Source of the DNA: Blasia pusilla
Taxonomy: Eukaryota
DNA length: 64,000 nt
Reading direction: 5' to 3'
Assembly (NCBI GenBank): GCA_050084515.1
Contig: CM114271.1
Span: forward strand, 14,012,001-14,076,000
The notes beneath the pieces are model-generated. The model was not told where the DNA came from, did not search any database, and saw nothing but the letters and a program-made list of their open reading frames with translations. Positions within the stretch are counted from its first letter, which is position 1, and each line of letters begins with the position of its first letter. The position numbers were made by a program, and so were the translations under genes. Positions 1 to 64,000 of the stretch are shown here, one piece after another.

Positions 1-403
1 TCTCTCCCAGCGTTTTCTTTAGTGCAGATTGAAGTAAGTGGGTTGCTGTGTGGTGGGCCTGCCATTGAGCATGTTCAGAAAACAGTATTATCCACTATGT
101 AATCTACTTTATGTGAGTGTGTCCAACTTTTCCAAGGCCTTGAGAAAAAGTTGTTCGAGCCCGGTAGCATGCCTATGGAGAAACACGACCATCCCTAATT
201 CATAAACTCAACTCTAAACCTCCCCCACCTCTAGTCTACAAGTGCGTATTTTCTTCGTCTTTTTGGGTCACAACTAGAACCAGTTGAATAACAAGATCAA
301 CAGGACCTTCAACCTGCTATCCACATCGCCAGGTGGAACAGATACAAGAGGCAACCATCAAAAGTGTGCTGCAATTCAATTCAGGGTGCACAAAATGACC
401 TAC

Positions 404-3597
<3,194 letters not shown>

Positions 3598-4601
3598 TGC
3601 CGACACCAATTCACCAAACCCCCAGTCAACACATTAGCCTCGATCAATCCTACAAAACCCGAACCTCCAGCTCCAGCACACCCAGTTACCGGTCCGTCCA
3701 ATCAACCTACACACAACTCCCGCAATTCCAACGCCTCTCACCCGCCTAAGATGTGCATACAATCGCCGGCATTACCTATACCCGAAAACTCAGCTCCAGC
3801 TCATTTGTAAAACCCTCACGCCGCTCTCGCCGTACCCTACGCCTCCAGGAAGGAAACAACACCTAAAGTAGCACCACCGGTGAATGGAGCACTCCCACTC
3901 ACTCAATCCCGACCGGCCGCCGACCGACTGTACACACCTGAACTGCTGCAACGCACAGCGATCAGATTCGATGGCGCTTGAAGCCCAAGAATGCCCACGC
4001 TCCTTCGCTTCCCGAATCTGCCCCCAAACTGCAGGGTGGAGTGGAGCGAGTGCAAAACCGTGGAACTCGTCGCCCTCAGGAAGCAAGCCCCGTGCGACAT
4101 CGAATGCCTCTATGTCTCTCTCTCGCAGAGACAAGAGGGTGGCGCGAGCTTCCGAGAGAGAGGGGCGGGCGGAGCAGCGCAACTGTACTGAGGTAGCGAT
4201 GCGCCTATCTTCTGTCGCCTGCGAAGCCGTAGCGCCGGCGGAAACGTGCCGTCGGGAGGGCTGCGGGAGGCCGGTGATTGGGAGCTGCAAGTGACTGAGC
4301 GTCCCGGCGGGAGGGAGGGGCAACCGGCCGGGATAGTGTGGATTGGGACACGTCGCCTTTCCTTAACCATACCTTCTTTCGGCCAGTTCCGAATGCCGGG
4401 CCGGGCGCCGGAACATGACTCGCTGCTGCTCTCGCTTCGTCTGGGCTGAATTCTCCACCCGACCCGTGATACCAGCCCCATTAGTCATTTCATTCTTCTT
4501 TCTAATTCATTTGTGCATGGGAGAGTGTATGTATTTTGACGAGTTTTGGGAGAAAATGAGTATTATGTGAAAAAATTTAACTGGTATTATTTCAAGTGAG
4601 A

Positions 4602-7600
4602 CTAGTAAGGTGTCCATGTGATGCACGGGTAAGGTGGTAAAGGTTGTGGATATTTTCTTCGACATACCCACGGATATGTATGGTGGGATGCTAGTAGGGT
4701 GATTTGTTTGCAATCATAAGAGAATTAAAAGATGTTAATATCAAGCATGTCATTGCTCTTGCCTCTCATTTGCATCCTACTTATGCAAAAACTACTCACG
4801 TTCTTGTAATATTATTGCAAATTTATTTCATCCAAGTATTTTTTTATATACCACATTTCGTATGTAGTCATCTTCCTTATTTGAATGTTCATCGCTTCCA
4901 ACGGTGATGTGGATGGAACTTCTCTTCCCTACTCTAGATAATGCTACATACAATTGACCATGAGAAAATACATGAGTAAACAAGTAAATGCCAACCTTTT
5001 GCAAAGTTTGACCTTGAGACTTCATAATAGTCACAGCAAAAGTTGGGCGAATATTGAATTGGAACCTACGTAAATCGAATGGCAAACTAGAATCCGATGC
5101 AATCAATGAGATACGTGGAATACAAACTCGATCTCCAAAATTCTTCCCTATGATGATTTCAACATCTATGCAATGTTGCATAATTCCATGAATCACCAAT
5201 CTCGTCCCGTTTGATTGTCCTTTTGACCCATCCATGTTTCGTAAGAGCATGATTGGTGCACCAATCTTCAAATTTAAACGATGCAGAGGTAGTCCAAAAG
5301 GCAAGCATGCGTTCAAAAATTCCGTTGGATAGAGATGACTCATCACCTCATTGGGATAGAGTCGACGTTGAGGTAAATATGCTCCTATACACAATGTGTA
5401 ATGAATTCCTGAGAAAAAAATAATATGTCAATACATACATATATGTCTCCTTGAAATATGTTGTGGAATTGGTGTATTTTTCAGAATACCTAGCGGTTAC
5501 CTCTCCGCATCCAATAATGATCCACAAGCACTCGCCATATACATACCACACCACAAAACTATTGATTAAGCTTAACCATGGATTATTAAAAAATAAAAGT
5601 AAGGGTTCACATTTAATAAGTAAAACTTCTTGAATTCGCCGACTTATAACAGTAGGAGGCCGGACCAATCGGAGGAAGACATACAAAGAAACTCATAAAA
5701 AAGGAGAAAAGTAACCTATCTACGCATGAAATAAAAAGAGACAAAAAAAGAAAAAAAATCTTGTGCCATATTTTAAAAAATTGAGGTTAACTTAGGGATA
5801 CACTCAATAATCCACAAAACAAAGGGCGGACGTAGTAACCACACATTTAGACAGAGTGATTGTCAACAAAGTTTTCATTTCCAACCAAGCTTTACAGTCA
5901 AGTCGATCTTTCTATTCTACTTTACCCAATCTATAGATGGGGAATCTCTTAGGTTCCTAGTTTTGTTAGAGCGCAATCTGAATGCTTATTACTACACCTC
6001 AACACTTTTGCCCTTTATGAACTATTTTAGTCCCATTTTTTTGTGGGTTAGAACTAATGAGGTTCAGGTGGACTGGTTACCTCCTCTGAGAAGGTGAGCC
6101 ACATTCTTGAACGTTGGGGAGAGGTGTTCTGAAATAGGTTTTTTGCAGTTGTTGTCTCCAATGTACATTGTCTTTTGTTGCAGGGCTGCCTTATGTAATA
6201 CTTGGGGCTCCTTTCAACTTCAATTTGAACATCTTTCTCCAACCCCTCAATAGGGTTAGGAAAATATCCATTGAGTGATAATGGAGGCTCTCGTGCGAAT
6301 AAACATCACTGCCAACATACATCGGTTGTCATGCACACACATGTCTACGATCCATCTAGCTATGAATCCTAACATCTCTACACATGAACGACTAGACAAC
6401 CCTAAAATTGAATATGCACTGTAAACTCTGATGAAATCTGCAATCAACCGTGCTTCATCCAAACAGCCAGACTCATGAATCGGATACACATTGTTGTGAC
6501 AGTAAGAGCAAGTGTACATAAGGACTCCCAAAATAAGTGTGATCTTCCTTAATGATCGCTCCTAGCCCACTCTTCAAGAGAGAATCCAGGCTCAATACAT
6601 GCAAGTTGCACATAACACGGATCCCAACACTGGTCTACAATCCTAAGGAGATGAGCTCCAAATGAGCTTCATCCGAGGTATACCCCTGTGGGCACCTCCA
6701 TGGATGACCTATACACACATGTCACCTTCCTCCTAGCAGGTCATAACTAATGTTGGGAGATATGGTTGCAAAGAGAATGTGGAGCTGGCCCATGTGCAAG
6801 AAACAAAAGGTGACTAAACCGGGGCAAAATTGGAGTTGGAGTTGAACCTCGAGTACTTCCAAACCGGGAGTTTGTAAGGACTTGGTCAAATTAGGAGTGC
6901 TACTCCACCTGAAGGGGAACGTAGAGGAACAGTCAATAGGGAGCGTTGGAGATAGGAGGGGGCACGATCAGTCTGGTCTCTTGGCGACTCGTGCCTCTTG
7001 GCCGGAGGAACATTGAGTCTGCGAGTTGTTAGAGACTCCTAAACTTATTAGAAATCTGAAGCTCACAAACCACATAGATTGTTAGAGTACATTGATCATA
7101 TGCCTAGCACAATTGTATCATACACAAATAGGGCTTTGTTACTCTTGAGAACAAAGTTGTAATAATTTGGACTCATGAATAAAGCTCACTATCAACTTGC
7201 AATGTAAAGAATTGGTGGAAGTAAATGGTTAAATGAGTGAGTATGTGCGCACTATATCTAAATACAGTCGGCTCTACTCAGTTCCCGAGAGTACGATAAT
7301 CCTAAAAACTGTTTCACAACTCTTTGGGAGGGAAAGGACCTTGTCATCGATGAATCTAACATATTATAATCATAATTGTCATCATGAGAAAATTTAAAAG
7401 TAAAAAAAAACATTTTGAAGTACATCGATGGCTATAAATGCCCCACTCAAAAAACCCTAAAGGGATCGACAAACAACTATAATGTTGTACTATTATCCAA
7501 AATCAAAAAAGAATTTTATTAGCCGAAATCTCCACATGGCTCAAGGAGAGATGTTTGCATAGGCGAGAAGGCACTCTCCCATAATAGTATAGAGGTCTTG

Positions 7601-7849
7601 GCCACTAGAATCCATCCATTTTTGTCCTCCATGAGACATAGGGAATCCTCTCTCAACATAATATTAGTGTAATTTTTGTGCTATGCACGGGTGAAAACAC
7701 ACGTGAGGAAAGACATCTTGTTAATTGAGCTCATCTTGTTAATTTAGCTCTTACATTACACGTGTCATCGGAGGAGGAGGGCAAAAAGTACATGTGTCAA
7801 CACAGGAGCAAAGGGTCCTCAAACCCCTATCCTCTTTTAATTATATAGA
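4602..7849 (-). mobile_element. Non-autonomous Helitron carrying a PIF1-helicase remnant
   Basis: The minus-strand 5' end is A|TCTATATAATTAAAAG at 7849. The 3' end is an imperfect hairpin CCCGTGCATCACATGG followed by CTAG|T at 4602, giving an A^T target. It contains a helicase fragment. Confidence 0.7.
4828..5394 (-). pseudogene. Helitron RepHel PIF1-type helicase, C-terminal fragment
   Basis: PLHRLNLKIGAPIMLLRNMD..G..NGTRL, RFQFNIRPTFAVTIMKSQGQTL and FSHGQLYVALSRV are the typical PIF1/Helitron C-terminal motifs. Confidence 0.9.
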
Positions 7850-8579
7850 TGGGGTTATTCCATTTTCCTAATTTTTGTGAATTATCTATCCATCAAACTC
7901 ATTGAAAATATTTATCATAACGGCGATTACAAGTAGGCTCATTTTAGATGGCAGCGTATATTGCCTCTATCTCTAATTTCTCTTAGCCCACTCCCATGGT
8001 GAATGGTAGTAGAGCATGCCATATGACTCCAGTATCAAACATAATATCAAACACATCCCCACGAAAGAGTAAGAACTTCCATTTAGTCGAAAGCCTATGT
8101 CAAATATTAAGGGTTCCAAATTCCCACAACATAGAAGTTAGGGCATCAAGAAATAGTCTTTTCTCGTTCATATTCACATGAAACTTGTGACAATTCAACA
8201 AGCTTATTCTCATTTCTTCTCGCTCTCTTGTATGTTTGATCAAATTTTTTATGCTTTCAAGAGTATGGTGTATATTTGAGTCAATCAAGAGATCGTTGCA
8301 ATTACATTCATTGTCATTATAGATTTAATCGATATTCTTTTGGCATGTTTTATTGAAGGGGTATTTTTTGGTGAAGAAGAATCAGAGTATCTTTTGTTGA
8401 GTGCAATGGAGAACAATATTGACGAAAATCATGTGCTCTTCATGTTCTACTACATGGTTTCCAAGTGGCAGTGAAGTAAATCGTTGACAAGAGAGAAGGG
8501 TCAAAAAGATTTTTGGGTCATACCAAGGCAATTCCCATGGTGGGAGATAATTCACAAGAAGGTATGGACTTATAATGAA

Positions 8580-9106
8580 GATTTTCTCTATACTCATATG
8601 AGGCAGTGATATAGAATGTCCTATGATAGTTTCCAAACAGTAATGGATGAGAGTGAACCTTTCATGCCAACTATATCCTAGTGGGAGAGAGCAAGAAAGT
8701 GAGTTGAATTAGCTAAATGTGTTGCAAAAGTCATTTATTGATTGGCCCATAATCCACAAGTAAGACTACCAAACAATTTGTACGGTATTGGTGAGTCTAC
8801 TAGTGTCAAATATTTTTCCATTATAATTAACTCTCACTAATGAACGTAAACTATACTTTAAATATGTGAGATGGCTAGATATGAATGAAATGAAATGAAA
8901 AATGAAAAAATATCAACATATATATGGCATTGCACAAATCACAGGAGCCATTGATGGGTCTTACATCAAGCATGTAGTTAAACCTACCATGAAATTCTTT
9001 CTCGAGCACTCTAGGAGCCGCCATTTTGACTATTCTATGCTTCTCCAAGGGGTTTGTAATGTCGATCTAAAATTTGGGATCTATGTTGTATCATATTTAG
9101 CTCCAC
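8580..9106 (+). pseudogene. PIF/Harbinger (DDE_Tnp_4-like) transposase fragment, cut off by the retroelement at 9107
   Basis: GIAQITGAIDGSYIK...YSMLLQGVCNVDLKF resembles the HARBI1-like GAIDGxHI / SxxLQxVCD motifs. The upstream part is degraded and the start is approximate. Confidence 0.7.
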
Positions 9107-9490
9107 TGTCACGTATGTTAGGATAGATCAACGAGATCTAGTAGAACACCCTTGAAGATACCGGAGGACAACCTCATGAGTATGAGGATGACATGCTAAG
9201 GCCATGGGTAATCTCAGAGAGCAGGTTTTCCCTTCGTTTGGGCTTATTTGGAGCTATATAGAGAAACTTACCTGAAATACTAAGTTTCTATATTGAGTAT
9301 AGTTGACTGTCCACTTTGGGAAGTGGCCCTTGACCCGCTACAACACGTCAAGAGCCAAGGAGATGACTTGCAAGCATAGGTTACCGTGGAGAGAGCTTGG
9401 GAGAGGGAAGGGGATATACTTCCAAGAGAAAAAGCTTAAGAGCTCATTCTCTCTTTGTTGAACCTCTTGGCATGAGGCGGCGAGCTCTAG
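9107..9490 (+). repeat. Truncated A terminal repeat of the DNMT-retroelement family, interrupted by a second A copy
   Basis: Starts TGTCACGTATGTTAGGATAGATC and matches the A repeats at 16758 and 43169. Confidence 0.8.
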
Positions 9491-12312
9491 TGTCACGTCT
9501 ATTAGGATAGATCGACAAGATCTAGTAGAGCATCTTCAAAGATACTAGAGAAGAGCCTCATGAGGTAGAGGATGACCTGTTGAGGCCATGCGTAACTTGA
9601 GAGAGTAGGTGTAGGTTTCCTCTTTGTTTTTGCTCATTTGGAGCCATATTTAGGAACGTACTATTTTGGGTAAGTTTATGTTTTTTGTGAAGTTAGCTTT
9701 CCACTTTGGGAAGTGGCCCTTGATCCGCTTAAGCACGTCAAGAGCCAAGGAGGTGGCCTACGAGCATAGATTACTGTAAAGAGGGCTTGGGAGAGGGAAG
9801 GGGATATACCTCCAAGAGAGAGAGCTTGAGAGCTCATTCTCTCTTTGTTAAACATCTTGACGAGAGGCGACGAAGCTATGGTCCTTATTGCCTTGTGTGT
9901 GTAACCCAAGCCTCTCATTAGGAGAGTGGGTTTGGTTTGACATGAGAGAGAGTGCACATCATGGAGAGCTTGGTGTGAGACCTTGTTGTTGTGATGGAGA
10001 GATTTGATCGATTTACAAAGAGAGATTGAAGGAGTGAGAGAGTTTCAATGGAGGAGCTTGTTGATTACTCATTTTTTTTGCAGGTTGGGGACCGTGTTCC
10101 CCGCTTCATGGCTGATGGGATTGCTCACAAGGGCAAGAGCCATGTAGTTTGTTGTTTTTCATTGTTGATTTTTCGTACGAAATAGTGGCGTGCGGAATCG
10201 CCGCCAAATTTACTTAGCCATTGAGTATGGGGGCGTATTTCCCCATGCCCGTGCTCTTTGGAGCATCCTATTGCCTTATGTTTTTTTGGGAGAAATGACC
10301 GCGGAAACGCTGCCAATTTTTTCGTAGGAGTGGTGATTGAAGGGATGCAGGATAGTCCCCGTCAGTTTTTATTGGAAGGTCAAATGAAGAAACCAATTTG
10401 ACGATGTTGTAAATTAAGAAGCTATGCATGTTGTGGAAGAGAAAATGCACGATATGAACATTTGAGCACAAAGTTGTGATAATTTTTGCGTGGCTGCCAT
10501 AGCCATCGCGTGAGGAAGGAGCAAATTTCAAAATTCTTGGTAACTTCTTAGTTAAGGTAGAAAAATTAAAAAATCTTTAGCTATTATGGGAAGGATAAGT
10601 GAAACTTAGGACCTTGAGGTTAAAGTGAGTGCAAATTCTATTTAGTGGATGTTGACCCAATATTTATGGGGCTTGATGGAGTAGAAGCCAAATGTGAATA
10701 ATTTTAGTAAGTTGACCCTTAGTTTAAGGAGCTAGTGGAGTGAAAAAAAACAAAAAACATGGTGGCTACGCTCTCCTCCACCATGTTGCGCTCAATGTTC
10801 TCGGCGGTCCTAAAAACATCTCTCTATGTAGGGGAGGTGTTCATAAGAAGCACCCCCCGCACCCGTGTCCGCAGGGTCCGGTCCAGCATCGCGTACCATG
10901 ATTGGATAGCCTGAGCCTCTATCACCCCCTGAGTGACGTTGATCAACCGGTGCAAGCGAGTGTAAGCCCCACACAAACTCTCACCTGGGCGCCTCTGGAA
11001 GTCGTGGATGCTCCGCAACTTCTCCGTCCGTACCCCCTGGTAGCTCGCCCTCAACTCAACAAAGAACTCAACCACAGGGTTGAACCTGGGACGAACCCGA
11101 CTAGACGGTGCAACTGCTCCCGTGCGAGTGACCCCTCCTAAAACATCACTAGTGGAAGAGGAAGTAGCTTCTCCTGACTCCTCCTCCTCCTCATCTGGGA
11201 ACGGCTCCGTCCATGACACATAATGTGGGTCATAGTAGAGCTTCCACGCCTCGATCTCACGTGCAAATCTATGAGAGAACTCATGGTAATCGTCCATGGG
11301 CGCCCCTATAAATCTTTGGAACATACCGTTGAACTCTCTAGAGTTCCTAGTTGGGAGTCGCACCAACTCCTAAACTATGCTATGAAATCGTGCAACTCAA
11401 TCATGCCTATTGCACTGAAAACCACGCGGTCCTCTACCCCGATCGTCCATCTAAATGACGCCCATCTGGTAGGACCACTCACAATGTGTGGCGATGTGCT
11501 CACAAACTCCTCATTCCAAAATCAAACATTCAGAAAAAACTAACAGGGTGTCGTAAAGCCCAATGTCTCTTTCTCCACACAAAATTTGGCGCTTTCGCTG
11601 ATTTCTCCCTAACGAAAAGTTTTTGTAGCTTGCTGATTTGTATTTTTAGAGGTTTTACATTTTCGTTGGGAGAAATCACTTAAAGCGCTGCCCAATTTTG
11701 CACGCGTGTTCTGCACAAGTAGTGGAGGACATGCCTAGGAGGTCGAGGATGTCGTGCATACATTGTGCTAGATCCCACCGATCTATCCTAATAGTCTTGA
11801 CACGATAGAGACAGATGCAGAGTCCTACAACGTCTTGGTTGGTGGACCAGTGTTATACCCGATGGGGTTTTCCCTGGATTAGTGGCAGGAGTGATCGTCC
11901 TACGGACCAAGATGGCACTCATGTGATGGGCACCTTAGCTCATTTGTTGTTCGATTCACAGGTGTAGTGATCGAGCGATGGCCAAGAGAGATGGCGACCT
12001 TAGCAGCATTTAGTAGTGCGATCACTTGGCCTAGTGATTTGATTGAAGGACATGTCCATGCAGAGGATAATCTTGTTCTTGACGTTTCTATGGATAGGAG
12101 TGTAATGGTAGTCGCATCAGTCCGTGGAAGAGAGGTGCCGTTTTGGGGCTCGACTGAGGAGCTTCGATGCGAAGCCATTGAGCATGTGCAAACCGCGTGG
12201 AGCATGAGGTTTGCACCAGAGTGTGACGGGTCAGAAGAATCCCAAATAGCCGAGTCTTTGCTATGACCCCTTGGACCCCACCCTGATTGTGTGGTGCATT
12301 CCTGAGGAGGAT

Positions 12313-13250
12313 ATTCGGGTGTTGGATCTCTTTGGAGGGATCAGCACTGGGTTAGCTTCTGTTTTGCACGCTGGAGTGCGCGTGCAGTAGTACCTCTATG
12401 TGGAGATTGATGATGTTATGAGGTGCACTTCACTTCACCATATGGCGTTGTTACGCCTATGTTTTCCCGACTTGTTGTATGCGTCCGCCATTCAGATTAC
12501 CGAGTTCCCTACCGAGGAACATTTCATTGTTGGGGTGCAGGACTTTAGCGGGTAGGGACCATAGACTTGGTGATTGCTATTTGGCAGTGTAAGGGCCAAT
12601 CGAGTGCTAGACGAGGTATCGGATTAGCTGACACTTGGTCCATGTTGTTTTGGGAGATGATGCGGATCTTGCAATATTTACAAGAGCATCAACCTCGTTC
12701 TCCATCATACATTTTGGAGAATGTGCCGATGTTGGGGGATTTGAGGTCCCATGTGGTGACAAATGCACATCAGGTGCGCGCATGGATCGGCCCGGCAATG
12801 TTGTTAGATGCGGCGAGTGTAGCTTCTAGAGCACACGGCCCGTATCTTTGGTGGACTTACTTGGTACCACATGAGGTTTTTGGACGGCGTATGCAAGAGT
12901 GGAGCGTCCCTCCGATTGGTTGGTGGCTTCTATTTTGGATCCGGCCGTCAATCACGAGCGGTGAGGCACGATGATCGACCGCCGTTGATTGTGGTCACAG
13001 ATTGGCATGCCATGAGCGCCTTTCCCACATTGGTGAGTTTTCCGCTTCCTATGCATTCAAGAAGGCCGGACCTAGGTTGGTTAGGGATGACCAGGTACAA
13101 AGGTTGGTGGAGCCCAACGCCAATGAGCGAGAGCGAGCAATGGGATTCCCACAGGAGTGACGGAAGTAACGTCACTATCGAGGCATCACGATGTTATGTC
13201 TTGGGTTAGGCGATGGACCTAAATTGGTTGACATGGATTTTCAGCTTAGG
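12313..13250 (+). pseudogene. C5 cytosine DNA methyltransferase domain (DNMT3-like) in copy A pol
   Basis: IRVLDLFGGISTG (I), YVEIDD (II), IDLVIAIWQCKGQS (degenerate IV), YILENV (VI), AHGPYLWWTYL (VIII), EPNANERERAMGFP (IX), VLG*AMDLNWL (X). Contains stops and frameshifts. Confidence 0.85.
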
Positions 13251-13739
13251 AGTAGCTAAGCGTCGTTTGAGGATGCGACAAATCACAAAAGTTACGTTGG
13301 TGAGCCCCATGCCTACCAAGACGGTTGAGGCAAGGTGGGGCAAGACCCAGCGACATCGACACACCAGAGTGATCGGGAGAGACACCCTTGGACTTCTTAG
13401 GATGTTTTGCGAGTACGCCAGAGATGATAGCCACAAAGATCGGCGTGGTTCCGGGGACTACACGTGGAGATGAAAGATCTATTGTCCGAGACGGGGTTGC
13501 ACCATAGCAACCATCGACATCCGCACCGGAGAGTCCTACCGTAGTCACGATGGAGACTTGGGAGGGAGATATGGGCCCTAAGTTGACATGAGGAGAGCGA
13601 CGTTGGATACACCAGTTTCTTAGGAGTTATAAGAGTTGTTTTGCATTTAGTATGCATGATTTGGGTACGCTGAAGGGTCTAGGGATCCGCATTGAGTTGC
13701 CAAGTGACATGCTCATCGTACGATGACCCTACAAGTACA

Positions 13740-16465
13740 GTGACATGGAGAGGGCTCTGATTCAAAGTAGGAGCCAGGACTTGGTTGGAGCAAGACTAGT
13801 GGAGGTGTCGCATGGAGAGTATGCATCTACCATTGTCATACCCGCCAAGAAGGATGTGCATGGCAGCTGGATGAATAGGCGGATATGTGGAGATAACCGA
13901 CCTATCAATCGGTAGACAAATTCCGATAGGTATGCCATGCCCATCCTTGAGGAGATCTTTGATGCGATTGGGCATGCAAAGGTCTTCAATTCATTGGATT
14001 TGTGAGTCGGATACCATCAAGCGCCTATCAGATTGGAGGGAGGCAAAGACGGCATTTTGGGGCATCCATCCTCACGGGAAGGATTGTTTGTACTAGTGGC
14101 GGTTCTTACCATTCGGGTTAAAGAACGTCCCGGTTGAGTTTGAGAGGGTCATGGATAGGATCTTGGCAGGTCTGGATTTTGCTAGGTGTTATATTCATGA
14201 CATCATAGTCTTGAGCACCACGGTTGAGGAGCATGAGCAACATTTAGAGAAGGTGTTTCGACGATTGCAGTAACATGGGCTGAAGCTACATCCAGGCAAG
14301 TGCAAGTTCTTCTATGACCAGATTGAGTACTTGAGTCATATGATATATCCAAGGGGCCTTGGTGTGCAACATACGAAGGTAGAGGCTATTTCACGCATTC
14401 CACGCCCTACAAATATGAGTCTAGTTTGTGCATTCATGGGATTGGCGAACTTCTATCGATGATACGTCAAGGGTTTCAGTTTGATTGTGAAGCCACGCAC
14501 CTTGATGACCAAGGTGGATCAGGAGTGGCATTGGGAGGGATGAGCAAGAGAGAGCATTAGAGATGCTCAAGGACATACTGACGTCCACGCCCATATTGAG
14601 GAGACCGATCAGGGGGGCATCCTTTCGAGTTGCATACCAATTGGAGCATGTTGGGGCTTGGAGCTATGCTCACCCAGCATGACGATGATGGTAGAGAGTT
14701 CGTGGTGGCTTATGCTAGTCGCTCAAACAACGCTGCAGAGGTGAAGTATAGCTCGTATGAGGTGAGTGCTTGGCTGTAGTGTGGGCTGTCGCACATTTCA
14801 GATCTTATCGATTCGGAAATCCTTTTACCATTATTAATGATCATCAACAACTTAAGTGGTTGATGGAGTCTGACAAGCTTACAGGGAAGCTTGCAAGGTT
14901 GGCTCTTTTGTTGCAAGAGTATGACTTCTACATGGTGCATAGATCTGGGACGCTCAACCCGGATGCAGATGGTTTGAGCCGTAATCCATGCGTGAGTCAG
15001 CAAGATGTGACTAGAGCTCGTTGGCATGGTGAGAGTGATGAGGAGTTGGTGCTAGGATGGCATGCGTCAGCCTATTTGGGCTTATTGGTTATGGAGAGTC
15101 ATATTTCTGAGACTTCGATGGCGAGGTCTGATGGAGAGTCCTTAGATATAGAGGCATGTGAGGAGACGACAAGTAGTCGAGAGATTCACGACGATGGAGT
15201 GCTCTTGGAGTATTTGCGTACTGCCAGCGTCGCGAGCATAATAGGTGTTAGAGTGCGGGATCGGATCCTACAGAGAGCCACTTGGTTCTAGTGGGAGGGC
15301 ACACATGTGTTGCGAGTGTGGAATGATGGTAGAGTGTATGTAGTGCCTCATCCTTTGCAAAGAGCACGTTTGGTGCGTCATACTCATGAGGAGTTGGGTC
15401 ATTTTGGAGTCAAGCGGACGTACAGCTTCCTCCAAATTCAACATTGGTGGCGAGGCATGCAGATTGACGTTCAACAATTTGTTTCCAACTGCATGGTGTG
15501 TGATTGAGTCCGAGCATCGTTCAATGCTCTGACTCCACAGTTGCATCCACTTCCGATCATGGGTTTAGGTTATAGATGGAGTTTGGATTTTGGGAGACCT
15601 TTGCCTTTGACAAAGCGCCATAGTCGTTATGTGTTGGTGATGGTCGAGCACTTCTTGAAGTGGATAGAGTTGGTTGCATTGCCTGACAAAGCGAATGAGG
15701 GAATAGCGTATGCTATCCTAGATTGAGTGCTGAATCATTACGGCGTGCTAGCTAAGGTGTTGACAGACCAGGGTACACAGTTTTGGGGGGAGTTTCAAGC
15801 CTTGTGTGATCAGACACTAATCGACCACCGTACTACTTCGCAAGATCATCCTGAGGCGGATGGACTAGCAGAGCGGATTGTGCATACGGTCAAGAGAGGA
15901 CTACGCAAGTATGGCTTGCAGAAAGGTCACATAGGAGATTGGGACCTTCAGTTTCGGTGGTTGGCAATGGGATACAAATTCAGTAGGCAGGCATCCTTAG
16001 CGTCTTTCTCACCCTATTTGTTGCTTTGTGGCTGAGAGCTAGATTTACCTACGGCCATTCGCCAAGATGTTGGTGAGGTGTTGAACCTTGATGACCCTGA
16101 TGTATGGATGCGAGCATGTTCTCATAGGGATGAGTTGTTTCAGAGAGTGATGCCCATGGCGTTTGAGAACTTGGCGATTGCGCAACATCGAGATACGTTG
16201 AGGTATGCGACTATTAGAGGAGGTGGTTATTGACCTTCTATCCGGAGGTTTCATAAGGGAGACTATTTCTACTTGCGTGCAGACGGTACCCACGACATTG
16301 GATGTGACTGTAGGGTGCACCATCTTGAGAGTGCGTGAGGTTTTGCCATCCGGTGTTCTCTTATTGGAGGGATGCGATTGTATGGTTTGGAAGGACCATG
16401 TGCATAATTGTGCACCATATCATCTTCCAAACATTCACAATGGATGTGTCCCAGATGTACATAGA
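13740..16465 (+). pseudogene. Gypsy-type RT-RNaseH-integrase of copy A; most of the PHD is deleted
   Basis: YIHDIIV (decayed YxDD), DHQQLKWL...LARLALLLQEYDF, HEELGHFG...CMVC, WSLDFG, LTDQG, ADGLAER; ends WMCPRCT*. Confidence 0.9.
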
Positions 16466-17888
16466 GTAGGTAGTTCTATATTCCGACTTGTATCTCAAAC
16501 ATGGATGACAAGAAGGCGACTAACAATGGGGCCACATGAGCACCCGATCTTCTTGCTCTTAGCGTTTGAGAGATTTATGTCATGGTAGGTAGGGATAGAT
16601 GGCTATCTAGAATTAGAGGGACCTAATCAGCTGCCTAGGGGGCAATTGGAGATATTTTGGTACTTCTTGTCTCGTTGTTTGGATACCATGAGTTAGCATG
16701 GGATCGTGCGTGTTTGCGTGTGTATTCGGTGACTATGATGTGTATGCGCATGACAATTGTCACGTCTTTTAGGATAGATCGGTGAGATCTAGAAGAGCGC
16801 CTTTGCGAGTAGTTGAGGATAAACTTAAGAGGTCGAGGATGACATACTGAGGTTCCGAGAAACCTGAGAGAGCAGCTTTCCTCTTCGTTTTGGCTCATTT
16901 GGCGCCATATTGAGAAACTTGGTATTTTAGGTAAGTACCATTTTGAGTATATGATCAAATTTCTATTTTTGTAAAGTAGCCCTTGACTTGCTACATTAGG
17001 TCAAGAGCCAAGGAGGTGACTTGGGAGCATAAGTTTCTATGGAGAAAGCTTGGGAGAAAGGAGGGGTATACCTCAAGGAGAGAGAGCGTGAGAGCTCATT
17101 CCCTCTTTGTTGAACCTCTTAGCATGAGGCGGCGGACCTATGGTCTTGCTTGCCTTGTGTGTGTAATCCAAGCCTCGCATTAGGAGAGTGGGTTTGGCTT
17201 GACATTGAGAGAGACACGTGAGAGTGTACACATGTGAGAATTAGGTGTTGAGAGAAAGAGATTTGATCTTATTTTATTGGAGATATTTTTGTACTTCTTG
17301 TCTCGTTGTTTGGATGCCATGAGTTAGCATGGGATCGTGCGTGTTTGTGTGTGTGTTCGGTGACAGCGATGTATGTTGTGTAACGATGTGTATACGCACG
17401 ATATCCTCCAATAAGAGAACATCGGATGGTAAAACCTCACGCATTCTCAAGATGATGCGCCCTGTAGTCACATCCAATGTCGTGGGTGCCGTCCGCTGCA
17501 AGTAGACATACTCTCCTTGATGAAACCTCCGGATAGTATGTCGATAAACACCTCCCGAATTAGTCGCATACCTCAATGTATCCCGATGTTGCGTAATCGC
17601 CAAGTTCTCAAACGCCATGGACATCAATCTCCAAAACAACTCAGCCCTTTAAGAACATGCTCGCATCCATACATCAGGGTCATCAAGGTTCAACACCTTA
17701 CCAACATCTTGACAAATGGCCGTTTGTAAATCTGGCTCTCGGCCATAAAGTAGCAAGTACGGTGAGAAAGACGCTTAAGATGCATGCCTACTGAATGTAT
17801 ATCCCATCGCCAACCATGGCAACTAGAGGTCCCAATCTCCTACGTGACCTCTCTGTAGGCCAAAATTGCTCAATCCTCTCTTCACCGT

Positions 17889-19131
17889 TGTCGTGTCGAG
17901 AGCCTTTCATCGAGCAAGGGCGGACCTTTTAGTTGCAGCAGACATGGTTGATGCAAGTCGAAGTCTATAAGAATTTCTCTTTTTTCAATAAAAAATTATT
18001 ATGTAAACCGTCCATTCTCTCAAGACAGGAATCACGAAAGGAAGTGCCGAGACGATCACTTCTTCATAACATGGAACCCCGAAATTTTTAACTATGAAAT
18101 CCCTATAAACTACTTTACGCTTGTACACAAGGAAGATAGCAAAACTAGTGTTAAACTCTACTTGAGCCGGCTTATTGACGTCCATGGATAACTATATAAG
18201 GACATACAAAGTACAATCCCATGTCCTTCCATATGTGACGATAGGAAGAATCACCGGAGTTGGAGATTGCATGACTTAGTTCATGAACGCCTCCCCAAAG
18301 TGATAAACTAAATAGCGAGTGAACCAATGCCTATCTACAAAGAGTACCTTGACATGATAAGGATTAAGGAAAGGAAAGTCGGGCACAACTTGTGCTCTAC
18401 CCCTATCTATGGTTGACAAACATTCTCTACTCTCTTCAAGAATAGGCTTTTGCGGAATTATTCTCCCAAGATGGGTAATCCACTATCATTGGGAAAATAA
18501 CAAGCCAAAAAATTCGTTATTTTAATATGACTAAACTCTTCTAAGGTGATAAGCCTCTCATCTCCACACACCACACTCTAGAAACCTCTCGAAGAATAGA
18601 CCATGATCAAGTTACTTTCTCAAGTGGGATGATCCACTCTCATTGGAAGAGCAAGCAATCCCAAAGCCATACACTCAAGAGTGACACGAGAGACTCAAGA
18701 TGTGAAATAGAAGGTGATGAACCCTTGAAGATCCCACCTCTTTATATACTCACAAAGGATCCACAAGAGTACGAAATAGAACTAATCTTATCTTATGCCA
18801 CATGACTACCTTTCAAGTCTTAGTCAATCATATTTTGATACAAGTAGATTTCCTCTTATCTCTTCCAAAATATCCTCTTTTACCCACTTGATATTTTCCA
18901 AATTACCCCAACTAACCTAGCCACCAACCAATACTATTTTTGCTTTTATAAAGTCATCTTTTTATTTATTACCTCTTTTCCTAAAGTAGGGCCCGCATAA
19001 AAGAGGCACCATAAAGAGGTTTAAACATGAGAATTTCTTTTTCCTAGGCTAATTTACATAATACTAATAAAACTCTATCTAACACTTAATGAGGAAGGAG
19101 TTTACACAGTGGCTGATTTTACTATACGACA
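17889..19131. mobile_element. ~1.25 kb TG...CA element (solo-LTR-like or non-autonomous), copy 1
   Basis: Ends TGTCGTGTC...TATACGACA with a perfect 4-bp TSD CCGT; it interrupts the copy B integrase. Confidence 0.85.
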
Positions 19132-20069
19132 CCGTCTACACAACCCTCTCCGCTAGTCCATCCGCCTCAGGATGATCTCGCCAAGTGGTGCGATGGTCGA
19201 TTAGTTTATGATCACACAAGGTGTGAAACTCCCTGCAAAACTCTATACCCTGGTCTGTCAACACCTCAGCTAGTGCACCGTAATGATTCAACACTCAATG
19301 TAGGAAGGCATGCGCTACACCCTCACTTGCTTTTTCACACAATGCAACCAACTTATCCACTTCGAGAAATGCTCGACCATCACCAACACATAACGACTAT
19401 AACGCTCCGTCAAAGGCAAAGGTTGTGTAAAATCCAAACTCCATCTATAACCTAAACCCATGATCAAAAGTGGATGCAACTTTGGAGTCGGAGCATTGAA
19501 CGATGCTCGAACTCGATCACACACCATGCATCTGGAAAAAAATTGTTGAACGTCAGTCTGGATGTCTCGCCATCAATATTGAATCTGGAGCAAGTTGTAC
19601 GTTCGCTTCACTCCACAATGACCCATCTCCACATGGACATGACACACCAAACATACTCTCCGTGAAGGATGAGGCATTACACGTACTCTACCATCCCCCA
19701 AATGCGCAACACATATGTCCCCTCCCACTCGAACCGTGTGGCTCGTTGTAGGATCCGATCCCGCTCTCTAGCATCCACTATGCTCGTGACGTTGCCAGTA
19801 CGTAGATACTCCAAGACTACTCCTTCGTCGTGAATATCTCGGCCACCAATTGTCTCCTCACTAGTCTCTGGATCTAAGGACTCTCAATCAGACCTCGCCA
19901 TAAAAGTCTCAACAATCCGGCTCTCCATATCCAAAAAGCCTAAATAGGCTGAAGCGTGCCATCTTGGCACCAACTCCTCATCATTCTCTCCATGCCAACA
20001 AGCTCTAGTCGCATCTCGCTGACTAGGGCATCGGTTTAGGGTCAAACCATCTGCATCCTAGTTGAGCGT

Positions 20070-21343
20070 TGTCGTGTCGAGAGCCTTTCTTCGAATAAGG
20101 GCAAGCCTTCTAGCTGCGGCAAACGCGGTCGATGCAAGATGAACTCTCTGAGAAGATCTCTTTTTTCAATATAAAATTATTATGTATACTCTCCATTCTC
20201 TCACGACAAGTATCACAAATGGAAGTGCCGAGGCGATCACTTCTTCGTAACATCGGACCCCAAAATTCCTAACTATAAAATCCCTATAAACTATTTTACG
20301 CTTGTATACGAGGAAGATAACACAACTAGTGTTAAACCCTACTTGAGCCGCCTATTGCGTCATGGATCGCTATATAAGGATATACAAAGTACAATCCCAT
20401 GTCCTTCCATATGTGACGATAGGAAGGATCATCGGAGTTGGAGATTGAATGACCTGGTTCATGAACGCCTCCCCAAAATGATAAAAAATAGCGAGTGAAC
20501 TAGTGCCTATCTACAAAGAGTATCTTGATATGGTATGGATTAAGGAAAGGAAAGTCGGGCACAACTCGTGCTCCACCCCTATCCATGCTTGACAGACATT
20601 CTCTACTCTCCTCAAGAATGGATTTTGGCGAATTATTCTCCCAAGAGGATAATCCACTCGTTGGAGAAGTAACAAGCCAAAATATTCACTATTTTAGTAT
20701 GACTAAACTCCTCTAAGGTGACAAACCTCTCATCTCCATACACACACACACACCACACTCTAGAAACCTCTCGAAGAATAGACCATGGTCAAGTTACTCT
20801 CCCAATAGGGGTGATCTACTCTCATTGGAAGAGCAAGCAATCCCAAAGTCATACACTCAAGAGTGACAAGAAAGACTCAAGATGTCGAATAGAAGGTGAT
20901 GAACCCTTGAAGGTCCCTCCTCTTTATAAACTCACAAGAGACCCACAAGAGTACGAAATAGAGTTAATCTTATCTTGTGTCACATGGCTTCCTCTCAAGG
21001 CTTAGCCAATCACATTTTGACACAAGTAGATTTCCTCTTATCGCTTCCAAAATATCCTCTTTTACCAACTTGATATTTTCCAAATTACCCCAACGAACCT
21101 AGCCACCAACCAAGCCTACTTTTGCTTTTCATTAAAGCACCAACCTCACTACTTTACTTTTATAAAGTCATCTTTTATTTATTACCTCTTTTCTAAAGTT
21201 GGGCTCGCATAAAAGAGGCACCATAAAGAGGTTTAAACATGGGGATTTCCTTTTCCTAAGCTAATTTATTTAATACTAATAAAACTCTATCTAACACTTA
21301 ACGAGGAAGGAGTTTACACATTGGCTGATTTTACTATACGACA
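20070..21343. mobile_element. ~1.25 kb TG...CA element, copy 2
   Basis: Same ends and body as 17889-19131; flanks GCGT/ACGT; it interrupts the copy B RNaseH region. Confidence 0.85.
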
Positions 21344-24300
21344 ACGTCCCAGGTCTATGCACCACCTCGAAGTCATACTCTTGCAACAAAAGAGCCCACA
21401 TTGCAAGCTTCCCTATAAGCTTGTCGAACTCCATCAACCACTTAACTGGTCGATGATCAATAATGATGGTAAAGGGGTTGCCGAATAGAGAACACTTGAA
21501 ATGTGCGACAGCCCATATTGCAACCAAGCGCTCATCCTCATACGAGCTATACTTTGTCTTTGTAGCGTTGTTCGAGCGACTAGCGTAAGTCACCATGAAC
21601 TCTCTACCATCATCGTCATGTTGGGTAAGCACGGCTCCAAGCCCCAACATGCTCCAATCGGTATGCAACTGGAAAGGACGCCCCCCTCATCGGTCTCCTC
21701 AATATGGGCGCGGACGTCAATCTCTCTTTGAGCAGCTGAAATGCTCTGTCTTGCTCATCTCTCCATTGCCACTCCTGATCCATCTTGGTCAGCAAGGTCA
21801 ACGGCTTCGTAATCAAACTGAAACCCTTGGCATACCGTCGATAGAAGTTTTCCAATCCCATGAATGTACAAACTCGGCTCACATCTGTAGGGCGTGGAAT
21901 GCGTGAAATAGCCTCTACCTTCGTCTATTGCATACCAAGGCCCCTTGGGTATATCCTATGATCCATGTACTCCATCTGGTCATAGAAGAACTTGCATTTG
22001 CCTGGATGTAGTTGCAGCCCATGTAACTGCAATCATCAAAATACCTCCTCTAGATATCGCTCATGCTCCTTAATCGTGGCGCTAAAGACTACGATCTCCA
22101 ACCAAGACGTCGTATGACTCTAACAACAAGGCGCGCTACAAACTAAAAACTCTGCCTCATGGACTCACCAACAGGAAGTCCTCTTCCCAATGATCCATGA
22201 ACACAACACCAGGAGCTGCCATGGCACGCTCTATTGCGGGTCTAGCGGGCATCTCCGCCATCCTAGCGACCATGACTTGCCATGAATCTGACGTGGATGG
22301 CCCAAGGGCAGGTCTCCAAGGGCAGATCCATCACCTCCTCTACAATCATCCCTAAGCGTGATGCAAGAACACCATCTCCTTGCTCATATAGCTTCGTGGC
22401 CAACCAAAAACCTCGGCAAGCGTACCTCCCTACTTCATAACATCGGAAGCAGAAAACAATAGAGCCCGGTACACCATCGTGGCCGCCCCTAACATCGTGC
22501 TCGACACATGCTCCTCCTCAGCATTAGCAATAGGATTCGTCTCACTTTCTCCCATCGCCCTTTGTGCCTGCACACCAGCAACATCACCAACTCTCTGACA
22601 ACTCTGATCAGGACCCATCGATGGGGTCCTCATCGCCTCGGACAATGTGAATGATTGAGGAAGCGTGGTCTGTTTCCTAGCTTCCCCTTGCTATGGATCC
22701 AACTCTACGGCTGCTCCACGCATACCAACTGTGGCGGCCTCCATCTGGGCAACCCCGCACATCCAACTAGGATCCTCTATATCTCTTGCTGGTCCATAAG
22801 ACGTCGATGCCACACATCTGGCATCGGGTAACCTCAATGCCATAGCAGCAATCTGCTATTGTGGCTGCTGTATCTAATGAACCATCCCAGCCTCATGCCC
22901 GGAGTCTCCCTCAATACGTCTATGTGGTGGGACTCTACCTCCTCCATGGGCAACTCCACCACCCCCTTGGGCGAATCCAACTCCTCACACCCCAACGGGA
23001 CCACCTGGTGCATGACCTCTAGGCCCATCCGGACCAGCAACTCGCTCTGGCCCTCAATCCGGACATAACTTAGGGTGTAAACTAAAACACCTGGCGTATG
23101 TGTGACCGTACCTTTGATAATAATTACACTGATAACCTCTTGGTGCAGCACCATCTCCTCCTCTAGGCTAAGGCACGCGTCCATGACCTTGACGAGTGCA
23201 GTCGTGTTGGTGATGGGCTCCATCACATGCCCAATAAATAATCGTAGACGGCTGCTCCTGAGTCGCATATGAAGGCGCAAGTCTCTATGGCACAACCTCT
23301 CGGTATCATTCGTGAGCTCCTGGTGCCATAGACCTATCTCGGAATATACGTTGCTGCACTGGTGGTGCAGAAAATTGTGACTGCTCTCGCCCAGAACTCA
23401 TGGTGGCTACGCTCTTCTCCGCCATGTTTCGCTCAATGTTCTCGAGAGTCCTTAAAACATCTCTCAACGTGGATGAGGTGTTCATAAGAGCATCCCCTCC
23501 TACATCTGTGTCCGTAGGGTTCGGTCCAGCATCGCGTATCATGACTCGACAACCTGGGCCTCTATCACCCCTTGAGTGACGTTATCAACCTGTGCAAGCG
23601 AGTGTAGGCCTTACGCAAACTCTCACTTAGGTGCCTCTAGAAGTCGTGGATGCTTCGCAACTTCTCTGTCTATACCCCCTGGTATCTAGTCCTCAACTTT
23701 GCAAAGCACTCAACCACAGGTTTGAACCTCGGACAGGCCCGACTGGATGGTGCAACTGCTCCGGTGCCAGTCATCCGTCCTAACACATCACTAGTGGAAA
23801 AGGAAGCAACCTCTCCTGACTCCTCCTCCTCATCTAGGAATGGCTCCGTCCATGACATATAGTGTGGGTCATGGTAGAGTCGCCATGCCTCAATCTCTTG
23901 GGCATATCTATGGGAGAACTCATGGTAATCGTCCATGGGTGCCCCCTCCAGATGCTGAAACATATCGTTCTATGATGTAAACGGGTTGAACTCTCTAGAG
24001 TTCCTAGCCCGCTGTGAATCACAGAAACTCCTAAACTCTGCAATAAAGTCGTGTAACTGTATAGCACCCGAAAACCTACGCGGTCCTCTATCCCGGTCGT
24101 CCATCTCGTACTCCCAAGCGGTAGGACCATTTACTGTGTGCGGTGATGCACTAACATACTCCTCTACACTCTCCTCCTTGTCTGAAGATGACACTGAAGA
24201 AGGTCGAGGCGGTCCCTCACGTGGAGACCCTCGAAACCTCGTGCCACTCCACGTAATACCTCTAGAGCTACTCTTGGGTCCACCACCTTGCCTCTCCAAA

Positions 24301-27300
24301 TCCCAAAATGATGTCATGATGATCCTCGTGCCCCTCTCACGTGATCACTCTCAACCTTGCGAGTAATCATTCAATCACTCAAACTAATATGAGGCACTCA
24401 ATCTACACTCTCTCTCATTGAGAAGTGTGTTGTGCGGCAACAAATGGCGTGATGCGGCAAATCAACTACTGTCCTATCATCACATGAACAACACATACCC
24501 TCAACTCTGGACATCCCACATAACTCTATGTCCCCTAAACCCATACATCAACGATGCTCTTAGTATCTGCACGAAACCCAATCTCCCAAATAACTACCCA
24601 ATACCCGGAATTCCCTCATACGTACAAGCAAAAGACTAGAATGGGTAACTTGAACAAATGTCAATCGCTCCTTAGCAACTGCAAACCTCGACCCCAACTC
24701 GGTCGTGATGACAAAATCCTCCAATCAGCAAGTCGCACCCCTCTGGTACTGACGATGCTCAAATCTCTCATTATGCGGTGCGGATCTAACAATACGGTGC
24801 GGATCCAACAATACGGTGCGACACTAGCGGCACGGAACGGCTATAAAATGGCACGACACTCGATAATGGCATGCGGCACTCCGCTGCATATCCTCCTCAA
24901 TTAGCAATACACATGCTCTACACCTTAGTGCAAGAGCGGCTCCACGATTGAGACGATGCGATACGGCCACGAGCGACATGGCGCGGCAATCGGCGGCGCG
25001 TTGTGGCTACGGGCGTCACGGCACGGTACTCGATCATCATCGAGCGGTTACCAATCACAACATAGCATAATGAAATGAAAACTCAAACACCATCCACCAG
25101 AGGTCACCTGCCATCACTAGTTGATGACAAAATTGCGATGACGGCAGCGGCCACAACAAAGTAGGTGGTGGCGGCCCAAGTCAGAGAATCAACAGTCATC
25201 ATGAAAGACCCTCCACACTGTAATGGCAGCCAGCGGCGGACAACGGCCAAACGCATCACTAGGCGACGGGGGTGGCCGACGGTCGACGGCGGACCATTGA
25301 TGGTGACAGAGGATGGTGGACGGTGACGACAGACCATTGACGGTGACTACTGAGGCGACAGCCGCCGCCGCCACGGCGGCTACTTTAGGGTTTGAACAAT
25401 TTTACCCTAAAAATTGCCTAGCAATGACAGTTTTGCAAGATCAACCATAAATTTTTGCTCACAACTCAAAATTACCCATCGTTTCTTCCACAATGTGTAC
25501 AGCTTTGAGATCTACAACATTGTCTAATTTGTTTTTTCATTCGACTTTCCCACAAAAATTGACAGGAACTGTCATGGAGCCCTTCAAATTGGCACTCACG
25601 ACAAAATCGGCAACGCTTCCGCACTTATTTCTTCCACATAAAACTTCAGACCTATAAAATCACAAACCAGCAAGCTACTTGATGCTCCTTAGAGCACTAG
25701 AATGGGAAAAATCCGCTCCCAAACTTCATCTCTAAAGAAATTTGGGCAGCGCTTCCGCGCATCACTCTTCCACACAAAAAATTGGCAATGGAAAACAATA
25801 AAATAAGTAGCGCTTGCTCCGATGAGCACTCCCATGAGCCGTTGAACGGGGAATATGGTTCCAAACCTGCACCAATAGTGTGTAATGAGCGAGCTCCTCT
25901 ATTGAAGCTCTCTCACCCTCCCATTCTCTCTTTGTAAAATAAGGTCAAATCTCTCTCACAACAGCATAGCTCTTACATGTGTGCACTCTCACATGTCTCT
26001 CTCAATGTCAAACCAAAATCACTCTCCGAATGAAAGGCTTGAGTTACACTCACAAGGCAAGGGACCATAGCTCCGCCGCCTCCTACCAAGAGGTTCAACA
26101 AAGAGAGAATGAGCTCTCAAGCTCTCTCACCTTGAGGAATATCGCTCCCCTCTTCCAAGGTCTCTCCATGATAACCTATGCTCTCAAGTCACCTCCTTGG
26201 CTCTTGACTTGATGTAGGAGGTCAATGGCCAATTCCTAAAATAAAAATTCGACCATAGACTCAAAACAGTACTTACCCAAAATAGTAAGTTTCTCAATAT
26301 GGCTCCAAATGAGCCGAAACGAAGGGGAAACTTGCTCTCTCAAGCATCCCAAGGCCTCAGCAGGTCATCCTTAACCTTCTGAGTCTATCCTCCATTACTC
26401 GCAAAGGTGCTCTACTAGATCTCACCGACCTATCCTAAAAGATGTGACAAGATTTTCCAAGCATGGACATGAATATCTCCCCAAAGAAGAAGAAGATTCA
26501 TACAATAGGTGATGTGGCTGGAAGTCTTGGAAGTGCCGGTGGGGTGAACTCAAAGGAACCAATCACAAAAACCAACGGGTAATCTTCCATGAGCAATAAT
26601 TTTTAGATCTTATGTTTTGATACTCGTTGGCTTTACATATTAGATATCCTCTACATTTCCCTACACATGGGTGTATGCCTTGTAGTATTCTTACAATCCA
26701 TAACCAACCAAGTGGCACTTTTGAGATTTTCAAGAAACTTACCAATAGAAGGATGGACCTTCAACCAGGTAACCCAAGTAAATTTGATACTTGCAAATAT
26801 ATCTCAATCATGTACTACCTTACTGTCTACCTTCTATGTGGTCATTGCGATTATGAAATTTGCAGTTGCATGTGGGGGACGAGGTGCATCTCACCCAACC
26901 AAAGCTCAACACGAACATCTTGGGTGTTGGTGTTATTTAAGGCTTGAGTGGTCGTAAGAAGTTCTATGGGAAGGATATTGCCCTTGGTATGGTCCGAGTA
27001 GACCTTAAAAGTACGAAACAACCAGATTACCCGTCATGGGAGATCAATGGAGACGATGATCCACCGCATCATACACTTGGGGATGCACTTGAGAGTGCGA
27101 TCATTTGGCCAGAGTTGAATTTTAAGAAAGCGGTTCATTAGGTAGTAAACTTTCTGTGCTTCCATTAGATAGGAGCCACCAACAAGAATATTTTGCCATG
27201 CTCGAATGATGTTTTCAGTTTGCTATTGTTATATAGTATGCTGAACTCTCAATTACACTTGTGTATTTCAAAATGAATGCATGTTAGATATTTGTTCCTC

Positions 27301-27659
27301 TATTTATGCACAAGTTTTTGGTTTTTTGGATTCTTATCATGTATACTTCTTCAATGGTTGAAGATTTGCTATTGGGATCATTTTTTGCTTATAGAGATAT
27401 CAACCATGTTTGCTTATTTTGTTTAGTTTAGGATTTGCAACATATATGCATGGCTCAAAGAATATAATGTGTTCCTTCTTAATCCAATATACTTACCCTT
27501 CTGGTTTCAGATTTCCTATTCCTTATGCATCGCCTCAAAGACTTTTCACTTTCATAGTTTAATCATTGGATGAGTTTTTACTGCTGCTGAACTTTTCTAT
27601 TGAGAAAATTTACATATATAGCTATCAAGGACTTGATCATAAGAGTGTTTCTATTTGGT

Positions 27660-27660
<1 letters not shown>

Positions 27661-27712
<52 letters not shown>
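27661..27712. repeat. (CT)n microsatellite
   Basis: About 26 CT units read directly. Confidence 0.95.
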
Positions 27713-27716
<4 letters not shown>

Positions 27717-28042
27717 TTCTTATTGACTTTCATGTTCTTTTTTTGTTCATTGTAGTTTACTAGTAGCCATGGGATTCTTCAATGTTGAATCATAAACTTC
27801 TTGCTGTCCTTTTGCTCACATAATTTTGCTATGCTTACCATAGTATATATGATTAATTGAATGACTATCCATATCATGTGTGATGCTTGACTTGAGTAGT
27901 TGTATGACTTGATTAGTCATTAAGTAGAGGGGTGGACAAAAATAGAACTCAAACAAATGATTGAGTCATATTGCAAAGTCACAAATTCATCTAATCCTCA
28001 TTACACATCTACATATCAATGACTACATGAGTCGTTGATTAG

Positions 28043-28362
28043 TACTCATAACAACCCACTGAGTACTAGTTTGGAATCAAATGACTCTTAATAACCCATG
28101 TAGTAATACTTTCTCATCAAATGGCTCATAACAACCCACTGAGTATAATTTTGGAATCGAATGACTCATAACAATCCATTGAATAATATTTTAGAATCCG
28201 AAGACTCATAACAACCCATTGAGTAATACTTTGGAATCAAATGACTCATAACAACCCACTAAGTAATATTTTGGAATCAAATGACTTATAACAACCCACT
28301 GAGTGATATTTTGGAATCAAATGACTCATTACAACTCACGGAGTAATACTGTGGAATCAAAT
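28043..28362 (+). repeat. Tandem array, 8 x 40 bp (CACTA subterminal region)
   Basis: Consensus GACTCATAACAACCCACTGAGTAATACTTTGGAATCAAAT, head to tail with no spacers. Confidence 0.9.
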
Positions 28363-28972
28363 GACTATCAACACCATAATTCCTACTTGGGTAGTCATAA
28401 TAATGACTACTTAAGTCAAGTTTGATAAATGACTAAGTCATTAGTATAACAAAATGAGCATGGTATTGACATGTGGGAGCAGACTTTTGGCTTAAAACAT
28501 CCAATGCTGACATGGAAATTGGGTTTATGACTAAGTCATTTATCCACGTGTAACAAGAAACAGTAACCTAATATTGCCAGTAATAAGTGTCAGCAATATT
28601 TGGTGGCACTTTTGTTGTCCATGTCACCATGATACATTGCCTAGCATTGTGACACTTGTTAGAAATGACTAAGTTATATATTACACGTGTCATTTTCTTA
28701 TATTATAAAAATATTGTAATATAAGAAATCCATGTGTTAACATTGAGTCATTGCTTATGGGTCATCCTACAATTTCTAAGCCATATATATATAGATGACT
28801 TAGTCATTAAGAACTTTAGTCATATACCAAGATGGTTGGCTCCAGTCATTACCTGCATATGACTTGGTTTATATGACTCTATTAGTCACATGTAATTACC
28901 AGTCATTTCATACAAAATATGACTCTACCTAGTTATATATGAGAGTCATAAAACACAATATTTCTTCTAGTG

Positions 28973-29995
<1,023 letters not shown>

Positions 29996-31911
29996 CCTAC
30001 AACAAAGCCGCACGCCACTCCCGCAACGAATGTGCACGGTCAATCGTGTCCAAGCGTTCGAAACCAAGCCACCTCTATCCATCCCACAATCACGTAGAAA
30101 GAAACGAATTGGAATCGTAGTGAAGTTGTCACCACAACACTGTCACCGCAACGCAAGAAAGCATATTCAAGGAACCCAAGGACTACGCGCACCCACAAGT
30201 GAAACAAATTGGAATCGTAGGGAAGAAAATGTCACTGCAACACAAGAAAGCACATTCAAGGAACCCAACGACTGAGCGCTCGCAAGTGAACGGAAAGCTA
30301 CGGAAACAACCGGTTTGTTTTCAAATAACAACCGACATTGGAAGGTATGACAGGGGGCAACGACGACGCCAATTTCTTGCGACCAAAATTTTTGGTCGCA
30401 AGAATTCCAATAACCCGTCATAAACCAAGGATGATGACGAAAAGCACGTGACGCCGACCGTTTCAAAAATATGTTGAGCGTAGGATCTCTCTCATCTGCC
30501 GTAACAACTGGGGTCACTGATATAGCTAGCCCCATGGAATCGGGCACTTAAATAAGTGGGACGCCTTTCCAAATCGAGAGGGAAAAGACAAGCCGTATCA
30601 AATAACTATAGGCCCAAAAAGCCGGATATCATAGGAGGTGTGACACCCTCTATAAAGGCATTCTCCAATAATAATATGGATGTTCTCCCCTTCCTTCTTC
30701 AAGTAACCCCCACGTTCGGTTAATAGCATAGATAGATTCCAGTAACTCCCTCTGTCGAACCAATCACATCGCAACTGACAAGATGTCAAGATCCCGGAAG
30801 AGACGCTTATCTAATTTTCGTACCTGCCAACTGCGAATATTCAGGATTCCCTGGAGGCAACGGGTTCCTGCTCTCCGACTCTCCATGGTCACTTGGGAGA
30901 GGTCTTCGAGAGAATTCTGCGCTCGAGCGCTGATCCGCATCCGGTGTATATTTGGTATCTGCTGGTCATTGAGGGAGCAGGCATTATCCAGTTATGTGTA
31001 CAGGAGCGGGACATCACTGGTGGGACTTGGGGAGATTCGGTTACCATCTTTCGAAATGCTCTTGTTCGGTTTTCCGGGCCTGGGGAAACTGGGGTGAATA
31101 GATTGGAATGGAGGCAGATGGATGGTGAGTGAACTTTGGAGAATTGGAGGTGGAGAGGTTGGTTGGGGACGAGGGTTGGGGTTTGTGTGTTCGGAGGGAA
31201 TCTGCCGGTGGAATCGAGCATTGTGAGAGAGCGCAATAGGTGTAGGCGCGCGAACAGGGGAGATTGGATGGTTGTGAAGTGGAGCTCATGGGTATTTTTT
31301 AGTCTTGTTGTGCTGGGGTTGGGTTTTTGTTCCATAGGTCTGATCTGGTGGTTGTTGAAGGCGATCAAGAGTGGCGTATTCTGTGTCCGAGTGATCGTCA
31401 CTGCACCTCAGCGATGGAATTTCAATCCTCTCTGGTCTATGAGATAGTCGCTGTTCATAATCTAATTTCTCAAAGTTTTGTTTAGCGCCGTATAAATTTC
31501 TAAAACATCTGACTCTCTCTTCATCTATCCATAACTTATTCCAGGATTTACACTTCTCTCGAGCGAGTGGTCCCAAACTCTCAAGGAAGTCGGAGGGACA
31601 TGAGTGATTGTTTTGTGATTCACCCGAATCGTGACGGAGATTTTTGAATTCTATTGAGGCGAAGTTGGTGAGACAAGCCCTGAAGTTTCTGGCGCGAATT
31701 ACGGCTGGCGAGTAGCACAGGAGGAATTCTTGGACTGGATGGAAATGCCATTTCGATCCTTCTCAATCCCCGGCGACCTGGAGACGAAGCAGGAGCGTAT
31801 ACCATGACTCTTGTCCACGAGCCAGGTTAATTGGAGTTCCGGAAAAACTCTGTTTGTAGGGCGTGAATTTGCACTTTCCTCGGAGGCAACAAGTTGTCCA
31901 ATACACTGACG

Positions 31912-34900
31912 ATGAGGTTAGCTGGAGCGAACGTTTTGGTGGTGCCACCATTTGAATGCGCCTGGCTGATAGGAGACGACTGGCGGTTCGCTGAGGCAGG
32001 AAGAGGGTGCGTGGCATTTGAAGCCATGACGGAAAATGATGTGACTGTGGTCTTCAAAGAGCAAGCCGGTTCTAAGCATTACCGCACGGACTCCGGCCCT
32101 TCATATACAGTGGTCTTGGGTAGCCATCGTAATCGGTATGTTATATTGTAGAGCTGTTGCCATGCTCTCCTAATGCTGCGCGAGCAATCACTCCTAATGC
32201 TGCGCGAGAAGTTGGAAATCACTTTCTCGTCTCGTTTGGACCCCATCTTACTATCGCTAACGATCTAAGAATCAAACTCAGACAGATGTACGATCAGTCA
32301 CAAATTTTTTGAATGGTGAAGCGAAGCTCATGCTGTTATACATTAGCGTAATAGAGCTCTTAGATGAGACAACTTTTGTTTTGAGAAAATTAGGATCTGG
32401 TGAATCGGTTCCTTCTCAAGTTTGATTCTTGAGCTGACTAAGAATGTAAAAATGTAAGAAACCCTGGGAGAATGGCTCATAGTCATGGAAGAAAACAAAA
32501 ATTCACTCGTGGACTATCTGATAAATCGGCTTCTCGTTGAAGTCATATCCTCGAGCTAGTAAGAAAACTCATGTGGAGCAAGGAGGAGTTGCATACCTGG
32601 GGTGGGGGTTAAGGAAACTGAGAAGCGGACCATGAACTATCTGGAAATTTGGTTGCTTCTTGAGCCAGATTCTTGAGACAACTGAGAATGCAAACAAGTA
32701 AGATTGACCTTTTCGAAAGATTCTTAATCACTCATGGATGAAACACATGTCATGGCTTCACCAACTAAGCGATGGATTGTAGACTCTCTGAGAAATTGCC
32801 TTGTTTACGAGTCATATTCTTGATTTGTAAAGAGTTGAAGGAACTAAGATGGAAACATCAAAGGTTTGCTCCAACGGTTGAGGAACCATTAGAAAGTAGT
32901 ACAAACAAGCTCCTGATGTTGTGCTAGCAGAAACGTACAGTCATAGAGTATGAAGTCCGTCCAACTTTCAGTGCCCAGATAGTGGTCCTTTTTTCTCTTA
33001 TCAGCTGGTTGTTTCCCGACAATATGTGAGATTCCTGATTAAGTTCTGGCTGTCCCTTAAGAGGTGAGAGGAAAGAAAAGCGTAGCATTGGTGGCACAAC
33101 TTAGTATATCGATGGGAACCACTGTATGCAATCCAAGTAGAGAACAAAGTTGACATTGGACCATGCCTGTCTTGCTTCATGAATACAAATGTTGTAATGG
33201 ATGTGCCTTGCTTGAAGGACCAGTGACATTATAAGACCTCTGACAGCAATGTTTGAAAGATGGAATGCTATTTGTAGCCTTAGATAAAGAAGCCATGTGG
33301 GACTTGTTTTCTTGGAATGAAAAGCTGAAGAAAATACAAGTTATCTTTCTCTGGATGAAATACCTTGGAAAGGTGGGTGATTGATGTGCTTGTAATGTGC
33401 ACTTCCTTTACTGCGAAACTGTGACAACTTAAGCATGTCATAAATAGGCATGGTTTGACATCAATGCCCATGCATGGAACTTCAAAACTGTCCACTCCCA
33501 GGTTGTTGTATTTGCCACCACAGTAGCAGTACATTTTGGTAATTTTCTGGTAAGATTCATTGATGTTGCTAAAAGCAGGTCTGTAGTTCTGACTCATCAT
33601 TTGGATTGTTGAATTTTGTCTGGTTGTCAGTGATTTATAGGTTACCATACTGAAACTGGAATTTTCATCCCTGGTTGTTGTTATAGTGAACAAAGAACTA
33701 CACGCAACTTCTCTCATCCAGAGAATTCTGATGTATTGTAAATACAATTTCTCGTTAGAAGCTTAGTACTCTAAAAATCTCGGTTCTTAGGTCACAGCAT
33801 CTAAAAGCAGAACATTTTATGGCTGTAATCGTGCAGGCGGTTTAAGATAGAGGTGGATGGTCAGACGGTAGTGGATGTGCCAAGGGTGGTGCTCCAACCT
33901 ACTCACTTTGGGCGATACTGGATCAATCTGTATGATGGGGTTTTGAGTGTTGGGAAGGGTGATCCTGGAAAGGGGATTTTTTATCAGTGGGTGGACTCCA
34001 AACCTAACAGTAAGATTCAGTTTGTTGGGTTAAGTAGCTGGGACAAACATGTAGGTTATCGCAACATCCAAGTGTTGCCAGCTTTGCAACCTGCAACATC
34101 GGATTTGGTTGATGATTCTGGAGGATTGGGGCGTTACTTGGAAAGTGAGGAGCTCTCAGACTTGCATATTGTGGTCGGACATGAGCAAAGGGTTGTACCC
34201 ACTCATTGGATTCTCCTTCATCTTTGCTGTGGAAAGCTCGCCGACCTGTGTACTGGACCTGGAGAAGTCATCCTTCTGCCTCATGTCCAATATTCTGTTC
34301 TGTTTGAAATGCTTCAATATGTGTACACAGGACGTACCCAGGTTTGTACTGTTCAATCATTTGACCGTTGGTAGGGCCTAGTATTATGTAGCTGCAGACA
34401 AGGTCCAAATATGGCACCTCCAACTGAGTTTTTCCTTTGCTTACCCATCTTTTGGGGAGATGCCTTATATTGGACAGTGCATGACATGCAACAGCAAGAG
34501 TCCTCCGAAGTATGACGATGTCTCCTGTTAAGTTGTCATAGATGTTCGTCAAGGAGGTGAAGCAAGTGAAAGCACTAGCAGAGGAGTTCGGCCTTCAGGT
34601 GTTGGCCTCACAGTGTGAAGAAATGGAGTTAGAATTGGCAATCGATTCTCATGAGCCTGTGAAGACTACCGGTGCAGCTGAAAGGTTTGATGTGGTGTTC
34701 AAGTCATTGGAGAAACCAGAAAAGCAAGTGGGCTTTCTAGCATATTTGCCGATTGATATGGATAAGTTGGGTCAGCTGCTGGACAGTGGTAACTACAGTG
34801 ACGTGGAGCTATCTGTGGATGGCAAGTTTGTGTCGGCCCACAGGCTTATTCTGAGTGCTTGGAGCAATCCATTTGCAAAGGTAGTACTGTGGTTTGATTT

Positions 34901-37900
34901 GAAGAAAATTAACCTTGTAAGTTTGAACTAATTTCAATAAGATCAATCCTTGGTGGAATAATTTAGCGTGCGGTGCAATTGTGATGCATTTATTGCCTGT
35001 GGTGCAGATGTTCACAAATGGAATGCGTGAAAGTAAGAGGGATAATGTTTTGATCAGGGATATAACTCTGGAGCCCTTCGTGACCATGATCAACTTCATG
35101 TATAAGGGCAGTCTTGAGCTTGGCAGTGAGGAAGAATCGGGGTCTCTCTTGCTGTCTGTCCTGATCCTTGCTGACCGTTTTGGGATTCAGTTACTTCATA
35201 ATATGTGTAACGACATCATCCTCGAGTGTCTGTGTGAAGTATGGACGCAGCACATATTTCTGCCGATGAAACTTGAACTTTGTTAGTTTTTTGAAGTTCT
35301 ATTTTAGTAATGCATAATAATATAGTTGTTGGTAAAGTACTTCTTAGAGATCTTGTAGATGATACATACTGATTTTTTGGGTTTAGATTGGGTAGTTGTG
35401 ATGATTTAAAAAATGTCTCTGGCTTAAAGAGCCCTTCTCATGCTTTGTAGGACTCCGTGAAGCTGTTAGATGTCTTGTGATCTCAAGAGTTCAGTCTGTG
35501 CATCTTACTAAGGAATCTGACAAGTTCTTGTAATCTCATTGCAGGACTCTGCTTGTGCTGTGTTGCTTGTGGCAGCATCCACTCCTAATTGCCAGGTCCT
35601 CTGTGACAAATGTGAGGAGCTGTGTGCAAAGCACCTTGATTTCTGTATGGCCTTTCATGCCGCTGAATTTCGACAGCTGGAAGCATCATGTTTGAAAAGA
35701 ATTCTGCAGGTTTGAACTAGCAACTGTGCACCATATTTACTTTTATTTTTCCCTTGGCTGCATGATTTGGGCGTATCCAGTATGCACAACGCATACAATG
35801 ATATTGCTGGTCCTTCGACCTACCTTGTAATACTTGGTTGGTTTGAGAGAACTTACTAATCAATTTGTAAAGTGATCTAAATGGTTGAATTCAGTTTTCT
35901 GTGTCTGCTATGAACTCGCAGCATCCAGAGTTGAGTGTAACCTCTGAAGAGAAGATGCTAGATGCAACTTTAATGTGGGCTGCCAATAAGGATGAAATAT
36001 GTGGGTGGGAAGATTGTACCGCATATCTGGATCATTGCTCTGAAGAGATGCTGTTTTCTCAACGATTGGAAGATTTGAGGACCTTTCTTCCATTCATTCG
36101 GTTTCCATTTATGTCTCGTCCTCTCCTAGAGCGGGTGAGTTAATCGAGCTATGCTTCCTCAGTTGTCAGCATTTGCTACACTCAGTAATTTGTTTTATTT
36201 CGTCATGTTTTGTATTTGAATGTGTGAGGTGTTGTTCTTGGTTTTTTTGTTGTTGCTATTTTGTTAGTTGTGTTGAGAAAGGAAATCTCACACGTGTATC
36301 AAATTCAACTGCAGCTGAAGGTGTGCAATCTCATCAGACACAATCAAGCATTAAAAGACTTGGTGCGTTGATGCATCTTACTATACCTTTGAGAATCTAT
36401 TGGTCCTCAATTTGTAGGCTCATAAATGCACTTGAAAGTAGACCTTTTAATTCGAATGAATGAAATATATGTGGTATCAAATATCCTCAGAAAGGTAGTT
36501 AGTCCTCCGGAGGATAAATATTTTACACAAGTAATCAGGTTTCTTCAAATGGAAGAGCAGGGTTGCAACCATCCCACTCAGACACTCACTGGATTATGTA
36601 ACCTCAGATGTGAAATGGGAAGATGAAAAAAACTAGTAGGGGTAGTACTCGCTTATGATGAGATGATTTGTAACTGTCCAGGAGAAACATAGTATGTGTA
36701 TGGCAAGAGATGGAAGTCCTGTGATTTTCCTCTGCCTACGGGATTTAATTTTCATTGATTCGACAAAGATTGAGCCCCTGCGATTGGTTAATTCCTCAGT
36801 TCTAGAGATTTCAAAAGCCTGAGAAAAGTTTGATTTGGGAGTCTTTGAGAAAATGATTGACCAGCAGAAGTATCTCCTTGTACAAAGTCAGAGCTAGCAT
36901 CAGCTAGACCATCCATTATTTCAGCTTGTACACAATCAGCAAATCAGTTCCTATCTCTATTGCCAAATCAGAGCCCTACCATGATGTGACTCTTCTTACT
37001 ATCTAAGAGATACTAAGAAGGATTCTACACAGCCACACCTTGCACTCACACTACAGGTCCTCACATGTCACCAGCTCAGAGATCAGACATGGCTCACCAT
37101 TGAGCACAAACAATCTCCATCAGCATACTAGACAAAACAACCTGCCTTCCAGTGAGGCTCTAGCAAGCACAGCAATTAGTCTCAATCTCCTCTTCCTACT
37201 CTCTGATCACTCTGCAGCAGGACCAAGAGCCTCAGGAGTCCTCACCAAAACTGTGCATGCTGTAGAATTGGCTTCTGCTCTCTAAACAGAGACATTATAT
37301 ACATGAGGGTGAGCACTTCTGGCCCTTAGATCTTCTTGAACAGATCCATACCCTAAATAACAGATGGTGGCTAACCCTAACTCGAGAATTGCCCTAATTC
37401 AAGGTTACCCTAAAAAGATAGAGGAACACTAAGTTATCTCTAGCTAACTAAATTAGTATCCAATTAAGTTAGTATCTGACTAACTACTTTTAGGGCATGA
37501 CTAAACTAGATATTAACAAATTTCAACAGTCTTCATGGTGTAGATAAGATTAGTATTTCTTTGCTGAATGATTTTCTTGGTGCTTACTGTAGGTTGCTGT
37601 TGTACAATCTGTCCTGTCCTAGTGTTGTCTTTGCCTTGGCATGTGATTCTGTGATATGAAAATTTATTCCAGTATATTATTCCTTCGACTGTATTACGAT
37701 TCATGTGTGTAAGAATCTAGGAAGCTTTAATGTGTTGGAAAATGATGTGCAGGTTCTGGAGGCACTGGATTTCCTGGGACAGAATAAGCATACTCCTGTA
37801 TCTCAGAGGCAAAAATCTCCCCCCATATGAAAGTGCCATTTCATTTAGCCTTAGGTTTGATCAACTAACTGGATGTGAAGATGATTATTTATTTTTCTTA

Positions 37901-39618
37901 TATTACACTATGTTAGAAAAGCTGTGTCACCCTCATGTTTGGGAATGTGGATCTTGCAGCAATGTGTGGTGGCACTCCAGGCTTGTGAGATTCCCCAAAA
38001 GCAGCATGAGATTTACTCCTAGGATCTCAGCATACAAAGAATTGCAATACATATGTGATGGAGATCAGAATGGAGTATTCCATCACATTGGCACATCATA
38101 TGGGCTTCATCAATGGATGAATCCTGTTCTGCTAAAGGTGTGATTGACAAAGTTTCCAGGGGCAGTTGTGTTCTGAGCTCTTGCAACATCGTGGTTGATA
38201 CCACCTATGGGTCTAGTTGTCATGGCCTGTTCCCAGTGTGAACCAGCTAGTGTTTCTCAGGATCTTGAATAACTTTCAAACTGAGTGCCAAATTTGAGAG
38301 GTGACAGTTAGGCCCTTTGAGGATTCCATCATAGATGAAACACAGCCTGATGCCAGTCCAAAGCATGTCCTCAGACTATGACTAACATTGTGATGCAACG
38401 GCAATGTCTCATTTCCAGAGAATGTCTGTGAGTGCGAGCAGTCCACCTTCCCGGTTCACAGATGCAAAAACGCTCGTGTCACACAATTTTCAGGTTTGTT
38501 CTTGGTGAGAAAGGAAAAAGTTTTGTGTGAGGTTTTGAATATATATTTCACACTGGTAGTGTACACACTCAGATTCAGTCGTTTTTTTGTGTATTTTGGG
38601 TATGGTTATCCTTAGATGTTGCCTCGTGTCTATAGGGTACATCTTTTGCAGGACCTTGTGTGGAAGGTGGTGCTCTATGTTCCTGGTGGAAAGTGGATCT
38701 CGGGGAGGATCACCAGGTCTGAGAATTCATACAAGCTGTAGCATCTTTTGTGATTACATAGTTTTCTAAATCCTAAAAAAAAAAAAGGGTTGTTGAGTCT
38801 TAGGCAAGTTGTAGATGTGCTGAATTGAAATACGATGCCAGAGATTGTGTTGCATGTTATTTGAACCTAGGGTTGTTCCATAGAAGTGAAGAGGGTATGG
38901 TTGGTTTTGTTAAGAGCCAAGTGGTGGGAATAGGAGAAGTTTCTCTGAGTCTAGTTTGCATCTCATTCTATACATGAATGAGATGATTGACGATGGTACC
39001 TTGATTTGAAGCTGATGTACTTTCTTTCATATGTAGCTGATGTGCAACTACTATACAATTCGTCAGGATGGCTCTGACAACTTCATGCGATCATGGAGCT
39101 TTCAGGTCTAGTGTTGTTCACCGTGCAGGACTCTCTAGCTATGTGCTTTCCCTGAGGTTGAAATGTCTTGCATGGTGTCCTGTCCCTTTTGCTGATCACT
39201 TTGTCGCAAAACTTTGATCACTATGTATACATTCATAAGCTCTCATAGATTTTGCTCCAGGTTGTTGCTTTATTTGCCTCCAAATCAATGAACTATCAAA
39301 TCTAAGTCACCGAATGCTTGAAAAGTTTGAAGGGCTTCACAATTTACTTTGATCTTTTGTGTTATTAATGAGAACTCATTAAGATCATGTTATTTGCAGG
39401 GCTCCACTGAAGGAAAGAACTGGGTAGAGCTCTCCTCCCATGAAAACGAGCAGACAATTTGTCAACCGGGCCAGTATGCATCATGGCCATTGAGTGGAGC
39501 CAGTGCAAACTTGCCCTTCCGTTTCTTCCGGATTGTTTTGACTGGGCCAACGGCCAGTCAGTCAAACCGGTGGAACTTCTCCATATGCTATTTGGAGTTG
39601 TATGGATACTTCCAGTAG
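31912..39618 (+). CDS. BTB/POZ domain protein, At2g30600-like (N-terminal farnesoic-acid-O-methyltransferase-like domain, 2x BTB, BACK, C-terminal discoidin/F5-8 domain); ~13 exons
   Basis: Exons 31912-32135 (VPPFECAW...EAGRGCVAFEA...NDVTVVF), 33837-34341, 34542-34880, 35008-35238 (MFTNGMRES), 35545-35709, 35922-36134, 36315-36362, 37753-~37808 (end uncertain), 37960-38137 (KELQYICDGDQNGV), 38419-38493, 38636-38716, 39037-39105, 39400-39618 (ICYLELYGYFQ*). Confidence 0.9.
36985..37518. repeat. Possible Copia-type solo LTR in a BTB gene intron
   Basis: Ends ...CTAGATATTAACA and has an LTR-like layout (TATATA box, CTAACCCTA, CTGACTAAC) similar to the Copia LTRs at 58195 and 63155. No TSD found and the left boundary is uncertain. 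Confidence 0.35.
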
Positions 39619-41489
39619 AATCCTGTTAGTAAAGTTCTCTGTCTCATACATTAAGGTCTCACACTTTGCTTTTGCCAAGGTGAGATCAGTGTTCTGTGTT
39701 TCAGTCCTTTTGTGGATCACCAGATCAGCTGGGGATCTATTTTATAGCCAGTCAATACTATGAACCAAAGCTGAGTGTAACGGAGAAGATGACCACCCCG
39801 AGAGCATTAGGAACTAGAAAAGTTAGCAATGGTCTTTTGACCATGGTTAGATAGTTTAATAAAATTGGCAGGCACTAAAGAAAAGTGTGTTCTGTGTTTC
39901 AGTAGTAGGTAGAAAAGCTTGGGAGTGGATAATCAGGCCTGGCCCATTGATTTGGGAAATGTAAATCAAGTGTCCTTGTCTATCTCCTTGTAAAGATGGT
40001 TTCTTATATACTTGTTCAGGCAAAGAAATGGGTTTTTGGGCAAGTATTAACATACTGAAAACAACTTTAGGAGGAACTGGGGTATCTACCTCCAGGAAAT
40101 CATATCTATCGGACCTAATAAATCACCTAATTAAAGAATGTGTGTCAAGGGATGCGATCCAACGTTGAATCAGTGACTAAAAATTATACCACTAATAATA
40201 AATAGACCCCATATGAGACCAATATGAGAGTCATCATATGTGTACCTACCACTCTCCAAGCTTATCTTCTCATCGCCGTTTGACTTGCATGTGTGAAGCA
40301 TGGAGTCCATGGGACATTTGCTCTTGGTCTTTTGAACAATGTAGTGGACAGATTGAGACACGGAAATGATGGGAATCTGAAGAGAAGTGAATGTTTTGTT
40401 GAAGATATTGATCTATCTAACATGACATGAGATACTAATTTTAATTCAATCTTATATAATCCACCAACGACAAGGTATGTCGATGAGAGATACTAATATT
40501 GATCCGATCTCATATAATCCACCAAAGCCAATGTATGTATTGATTTTGTTGTTTCACAAAGATAGCCAACCTGACCACATGATATTATGGATAGACCCTC
40601 TTGATATTGAACATATTAGATAAAAAATCTGCACTTATGTACCTGCAGTTGAGGGTCCAAATTCATGTTCAATACCTTTAGAGACTCGCCGTAGACCGTC
40701 CAATGTACTCCTAGACTTGGTGCTACATAAGCATCTTCATGAGTGCAAGGAAGGGATCCACACTATCAAGCATAAGTCCCAAAAGCCATATCACCAACGT
40801 GGTTTCCCTACTAATATCAATATTAACTCTCAACCATTCATTCATCCTGTTACAATGAAATGGAATTTGTTTCCCTGCTAAGGACAACATTAACACTCAA
40901 TCAATCATTCATCTTGTCACAATGGAATGGAAGTATTATAAACCAACCTTCACTAGAATGCCACATCGTGAATCCTTATCATCATCGTTTGCTGCTTTTG
41001 AGAAATGCGCACATGAATTGTCACATAATTACAAACATATCTACTTGCTCAAGTATGCCTTGAATATTATATGAGGAAGTGTCAAGAGACTTTGGAGCTC
41101 CACAAATAGACAGCGAGCGTTGCAGCCGAGATGATTACCGTGTGGGTGAAGATGGGAAACTACTGCTCCCACATGCCGAGATAACAACTGTGCATTCACT
41201 GGAGCACTCATGGCACTTGGCTTTTAAAAGAATGGAACCGTACGGACATAAAATAACCCTGATTTTATACAAGGAGTGAAGGGTACTAGGATGAGCAGCA
41301 AGACGAAAAGAGGAACAATAACTACGATTCATTTCTAAAACGGAAAAAATTGCCTAGTGACTTGAATGCGATATCCGTTTGCGAGAGCACGAGGATCAAG
41401 ACTTGGCAAACATTATGCATACATGGAGACTTTGCCACGTTTCTTTGGCACAATGTTGGTGACCAAAGAATATGTTGGTGGAAGATCTA

Positions 41490-43168
41490 GGGAGAGATGG
41501 CTTTCCCAAGCCATCTTTCTCTTGGTGAGCCTTAGGAACACATCTCTTGCTTTGTGTATAGCAGGAACTGGGGTGCTAGCATCTAGATTCCTTCATAGCA
41601 GAGGGTTAATGTGCCTTAATATGCCGATGTAGCTTCGAGAGTGGAGTTGGCCATGTGAGACATTTTTACTCTAATTTTAGAATTGTCACATTTGGAGGGA
41701 GCTACTAGGGCGTGAGGCACCGCGCGCCTCACGCTCGTAGGGTGGTGGCTGCAGTAGGTCAAGTGATGGATGTAGTTAGGCATTGGGTGGAGTAGGAAGT
41801 GAGTAATTGTGGTAGACATGGCTGACCAAGTTTGGAGTTGGTGGACGTGGTAGGGAGTTAACCAAGGAGTGTTTGACATAGTCAGTTCGCAATAGAGTAG
41901 ATGCTATGGTTACAATCTTGGAGAGACATTTTTTCGTCTTTGGCGAGTTTGTGACAACTAGTACTCAACATTTTCACCAAAGGCTATAATTTTCCAGCCT
42001 GTGAGGTTGGTCGGGTGAATTTTCAACTTGCTAGTACTTTGGCAAAGGGTGTTGAGATGGGTTATCCACACGGAAATTTGCGGCGGAGCGCTAGAGATGG
42101 AGATCCATACGCCATTGTTGACGGATAGTCAAAATCCGCATTTGTTGACGGGAAGTTCGATGTGTTGGGCAAGGGGTTTGTTGTGTCATGGAGGTTGCCG
42201 CACCACATATAGCAGTAAGTGTTGAACGTGCAGTAGGGTCATGGCGTGCATGTTCAGGTTATCCATTCGAGTCCTTTCTCCCACACTTGTCTTGTGTCAT
42301 TGAGGGTGTTGGGTAGTGGGTAGAGCTTAGGCTAGATGGGTGTAGTGATGGTGACTAATGGAGACTCTTTGCATGTGTAGCATGTTGGTGGATATAGGGT
42401 GGTTTCTCGAGTAGGGGTTATGTGTATGACTCGAGAGAGTATCAGTAGGTTAGGTGAGCTAGGTTGGGAGGCTCTGGGTGAGCCAAAGTGTTGAGTGTGC
42501 GTGAGGCCGAGTGTATCGTCAGAGGATTAGCATTAGCGTAAGTGAGCTAGTGAGGAGTGTGGGAGACTCTTGGTGAGTCTGAGTGCTTGAGCTTGTGAGA
42601 TAGGGTTGTCATCATGGTGTTCTTCCAGGGTTTGAAAGAACGGGGTAGTTTGGGCGATGCTAGCGGATTTACACGGAGTGTAGTGAGGTTTCGAGTGAGG
42701 AACCACCTTGACTCCTATCCGTAGCTAGATCGTGATCATTGGACATCAGGTCAGCTTACAAGATCTTAGAAGGAGACATTGATACATGAAGGAAGATGGA
42801 TGACATGGGCCAGCTGGGCATGCATCGTTTCTCGGGTGCAACAGACACCATCAACTTAGACGACTTCATCCATCAGTTCACCTTATGGTTTGACTTCTAG
42901 GAGATACAAGCCCTTACGTGGTTCAACCCGGTCTATCCACTCGTAGAGATGCCTAGAGGATGTATTGGGCTCTAGGGTATATGTCCACTAGTAGCCATGA
43001 GGCATATGATGGGATAATGAGACGGGAGAGACCTACACCATTAGACCTAGGACTAAATGGAGATGATGGACGTGAGGGTGGTGAGGTGGCAAAGATCTCT
43101 GGTGCCAAAGCACCACCCAGTTTCAGTCCTACATTGGAGTTCCTTTGATAGTTGGTGAGGAGCTACCA
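41490..43168 (+). mobile_element. 5' part (A'-like repeat, leader, decayed gag) of the second split-repeat family; copy D is inserted at its right end
   Basis: 41491-41680 matches A' at 29362-29560 (GGAGAGATGGCTTTC...). The gag-like HRFLGA...LDDFIHQF..WFD and PPSFSPTLEFL parallel family-1 gag. The left boundary is uncertain. Confidence 0.6.
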
Positions 43169-46100
43169 TGTTACGTCTTTTAGGATAGATCGATGAGATC
43201 TAGTAGAGCGCCTTCGCAAGTAGTGGAGGACAGACTCAAGAGGTCAAGGATGACTTACTAAGGCCCCGAGAAACGTGAGAGACCAGGTTTCCCCTTCGTT
43301 TCTGCTTATTTGGAGCCATATTGAGGAACTTACTATTTTAGGTAAGTACCATTTTGAGTATATGGTCAAATTTCTATTTTTGGTAAGTTTCCCTTGACCT
43401 CCTACATCAGGTCAAGAGCCAAGGAGGTGACTTGGGAGCATAGGTTACCATGGAGAGAGCTTGGGAGAAGGGAGGGGTATACCTCAAGGAGAGAGAGCTT
43501 GAGAGCTCATTCTCTCTTTGTTGAACCTCGAGGTGGCAAAGCTTTTGTCCCTTGCCTTGTGAGTGTAACCCAAGCATCTCATTAGGAGAGTGGGTTTGGT
43601 TTGATATTGAGAGAGACATGTGAGAGTGCATACATGTGAGAACTATGGTATTGTGAGAGAGATTGGATCTTGATTTACAAATAGAGAATGAGATGAGTGA
43701 GAGAGTTTCATGGGGGAGCTCACTGGTCACTCAATGGTTTTGTAGGTTGGGGATCGTATGCCCCGTTCAGCGGTTCATGGGACTGCTCACCGAAGCCGGA
43801 GCCGCTCATTTTTTATGTTTCCTTTGCCGATTTTTTGTGTGGAAGAGTGCTGCATGGAAGCGCTTCCCAATTTTTGATAGGGATTGAGTATGGGGGCGAA
43901 TTTCTCCATGCTGGTGCTCTCGAGAGCACCATGTAGCTTGCTGATTTTTATTTTCATAGGTTTTACATTTTCGTTGGGAGAAATCAGCGCGAAAGCGCTG
44001 CCAAAATTTATGTAGGAGAAAGTGACGTTGGGCTTTACAACAGTCCCCGTCAGTTTTTACAAGAATGTCCGATTCAAAATATTTTTTAACGCCGTCGTAG
44101 ATCATGAAGCTGTGCAGGTCTGCAATAGACATTGCGCAATTTGGAGTTGTGAGCAAAAATTTATGGTCAATCTCGCAAAATTTCCATTGTTGAGCGATTT
44201 TTAGGGTTAAATTGTTCAAACCCTAAACCAGCCGCCGCGCCGGCGGCGGCCATCGCCGTCATAGTCGCAGTCAACGGTTCGCCTTCGACGAAAATTGGCA
44301 CTGTTGACGGTCAACCGTAATAGTCAATGGTCAACCGTCACTATCAACGGTCAATCGTCAATGTCAACGGTCCACCGTCGGCCGCTGCTTCCGCCTAGCG
44401 CTCCTTAGAGCCGCGTTCGTCTGTTGTCCACCCTTGGTTTCCATTGCCACCATTACGGAGTGGAGGGTCTTCCACAACGACCGTTGATTCTCTGACTTGC
44501 ATCGCCGCCACGTACTTTGTTTTGGCCGCCACCGTTATCGCAGTTCGTCATCAACGAGTGATGGTAGGTGAACTCGGGTTATGGCGTTTGAGTTTTTATT
44601 TCATGCTGCTATGTTGTGATTGGTACCCGCTCGATGATGATCGACTACTATGCCGTGACGCCCGTAGCCGCAACGCGCCGCTGATTGCCGCGCCGTGCCG
44701 CTCGTGGCCACACTGCACCGTCTCGATCACGGAGCCGCTCCTTCACTAAGGAGCAAATCGTGTGAATTTCTGATTGAGGAGGGTATGCCGCCGAGTGCCG
44801 CACCCCATTCTCGAGAGCCGTGTCGTGTATAGTCGTTCCGTGCCGCTAGTGCCGCACCGGACCGCTATACTTGCCCTGCACATTGAGGAGGTTTGAGCAA
44901 TGTCAGTACGAGAGGAGTACGACTTGCTGATTGGAGGAGTTGTCTTCACGACCAAGTTGGGGTTGAGATTTGCAATTTCCGAGGAGTGACATCGACATAA
45001 TTTCCAGGTTACCCATTCTGGTTTTATTCCCTGCACGTGTGAGGGATTTTCGGCTATTGGGAAGTTATTTAGGATATTGGGTTTTGTGCTGATGCTAGGA
45101 GCATCGATGATGTATGGGTTTAGGGGACATAGATATGTGTGGGATGTCGAGAGTTGAGGATGGTTTGGCGATGAGACGATAAATCAGTTGATTTGCCGCA
45201 CCACGCTGCTTGTTGCCGCACAACACACGTCTCACTAAGAGAGTGTAGATTGAGTGGCGCATGTTTAGTTTGAGTGATTGAGGGATTATTCGAGAGATTG
45301 GGAGTTATCGTGTAAGAGGAGCATGAGGGGCACGAGGGCCATCACTACGTCCTTTCGAGATTTTGAAAGGCGAGGTAGTGGACCTGAGAGTAGCGCTAGA
45401 GGGTTTACCCGGAGTGGTGCGAGGTTTTGAGGGTCTCCACACGCACGCGAGAGACCACTTCGATCTCAATCTGTGTCGTCTTCTGACAAAGGGGAGCGTG
45501 TAGAGGAGTGTGTTAGTGATCCACCGTACATATTGAGTGGTCCTACCAGTTGGGCGTATGAGATGGACGACCGAGATAGAGGACCGCATAGGTTTTCGGG
45601 TGCTGTAGGCACTATAGTGCTACACGACTTCATTGTAGAGTTTAGGAGTTGGTGTGACTCACAACGGGCTAGGAACTCTAGAGAGTTCAACCCGTTTACA
45701 ACATGGAACAGTATGTTCGAGCATTTAGAGGGGGCGCCCATGGACGATTACCATGAGTTCTCCCATATATATGCCCAGGAGATTGAGGCATGGTGACTCT
45801 ACTATGACCCACACTATGTGTCATGGACGGAGATGTTCCCAGATGAGGAGGAGGAGCCAAGAGAGGCTACTTCCTCTTCCACTAGTGATGTTTTAGGAGG
45901 GGTCACTCGCACTGGAGCTATTGCACCATCTAGTCGGGTTCGTCCCAGATTCAACCCTGTGGTTGAGTTCTTCGCTGAGTTGAGGGCGAGCCACCAGGGT
46001 ACAGACGGAGAAGTTGCGGAGCATCCACGACTTCCAGAGGCGGCCGGGTGAGAGTTTTTGTGAGGCTTACACTTGCTTGCGCCGGTTGATCAACGTCACT

Positions 46101-47604
46101 CAGGGGGTGACAGAGGCTCAAGCTATCCAGTCATGGTACACGATGCTGGACCAGACCCTACGGACACGGGTGCGGGAGGTGGTGCTTCTTATGAATACCT
46201 CCCCTACGTTGAGAGATGTTTTTAGGACCGCCAAGAGCATTGAGCGCAACATGGCGGAGGAGAGCATAGCCACAATGAGTTCTGGGCTAGAGCAATCATG
46301 ATTGTCTGCACCACTTGTGAGCCACGTAGACTCCGAGATAGGTCGACTATGGCACCACGAGCTGAGGGAGGATATCGGGAGCCCGTGCCACAGAGACTTG
46401 CACCTTGATATGCCGCTCAGCATTAGTCGCCTATGATTACTTGTTGGTCATGTGGTGGAGCCCATCATCAATGCGACTGCACTCGTTAGGGTCATGGACG
46501 TGTGCCTCAGCATGGCGGAGGAGATGGTGCTGCATCAGGAGGTTATCAGTGTGACTATTTTCAGAGGTATGGTCACACACGAACCAGGTGTTTCAATTTA
46601 CACCCTGAGTTACGTACGGACCGAGGTCCAGAGAGGGCACCAGAGCGAGTAGCGGTCTGGGTGGGCCTAGAGATCGTGCACAATGTGGTGCCGTTGGGGG
46701 CCGAGGATCTGGAGTTGCCCGACAGGGTGGTGGAGTTGGGTGTGGAGGAGGAAGAGTCCCACCACCTGGACAGGTCAAGGGAGACGTGGGGCGTAAGGTT
46801 GGGATGGCTGCTCAGATACAACAGCTACAGGAGCAGATTGTCGTTATGGCATTGAGGTTACCCGATGCTAGATCCGTGGCATCCACATCATATGGAGCAT
46901 CCAGAGATATGGAGGATCTTGGTTGGATGTGCTGGATTGCCTAGATGGAGGGTGCCGTAGTTGTAACACGTGGAGCAGCCGCGGAGTTGGATCCACAACG
47001 AGGAAAAGCCAGGAAACACACGAGGCTTCCTGAGTCTTTCACGTTGTCCGAGGCAATGAGGACCCCATCAATGGGTCCTGATCTGAGTTCGTGGAAAGTT
47101 GGTGATATTTTTGGTGTGCAAGCACGGAGGGTGATGGGAGAAGGGAGTGCGACGACTCCTATTGCTGATGCTCAGGAGAGGCATGTGTCGAGCACGTTAT
47201 TGGGGGCGGCCACCGTTGTGTACCGCGCTCCTTTATTTTCTGCTTCCAATGTTATGACGTTGGGAGGTACGCCCGCCGAGGTTTTCTGGCTGGCTGTTAT
47301 GCTATGTGAACGTGGAGTTGGAGTTCCTACATCACCTTTAGAGATGATTGGAGAGGAGGTGATCGACCTCCCTTGCAGCGGATGCTCGGGCCGCCCACGT
47401 TAGATTCATGGCAGGCTGCGACTGCTAGAATGACGGAGATGCCGGCTAGACCCGCGATAAAGCGTGCTATGGCTTCTCCTGGTGTTGTGTTGGTGGATAA
47501 CCAAAAATAGGTCTTCCAGTTGGTGAGTCCAAGAGGTAGAGCTTTTAGTCCGCATCGCGTCTTGTTGGATTCAGGAGCGCAACCCTTGATGTTGGGGAAA
47601 GCTT

Positions 47605-48880
47605 TGTCGTATAGTAAAATTAGCCAATGTGTAAACTCCTTCCTCATTAAGTGTTAGATAGAATTTTATTAGAATTAAGTAAATTAGCTAAGAAAAAGGA
47701 AATTCCCATGTTTACACCTCTTTATGATGCCTCTTTTATGCGGGCCTAAATTTAGGAAAAGAGGTAATAAATAAAAGATGACTTTATAAAAGTAAAGTAG
47801 TGAGGTTAGTGATTTAATGAAAAGCAAAGGTAGTCTTGATTGGTAGAGGGTAGTTGGGGTAATTTGGAAAATATAAAGTGGGTAAAAGAGGATATTTTGG
47901 AAGAGATAAGAGGAAATCTACTTATGTTAAAATATGATTGGCTAAGCCTTGAGAGGAAGCCATGTGGCACAAGATAAGATTCGCTCTATTTCGTATTCTT
48001 GTAGATCCCTTGTGAGTATATAAAGAGGAGGGATCTTCAAGGGTTCATCACCTTCTACTTCACATCTTGAGTCTCTCTCGTGTCACTCTTGAGTGTATGG
48101 CTTTGGGATTGCTTGCTCTTCCAATGAGAGTGGATTACCCCTCTTGGGAGAGTAACTTGATCTTGGTCTATTCTTCGAGAGTTTTCTGGAGTGTGGTATG
48201 TGTGGAGATGAGAGACTTGTCACCTTAGATGAGTTTAGTCATACTAGAAATAGAGGATGGTTTGGCTTGTTATTTCTCCAATGAGAGTAGATTACCCTTC
48301 TTGGGAGAGCAACTTTGCCAAATCCCATTCTAGAGGAAAGTAGAGCATGTTTGTCAAGTATGGATAGGGGTGGAGCACGAGTTGTGCCGGATTTTCCTTC
48401 CTTAACCTGTACCACGTCAAGATTCTCTTTATAGATAGGCACTAGTTCACTCGCTATCTAGTTTATCACTTTGGGGACGCGTTCATGAACCAAATCATGC
48501 AATCTCCAACTCTGTTGAGTCTTCCTATAGTCACGTACGGAAGGATATGGGATTGCACTTTGTATGTCCTTATATAGCTATCCATGGATGTCAATAGGCC
48601 TGCTCGAGTAGGATTTAACACTAGTTGTGCTATTTTCCTTGTGTACAAATGTAAAGTAGTTTATAGGGATTTTATAGTTAGGAATTTTGGGGTTTATGTT
48701 ATGAAGAAGTGATTGCCTCGGCACTACCATTCACGATTCCTGTCGTGAAAAAAATGGAGAGTTTACATAATAATGCTGTACTGAAGAAGGAGAAATTCTT
48801 ATAGAGTTTGACTTGCATCAACCACGTCTGCTGCAGCTAGAAGGTTTGCCCTTACTCGAAGAACGATTCTCGACACGACA
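47605..48880. mobile_element. ~1.25 kb TG...CA element, copy 3 (opposite orientation), inside the protease domain of copy D
   Basis: TGTCGTATAG...GACACGACA is the reverse complement of copies 1 and 2; flanks GCTT/ACGT (degenerate TSD). Confidence 0.85.
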
Positions 48881-49555
48881 ACGTCATTGAGAGGATTAGG
48901 GCTGACAAGAGTCGATGTGGAGCGTTGTCCATTCCGGATATAGACATCCTTGGGTGGAGTGAGTACCACATAGTTTATCACCCGATAGGAGGTCGTGGTG
49001 AGGATTCGCCCGGGATTTCCTACAGACGTCCTGAGCGTGGTGCGAGCCAAGGCAATAGTCACTGATGGAGAGTCCTACGATGTCTTGGTTGGTGGAGCAG
49101 TGTTATCAATGATGGGGTTTTCCCTGGATTACTTGAAGGAGTTAGCGTCCTACAAACCAAGATGGCAGTCAGGTGATGGGCGCCTTAGCTCATTACCCGT
49201 TCGATTCACAGGTGCAGTGATCGAGCGACGGCCAAGAGAGATGGTGACCTTAGCAGCATTTATCACTTCGCCTAGTGATTTGATTGAGGGACATGTCCAT
49301 GCAGAGGATAATCCCCTTCCTGATATTTCTTTGGAGAGTAGTGTCATGGTAGCCGCATCAATCCGTGGAGGAGCGGTGCCGCTTTTGGGCTCGACTGAGA
49401 AGCTTCGACGCTTAGGAACTGAGCATATACAGAGTGCGTGGAGCGAGACGTTTGCACCAAAGTGTGACGGGTTAGAGGAAACCCAAGTTGCCAGGAGTGC
49501 TACTATGAACCCTTTGGACACCACCCGGATTGTGTGGTGCATCCCAGGGAAGGGT

Positions 49556-50115
49556 ATTCGGTTGTTGGATCTCTTTGGAGGGATTGGCACTGGGTTAGCT
49601 ACTGTTTTGCAGGGTGGAGTGCGCATGTAGTAGTAGTTGTATATGGAGATTGATGATGTTGCGAGGCGCGCTTCACTTCACCATGTGGCAGAGTTACGCC
49701 TCCGTTTTCCCGACTTGTTGTCTGCATCCGCCATTCAGGGTTACTAGAGTTCCCTACCGAGGGACATTTCATTGTTGGGGGCGCAGGACTTGGAGCGGGT
49801 AGGGACCATAGACTTGGTCATTGCTGGTTGGTCATGTTAGGGCCAATCGAGTGCTGGATGAGGTAGCGGATTAACTTACTCTCGGTCGAGGTTATTTTGG
49901 GAGATGATGCGGATTTTGCGATACTTGCACAAGCATCACTCTCGTTCTGCTGCATATATTTTGGAGAATGTGCGGATTTTGGGCGATTCGAGGTCCTGCG
50001 TGATGACGAGTGCACATCAAATGCACGCATGGATCGTCCCGACAATATTTTTGGATACAACAAGTGTAGGTTCTAGAGCACATCGCCCGCATCATTGGTG
50101 GACCAACTTTGTGCA
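49556..50115 (+). pseudogene. C5 DNA methyltransferase domain of copy D (motifs I-VIII, truncated)
   Basis: GIRLLDLFGGIGTG, MEIDD, IDLVIAGWSC*GQS, YILENV, AHRPHHWWTNF. Confidence 0.88.
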
Positions 50116-51068
50116 TGTTGTGCGCATACACATCGCTACACAATATACATCGTTGTCACCGAACACACACATAAACACACACAATCCCATGCTAGCTCAT
50201 GACATCCAAACAACGAGACAAGAAGTACCAAAATATCTCCAATTAAAATAAGATCCAATCTCTCTCACAACAGCATAGTTCTCACATGTGTGCACTCTCA
50301 CATGTCTCTCTCAATGTCAAACCAAACCCACTCTCCTAATGAGAGGCTTGGGTTACACACACAAGGAAAGCAAGACCATAGCTCCGTCGCCTCATGCCAA
50401 GAGGTTCAAAAAAGAGAGAATGAGCTCTCAAGCTCTCTCTCCTTGAGGTATACCCCTCTCCTCTCCCAAGCTCTCTCCATGGTAACCTATCCTCCCAAGT
50501 CACCTCCTTGGATCTTGACTTGATGTAGGAGGTCAAAGTCCACTTACCAAAAATAGAAATTTGATCATATACTCAAAATGGTACTTATGTAAAATAGTAA
50601 GTTCCTTAATATGGCTCCAAATGAGCCAAAACGAAGGGGAAACATGGTCTCTCAGGTTTCCTGGGGCCTCAGCAGGTCATCCTCGACCTATTGAGCCTGT
50701 CCTCCACAACTCACAAAGGCGCTCTACTAGATCTCACCGATATATCCCTAAAGACATGATAGCAGTCTTGCATATATATATTGCTACACAACATACATCC
50801 GTGTCATCGAACACACACACTAAGACGCATCCCATGCTAACTCATGACATCCAAACAACGAGACAAGAAGTACCAAAATATCTCCAATCACCCCCCTAGC
50901 TGGTGATTAGGTACCTCTAACTCCAGATAGCCGTCTATCCCTACCTACCATGACATACATCTCTAGGACGCTAAGAGCAAGAAGGTGGGGTGGTCATGTG
51001 GCCCCATCATTAGTCGTCTTCTTGTCATTCATATCACAGATACAAGTGGGAATGTAGAACTATCTTTT

Positions 51069-52450
51069 CTATGTACATCTGGGACGCATCCATTTTCCTT
51101 GAGGAACCCTAGTGAGAGGTGGCGTCAAACATGCCATATGCCATCCTCTCGAACTCCTATCATAGACTAGCATAGTGGCTGCACCACGGGCGGAACAACA
51201 CAACATACACCGTAAGCCTGTAGGAACTATTGCTAGGCTCGGATCAACTGTACCTTCAATGTTCACAAGATGACATAGTGCACAGTTACGCACATGGTCC
51301 TTCCAAACCATACCATCGCGTCCCTCCAATAAGAGAACACCGGATGGCAAAACCTCACGCACTCTCAAGATGGTGCGCCTTGTAGTCACATCCAATGTTG
51401 TGGGTGCCGTCTATTGCAAGTAGACATAGTCTCCCTGATGAAACCTCTGGATAGTAGGTTGATCATCACCTACTCAAATAGTCGCATACCTCAACGTATC
51501 CCGATGTTGCGCAATCGCCAAGTTCTCAAACGTCATGGGCATCACTCTCCGAAATAACTTAGTCCTCTGAGAACATGCTCACATCCATACATCAGGGTCA
51601 TCAAGGTTCAACACCTCACCAACATCTCGACGAATAGCCGCAGGCAAATCCGGCTCTCGGCCATAAAGCAATAAGTAGGGTGAGAAAGACGCTAAGGATG
51701 CCTGCCTGCTGAATCTGTATCCCATCGCTAACCACGGCAACTGAAGGTCCCAATCTCCTTGGTGACCTCTCTGCAAGCCATATTTGCGTAGTCCTCTCTT
51801 CAACGTCTGCACAACCCGTTCTGCTAGGCCATCCGCCTCAGGATGATTCGCGAAGTAGTGCGTTGGTCGATCAGCGCCTGATCACACAAGGCCTGAAACT
51901 CCCCGCAGAACTCTATATCCTAGTCTGTCAACACCTCAGCTAGTGCGCCGTAATGACTCAACACTCGATTTAGGAAGGCATACGCTACTCCCTCACTCGC
52001 TTTTTCGGGCAATGCAACCAACTCTATCCACTTCGAGAAGTGCTCGACCATCACCAACACATAACGACTTTGGCACTCCGTCAAAGGCAAAGGTCCTGCA
52101 AAATCCAAACTCCATCTATAACCTAAACCCATGATCAGAAGTGGATGGAACTGTGGAGTCAAAGCATTGAACGATGCTCGAAATCAATCACATACCATAC
52201 ATCTGGCAACAAACTGTTGAACGTCAGTCTGCATGCCTCGCCACCAATACTAAATCTGGAGCAAGCTGTACGTCCGCTTCACTCCAAAATGACCCAACTC
52301 CTCGTGGGCATGACGCACCAAACGTGCTCTCTGCGAAGGATGAGGCACTACACGCACTCTACCATCCTCCCACACTCCCAACACATGTGTGGTCTCCCAC
52401 TAGAACCGTCTGGCTAGCTGGAGGATGCGATCCCGGTCTCTAGCACCCAC
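51069..52450 (-). pseudogene. DDE integrase with C-terminal PHD finger (copy C)
   Basis: HEELGHFG...CMVC, WSLDFAGP, VLTD, ADGLAER, then CMLC...MLVYDRSSRGWHMACLTPPLTRVPQGKWMRPRC. Confidence 0.88.
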
Positions 52451-52546
52451 TGTGCTTGCGACGGTCCCAATACACAGGTATTCCAAGACCACTCCATTGT
52501 CGTGAATGTCTGGGCCATGTGTTATCTCCCCACCGACCTCTGGATC

Positions 52547-53948
52547 TTAGGACTCTCCATCAGACCTCGCCATCGAAGTCTCAGCAATCTGGATCTCCAT
52601 AGCCAATAAGTCCAAATAGGCTAACATATGCCATCCTGGTACCAACTCCTCCTCACTCTCACCATGCCAACGAGCTCGAGTCGCATCTTGCTCACTCGGG
52701 CACGGGTTACGGTTCCAACCATCTGCATCCTGGTTGAGCATCCCAGGTCTATGCACCACTTGGAAGTCATACTCCTACAACAAAAGAGCCCACCTCGCAA
52801 GCTTCCCTATGAGCTTTTTGGACTCCATCAACCACTTAAGTGGCTGATGATCAGTAATGATGGTAAGGGGATTGCCGAATAGATAACATCCGAAATGTGC
52901 GACAGCCCACACTACAGCCAAGCACTCACCCTCATAGGAGCTATATCTTGCCTCTGTAGCGTTGTTCGAGCGACTAGCATAAGCCACCACGAACTCTCTA
53001 CCATCATCGTCATGCTGGGTGAGCACGACTCCAAGCCCCAACATGCTCTAATCGGTATGCAACTGGAAAGGACGCCCCCTGATCGGTCTCCTCAATATGG
53101 GCCCGGACGTTAATCTCTCTTTGAGCATCTGAAATACTCTCTCTTGCTCATCCCCCCAAGTGCCACTCTTGATACACCTTGGTCATCAAGGTTAGCGGCT
53201 TCGCAATTGAACTGAAACCCTTGACGTATCGTCGATAGAAGTTCGCCAATCCCATGAATGCACAAACTCGACTCACATCTGTAGGGCGTGGAATGCGTGA
53301 GATAGCCTCTACCTTCGTATGTTGCACACCAAGGGCCCCAGGGTATATCGTATGACCCAAGTATTCAATCTGGTCGTAGAAGAACTTGCACTTGCCTGGA
53401 TGTAGCTTCAGCCCATGTAACTGCAATCGTCGAAACACCTCCTCTAAATGTCGCTCATGCTCCTCAACCGTGGCGCTAAAGACTACGATGTCATCAATAT
53501 AACACCTAGCAAAATCCAGACCTGCCAAGATCCTATTTATGACCCTCTGAAACTCATCCGGGGCGTTCTTTAACCTGAATGGTAAGAACCGCCACTCGTA
53601 CAAAAAATCCTTCTCGTGAGGATCGATGCCCCAAAATGCCGTCTTCTGCCTGTCCTCCAATCTGATAGGCAACTGATGGTATCCGACTCGCAAATCCAAT
53701 GAACTGAAGACCTTTGCATGCCCAATTGCATCAAAGATCTCCTTAGGGATGGGCATGGCATACGTATCGAACTTGGTCTGCCGATTGATAGGTTGATAAT
53801 CTCCACACATTCGCTTATCCGCCCAGTTGCCATGCACATCCTTCTTGGCGGGCATGACAGTGGCAGATGCATACTCTCCATGCGACATCTCCACTAGTCC
53901 CACTCCAACCAAGTCTTGGCTCCTACTGTGAATCAGAGCCCTCTCCAT
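52547..53948 (-). pseudogene. Ty3/gypsy-type reverse transcriptase and RNase H (copy C)
   Basis: RMCGDYQPIN, FSSLDLRVGYHQL, KTAF, LPFRLKNAP, YIDDIVVFS, VVAYASRS..YSSYEGECLAVVWAV, TDHQPLKWL. Confidence 0.95.
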
Positions 53949-54469
53949 GTCATTGTACCTGTAGGGTAGTCAGAAGATCAGCATGTCACTCGACAACTCA
54001 ATGCGGATCCCTGGACCCTTCAGCGTACCCAAATCATGCATACTAAATGCAAAACAATTCCTATAACTCCTAAGGAACTGGTGTATCCGACGCCGCTCTC
54101 CTCCTGTCAACTTAGGGCCCACATATGGCTCACAAGAAGTCCTATCGTAGTCTCCATCGTGACTACGATAGGACTCTCCGGCGCGGATGTAGGTGGTTGC
54201 TATGGTGCAACCCCGTCTCGGACAATAGAACTCTCATCTCCATATGGAGTATCTGGAACCACACTTGATGCTGTGGCTATCATCTCTTGGCATACCTGCA
54301 AAACATCCCAAGAAGTCCAAGGTTGTCTCTACCGATCACCCCTGGTGTGTCGATCTCCTCCGATCTCACCCCCAGCCGTTGCCTCAATTGTCTCGGTAGG
54401 CATGGGGCTTACCAACGCAATAGTTGTGATTTGTCGCATCTTCAAACGATGTTGTTCAGCTACCCCTAA

Positions 54470-55414
54470 GGTGAAAATCCATGTCAAGCAGTTCAGGTCC
54501 ATCGCCTGACCCAAGACATGACCTCGTGATGCCTCTGATAGTGATGGTACTACCATCACTTCTATGGGGAATCCCATCATTCGCTCTCGCTTATCGGCGT
54601 TGGGCTCCACCAACCTCTATACTTGGTCATCCCAAACCAAGCCAGGTCCGACCTCCTTGAATGCATAGGAAGCGGGAAAACTCACAAATGTGGGAAAGGC
54701 TGCCCGTGGCCTACCAATCCTTTTGACCACAGTCAACAGTGGTTGATCATCTAGCCTCATTGCCTCTGATCGACGGCCCGGATCCAATATAGAATCCACC
54801 AACAAATTGGAGGGGCGCTCCACTCTCGCATATGCCCTCCGTAACACCTCGTGTGGTACCAAGTTGGTCCACCAAAGATGCGGGCGATATGCTCGTGAAC
54901 CCACACTTACGGCATCTAACAATACTGCCGGGCCAATCCATGCGCGCACCTGATGTGCACTCGTCACCACGCAGGATCTTGAATCGCCCAAAATTGGTAC
55001 ATTCTCCAAAATGTATGTTGGAGAACGAGGGTGATGCTCCTATAAATGTCGCAAGATCCGCATCATCTCCCACAACAACCTGGACCGAGTGTCAGCTAAC
55101 CCGCTACCTCGTCCAGCACTCGATTGGCCCTGACACGGCCAACCATCAATTACCAAGTCTATGGTCCTTACGCGCTCCAAGTCCTGCGCCCCCAACAATG
55201 AAATATCCCTCGGTAGGCAACTCTGGTGACTGTGAATGGCGGACGCAGATAACAAGTCGGGAAAACGGAGGCATAACAACGCCACATGGTGAAGTGAAGC
55301 GTGCCTCGCAACATCATCAATCTCCACATACAAGTACTGCTGCACGCGCACTCTAGCGTGCAAAACAAGAGCTAACCCAGTGCCGATCCCTCCAAGAGAT
55401 CCAACACCCAAATA
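54470..55414 (-). pseudogene. C5 cytosine DNA methyltransferase domain (DNMT3-like) of copy C, with intact catalytic PCQ
   Basis: VLDL/GGIGTG (I, frameshifted), YVEIDD (II), IDLVIDGWPCQGQSSAG (IV), LENV (VI), AYRPHLWWTNL (VIII), EPNADKRERMMGFP (IX), RGHVLGQAMDL (X). Confidence 0.92.
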
Positions 55415-55999
55415 CCCTTCTCTGCGATGCACCACACAATTGGGGCGGTGTCCAAAGGGGTCATAGCAACAGTCGTGCCTACTTGGGGTTCCTATGATCC
55501 GTCACGCTCTTGTGCAAACGTCTTGCTCCATGCGGTTTGCACATGCTTAGGGGCTAAGCGTCAAAGCTCCTCAATCAAGCCCCAAAGCGGCACCTCTCCT
55601 CCACGGACTAATACGGCTACCATGACACTCCTCTGCATAGAAATTTCAGGAACGGGAGTATCCTCTGTATGGACATGTCCCTCAATCAAATCACTAGGCC
55701 AAGTGATGGCACTGCTAAATGCTGCTAAGGTCGCCATCTCTCTTGGCCGTCGCTCGATCACTGCACCTATGAATCGCACAGGTAATGAGCTAAGGCGCCC
55801 ATCACTTGACTGCCATCCTGGTCTATAGGACGCTGACTCCTCCCAATAATCCAAGGAAAACCCCATCGGGTAAAACACTGCTCCACCAACCAAGATGTCG
55901 TAGGACTCTGCATCAGTCACTCCATCAACTGGAAGACATCTCCCCGGTTATCTTGCAACACAACATCACGAGAAACCATGGCACGCTCTATCACCGGTC

Positions 56000-58110
56000 T
56001 AGCGGGCATCTCCGCCATCGTAGCAGCCGCAGCCTGCCATGAATATAACGTGGATGGCCCGAGCATCCGCTCCAAGCGTAGGTACATCACCTCCTCTCAC
56101 CTCAGAACGTGATGTAGGAACTCCAACTCCATGCTCACATAGCGTAGCGGCCAGCCCAAAGACCTCGGCGGGCATACCTCCCAACGTCATAACATCAGAA
56201 GCAAAAAATAAAGGAGCGCGGTACACAACGGTGGACGCCCCCAATAACGTGCTCGACGCATGCCCCTCTTGAGCATCAACAATAGGAGTCATCGCACTCG
56301 ATTCTCCTATCGCCCTCGGTGCTTGGACACCAACAACATCACCAACTCTCCAGGAACTCTGATCAGGACCCATCGATGGGGTCCTCATCGCCTCGGACAA
56401 CGTGAAAGACTAAGGAAGCCTAGTCTGTTTGTTGGCTTCCCCTTGCTGTGGATCCAACTCTGTGGCTGCTCCACACATCACAACTACGGCGGCCTCCACT
56501 TGGGCAACCCCACACATCTAACCAGGATCCTCCATATGTTTGGAAGCTCCATATGATGTCGATGCCACGGATCCGGCATCGGGTAATGCCATAGCGAAAA
56601 TCTGCTCATGTGGTTGATATATCTAAGCAACCATCCTAGCCTCACGCCTGACATCTTCCTCGACGCGTCTAGGTGGTGGGACTCTACTTCCTCCACGGGC
56701 AGCTCCATCACCCTGTCCAAAAACTCCAGCTCCTCGTCCACCAACGGGGCTATCTGGTGCACGATCTCTTGACCCACCTGGACCGGCTACTTGTTGTGCT
56801 GCCCTCTCTGGCCCTCCGTCGGGACGTAACTCAGGATGTAAACTGAAACACCTGGCACGTGTATGAACATACCTTTGACAATAGTCACATTGATAACCTC
56901 CTGGTTCAGCACCATCTCCTCCTCCATGCTGAGGCACACGTCCATGACCCTGAAGGGTGCAATCACGCTGACGATGGGCTCCACCACATGACCAACAAGT
57001 AATCGTAGGCAGCTGCTGCTGAGCCGCATATGAAGGTGCAGGTCTCTGTGGCACGACCTTTCGATATCCTCTGTGAGCTTGTGGTGCCACAGTCAACCTA
57101 TCTCAGAGTCCACGTTGCTGCACAGGTGGTGTAGACAATCGTGACTACTCTCGCCCAGAACCCATGATGGCTACGCTCTCCTCCGCCATGTTGCGCTCAA
57201 TGTTCTTGGCGGTCCTAAAACCATCTCTCAACGTAGGGGAGGTGTTCATAAGAAGCACCCCTCTCGTATCTGTCTCCGCAAGGTCCAGTCCAACATCGCA
57301 TACCATGACTAGATAGCCTAAGCCTCTGTCAACCCCTGAGTGACGTTGATCAACCGGCGCAAGCGAGTGTAAGCCTCACACAAACTCTCATCCGGGTGCC
57401 TCTGGAAGTTGTGGATGCTCCGCAACTTCTCCGTCCATACACCCTGGTAGCTCATCCTCAACTCAACGAAGAACTCAACCACGGGGTTGAATCTGGGACG
57501 AACCCGACTAGATGGTGCAACTGCTCCAATGCGAGTGAACCCTCCTAAAACATCACTAGTGGAAGAGGAAGTAGCCTCTCTTGACTCCTCCTCCTCATCT
57601 GGGAACCGCTCTGTCCATGACACATAGTGTGGGTCATAGTAGAGTCGCCATGCCTCAATCTCCTAAGCATATCTATGGGAGAACTCATGCTAATCGTCCA
57701 TGGGCGCCCCCTCTAAATGCTCAAACATATTATTCCATGTTGTAAACGGGTTGAACTCTCTAGAGTTCCAAGCCCGCTATGAGTCACACCAACTCCTAAA
57801 CTCCGCAATGAAGTCGTGTAGCTCTATAGTGCCTATAGCACCCGAAAACCTATGCGGTCCTCTACCCCGGTCGTCTATCTCGTATGCCCAACTGGTAGGA
57901 CCACTCAATGTGTAGGGTGGATCACTAACATGCTCCTCTAAATGCTCCCCCTGGTCTGAAGACAACAGAGAAGGAGATTGAGGTGGTCTCTCACGTGGAG
58001 ACCCTTGAAACCTCGTACCACTCCGGGTAAACCCTTCATAGCTACTCTCAGGTCCACTACCTCGCCTCTCAAAATCCCGAAAGGGATGCGTGATGGCCCT
58101 CGTGCCCCTC
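56000..58110 (-). pseudogene. Gag-like region with two zinc knuckles (copy C)
   Basis: CWSCGGAHRQRDC and CDYCQRYVHTRARC, plus a retrotransposon-gag-like FQRHPDESLCEAYTRLRRL segment; frameshifted. Confidence 0.75.
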
Positions 58111-58194
58111 TCACAAGATCACTCTCCATCTCACGAGTAACCCCTCAATCACTCAAACTAAACATGCGGCACTCAATTTACACTTTCTCACTGA

Positions 58195-58506
58195 TGTGGA
58201 AAACTGCTAAACAAGCATGACTTGTGGAAAACGGCTCTCACAAACACACACCACTATGGAGAACAAAATTTGCAATGAGAGAATGATTGGAGGCTGGTCC
58301 TCTTCTCAATTATATAGGGTATGTACAAGCAACCCTTACCCTATCCTTAACCATAGTCTTGAGTTAGCCTAATTGTGATTAACTAACCCTAGTTAAGATA
58401 ATCGTGCTTAACTGACTAACCAAGATTAAGCTTCCCTACTTCGTGTGAGTGCCAAATGTAGCAGTTCAGGTGTCTTATGAGCTTGACTGTAACTCAATCT
58501 TCAATA
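58195..58506 (-). repeat. Copia 3' LTR
   Basis: Direct repeat of 63155-63466, about 15 substitutions by manual count. Confidence 0.95.
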
Positions 58507-61500
58507 CTCCCCCTCAAGCTAATATCGATATCTCTAACGCCTAAATCCTTTCTAAACATCTCAAACTTATCTCTAGACAATGCCTTTGTAAACATGTCAG
58601 CAATTTGCTGATCTGTACCTATATACACAAGATCAATTTCTCCTGCAAGCACTTTCTCTCTGATAAAATGATAGTGCACCTCAACATGCTTTGTACAAGC
58701 ATGAAACAGAGGGTTATTAGCAAGCTTGATGCTACTAATATTGTCTCCATATATTACACTAGGTTCTAAGTTACTAACACCAATCTCAACAAGTAATCGA
58801 TGAAGACACACCGCCTCACATGCTGCATTGGTTGCTCTCCTATACTCAGCCTCTGTTGAAGATAAAGCAACTGTAGGTTGCTTCTTTGAAGCCCAACTTA
58901 TAGCTGCACTTCCCAAAGTAAATGAATAACCGGATGTGGAGTGTCGATCAGACACGCTTCTTGCCCAATCAGCATATGTGAATCCCTGTAATTAGAAACT
59001 TGGAGAAGGTTCAAATTGAAGCCCGAATTGAATAGAGAATTTCACATACCGCATAATCCTCCTCACAGCATCAAGGTGAGGTTTTTGAAGTGCTTGCATA
59101 AACTGGCTCACTAGGCCAACAACATAGCTCAAATCTGGTCTGGTTATAGTTAGATAGATCGAACTTCCAACCATGCACATATACATATTAGAATCTGCAA
59201 GCAGCTCTCCTTCATCCACTCTTAACTTCACGCTCTAATCCAACGGTGTAGAGATTGGCTTACAAGCTGTCATACCATATTTTGAAAGCATATGAAGAGC
59301 ATATTGTCATTGTAGTAACCACATGCTCTCTCCAACCTTGATAAACTCAATACCAAGGAAGTACTTGAGTTCTCTCAAGTCCTTCATATCAAATTGTGCT
59401 TGTAACTTAAGCTTGACTTGTTGAACCATTTCTTAAGTACTCCCAGTAATCAAGAGATCATCAACATACAACATAGTGAGAACTGTATGATCTTGTCCTC
59501 TCAAGACATATAACGAGGAGTCAGAATCACATACCCTAAAATCCAACTCTTGTAGGACGTATGTAATCTTGCCATACCAAGCTCTTGGAGCTTGTTTGAG
59601 CCCGTATAGAGCTTTCTTCAACCTGCATACGCGAAATGGAAACTTGGGATGCTCGTATCCATGTGGTTGAGTCATATATACCTCCTCACATAGATCTCCA
59701 TTCAAGAAGACATTCTTGACGTCCATGTGATGTAATCTCCACTTCTTACTTACTGCAACTGCAACCACGATTCTCGTAGTCGCCATCTTTGCAACAGGGC
59801 TAAATTTTTCCTCATAATCGATACCATATTGTTGTGCATAGCCCTTAGCCATCAATCTCGCTTTGTATCTGTTAATTGTACCATCTTGATTGCGCTTGAT
59901 TTTGTAAACTCATTTGCAACCAATAGCTTCCTTACCGGAAGGTATATCAACCAGCTCCCATGTTTATTGATGTCTTAATGCACCAAGCTCTTCCTCCATA
60001 GCTTCAATCCATTCGGCTTTACTCGCAGCTTCTTCAAAACAACTCGGCTCCTGCTCTTGAAGGTTAGTCATCATATATGCATGATGTGTCGTAAGGAAAC
60101 CTTCATTTATGAATCTATGAACTGGATGTGTAACTCTACTTCATCTACGAAGTTGTTGTTCAGAGGTAGATGTCTCTGACACCTGACTCGAGCTCTGACT
60201 AGTGTTAACAGACTGAATATGTACTCTTCCCGTCCATGGACTCACAGATTTAATGGATGAATCTAGAACCTCTCCTAATCCTACACTAGTACTTGGGGAA
60301 GTTGAAGACAATGTCTGTTGGTTTTTAGTCATATTCTCCCCCTCAAAAGACAAGTTTAGAGGTGGAATAGGCTCAGATGGAGCATACCATGACTTTAGCT
60401 CATCAAAGACAACATCCCGACTAATAATAATCTGCCTAGAGGATGGAATATAGCACTTATATCCCTTAGTTCCATCAGCATATCCAATGAAGATATATCT
60501 TTCAGACTTGGGGTCTAATTTCTGACGTCTCTCAGAAGGAATATGAGCATAATAGATACAGCCAAATACTTTCAAGAAGGAAAAATCAGGTTTACTTCCT
60601 GTGAAGACTTCGAATGGAGTTTTATCATGAACTCTTGCTGTTGGAGTTTGGTTGATTAAGAAGACTGCACATGCTATAGCCTTTGCCCAATACACCTTAG
60701 GCATGTTCTTCTCATTCAACATAGCTCGTGCCGCTTCAGTTATATGTCGATTTTTCCTCTCAGCCACTCCATTTTGTTGTGGAGTATAGCGGAAAGTCAC
60801 TTGACGTTGGATAATATTTTGACGTAAATAGTCATCAAACTCTGTTGAAAGATACTCTCCTCCTCCATCACAACGCAATTTCACAATGTGTTGTCCACTC
60901 TGCTTCTCTATTAGAACTCTGAATGTTTGGAACACTGAGAATCCCTCTGACTTGGCTTTCAAAAAATATACCCATATATACCTAGAGAAGTCATCAATAA
61001 ATGAAACAAAGTACTGGCAACCACTAAGGCTCTATTGTGATGCTGTCCACAGATCACTGTGGATCAACTCCAATATCTTGGATGCTCTTCTACCTTGCTT
61101 TGGAAAAGGAAATCTAGCTTGTTTTCCAAATTGGCAAGCATGACATACCTCTAACATAGCAGGACTCGCTAATTTAGGGAGTCCTATTACTATATTAGAT
61201 GATGAAAGACTCTGTAATCTTTGAAGATTCATATGTCCAATTTTTTTATGCCACACATTTAGATCTGTGACTTGTTGGTCGGTTTGACCATACATTGATG
61301 TTTGAATCTCTGGCATAGAAACATCTAATTTGAATATTCTGCCAGATCTAGTTCCTTTGGCTATCGTAGTCTGGTCATCCATTGTTTCAATGAAACAACC
61401 ATTTGCGTTAAACTTCACTTGATAACCCTGTTCTACTATTTGTCCTACAGAGATAAGATTTCTTGCGATGGTAGGAACATAGAGAACATTTCCAAGAGCA

Positions 61501-62693
61501 CAAAGACCATCTAATGTTATTGGAACTTTACTGGTATGCGTGCTATGATGTTGAGTGTCATCTCCTGTGAGCACAATTGCAGGATCTTTCACCGGCTCTA
61601 AACTATTGAACCATTTCGCTTGTGAGGTCATGTGATTTGATGCACCGGAGTCAATGTACCAATCTCTTATCGAGTCTTTCTTAACCATTGCTCCTATATG
61701 ATGAGTCATGACCAAGAGATGCTCCGTTTGTGAATGTTGCTGTTCTTGGTACTGCTCTTGGTGTTGTTGCTCCACATAGTTTTGTTGTTGTAAGGCTCCT
61801 ATTCTCATATCTGCCTTCTTCTTGAAGCAAAACTTTGCATAGTGACCCTTTATTCCACAGTAATTGCAAGATCCAGAGACTCTCTACTGTTGACCTCAAC
61901 ACCAACGATTTCCACCATCACCACCACGTGATTGTGTTTGGTACTGATTCGTAGTTGATTGAGTGACATTATATTGAGTGCCTCTTCCTCCATATGCTTG
62001 ATATCCACCACGATCACGGAAGTTTCTGCCACGATCCCTGCCTTTTTTTGATCCATAACCTGCAAATAACGCACTCTCTTGCAGACTAGACGAGCTTCTG
62101 CTACCTACTAGGCGCATCTCTTTATTGATCAACACACGAACTAACTCTTGAAAGGTTGGATACTTCTCTCTCACAGAGAAAGAGGTCTCAAAGGACTTGT
62201 AATCTTTTGGAAGGCCTTGAAGAGTGAATAAGATCAGATCATCATCTTCTACTGTCACTCCAATACTATTCAACTAATCAACAATATGTCTGATACTCAA
62301 AATATAATCATTGATGCTCTGCAATCCTTTCCTCACTTCGTTCAAGTGCTGTTTTGATTGAAGCTTTTTGGCCTTTGTCGATGTCTGGAACAACTTTTCC
62401 AATGCATCCGAGGCCTCCTTTGGAGAATCAACATCTTGGATGTGACCTATCATTGGCGAACTAATCGTTATTGAAATGTAGTGGATTACTTGCCTTGTGC
62501 TTTTGTTCCAAGCGCGAACATTCAAGTCTGTTGAGTCACCTTCTGGCTTGGCCTCATCACCTGTGACAAGCTCCCATAGTTCTTGACCCATAAGAAATTC
62601 TTTCATGCAAAACTTCCAGACATTGTAATTTTGCTTGTTTAGCTTCTCGTCTGTGATTGCTGCTGAGGAATACTCCATGATAAACAATTTCAC
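58494..62693 (-). pseudogene. Copia gag-pol polyprotein with stops and frameshifts
   Basis: ORF pieces: LNKQNYNVWK, LRCDGGGEY, TPQQNGVAERKNR, HMDVKNVFLNG, LKKALYGLKQAPRAWY, ALSSTEAEY, KHVEVHYHFIRE. Confidence 0.95.
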
Positions 62694-63154
62694 TCACAAA
62701 AAATGTAATTTCAGGTTTTCTACTATTCCAATTGAAGCATAGACCACTCCTACATAGAAATTGACCTGAAATTTTCCAAAATTGATCAACTGTATGAAAG
62801 AACTAGTCGAAATTGGCTTGTAGAGAGCAAACTACACAACTTTTCTTCACTAATTGCACTTTCCTACATTGAAATTGCTGCTGCAGGAGCTCAGAGTGTC
62901 AAAATTGAGAGATTTTGGATGCGTTGGAAATCTCTCGATGAGCTCTACAAGATGGATAGAACAAGCTAGATCCGTCTTGATAGAACAAGCCTTCGGCTTG
63001 TTCTATCATCATCAAAGCTCCACTTGAAATTTGCATCCACTAAGCTCTGAATAAAATTTCCTTCTCCCAAACTGAAATTGTGCCTTCTCTTGCCTCTCTT
63101 CTCTCTTCAAACACTAAGAATTTCAAGTGATGTTCTCCTCCTGCTCTGATACCA

Positions 63155-63466
63155 TGTGGAAAACTGCTAAACAAGCAGAACTGGTGGAAAACGGCTCTCA
63201 CAAATACACACCACCATGGAGAACGAAATTTGCAATGAGAGAATGATTGGAGGCTAGTACTCTTCTTAATTATATAGGGTATGTACAAGCAACCCTAATC
63301 CTATCCTTAACCATAGTCTTGAGTTAGCCTTACTATGATTAACTAACCCTAGTTAAGATAATCGTGCTTAACTGACTAACCAAGATTAAGCTTCCCTACT
63401 TCGTGTGAGTGCCAAATGTAGCAGTTCAGGTGTCTCATGAGCTTGACTGTAACTCAATCTTCAATA
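63155..63466 (-). repeat. Copia 5' LTR
   Basis: Followed on the minus strand by the tRNA-iMet PBS TGGTATCAGAGC. Confidence 0.95.
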
Positions 63467-64000
63467 ATTGAGACGTGTGCTCTACGTCAACAAGCAGCGT
63501 GGTGCGACAAATCACTTATCTATCGTCTCATCGACAAACCATCCTCAACTCTAGACATCCCACATAGGTCTATGTCCCCTAGACCCATACATCATCGATG
63601 CTCCTAGCATGAGCACAAAACCAAATATCCCAAATAACTTCCCAATATCCAAAAATCCCTCACACGTGTAGGGTAAGAGACAAGAATGGATAACCTGACA
63701 ATAATATTGATGTCGCTCCTTGGCAATTGCAAATCTTGACCCCAACTCAATCATCAAGATAACTCCTTCAACCAGCAAGTCGTACTCCTCTCATACTAAC
63801 GCTGCTCAAACCTCCTCAATGTGCGGTGTAGGTCCAACGATCCGGTGCGGCACTGGCAGCATGAAACGGCTACAAATGGCACGGCACTCGGGAATCGGGT
63901 GCGGCACTCGACGGCATACCCTCCTCAATCAGAAATTCACACGCTCTGCTCCTTACTGAAGGAGCGGCTCCGCGATCGAGACAGTGCAGTGCGGCCACGA

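What the first reader, a model, noticed from the sequence alone, without database searches (positions are those of the whole stretch)
50116..50899. Split direct repeats (A1...B1-A2-B2) in place of LTRs on an element with a DDE integrase
Seen: every 5' end (9491, 26449 minus, 43169) is a ~510-bp A repeat running straight into the same leader (...TTTA|CAAA.AGAGA). Both 3' ends (16645-17403; 50888-50116 minus) are B(~110-130 bp)-A-B. No 5' end carries B. Known: the A1..B1A2B2 layout is typical of tyrosine-recombinase retrotransposons (PAT/TOC1, Ngaro). Here the RT is gypsy-like, the integrase is HHCC-DDE, and I see no tyrosine recombinase. Inference: a gypsy lineage with a non-standard replication route. 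Caveat: no single copy in the window is certainly intact end to end.
Basis: partly seen in the sequence, partly recalled or inferred. Interest (0 to 1): 0.85.

Follow-up and report, generated by a model that had tools for sequence, protein, structure and literature searches.

The report
Gypsy retrotransposon with split direct repeats
This is the tail of an old copy of a 'gypsy' jumping gene whose end repeats are laid out A...B-A-B instead of as two identical LTRs, a layout noted once before in a green alga and seen here across a whole bryophyte-type family that is inserted by an ordinary integrase.

Summary
Window 50116-50899 (minus strand) is PPT-B1-2 bp-A2-B2, the 3' end of a degraded copy of a high-copy Ty3/gypsy family. 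The family encodes gag-PR-C5 DNMT, then RT-RNaseH-H2C2/DDE integrase-PHD. A second 3' end (16645-17403) has the same layout. All four 5' ends start with A alone.

No tyrosine recombinase was found. Among 80 related metagenome loci, 15 of 27 evaluable ones show B-A-B and 9 show a single B. None carries B at a 5' end.

Eight complete relatives end 5'-TG...ACA-3'. Six of the eight have exact 4-bp target-site duplications outside A1 and the last B, against 12 of 3120 in offset controls. So a DDE integrase inserts the whole unit.

A polypurine tract always abuts B1, and B2 starts at that same nucleotide. B-nn-A therefore behaves as an LTR by reverse-transcription landmarks, and the inserted copy is a circular permutation of it. 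This is inference.

Reads from the same species give heterogeneous flanks at both termini and strand-consistent RNA.

The layout is already in print for KnitGypsy-Dnmt3 of Klebsormidium (de Mendoza 2018, Fig. 4c legend). This is a new member of a known kind, and its replication route is still unexplained.

The parts
50116..50243 (-). B2 of copy c4, the right terminus of the element; ends ...ACA at 50116
   Evidence: In one search, 1446 DNA reads have loose ends with heterogeneous flanks (agreement 0.36) at 50116.
50244..50761 (-). A2 of copy c4, the internal copy of the ~510-bp A repeat
   Evidence: 87.1% identical to A1 of c3.
50762..50763 (-). 2-bp spacer between the end of B1 and the start of A2
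   Evidence: The same 2-bp spacer is seen in c1 (16756-16757) and in relatives.
50764..50888 (-). B1 of copy c4
   Evidence: 82.0% identical to B2 of c4.
50891..50898 (-). Polypurine tract (TAGGGGGG), 2 nt upstream of B1
   Evidence: A purine run abuts B1 in 16 of 16 elements printed.
50899..58193 (-). Internal part of copy c4, degraded (97 stops in one frame). Pfam positions: DNA_methylase 54977-55207, RVT_1 53346-53798, RT_RNaseH 52769-53074, Integrase_H2C2 52181-52339, rve 51851-52120. PHD-like C-terminus within 51072-51410. The copy continues at 63467-64000 after a copia insertion.
   Evidence: stop count; Pfam; 63% identity to the PHD end of P0004; DNMT tblastn 54647-55345, 57.5%; continuity.
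16636..17403 (+). Second 3' end (copy c1): PPT 16636-16642, B1 16645-16755, spacer 16756-16757, A2 16758-17276, B2 17277-17403
11805..16635 (+). Internal part of copy c1 (DNMT to integrase-PHD), 86.6% identical to c4
   Evidence: (11807-16435 against 55921-51258).
43169..43677 (+). A1 of copy c3, the left terminus (starts TGT), followed by leader and gag. The copy is truncated at 50112, where c4 abuts it.
   Evidence: In one search, 630 DNA reads have heterogeneous flanks (agreement 0.34) at 43169.
25935..26449 (-). A1 of copy c2, a left terminus. The copy runs to 17405, where c1 abuts it.
9491..10009 (+). A1 of a diverged copy (72-76% identical to the other A copies)
9107..9490 (+). Partial A (first 384 bp), directly abutting the A that starts at 9491

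Best explanation
SHOWN. The region is the 3' terminal block (PPT-B1-2 bp-A2-B2) of a decayed copy of a very abundant Ty3/gypsy retrotransposon family. Near-intact relatives encode ORF1 = gag-protease-C5 DNA methyltransferase, then an in-frame stop, then ORF2 = RT-RNase H-H2C2/DDE integrase-PHD finger. Inserted copies start with A (5'-TG...), end with B (...ACA-3') and are flanked by 4-bp target-site duplications. So the whole unit A1...B1-A2-B2 is inserted as one piece by the element's own DDE integrase, not by a tyrosine recombinase. A second inserted form, A...B with a single B, also has 4-bp duplications.

INFERRED. In terms of reverse-transcription landmarks, the unit B-nn-A is an LTR. Its left edge is the nucleotide after the polypurine tract, where plus-strand DNA starts. 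Its right edge is where A1 meets the leader, where minus-strand DNA should start. The A2|B2 junction is therefore 'end of LTR joined to start of LTR', that is, joined cDNA ends. The B|A junction (ACA-nn-TGT) is an internal site at which the integrase cuts.

On this reading, the integrated copy is a circular permutation of a canonical BA-internal-BA cDNA. The cDNA ends are first joined, either as a 2-LTR-type circle or by end-to-end template switching. The integrase then opens the B|A site next to the leader, giving A-int-B-A-B. Cutting a one-LTR circle, or both sites, gives the single-B form A-int-B; that form could equally arise later by B1 x B2 recombination. An RNA running from inside A1 to inside A2 would then be an ordinary R-U5...U3-R genome and would suffice for the next cycle.
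For: Domains: one search gives DNA_methylase 4.2e-09, RVT_1 1.8e-25, RT_RNaseH 3.9e-34, Integrase_H2C2 2.7e-16 and rve 1.5e-08 on c4 read with X at stops. One search gives the same set plus PHD (2.6e-10) on near-intact L001. L001 and L002 have one in-frame stop between the ORFs.

No recombinase: 0 Pfam families at E<=1 in six frames of the 5' 4.3 kb of c3 and c2. None at E<=0.1 in the L001 and L002 ORFs.

Family-wide layout: of 80 loci, 27 were evaluable. Of those, 15 show B-A-B, 9 show PPT-single B-flank, 1 (L001) shows PPT-B1-nn-A2 up to the contig end, and 2 are unreadable. L064/L066 is one more B-A-B locus. No locus has B beside a 5' A (37 of the 80 loci self-BLASTed).

Target-site duplications: exact 4/4 in L070, L028 and L038, 3/4 in L015, 2/4 in L066. 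Exact 4/4 in L007, L008 and L021. That is 6 of 8, against 12 of 3120 offset controls.

Repeat ages agree within elements. A1/A2 versus B1/B2 identities are 90.1/92.2, 77.7/77.1, 84.4/85.4, 88.1/95.7 and 85.2/86.2 %.

PPT position: a purine run lies within 0-4 nt of the start of B1 in 16 of 16 elements, and B2 starts at the same nucleotide (±3) in 14 of 14.

B|A junction: it reads ACA-nn-TGT in near-intact L001 and L002 and in c1.

Same species, genome-wide: DNA reads have heterogeneous flanks at 43169 (630 reads, agreement 0.34) and at 50116 (1446 reads, 0.36). Agreement at internal break points is 0.84-0.92. About 480 DNA reads join B-end to A-start.

RNA: three runs lie on one strand relative to both oppositely oriented copies, for example 83.8 against 7.9 on c3 and 110 against 10 on c4 in X20. 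Depth is continuous across B1-A2 (93-190).
Against: No copy in the window is complete, so the duplications come from relatives in metagenome contigs of unknown hosts, not from this genome.

No tRNA-type primer binding site (TGG...) follows A1 in any element I read, so the minus-strand start is assumed, not seen.

The A2|B2 junction is the same, apart from point changes, in 6 of 6 independent copies of one subfamily (L011, L012, L015, L031, L068, L070). This fits inheritance through an RNA template at least as well as de novo end joining in every cycle.

The circle model predicts a second permutation (A-B-A-int-B), which I did not see in any locus.

Rough arithmetic on the bins puts RNA depth over B2 at about 67-150, comparable to A2. 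This hints that transcripts run into B2, which the model does not need. B reads cannot be assigned between B1 and B2.

Short reads cannot tell a B2|A1 circle junction from the genomic B1|A2 junction.
Confidence: 0.6

Rival explanations
1. DIRS-like rebuilding without joined ends. The RNA runs from inside A1 to inside B2. The internal B1-nn-A2 block serves as the template from which the missing outer part of A1 and the missing outer part of B2 are recopied, as the ICR does in DIRS-1. The product is a linear double-stranded A...B-A-B that the DDE integrase inserts by its physical ends. The A2|B2 junction is an old LTR-LTR junction that is now simply inherited through the RNA.
For: The layout is the same as in PAT, Ngaro and Toc elements (passages of PMC4157794 and PMC7192593). 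The A2|B2 junction is constant in 6 of 6 copies of one subfamily. RNA depth over B2 is comparable to that over A2 (rough). The alternative permutation is absent.
Against: It leaves the strictly conserved polypurine tract at the left edge of B1 without a role in defining an end of the inserted DNA. It needs precise stops at the A start and the B end, for which no primer site is visible. The single-B form with target-site duplications then has to be secondary recombination in 9 of 27 loci.
Confidence: 0.3
2. An ordinary LTR retrotransposon (LTR = A) in which B2 is a chance local duplication, an assembly artefact or a later rearrangement.
For: The copies in the window are old and rearranged. A has TG at its start, like an LTR.
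Against: The same B-A-B is seen in two independent window copies and in 15 of 27 evaluable loci from several assemblies. The duplications lie outside B2, not outside A2. There is no purine tract directly before A2. 1446 raw DNA reads of the species end the homology at the B end.
Confidence: 0.03
3. B-A-B, or A2-B2, is a separate small element that repeatedly inserted at the tail of a gypsy element.
For: An A-B unit has TG...CA ends of its own.
Against: The 4 bp before A2 and the 4 bp after B2 do not match exactly in any of 4 elements read by eye (L028 matches 3 of 4). The left flank of A1 matches the right flank of B2 instead. The A1/A2 and B1/B2 ages agree within each element. B1 starts at the polypurine tract in every element.
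Confidence: 0.02

Closest known systems
KnitGypsy-Dnmt3 of Klebsormidium nitens (de Mendoza et al. 2018, Nat Commun 9:1341, PMC5890265; section 9 and the Fig. 4 legend read)
   Same: A gypsy domain set with a Dnmt3-type C5 methyltransferase in the polyprotein. [quoted passage not shown]
   Different: Host: the closest proteins to the window are from liverworts (Calypogeia fissa 72-77%, Marchantia polymorpha 70%), not from a charophyte. The passages I read give no target-site duplications, no PPT position, no junction anatomy, no PHD finger (the term 'PHD' has 0 occurrences) and no replication model. The supplementary figures were not available to me. I had no KnitGypsy sequence, so I could not compare it directly.
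PAT / Toc / Ngaro tyrosine-recombinase retrotransposons (DIRS order)
   Same: Split direct repeats A1...B1-A2-B2 in which the internal block repeats the two termini side by side (PMC4157794 and PMC7192593, passages).
   Different: Those elements encode a tyrosine recombinase and, from my own knowledge of the Wicker classification, make no target-site duplication. This family has an H2C2/DDE integrase, 4-bp duplications, TG...CA ends and a polypurine tract.
Canonical Ty3/gypsy elements (chromoviruses)
   Same: Gene order PR-RT-RNase H-IN; a gag with a CCHC knuckle (seen by eye); a polypurine tract; TG...CA ends; short target-site duplications. The next-best protein hits are chromodomain gypsy elements at about 40% identity.
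   Different: No pair of identical terminal LTRs. A PHD finger replaces the chromodomain. A DNMT lies between PR and RT. No tRNA-type primer binding site is evident.
Cleavage of the palindromic LTR-LTR junction of retroviral 2-LTR circles by integrase
   Same: An integrase acting on an internal CA-nn(nn)-TG junction rather than on free DNA ends. This is what the permuted-LTR reading requires.
   Different: In retroviruses it is a side reaction at the joined physical ends. Here the cut site would be a built-in junction inside the LTR, and the joined physical ends would be carried along as A2|B2.

Membership tests
Ty3/gypsy (Metaviridae) LTR retrotransposons | RT-RNase H-integrase order, with RVT_1, RT_RNaseH, Integrase_H2C2 and rve domains | tested here: met
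   window copy c4; L001 ORF2. All are above the Pfam cut-offs.
Ty3/gypsy (Metaviridae) LTR retrotransposons | Aspartic protease upstream of RT | tested here: inconclusive
   Asp_protease_2 scores 22.4 bits in L001 and 22.0 in L002, below the 24.3 cut-off. No hit in the degraded window copy.
Ty3/gypsy (Metaviridae) LTR retrotransposons | Two identical long terminal repeats in direct orientation | tested here: not met
   A is at the 5' end and B-A-B (or a single B) at the 3' end. No locus has the same repeat unit at both ends.
Ty3/gypsy (Metaviridae) LTR retrotransposons | TG...CA termini and a 4-6 bp target-site duplication | tested here: met
   6 of 8 complete relatives have exact 4-bp duplications (controls 12 of 3120). 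Not testable on the incomplete window copies.
Ty3/gypsy (Metaviridae) LTR retrotransposons | Polypurine tract at the left edge of the 3' repeat, and a tRNA primer binding site after the 5' repeat | tested here: inconclusive
   The PPT is present but sits before B1, not before A2. No TGG-type site follows A1 (by eye).
DIRS order (PAT, Toc, Ngaro) | Split direct repeats A1...B1-A2-B2 | tested here: met
DIRS order (PAT, Toc, Ngaro) | Tyrosine recombinase ORF | tested here: not met
   no Phage_integrase-type hit in the window copies or in near-intact L001 and L002.
DIRS order (PAT, Toc, Ngaro) | Integration without a target-site duplication | tested here: not met
   4-bp duplications are present.
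KnitGypsy-Dnmt3-like lineage | C5 DNA methyltransferase inside the gypsy coding region | tested here: met
   (PF00145, 36.7 bits, cut-off 22); (DNMT hit in 18 of 24 loci searched and in the window).
KnitGypsy-Dnmt3-like lineage | DIRS-like repeat structure together with gypsy domains | tested here: met
   the published description was read.
KnitGypsy-Dnmt3-like lineage | Common descent with the Klebsormidium elements (RT or DNMT phylogeny) | not tested
   No KnitGypsy sequence was at hand.

The most novel reading that the evidence does not exclude
A DDE-integrase retrotransposon lineage of streptophytes has converged on the DIRS/PAT repeat logic. Its LTR (B-nn-A) carries a built-in copy of an integrase recognition junction. 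The cDNA ends are joined, and the integrase opens the joined form at the internal junction, so the provirus is a circular permutation of the cDNA. Split direct repeats would then be a consequence of how reverse transcripts are closed and reopened, independent of which enzyme (tyrosine recombinase or DDE integrase) does the insertion. Integrase cleavage of an internal junction would be an obligatory step rather than a side reaction.
Probability: 0.3. Interest if true: 0.8.

Novelty: new member of a known kind. Interest (0 to 1): 0.5.

Why it matters
The combination of gypsy proteins and DIRS-type repeats has had one line in a figure legend since 2018. My searches found no follow-up (term 'KnitGypsy-Dnmt3': only the original paper among the 1 paper listed; none of the 8 and 2 papers listed describes it by title or abstract).

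This window shows that the lineage is abundant and transcribed in a liverwort-type genome. The relatives supply what the legend lacks: target-site duplications that assign insertion to the DDE integrase, the position of the polypurine tract, and the anatomy of the two junctions.

That turns 'odd repeats' into a testable question: how can a retrotransposon regenerate non-identical ends with an ordinary integrase? It also gives an independent system for testing the long-standing, largely untested model of how split or inverted repeats rebuild DIRS-type elements.

The element-borne DNMT and PHD finger add a link to host chromatin, in self-methylation and in target choice.

Tried and rejected
1. 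Whole genome: none is held, so no census of full-length copies in this genome was possible.

2. Tyrosine recombinase: sought in six frames of the 5' 4.3 kb, in c4 and in the L001/L002 ORFs. None was found. The degraded window copies lower sensitivity; the near-intact relatives do not.

3. Primer binding site: by eye, no TGG-type site follows A1. I considered the start of B (it contains a conserved GGT.TAC motif) as a primer site, but could not match it to a tRNA end. Left open.

4. Idea that the internal junction is systematically TA/TA while the termini are TG/CA (seen in several old copies). Dropped, because near-intact L001 and L002 read ACA-nn-TGT.

5. A2-B2 as a separate insertion: rejected (see rivals).

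6. A PHD regular expression on the window found nothing, because two zinc ligands are mutated. The alignment to P0004 shows the homology.

7. Sequencing runs: no RNA holder was listed among the indexed runs. Raw RNA runs of the same species label were laid instead.

8. The read lay could not separate a B2|A1 circle junction from the genomic B1|A2 junction, and its 277-bp bins cannot place transcript starts or ends. An RNA-enriched joint 50168-50829 (14, 17 and 21 RNA reads against 2 DNA reads) and a joint 50762-50120 with 5 extra letters (13, 52 and 21 RNA reads against 7 DNA reads) probably come from particular expressed copies. I could not interpret them further.

9. Earlier findings of the scan: two look-ups returned nothing.

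10. The script flagged L016 and L018 as B-A-B. On inspection these are a single-B end and an interrupted end, and I counted them so.

11. The supplementary figures of PMC5890265 (Supplementary Figs 13-14) may hold more on KnitGypsy structure. They were not available.

Full report
What is in the window

The window is repeat-rich eukaryotic DNA. A self-BLAST resolves four decayed copies, about 80-88% identical to each other, of one retrotransposon family.
- c1: plus strand, 3' part 11805-17403.
- c2: minus strand, 26449 down to 17405.
- c3: plus strand, 43169-50112.
- c4: minus strand, from beyond 64000 down to 50116.

c1 and c4 have complete 3' ends. Each abuts an oppositely oriented, truncated copy (c2, c3) at a different internal position, as expected for nesting in a repeat cluster.

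The region left of 11805 is a patchwork:
- a partial A at 9107-9490;
- a diverged A plus leader at 9491-10478 (72-76% identical to the other copies);
- an inverted internal fragment at 10758-11618.

The observation

- In c4 the order on the element strand is: purine run 50898-50891, B1 50888-50764, two bases, A2 50761-50244, B2 50243-50116.
- In c1 it is: purine run 16636-16642, B1 16645-16755, two bases, A2 16758-17276, B2 17277-17403.

A starts with TGT at 9107, 9491, 26449 and 43169, behind four unrelated flanks. After A comes the same purine-rich leader at 9491, 26449 and 43169. The only B copies in the window are the four at the two 3' ends.

Coding content

With stops read as X, c4 gives these Pfam hits: DNA_methylase (C5), RVT_1, RT_RNaseH, Integrase_H2C2 and rve. 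The C-terminus aligns at 63% identity with the PHD-finger end of protein P0004, with two zinc ligands mutated.

The 5' 4.3 kb of c3 and c2 gives no Pfam family at E<=1 in six frames. A CCHC knuckle is visible by eye in the translations.

The best protein relatives of the RT ORF are from liverworts: Calypogeia fissa at 72-77% and Marchantia polymorpha at 70%, the latter annotated with PF00145. An unnamed 1516-aa protein (P0016) carries DNMT-RT-RNase H-IN-PHD in one chain. The next tier of hits is chromodomain gypsy elements at about 40% (72 proteins at E<=1e-10 among 1533 candidates).

Relatives

A profile of 11 of these proteins recovered 80 metagenome loci (552 pattern matches, 406 confirmed, the best 80 kept).

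Two loci are nearly intact. L001 has a 1369-aa ORF and a 1047-aa ORF in the same frame, separated by one stop. L002 has the same stop. Pfam gives:
- ORF1: weak aspartic protease and DNA_methylase.
- ORF2: RVT_1, RT_RNaseH, Integrase_H2C2, rve and PHD.
- No recombinase at E<=0.1.

I classified the 3' ends of all 80 loci and re-read the negatives.
- 43 loci: the pol match stops short of the C-terminus.
- 10 loci: fewer than 700 bp downstream.
- 27 loci: evaluable.

Of the 27 evaluable loci:
- 15 show PPT-B1-A2-B2 (L011, L012, L015, L028, L031, L032, L034, L036, L038, L043, L045, L057, L059, L068, L070);
- 9 show PPT-single B-unrelated flank (L007, L008, L016, L019, L021, L044, L046, L052, L065);
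- L001 shows PPT-B1-nn-A2 up to the end of its contig;
- L018 and L020 are unreadable.

L064/L066 add one more B-A-B locus.

Several loci are the same sequence from different assemblies. L043=L045, L057=L059 and L064=L066 are shown. L031 and L032, and L044 and L046, print identical strings. L036 and L038 are probably the same. That leaves about 12 distinct B-A-B loci and 8 distinct single-B loci.

In the 37 of the 80 loci that I self-BLASTed, no locus has B beside a 5' A and none has an ordinary pair of identical terminal repeats.

How it is inserted

Eight relatives have both ends in one contig. Boundaries were fixed by the TG that aligns with the A2 start and the ACA that aligns with the B1 end. 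The 4 bp outside A1 and outside the last B compare as follows.

Exact matches:
- L070: AATC
- L028: TAGT
- L038: CATA
- L007: TACA
- L008: TACA
- L021: TGTT

Inexact:
- L015: AACA against AATA (3 of 4)
- L066: TCTT against TCCC (2 of 4)

In controls with the two 4-mers slid by up to 12 bases, 12 of 3120 pairs match exactly.

Within each B-A-B element the A1/A2 and B1/B2 identities agree (90.1/92.2, 77.7/77.1, 84.4/85.4, 88.1/95.7, 85.2/86.2 %). Both pairs were therefore made at the time of insertion.

This is the signature of a DDE integrase inserting one linear piece that runs from the A start to the B end.

Evidence from the same species

Three RNA runs and one DNA run carrying the same species label as the best holders were laid on 43000-51300.

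DNA depth is several hundred to 1667 with about 1% of the run read, so the family is very abundant.

DNA reads lose homology at 43169 (630 reads) and at 50116 (1446 reads) into heterogeneous sequence (agreement 0.34 and 0.36). At internal break points of these particular copies the loose ends agree (0.84-0.92). About 480 DNA reads join B-end to A-start. Hence the A start and the B end are the termini genome-wide.

RNA reads lie almost entirely on one strand relative to the element on both oppositely oriented copies. This means sense transcripts if the libraries are of the usual kind, in which the first mate reads the strand opposite to the RNA. Coverage runs without a gap through B1 into A2.

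Anatomy that bears on mechanism

In 16 of 16 elements printed, a purine run of the type (A/T)AGGGGGG lies within 0-4 nt of the first base of B1. It is preceded by a conserved GGGACCT-type block. In 14 of 14 elements, B2 begins at that same nucleotide (±3), directly after the T-rich end of A2.

The end of A is also where A1 passes into the leader. In reverse-transcription terms, the left edge of B is where plus-strand DNA starts, and the right edge of A is where minus-strand DNA should start. B-nn-A is thus an LTR by its landmarks, and A2|B2 is an LTR end joined to an LTR start.

The other junction, B|A, reads ACA-nn-TGT in the near-intact L001 and L002 and in c1. It is a side-by-side copy of the two termini that carry the target-site duplications.

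The inserted element is therefore a circular permutation of a canonical BA-internal-BA cDNA, opened at an internal integrase-type junction.

Proposed route (inference)

- An RNA from inside A1 to inside A2 is an ordinary R-U5...U3-R genome.
- Reverse transcription gives BA-int-BA.
- The ends are joined.
- The integrase opens the B|A site next to the leader.

The single-B form would come from one-LTR circles, from cutting at both sites, or from later B1 x B2 recombination. These cannot be told apart here.

Points against are listed in the Against line. In short: no visible primer binding site; an invariant A2|B2 junction in 6 of 6 copies of one subfamily; no copy of the alternative permutation; and RNA depth over B2 similar to that over A2.

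These points favour the main rival, a DIRS-like rebuilding of both ends from the internal B1-A2 block with the A2|B2 junction inherited through the RNA. I put about 0.4 on the joined-ends route as such, about 0.3 on the rival, and about 0.9 on the shown part.

What is known

De Mendoza et al. 2018 (PMC5890265; section 9 and the Fig. 4 legend read) describe KnitGypsy-Dnmt3 of Klebsormidium nitens. It is a gypsy element with a Dnmt3-type methyltransferase in its polyprotein. They state that its repeat structure is that of a DIRS element while its domains are those of gypsy.

The passages I read give no duplications, no junction anatomy and no mechanism.

Full-text searches turned up the following.
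- 'KnitGypsy-Dnmt3': only that paper.
- 'split direct repeats' + gypsy + integrase: 8 papers listed, none on such an element by title or abstract.
- Marchantia/gypsy/methyltransferase terms: 2 papers listed, the original and one on viral gene transfer.

The split-repeat layout itself is textbook for PAT, Toc and Ngaro elements (passages of PMC4157794 and PMC7192593). Those elements use a tyrosine recombinase.

Verdict

The finding is real and correctly described, but its central point is already in print for a charophyte. What is added here:
- a bryophyte-type host, with high copy number and transcription;
- the PHD finger;
- the in-frame stop between the two ORFs in near-intact relatives;
- the 4-bp duplications that assign insertion to the DDE integrase;
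- a second, single-B inserted form;
- the PPT and junction anatomy that recasts the layout as a permuted LTR.

It is a new member of a known kind, of moderate interest, with an open and testable mechanism.

Noticed in passing
window 54647-55345 (-) in c4; c1 about 12549-12971 (+): The element carries a C5 cytosine DNA methyltransferase domain (PF00145). It is 57.5% identical to the DNMT part of a Marchantia polymorpha protein. In near-intact relatives it lies in ORF1, after the protease.
   Followed up: partly
window 51072-51410 (-); L001 ORF2 residues 990-1034: The integrase ends in a PHD finger where chromoviruses have a chromodomain (PF00628 2.6e-10 in L001). The window copy aligns at 63% identity with P0004 but has two zinc ligands mutated. 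This suggests targeting by histone-tail reading.
   Followed up: partly
L001 5083-5085; L002 4661-4663: A single in-frame stop separates gag-PR-DNMT from RT-RNase H-IN-PHD in both near-intact relatives. This suggests stop-codon read-through for Pol expression.
   Followed up: no
window 17872-19131, 20067-21344, 47602-48884: A 1.28-kb repeat is inserted three times into copies of the gypsy family. 665 DNA reads skip it at 47601-48882, so most family copies lack it. It is strongly transcribed (RNA depth up to 199). RNA loose ends beside it contain a purine run and a TGGTATCAGAGC string, the initiator-Met primer site as I recall it, so it looks like a solo LTR of another retrotransposon.
   Followed up: partly
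window 58194-63466 (-): A Ty1/copia element (Retrotran_gag_2, gag_pre-integrs, rve, RVT_2) with ordinary 313-bp LTRs, 95% identical, is inserted into c4. It is a conventional LTR element in the same window, for contrast. Its target-site duplication was not worked out.
   Followed up: partly
L007, L008, L016, L019, L021, L044/L046, L052, L065: A second inserted form of the family has A at the 5' end and a single B at the 3' end, with no A2-B2. It has exact 4-bp duplications in 3 of the 3 loci that hold both ends. In the window's species, 55 DNA reads join B1 to B2 in register (50183-50829).
   Followed up: partly
window 28004-28403 and 29575-29879: Tandem arrays are present: 40-bp units at 28004-28403 and about 50-80-bp units at 29575-29879. 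They lie in the AT-rich stretch between the element clusters.
   Followed up: no
window 17403/17405 and 50112/50116: Both complete 3' ends abut an oppositely oriented, truncated copy of the same family, at different internal positions. This fits preferential nesting of the family into itself or into the same chromatin. The other halves of the interrupted copies are not in the window.
   Followed up: partly

What the first reader, a model, noticed from the sequence alone, without database searches (positions are those of the whole stretch)
51069..51212. PHD finger at the integrase C-terminus: a chromatin reader paired with the DNMT writer
Seen: CMLC-x8-MLVYDRSSRGWHMACLTPPLTRVPQGKWMRPRC fits the PHD pattern (C-C...CD.C..GWH..CL.PPL..VP.G.W.CP.C) with three Cys positions mutated. 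Copy A keeps WMCPRC at ~16441-16458, which restores one of them. Known: chromoviruses carry a chromodomain at this position for targeting, PHDs read the H3 tail, and animal DNMT3 uses a PHD-like ADD domain. Inference: the PHD targets integration, and perhaps methylation, to particular chromatin.
Basis: partly seen in the sequence, partly recalled or inferred. Interest (0 to 1): 0.7.

Follow-up and report, generated by a model that had tools for sequence, protein, structure and literature searches.

The report
PHD finger on retrotransposon integrase
A dead copy of an abundant plant jumping gene ends its integrase in a real PHD zinc finger that probably docks it on chromatin; the DNA-methylating enzyme of the same element lies behind a conserved stop codon, so the two are neighbours rather than one reader-writer enzyme.

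Summary
The PHD finger is real: minus strand 51072-51212, 5 of 8 zinc ligands left, in the frame of the integrase tail. Of 30 sister copies chosen by integrase alone, 29 carry it; intact copies pass Pfam's cut-off in one frame with the integrase core. The element is a high-copy Gypsy-order retrotransposon (gag-protease-DNMT3-like | RT-RNaseH-integrase-PHD) with split direct repeats and 4-bp target duplications, of the KnitGypsy-Dnmt3 kind; a PHD in a Gypsy polyprotein, with the targeting idea, is already in print for Chlamydomonas Gypsy-7a. PHD and DNMT do travel together (DNMT in 99 of 120 integrase-PHD relatives), but the ADD-like pairing is not supported. An in-frame stop lies between them in 1862 of 1937 genomic matches, in a read-through-type context kept in divergent relatives. 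The PHD also survives where the DNMT is dead or absent. The finger keeps the H3 Ala1 and Arg2 contacts of KDM5B PHD1 but lacks its Lys4 and Thr3 contacts. Best reading: a weak nucleosome tether for integrase. Binding and targeting are inferred, not shown.

The parts
51072..51212 (-). PHD finger, last domain of the pol frame; 5 of 8 zinc ligands left in this copy
51069..51071 (-). stop codon ending the pol frame right after the finger, at the same place in most sister copies
51225..52333 (-). integrase (H2C2 zinc domain 52175-52333, core 51848-52120, tail 51225-51839); broken here by a frameshift and stops
   Evidence: domains named on sister copy L031
52769..54131 (-). RNase H (52769-53158) and reverse transcriptase (53433-54131)
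54194..54202 (-). family-wide in-frame stop TAG followed by CAACCA, between DNMT and RT; candidate read-through signal
   Evidence: the CARYYA read-through motif is recalled, not from a call
54434..55420 (-). DNMT3-like C5 cytosine methyltransferase domain, unpermuted motif order; frameshifted in this copy
55441..58112 (-). gag and protease region; about 250 bases of the protease region are missing at 55921-55923
   Evidence: protease Pfam hit only on relatives P0013, P0127, P0134
50889..50897 (-). polypurine tract in front of repeat B1
50764..50888 (-). repeat B1
50244..50761 (-). repeat A2, two bases after B1; its partner A1 lies beyond the window, near window-equivalent 65326
50116..50243 (-). 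repeat B2, 3' end of the element; inserted inside the DNMT of another copy of the same family
58194..63466 (-). a Copia-order element (LTRs 58194-58506 and 63154-63466) inserted upstream of gag; not part of the family
16441..16464 (+). copy A: remnant of the finger (WMCPRCT, stop) after a deletion of about 163 bases

Best explanation
The finger is the normal C-terminal domain of the integrase of a green-lineage Gypsy-order retrotransposon. SHOWN: fold type by sequence, frame, conservation, family anatomy. INFERRED: after the polyprotein is cut up, the integrase-PHD tethers the integration complex to nucleosomes through the free N-terminus of histone H3 (Ala1, Arg2). In this sub-lineage it does so weakly and with little reading of Lys4 methylation, helped by a net positive surface. 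It serves integration, not the methyltransferase. The DNMT ends ORF1 (gag-protease-DNMT) and would be made in excess; RT-RNaseH-integrase-PHD would be made only when the stop is read through. The copy in the window is dead and its missing ligands are decay after insertion.
For: One open frame holds integrase core and PHD in natural copies, e.g. L032 (584 aa) and L039, PF00628 E about 1e-11. 119 of the 120 listed relatives carry PF00628 (the query included the finger, so biased); 20 of 21 metagenome loci chosen by the DNMT, with room after the integrase, have it (few independent families). Between-family dN/dS of the finger 0.14-0.39, dS near saturation. Nearest solved structures are KDM5 PHD1, CHD4, PHF12, DPF, BHC80, AIRE. 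Positions matching KDM5B L325, D328, P347, G349, W351 are kept; D308, Y310, E321 are not (mapped on PMC4225485); the Asp after ligand 3 is kept in 114 of 119 relatives. Stop at the DNMT/RT joint in 1862 of 1937 matches. Finger intact where the DNMT lacks catalytic Cys and Glu (4 of 88) or is not found (P0042, P0069). Ligand 3 loss recurs (14 changes for 26 rows, shuffled mean 18.2) at a CTG site.
Against: No binding or insertion data. The first 100 of 769 matches on contig 1 are spread evenly at 5-Mb scale (chi-square p 0.12 on nine bins), and target duplications show no motif, so no targeting is visible. Loss of the acidic loop (0 of 10 nearest relatives have two or more acids, against 97 of 109 distant ones) could mean H3 is no longer the ligand. 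DNMT and PHD co-occur more often than independence would need (99 of 120). Two DNMT-bearing relatives lack a recognisable PHD (P0134, P0131), so the finger is not essential to every element. Ligand 3 loss is slightly clustered (18 of 500 shuffles as low), so some spread of broken copies is not excluded.
Confidence: 0.5

Rival explanations
1. Selective targeting: the finger reads unmethylated H3K4 and steers insertions away from promoters into silent chromatin, as chromodomains do for chromoviruses.
For: Closest structures are readers of unmodified H3K4 (KDM5B from PMC4225485, the others partly recalled). Distant relatives keep the acidic loop (66 of 109 have Asp/Glu at the E321 position). Gypsy-7a_cRei inserts between genes 2.6 times more than chance (PMC9940879). 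The window copy sits inside another copy.
Against: This family lacks the D308, Y310 and E321 equivalents that read Lys4 and Thr3. Copies are dispersed. Nesting and gene avoidance also follow from selection.
Confidence: 0.17
2. Reader-writer coupling: the PHD brings or activates the element's DNMT at chosen chromatin, for example inside the pre-integration complex, so that new copies or their flanks are methylated.
For: DNMT in 99 of 120 integrase-PHD relatives, catalytic Cys and Glu kept in 84 of 88. In 93 of 124 tree rows the DNMT lies between RNase H and integrase, next to the integrase-PHD in one frame. Some relatives with the DNMT upstream have no stop (8 of 42 same-frame loci; P0013).
Against: Not an ADD domain. 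In this family the two lie in separate ORFs. Each is kept without the other. The isolated KnitGypsy DNMT showed no activity in yeast, a result its authors call inconclusive (PMC5890265).
Confidence: 0.13
3. Non-histone role: in this sub-lineage the finger, now net basic, binds DNA or a host protein, or stabilises the integrase multimer.
For: Net charge +4 in copy L039; median +1.5 in the ten nearest relatives against -4 in the 109 distant ones.
Against: The Ala1 pocket and Arg2-binding Asp are still kept, which a pure DNA binder would not need.
Confidence: 0.2

Closest known systems
KnitGypsy-Dnmt3 of Klebsormidium nitens (de Mendoza et al. 2018, PMC5890265; passages, one part of the main text and a term search of 3 supplement files read; figures not held)
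   Same: Gypsy domain set, unpermuted Dnmt3-like DNMT inside the element, DIRS-type repeat layout, purifying selection on the DNMT.
   Different: The text and supplements I could search do not name a PHD (Fig. 4c might show one). It places the DNMT in the Pol ORF; here it ends ORF1 before a conserved stop. Direct sequence comparison was not possible.
Gypsy-7a_cRei of Chlamydomonas reinhardtii (Craig et al., PMC9940879; passages read)
   Same: PHD finger in a Gypsy Gag-Pol, suggested to steer insertion.
   Different: No DNMT is listed for it; it is active and 15.4 kb. Whether it is the element of my relative CHLRE_09g398141 (dead DNMT-like domain plus PHD) was not tested.
Chromoviruses (Neumann et al. 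2019, PMC6317226; passages read)
   Same: A chromatin-reader domain at the integrase C-terminus.
   Different: PHD in place of a chromodomain; split repeats in place of ordinary LTRs.
KDM5B PHD1 and related readers of the unmodified H3 tail (PMC4225485; passages read)
   Same: Gap-free alignment, E 2.7e-14; Ala1 pocket and Arg2-binding Asp kept.
   Different: Lys4 and Thr3 contacts missing; net charge positive.
EpiLTRs (bioRxiv 10.64898/2026.05.21.726589; passages read)
   Different: They carry a chromodomain, an adenine methylase and a DNMT4-related enzyme, and the paper sets them apart from Gypsy-DNMT3.

Membership tests
PHD finger (PF00628) | C4HC3 ligands with PHD spacing and the Trp two before ligand 7 | tested here: met
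   15 of 29 sister fingers have all eight ligands and no stop, Trp 29 of 29; 49 bits against cut-off 24 for a natural copy; window copy 5 of 8, 23 bits
PHD finger (PF00628) | folded two-zinc structure | tested here: inconclusive
   single-sequence AlphaFold2 model, pLDDT 46; only sequence matches to solved PHDs
Readers of unmodified H3K4 (KDM5B PHD1 type) | Ala1 pocket (L325, P347, G349, W351) and Arg2-binding D328 | tested here: met
   against PMC4225485
Readers of unmodified H3K4 (KDM5B PHD1 type) | Lys4 and Thr3 contacts (D308, Y310, E321) | tested here: not met
   Ala, Leu, Ala at these places
Readers of unmodified H3K4 (KDM5B PHD1 type) | measured H3 binding | not testable with these tools
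   needs an assay
ADD domain of DNMT3 | ADD family match, adjacent to the catalytic domain in one chain | tested here: not met
   no ADD family among 8 Pfam hits at E up to 0.1; not among the best 60 of 149 PDB matches shown; 3.2 kb and a stop away from the DNMT
KnitGypsy-Dnmt3 / streptophyte Gypsy-DNMT3 | Gypsy order RT-RNaseH-integrase | tested here: met
KnitGypsy-Dnmt3 / streptophyte Gypsy-DNMT3 | intronless, unpermuted Dnmt3-like domain with catalytic motifs | tested here: met
   best PDB hits DNMT3A, E 4e-13; motifs I, IV, VI, VIII, X in order
KnitGypsy-Dnmt3 / streptophyte Gypsy-DNMT3 | DIRS-type repeat structure | tested here: met
   A1...B1-A2-B2 in L033 and in paired loci
KnitGypsy-Dnmt3 / streptophyte Gypsy-DNMT3 | DNMT inside the Pol ORF | tested here: not met
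   same frame, but a stop separates it from RT in 1862 of 1937 matches; fused without a stop in more distant relatives
KnitGypsy-Dnmt3 / streptophyte Gypsy-DNMT3 | one clade with the Klebsormidium sequences | not testable with these tools
   no named Klebsormidium sequence came up or 53
Chromovirus | chromodomain after the integrase | tested here: not met
   no Chromo family in L031/L032 frames, in the precomputed domains of 120 relatives or in 12 rescanned relatives
Chromovirus | placement by RT-RH-INT tree against reference clades | not tested
DIRS / Ngaro | tyrosine recombinase, no target duplication | tested here: not met
   DDE integrase; exact 4-bp duplications in 13 of 16 elements with both ends
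Phygy | NCGN target preference (PMC6317226) | tested here: not met
   at most 1 of 14 readable duplications fits
Troyka | 3-bp duplications, CG..CG ends, animal hosts (PMC12440569) | tested here: not met
   4-bp duplications, TG..CA ends

The most novel reading that the evidence does not exclude
A self-marking retrotransposon: read-through sets a large excess of DNMT3-like enzyme over integrase-PHD, the enzyme is packed with Gag and methylates the new cDNA, and the integrase opens a palindromic junction of a circular intermediate while its PHD docks on H3 tails, so that new copies arrive already methylated in chosen chromatin. The DNMT moved within the polyprotein, and the finger's charge flipped, as the lineage passed from algae to land plants.
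Probability: 0.12. Interest if true: 0.75.

Novelty: new variant of a known kind. Interest (0 to 1): 0.38.

Why it matters
The finger itself is a known kind of add-on. What adds value is the layout around it: a widespread green-lineage clade that keeps a DNMT3-like domain and an integrase PHD together, in two arrangements, with a conserved read-through-type stop in the sub-lineage of this family. That gives natural comparisons (live or dead DNMT, acidic or basic finger, fused or split frame) for the open question of what retrotransposon-borne methyltransferases and readers do. The family also makes up thousands of loci in this genome and appears to be transcribed.

Tried and rejected
Troyka, Phygy, DIRS and chromovirus membership: rejected on ends, target duplications and domains (see membership test). 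Idea that the PHD is pan-lineage but the DNMT rare: came from Pfam labels (25 of 120) and fell when a profile of the element's own DNMT found 99 of 120. Idea that the stop is a decay hot spot: a known hot spot in the finger reaches about 25 of 100, the stop 96 of 100. Idea that one sub-family spread with ligand 3 broken: mostly rejected (9 of 63 rows dropped for short homology). The 30 loci picked by the window's own finger are biased towards its changes (27 of 31 hits share Tyr) and were not used for ligand counts. Within-family dN/dS (0.18) is discounted, since those copies were chosen for long frames. Single-sequence structure prediction gave no usable model. Complex prediction with the H3 tail was not available. 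No RNA holder was listed on record in the run search. A genome-wide count of elements starting with B-A instead of A was not obtained; none of the 16 A repeats followed by the 5' leader in fetched loci has B before it. The REM1 paper and one KDM5A paper were not held.

Full report
OBSERVATION. Bases 51069-51212 read on the minus strand give the quoted peptide and a stop. It matches PF00628 end to end, E 8.4e-5, one bit under the cut-off. Five zinc ligands and the core Trp are present; ligands 3, 4 and 7 are changed. The finger lies in the frame of the integrase tail; this copy is broken by three stops and a frameshift upstream. Copy A keeps WMCPRC at 16441-16458 but has lost the rest of the finger.

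IT IS A FAMILY TRAIT. The window's genome (390 Mb, 26 contigs) gave the tool's maximum of 150 scored matches for the finger and for the integrase core. Among the 30 loci fetched by the integrase core, 29 have the finger at the expected place; ligands are kept in 28, 29, 23, 28, 29, 29, 25 and 27 of 29, and 15 have all eight without a stop. Natural frames of 307-786 residues join integrase core and PHD. The commonest loss, at ligand 3, recurs across the tree of copies at a CTG site where methyl-cytosine decay is expected (the decay chemistry is general knowledge); 75 of the first 100 of 769 matches keep Cys (counted from the listing). Between families the finger shows dN/dS 0.14-0.39 with dS near saturation.

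THE ELEMENT. Order: gag, protease, DNMT3-like domain, RT, RNase H, integrase, PHD. It has no ordinary LTRs but split direct repeats, A1...B1-A2-B2, with TG..CA ends. Of 24 elements examined, 16 had both ends; 13 have exact 4-bp target duplications, one a near match, two none. A1 and A2 differ at 5-52 of about 514 bases in 12 pairs: old to fairly recent copies. A 19-base pattern counts 1937 loci, a lower bound. Three RNA runs of one study put 5316-5593 reads each on copy L031, along its whole length and mostly in the direction expected for sense RNA; most reads are 90-95% alike, so this is family-level transcription, and the runs are tied to the sequence only by a species label. Named relatives of ORF1 are from Marchantia and Sphagnum, so the host is probably a bryophyte (inference).

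DO PHD AND DNMT BELONG TOGETHER? They co-occur. Of 120 listed integrase-PHD relatives (142 found), a DNMT profile finds the domain in 99; most of the rest begin at RT or are partial. Of 80 metagenome loci chosen by the DNMT, 21 have room after the integrase and 20 show the finger (these come from a few families). Named relatives include Chlamydomonas, Pleodorina, Tetrabaena, Haematococcus and Cymbomonas. There are two layouts: DNMT between RNase H and integrase (93 of 124 rows) or before RT. The split is one branch in the DNMT tree (support 98; 60 rows, of them 41 picked by hand from the internal type; quick method) and nearly so in the integrase tree (a 22-row group at 91). Without an outgroup, one capture plus a move cannot be told from two captures.

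But they are not one module. In this family a stop codon lies between DNMT and RT, in frame: TAG or TAA in 1862 of 1937 matches, followed by CAACCA. Divergent relatives keep the stop with CAGTTA, CAATCA or CAACCC; 8 of 42 same-frame loci, from a more distant family, have no stop. Database proteins fit: near relatives come as RT-to-PHD products of 1033-1171 residues and as gag-to-DNMT products of about 1230-1335. The context matches the CARYYA read-through signal (recalled; not tested). Four relatives have lost the DNMT's catalytic Cys and Glu but keep a full finger; P0042 and P0069 run from protease to PHD with no DNMT found; P0134 has the DNMT and no finger. The finger is no ADD domain. Gypsy polyproteins are cut into separate proteins (PMC6317226), so even in fused forms the two need not stay on one chain.

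WHAT THE FINGER MAY BIND. Its best solved matches are CHD4, PHF12, KDM5 PHD1, MOZ/DPF, BHC80 and AIRE. On the gap-free alignment to KDM5B PHD1 it keeps the residues that hold H3 Ala1 and Arg2, whose loss abolishes or cuts binding 30-fold, and lacks those for Lys4 and Thr3, each worth 5-10-fold (PMC4225485). The acidic loop is missing in all ten nearest relatives and present in 97 of 109 distant ones. This predicts weak, mark-tolerant docking here and sharper reading in algal relatives. No structure of a complex could be computed, and the single-chain model was unusable. Insertions look dispersed and show no target motif; old insertions are filtered by selection, so this neither shows nor excludes targeting.

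WHAT IS KNOWN. A Gypsy element with a Dnmt3 domain and DIRS-type repeats is described from Klebsormidium (PMC5890265). A PHD in a Gypsy polyprotein with a targeting role is proposed for Chlamydomonas (PMC9940879). PHD fingers are called widespread in retrotransposons (PMC6673714; PMC8557442; bioRxiv 2021.11.30.470311; passages only). Reader-plus-methylase elements are described as EpiLTRs. Ten searches found no text on the PHD-DNMT3 combination in Gypsy, on land-plant members or on the stop. The library lacks most subscription papers, figures and bioRxiv supplements, and Fig. 4c of PMC5890265 may already show the finger. Earlier notes of this scan reach the same filing in other genomes; they are not independent support.

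VERDICT. Observation confirmed; interpretation half right. A real integrase PHD, probably a chromatin tether (0.5 weak tether, 0.17 selective), with little support for ADD-like control of the DNMT (0.13). Known kind of element; the read-through-type split and the charge-flipped finger make it a variant worth noting. Interest 0.38.

Noticed in passing
window 54194-54202 (-); L136, L137, L141: Stop followed by CAR-YY at the DNMT/RT joint in 18 of 21 single-stop metagenome loci, exactly TAG CAG TTA or TAG CAA TCA in the most divergent ones. Looks like tobamovirus-type read-through (motif recalled). Two paper searches found nothing on it.
   Followed up: partly
window 50755-50770 (-) and sister loci: The B1/A2 joint reads GACA, two bases, TGTC; the two bases are AC 16, AT 7, GC 4, GT 4, other 4, as expected from decay of a palindrome with GC in the middle. 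A staggered cut there would give retrovirus-like ends from a circle. Also seen in distant families (L100, L134, L151, L159).
   Followed up: partly
L005, L028, L051, L056: Short forms that end at B1 have exact 4-bp target duplications (4 of 4 with both ends found, 7 tried): one-repeat circles or B1-B2 recombination.
   Followed up: partly
P0036 (CHLRE_09g398141), P0019, P0021, P0066: Volvocine-type relatives carry a DNMT-like domain between RNase H and integrase that has lost the catalytic Cys and Glu and is missed by Pfam.
   Followed up: partly
P0122-P0125, P0133: Marchantia polymorpha gene models Mp4g09160, Mp8g17980, Mp6g11220, MARPO_0084s0073 and a Sphagnum fallax model match this element's ORF1 DNMT at 45-67%; the four Marchantia names were in no paper searched.
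   Followed up: partly
L031 8983 to 2220 (-): A GT-AG-type joint from the 5' leader into the integrase core in 8 reads over three RNA runs; it would give an RNA holding the integrase tail and PHD only. Weak.
   Followed up: no
P0049, P0067, P0092: Weak hits after the PHD in algal-type relatives: adenine methylase D12 (E 0.003) and Tudor-like domains (E 0.03, 0.001), all under cut-off.
   Followed up: no
window 10758-26449, 43169-50114: At least four more nested, broken copies of the same family.
   Followed up: partly
window 317-1405 (-): A 362-residue open frame matching alanyl-tRNA synthetase (E 2e-77).
   Followed up: no
window 4828-5427 (-): Pif1 helicase fragment, possibly a Helitron.
   Followed up: no
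window 33829-34374 (+): Exon-like frame with Methyltransf_FA and BTB domains, probably a host gene.
   Followed up: no
window 28044-28366 and 29575-29879: Tandem arrays with units of about 40 and 80 bases; parts of 29816-29998 region match repeat B.
   Followed up: no
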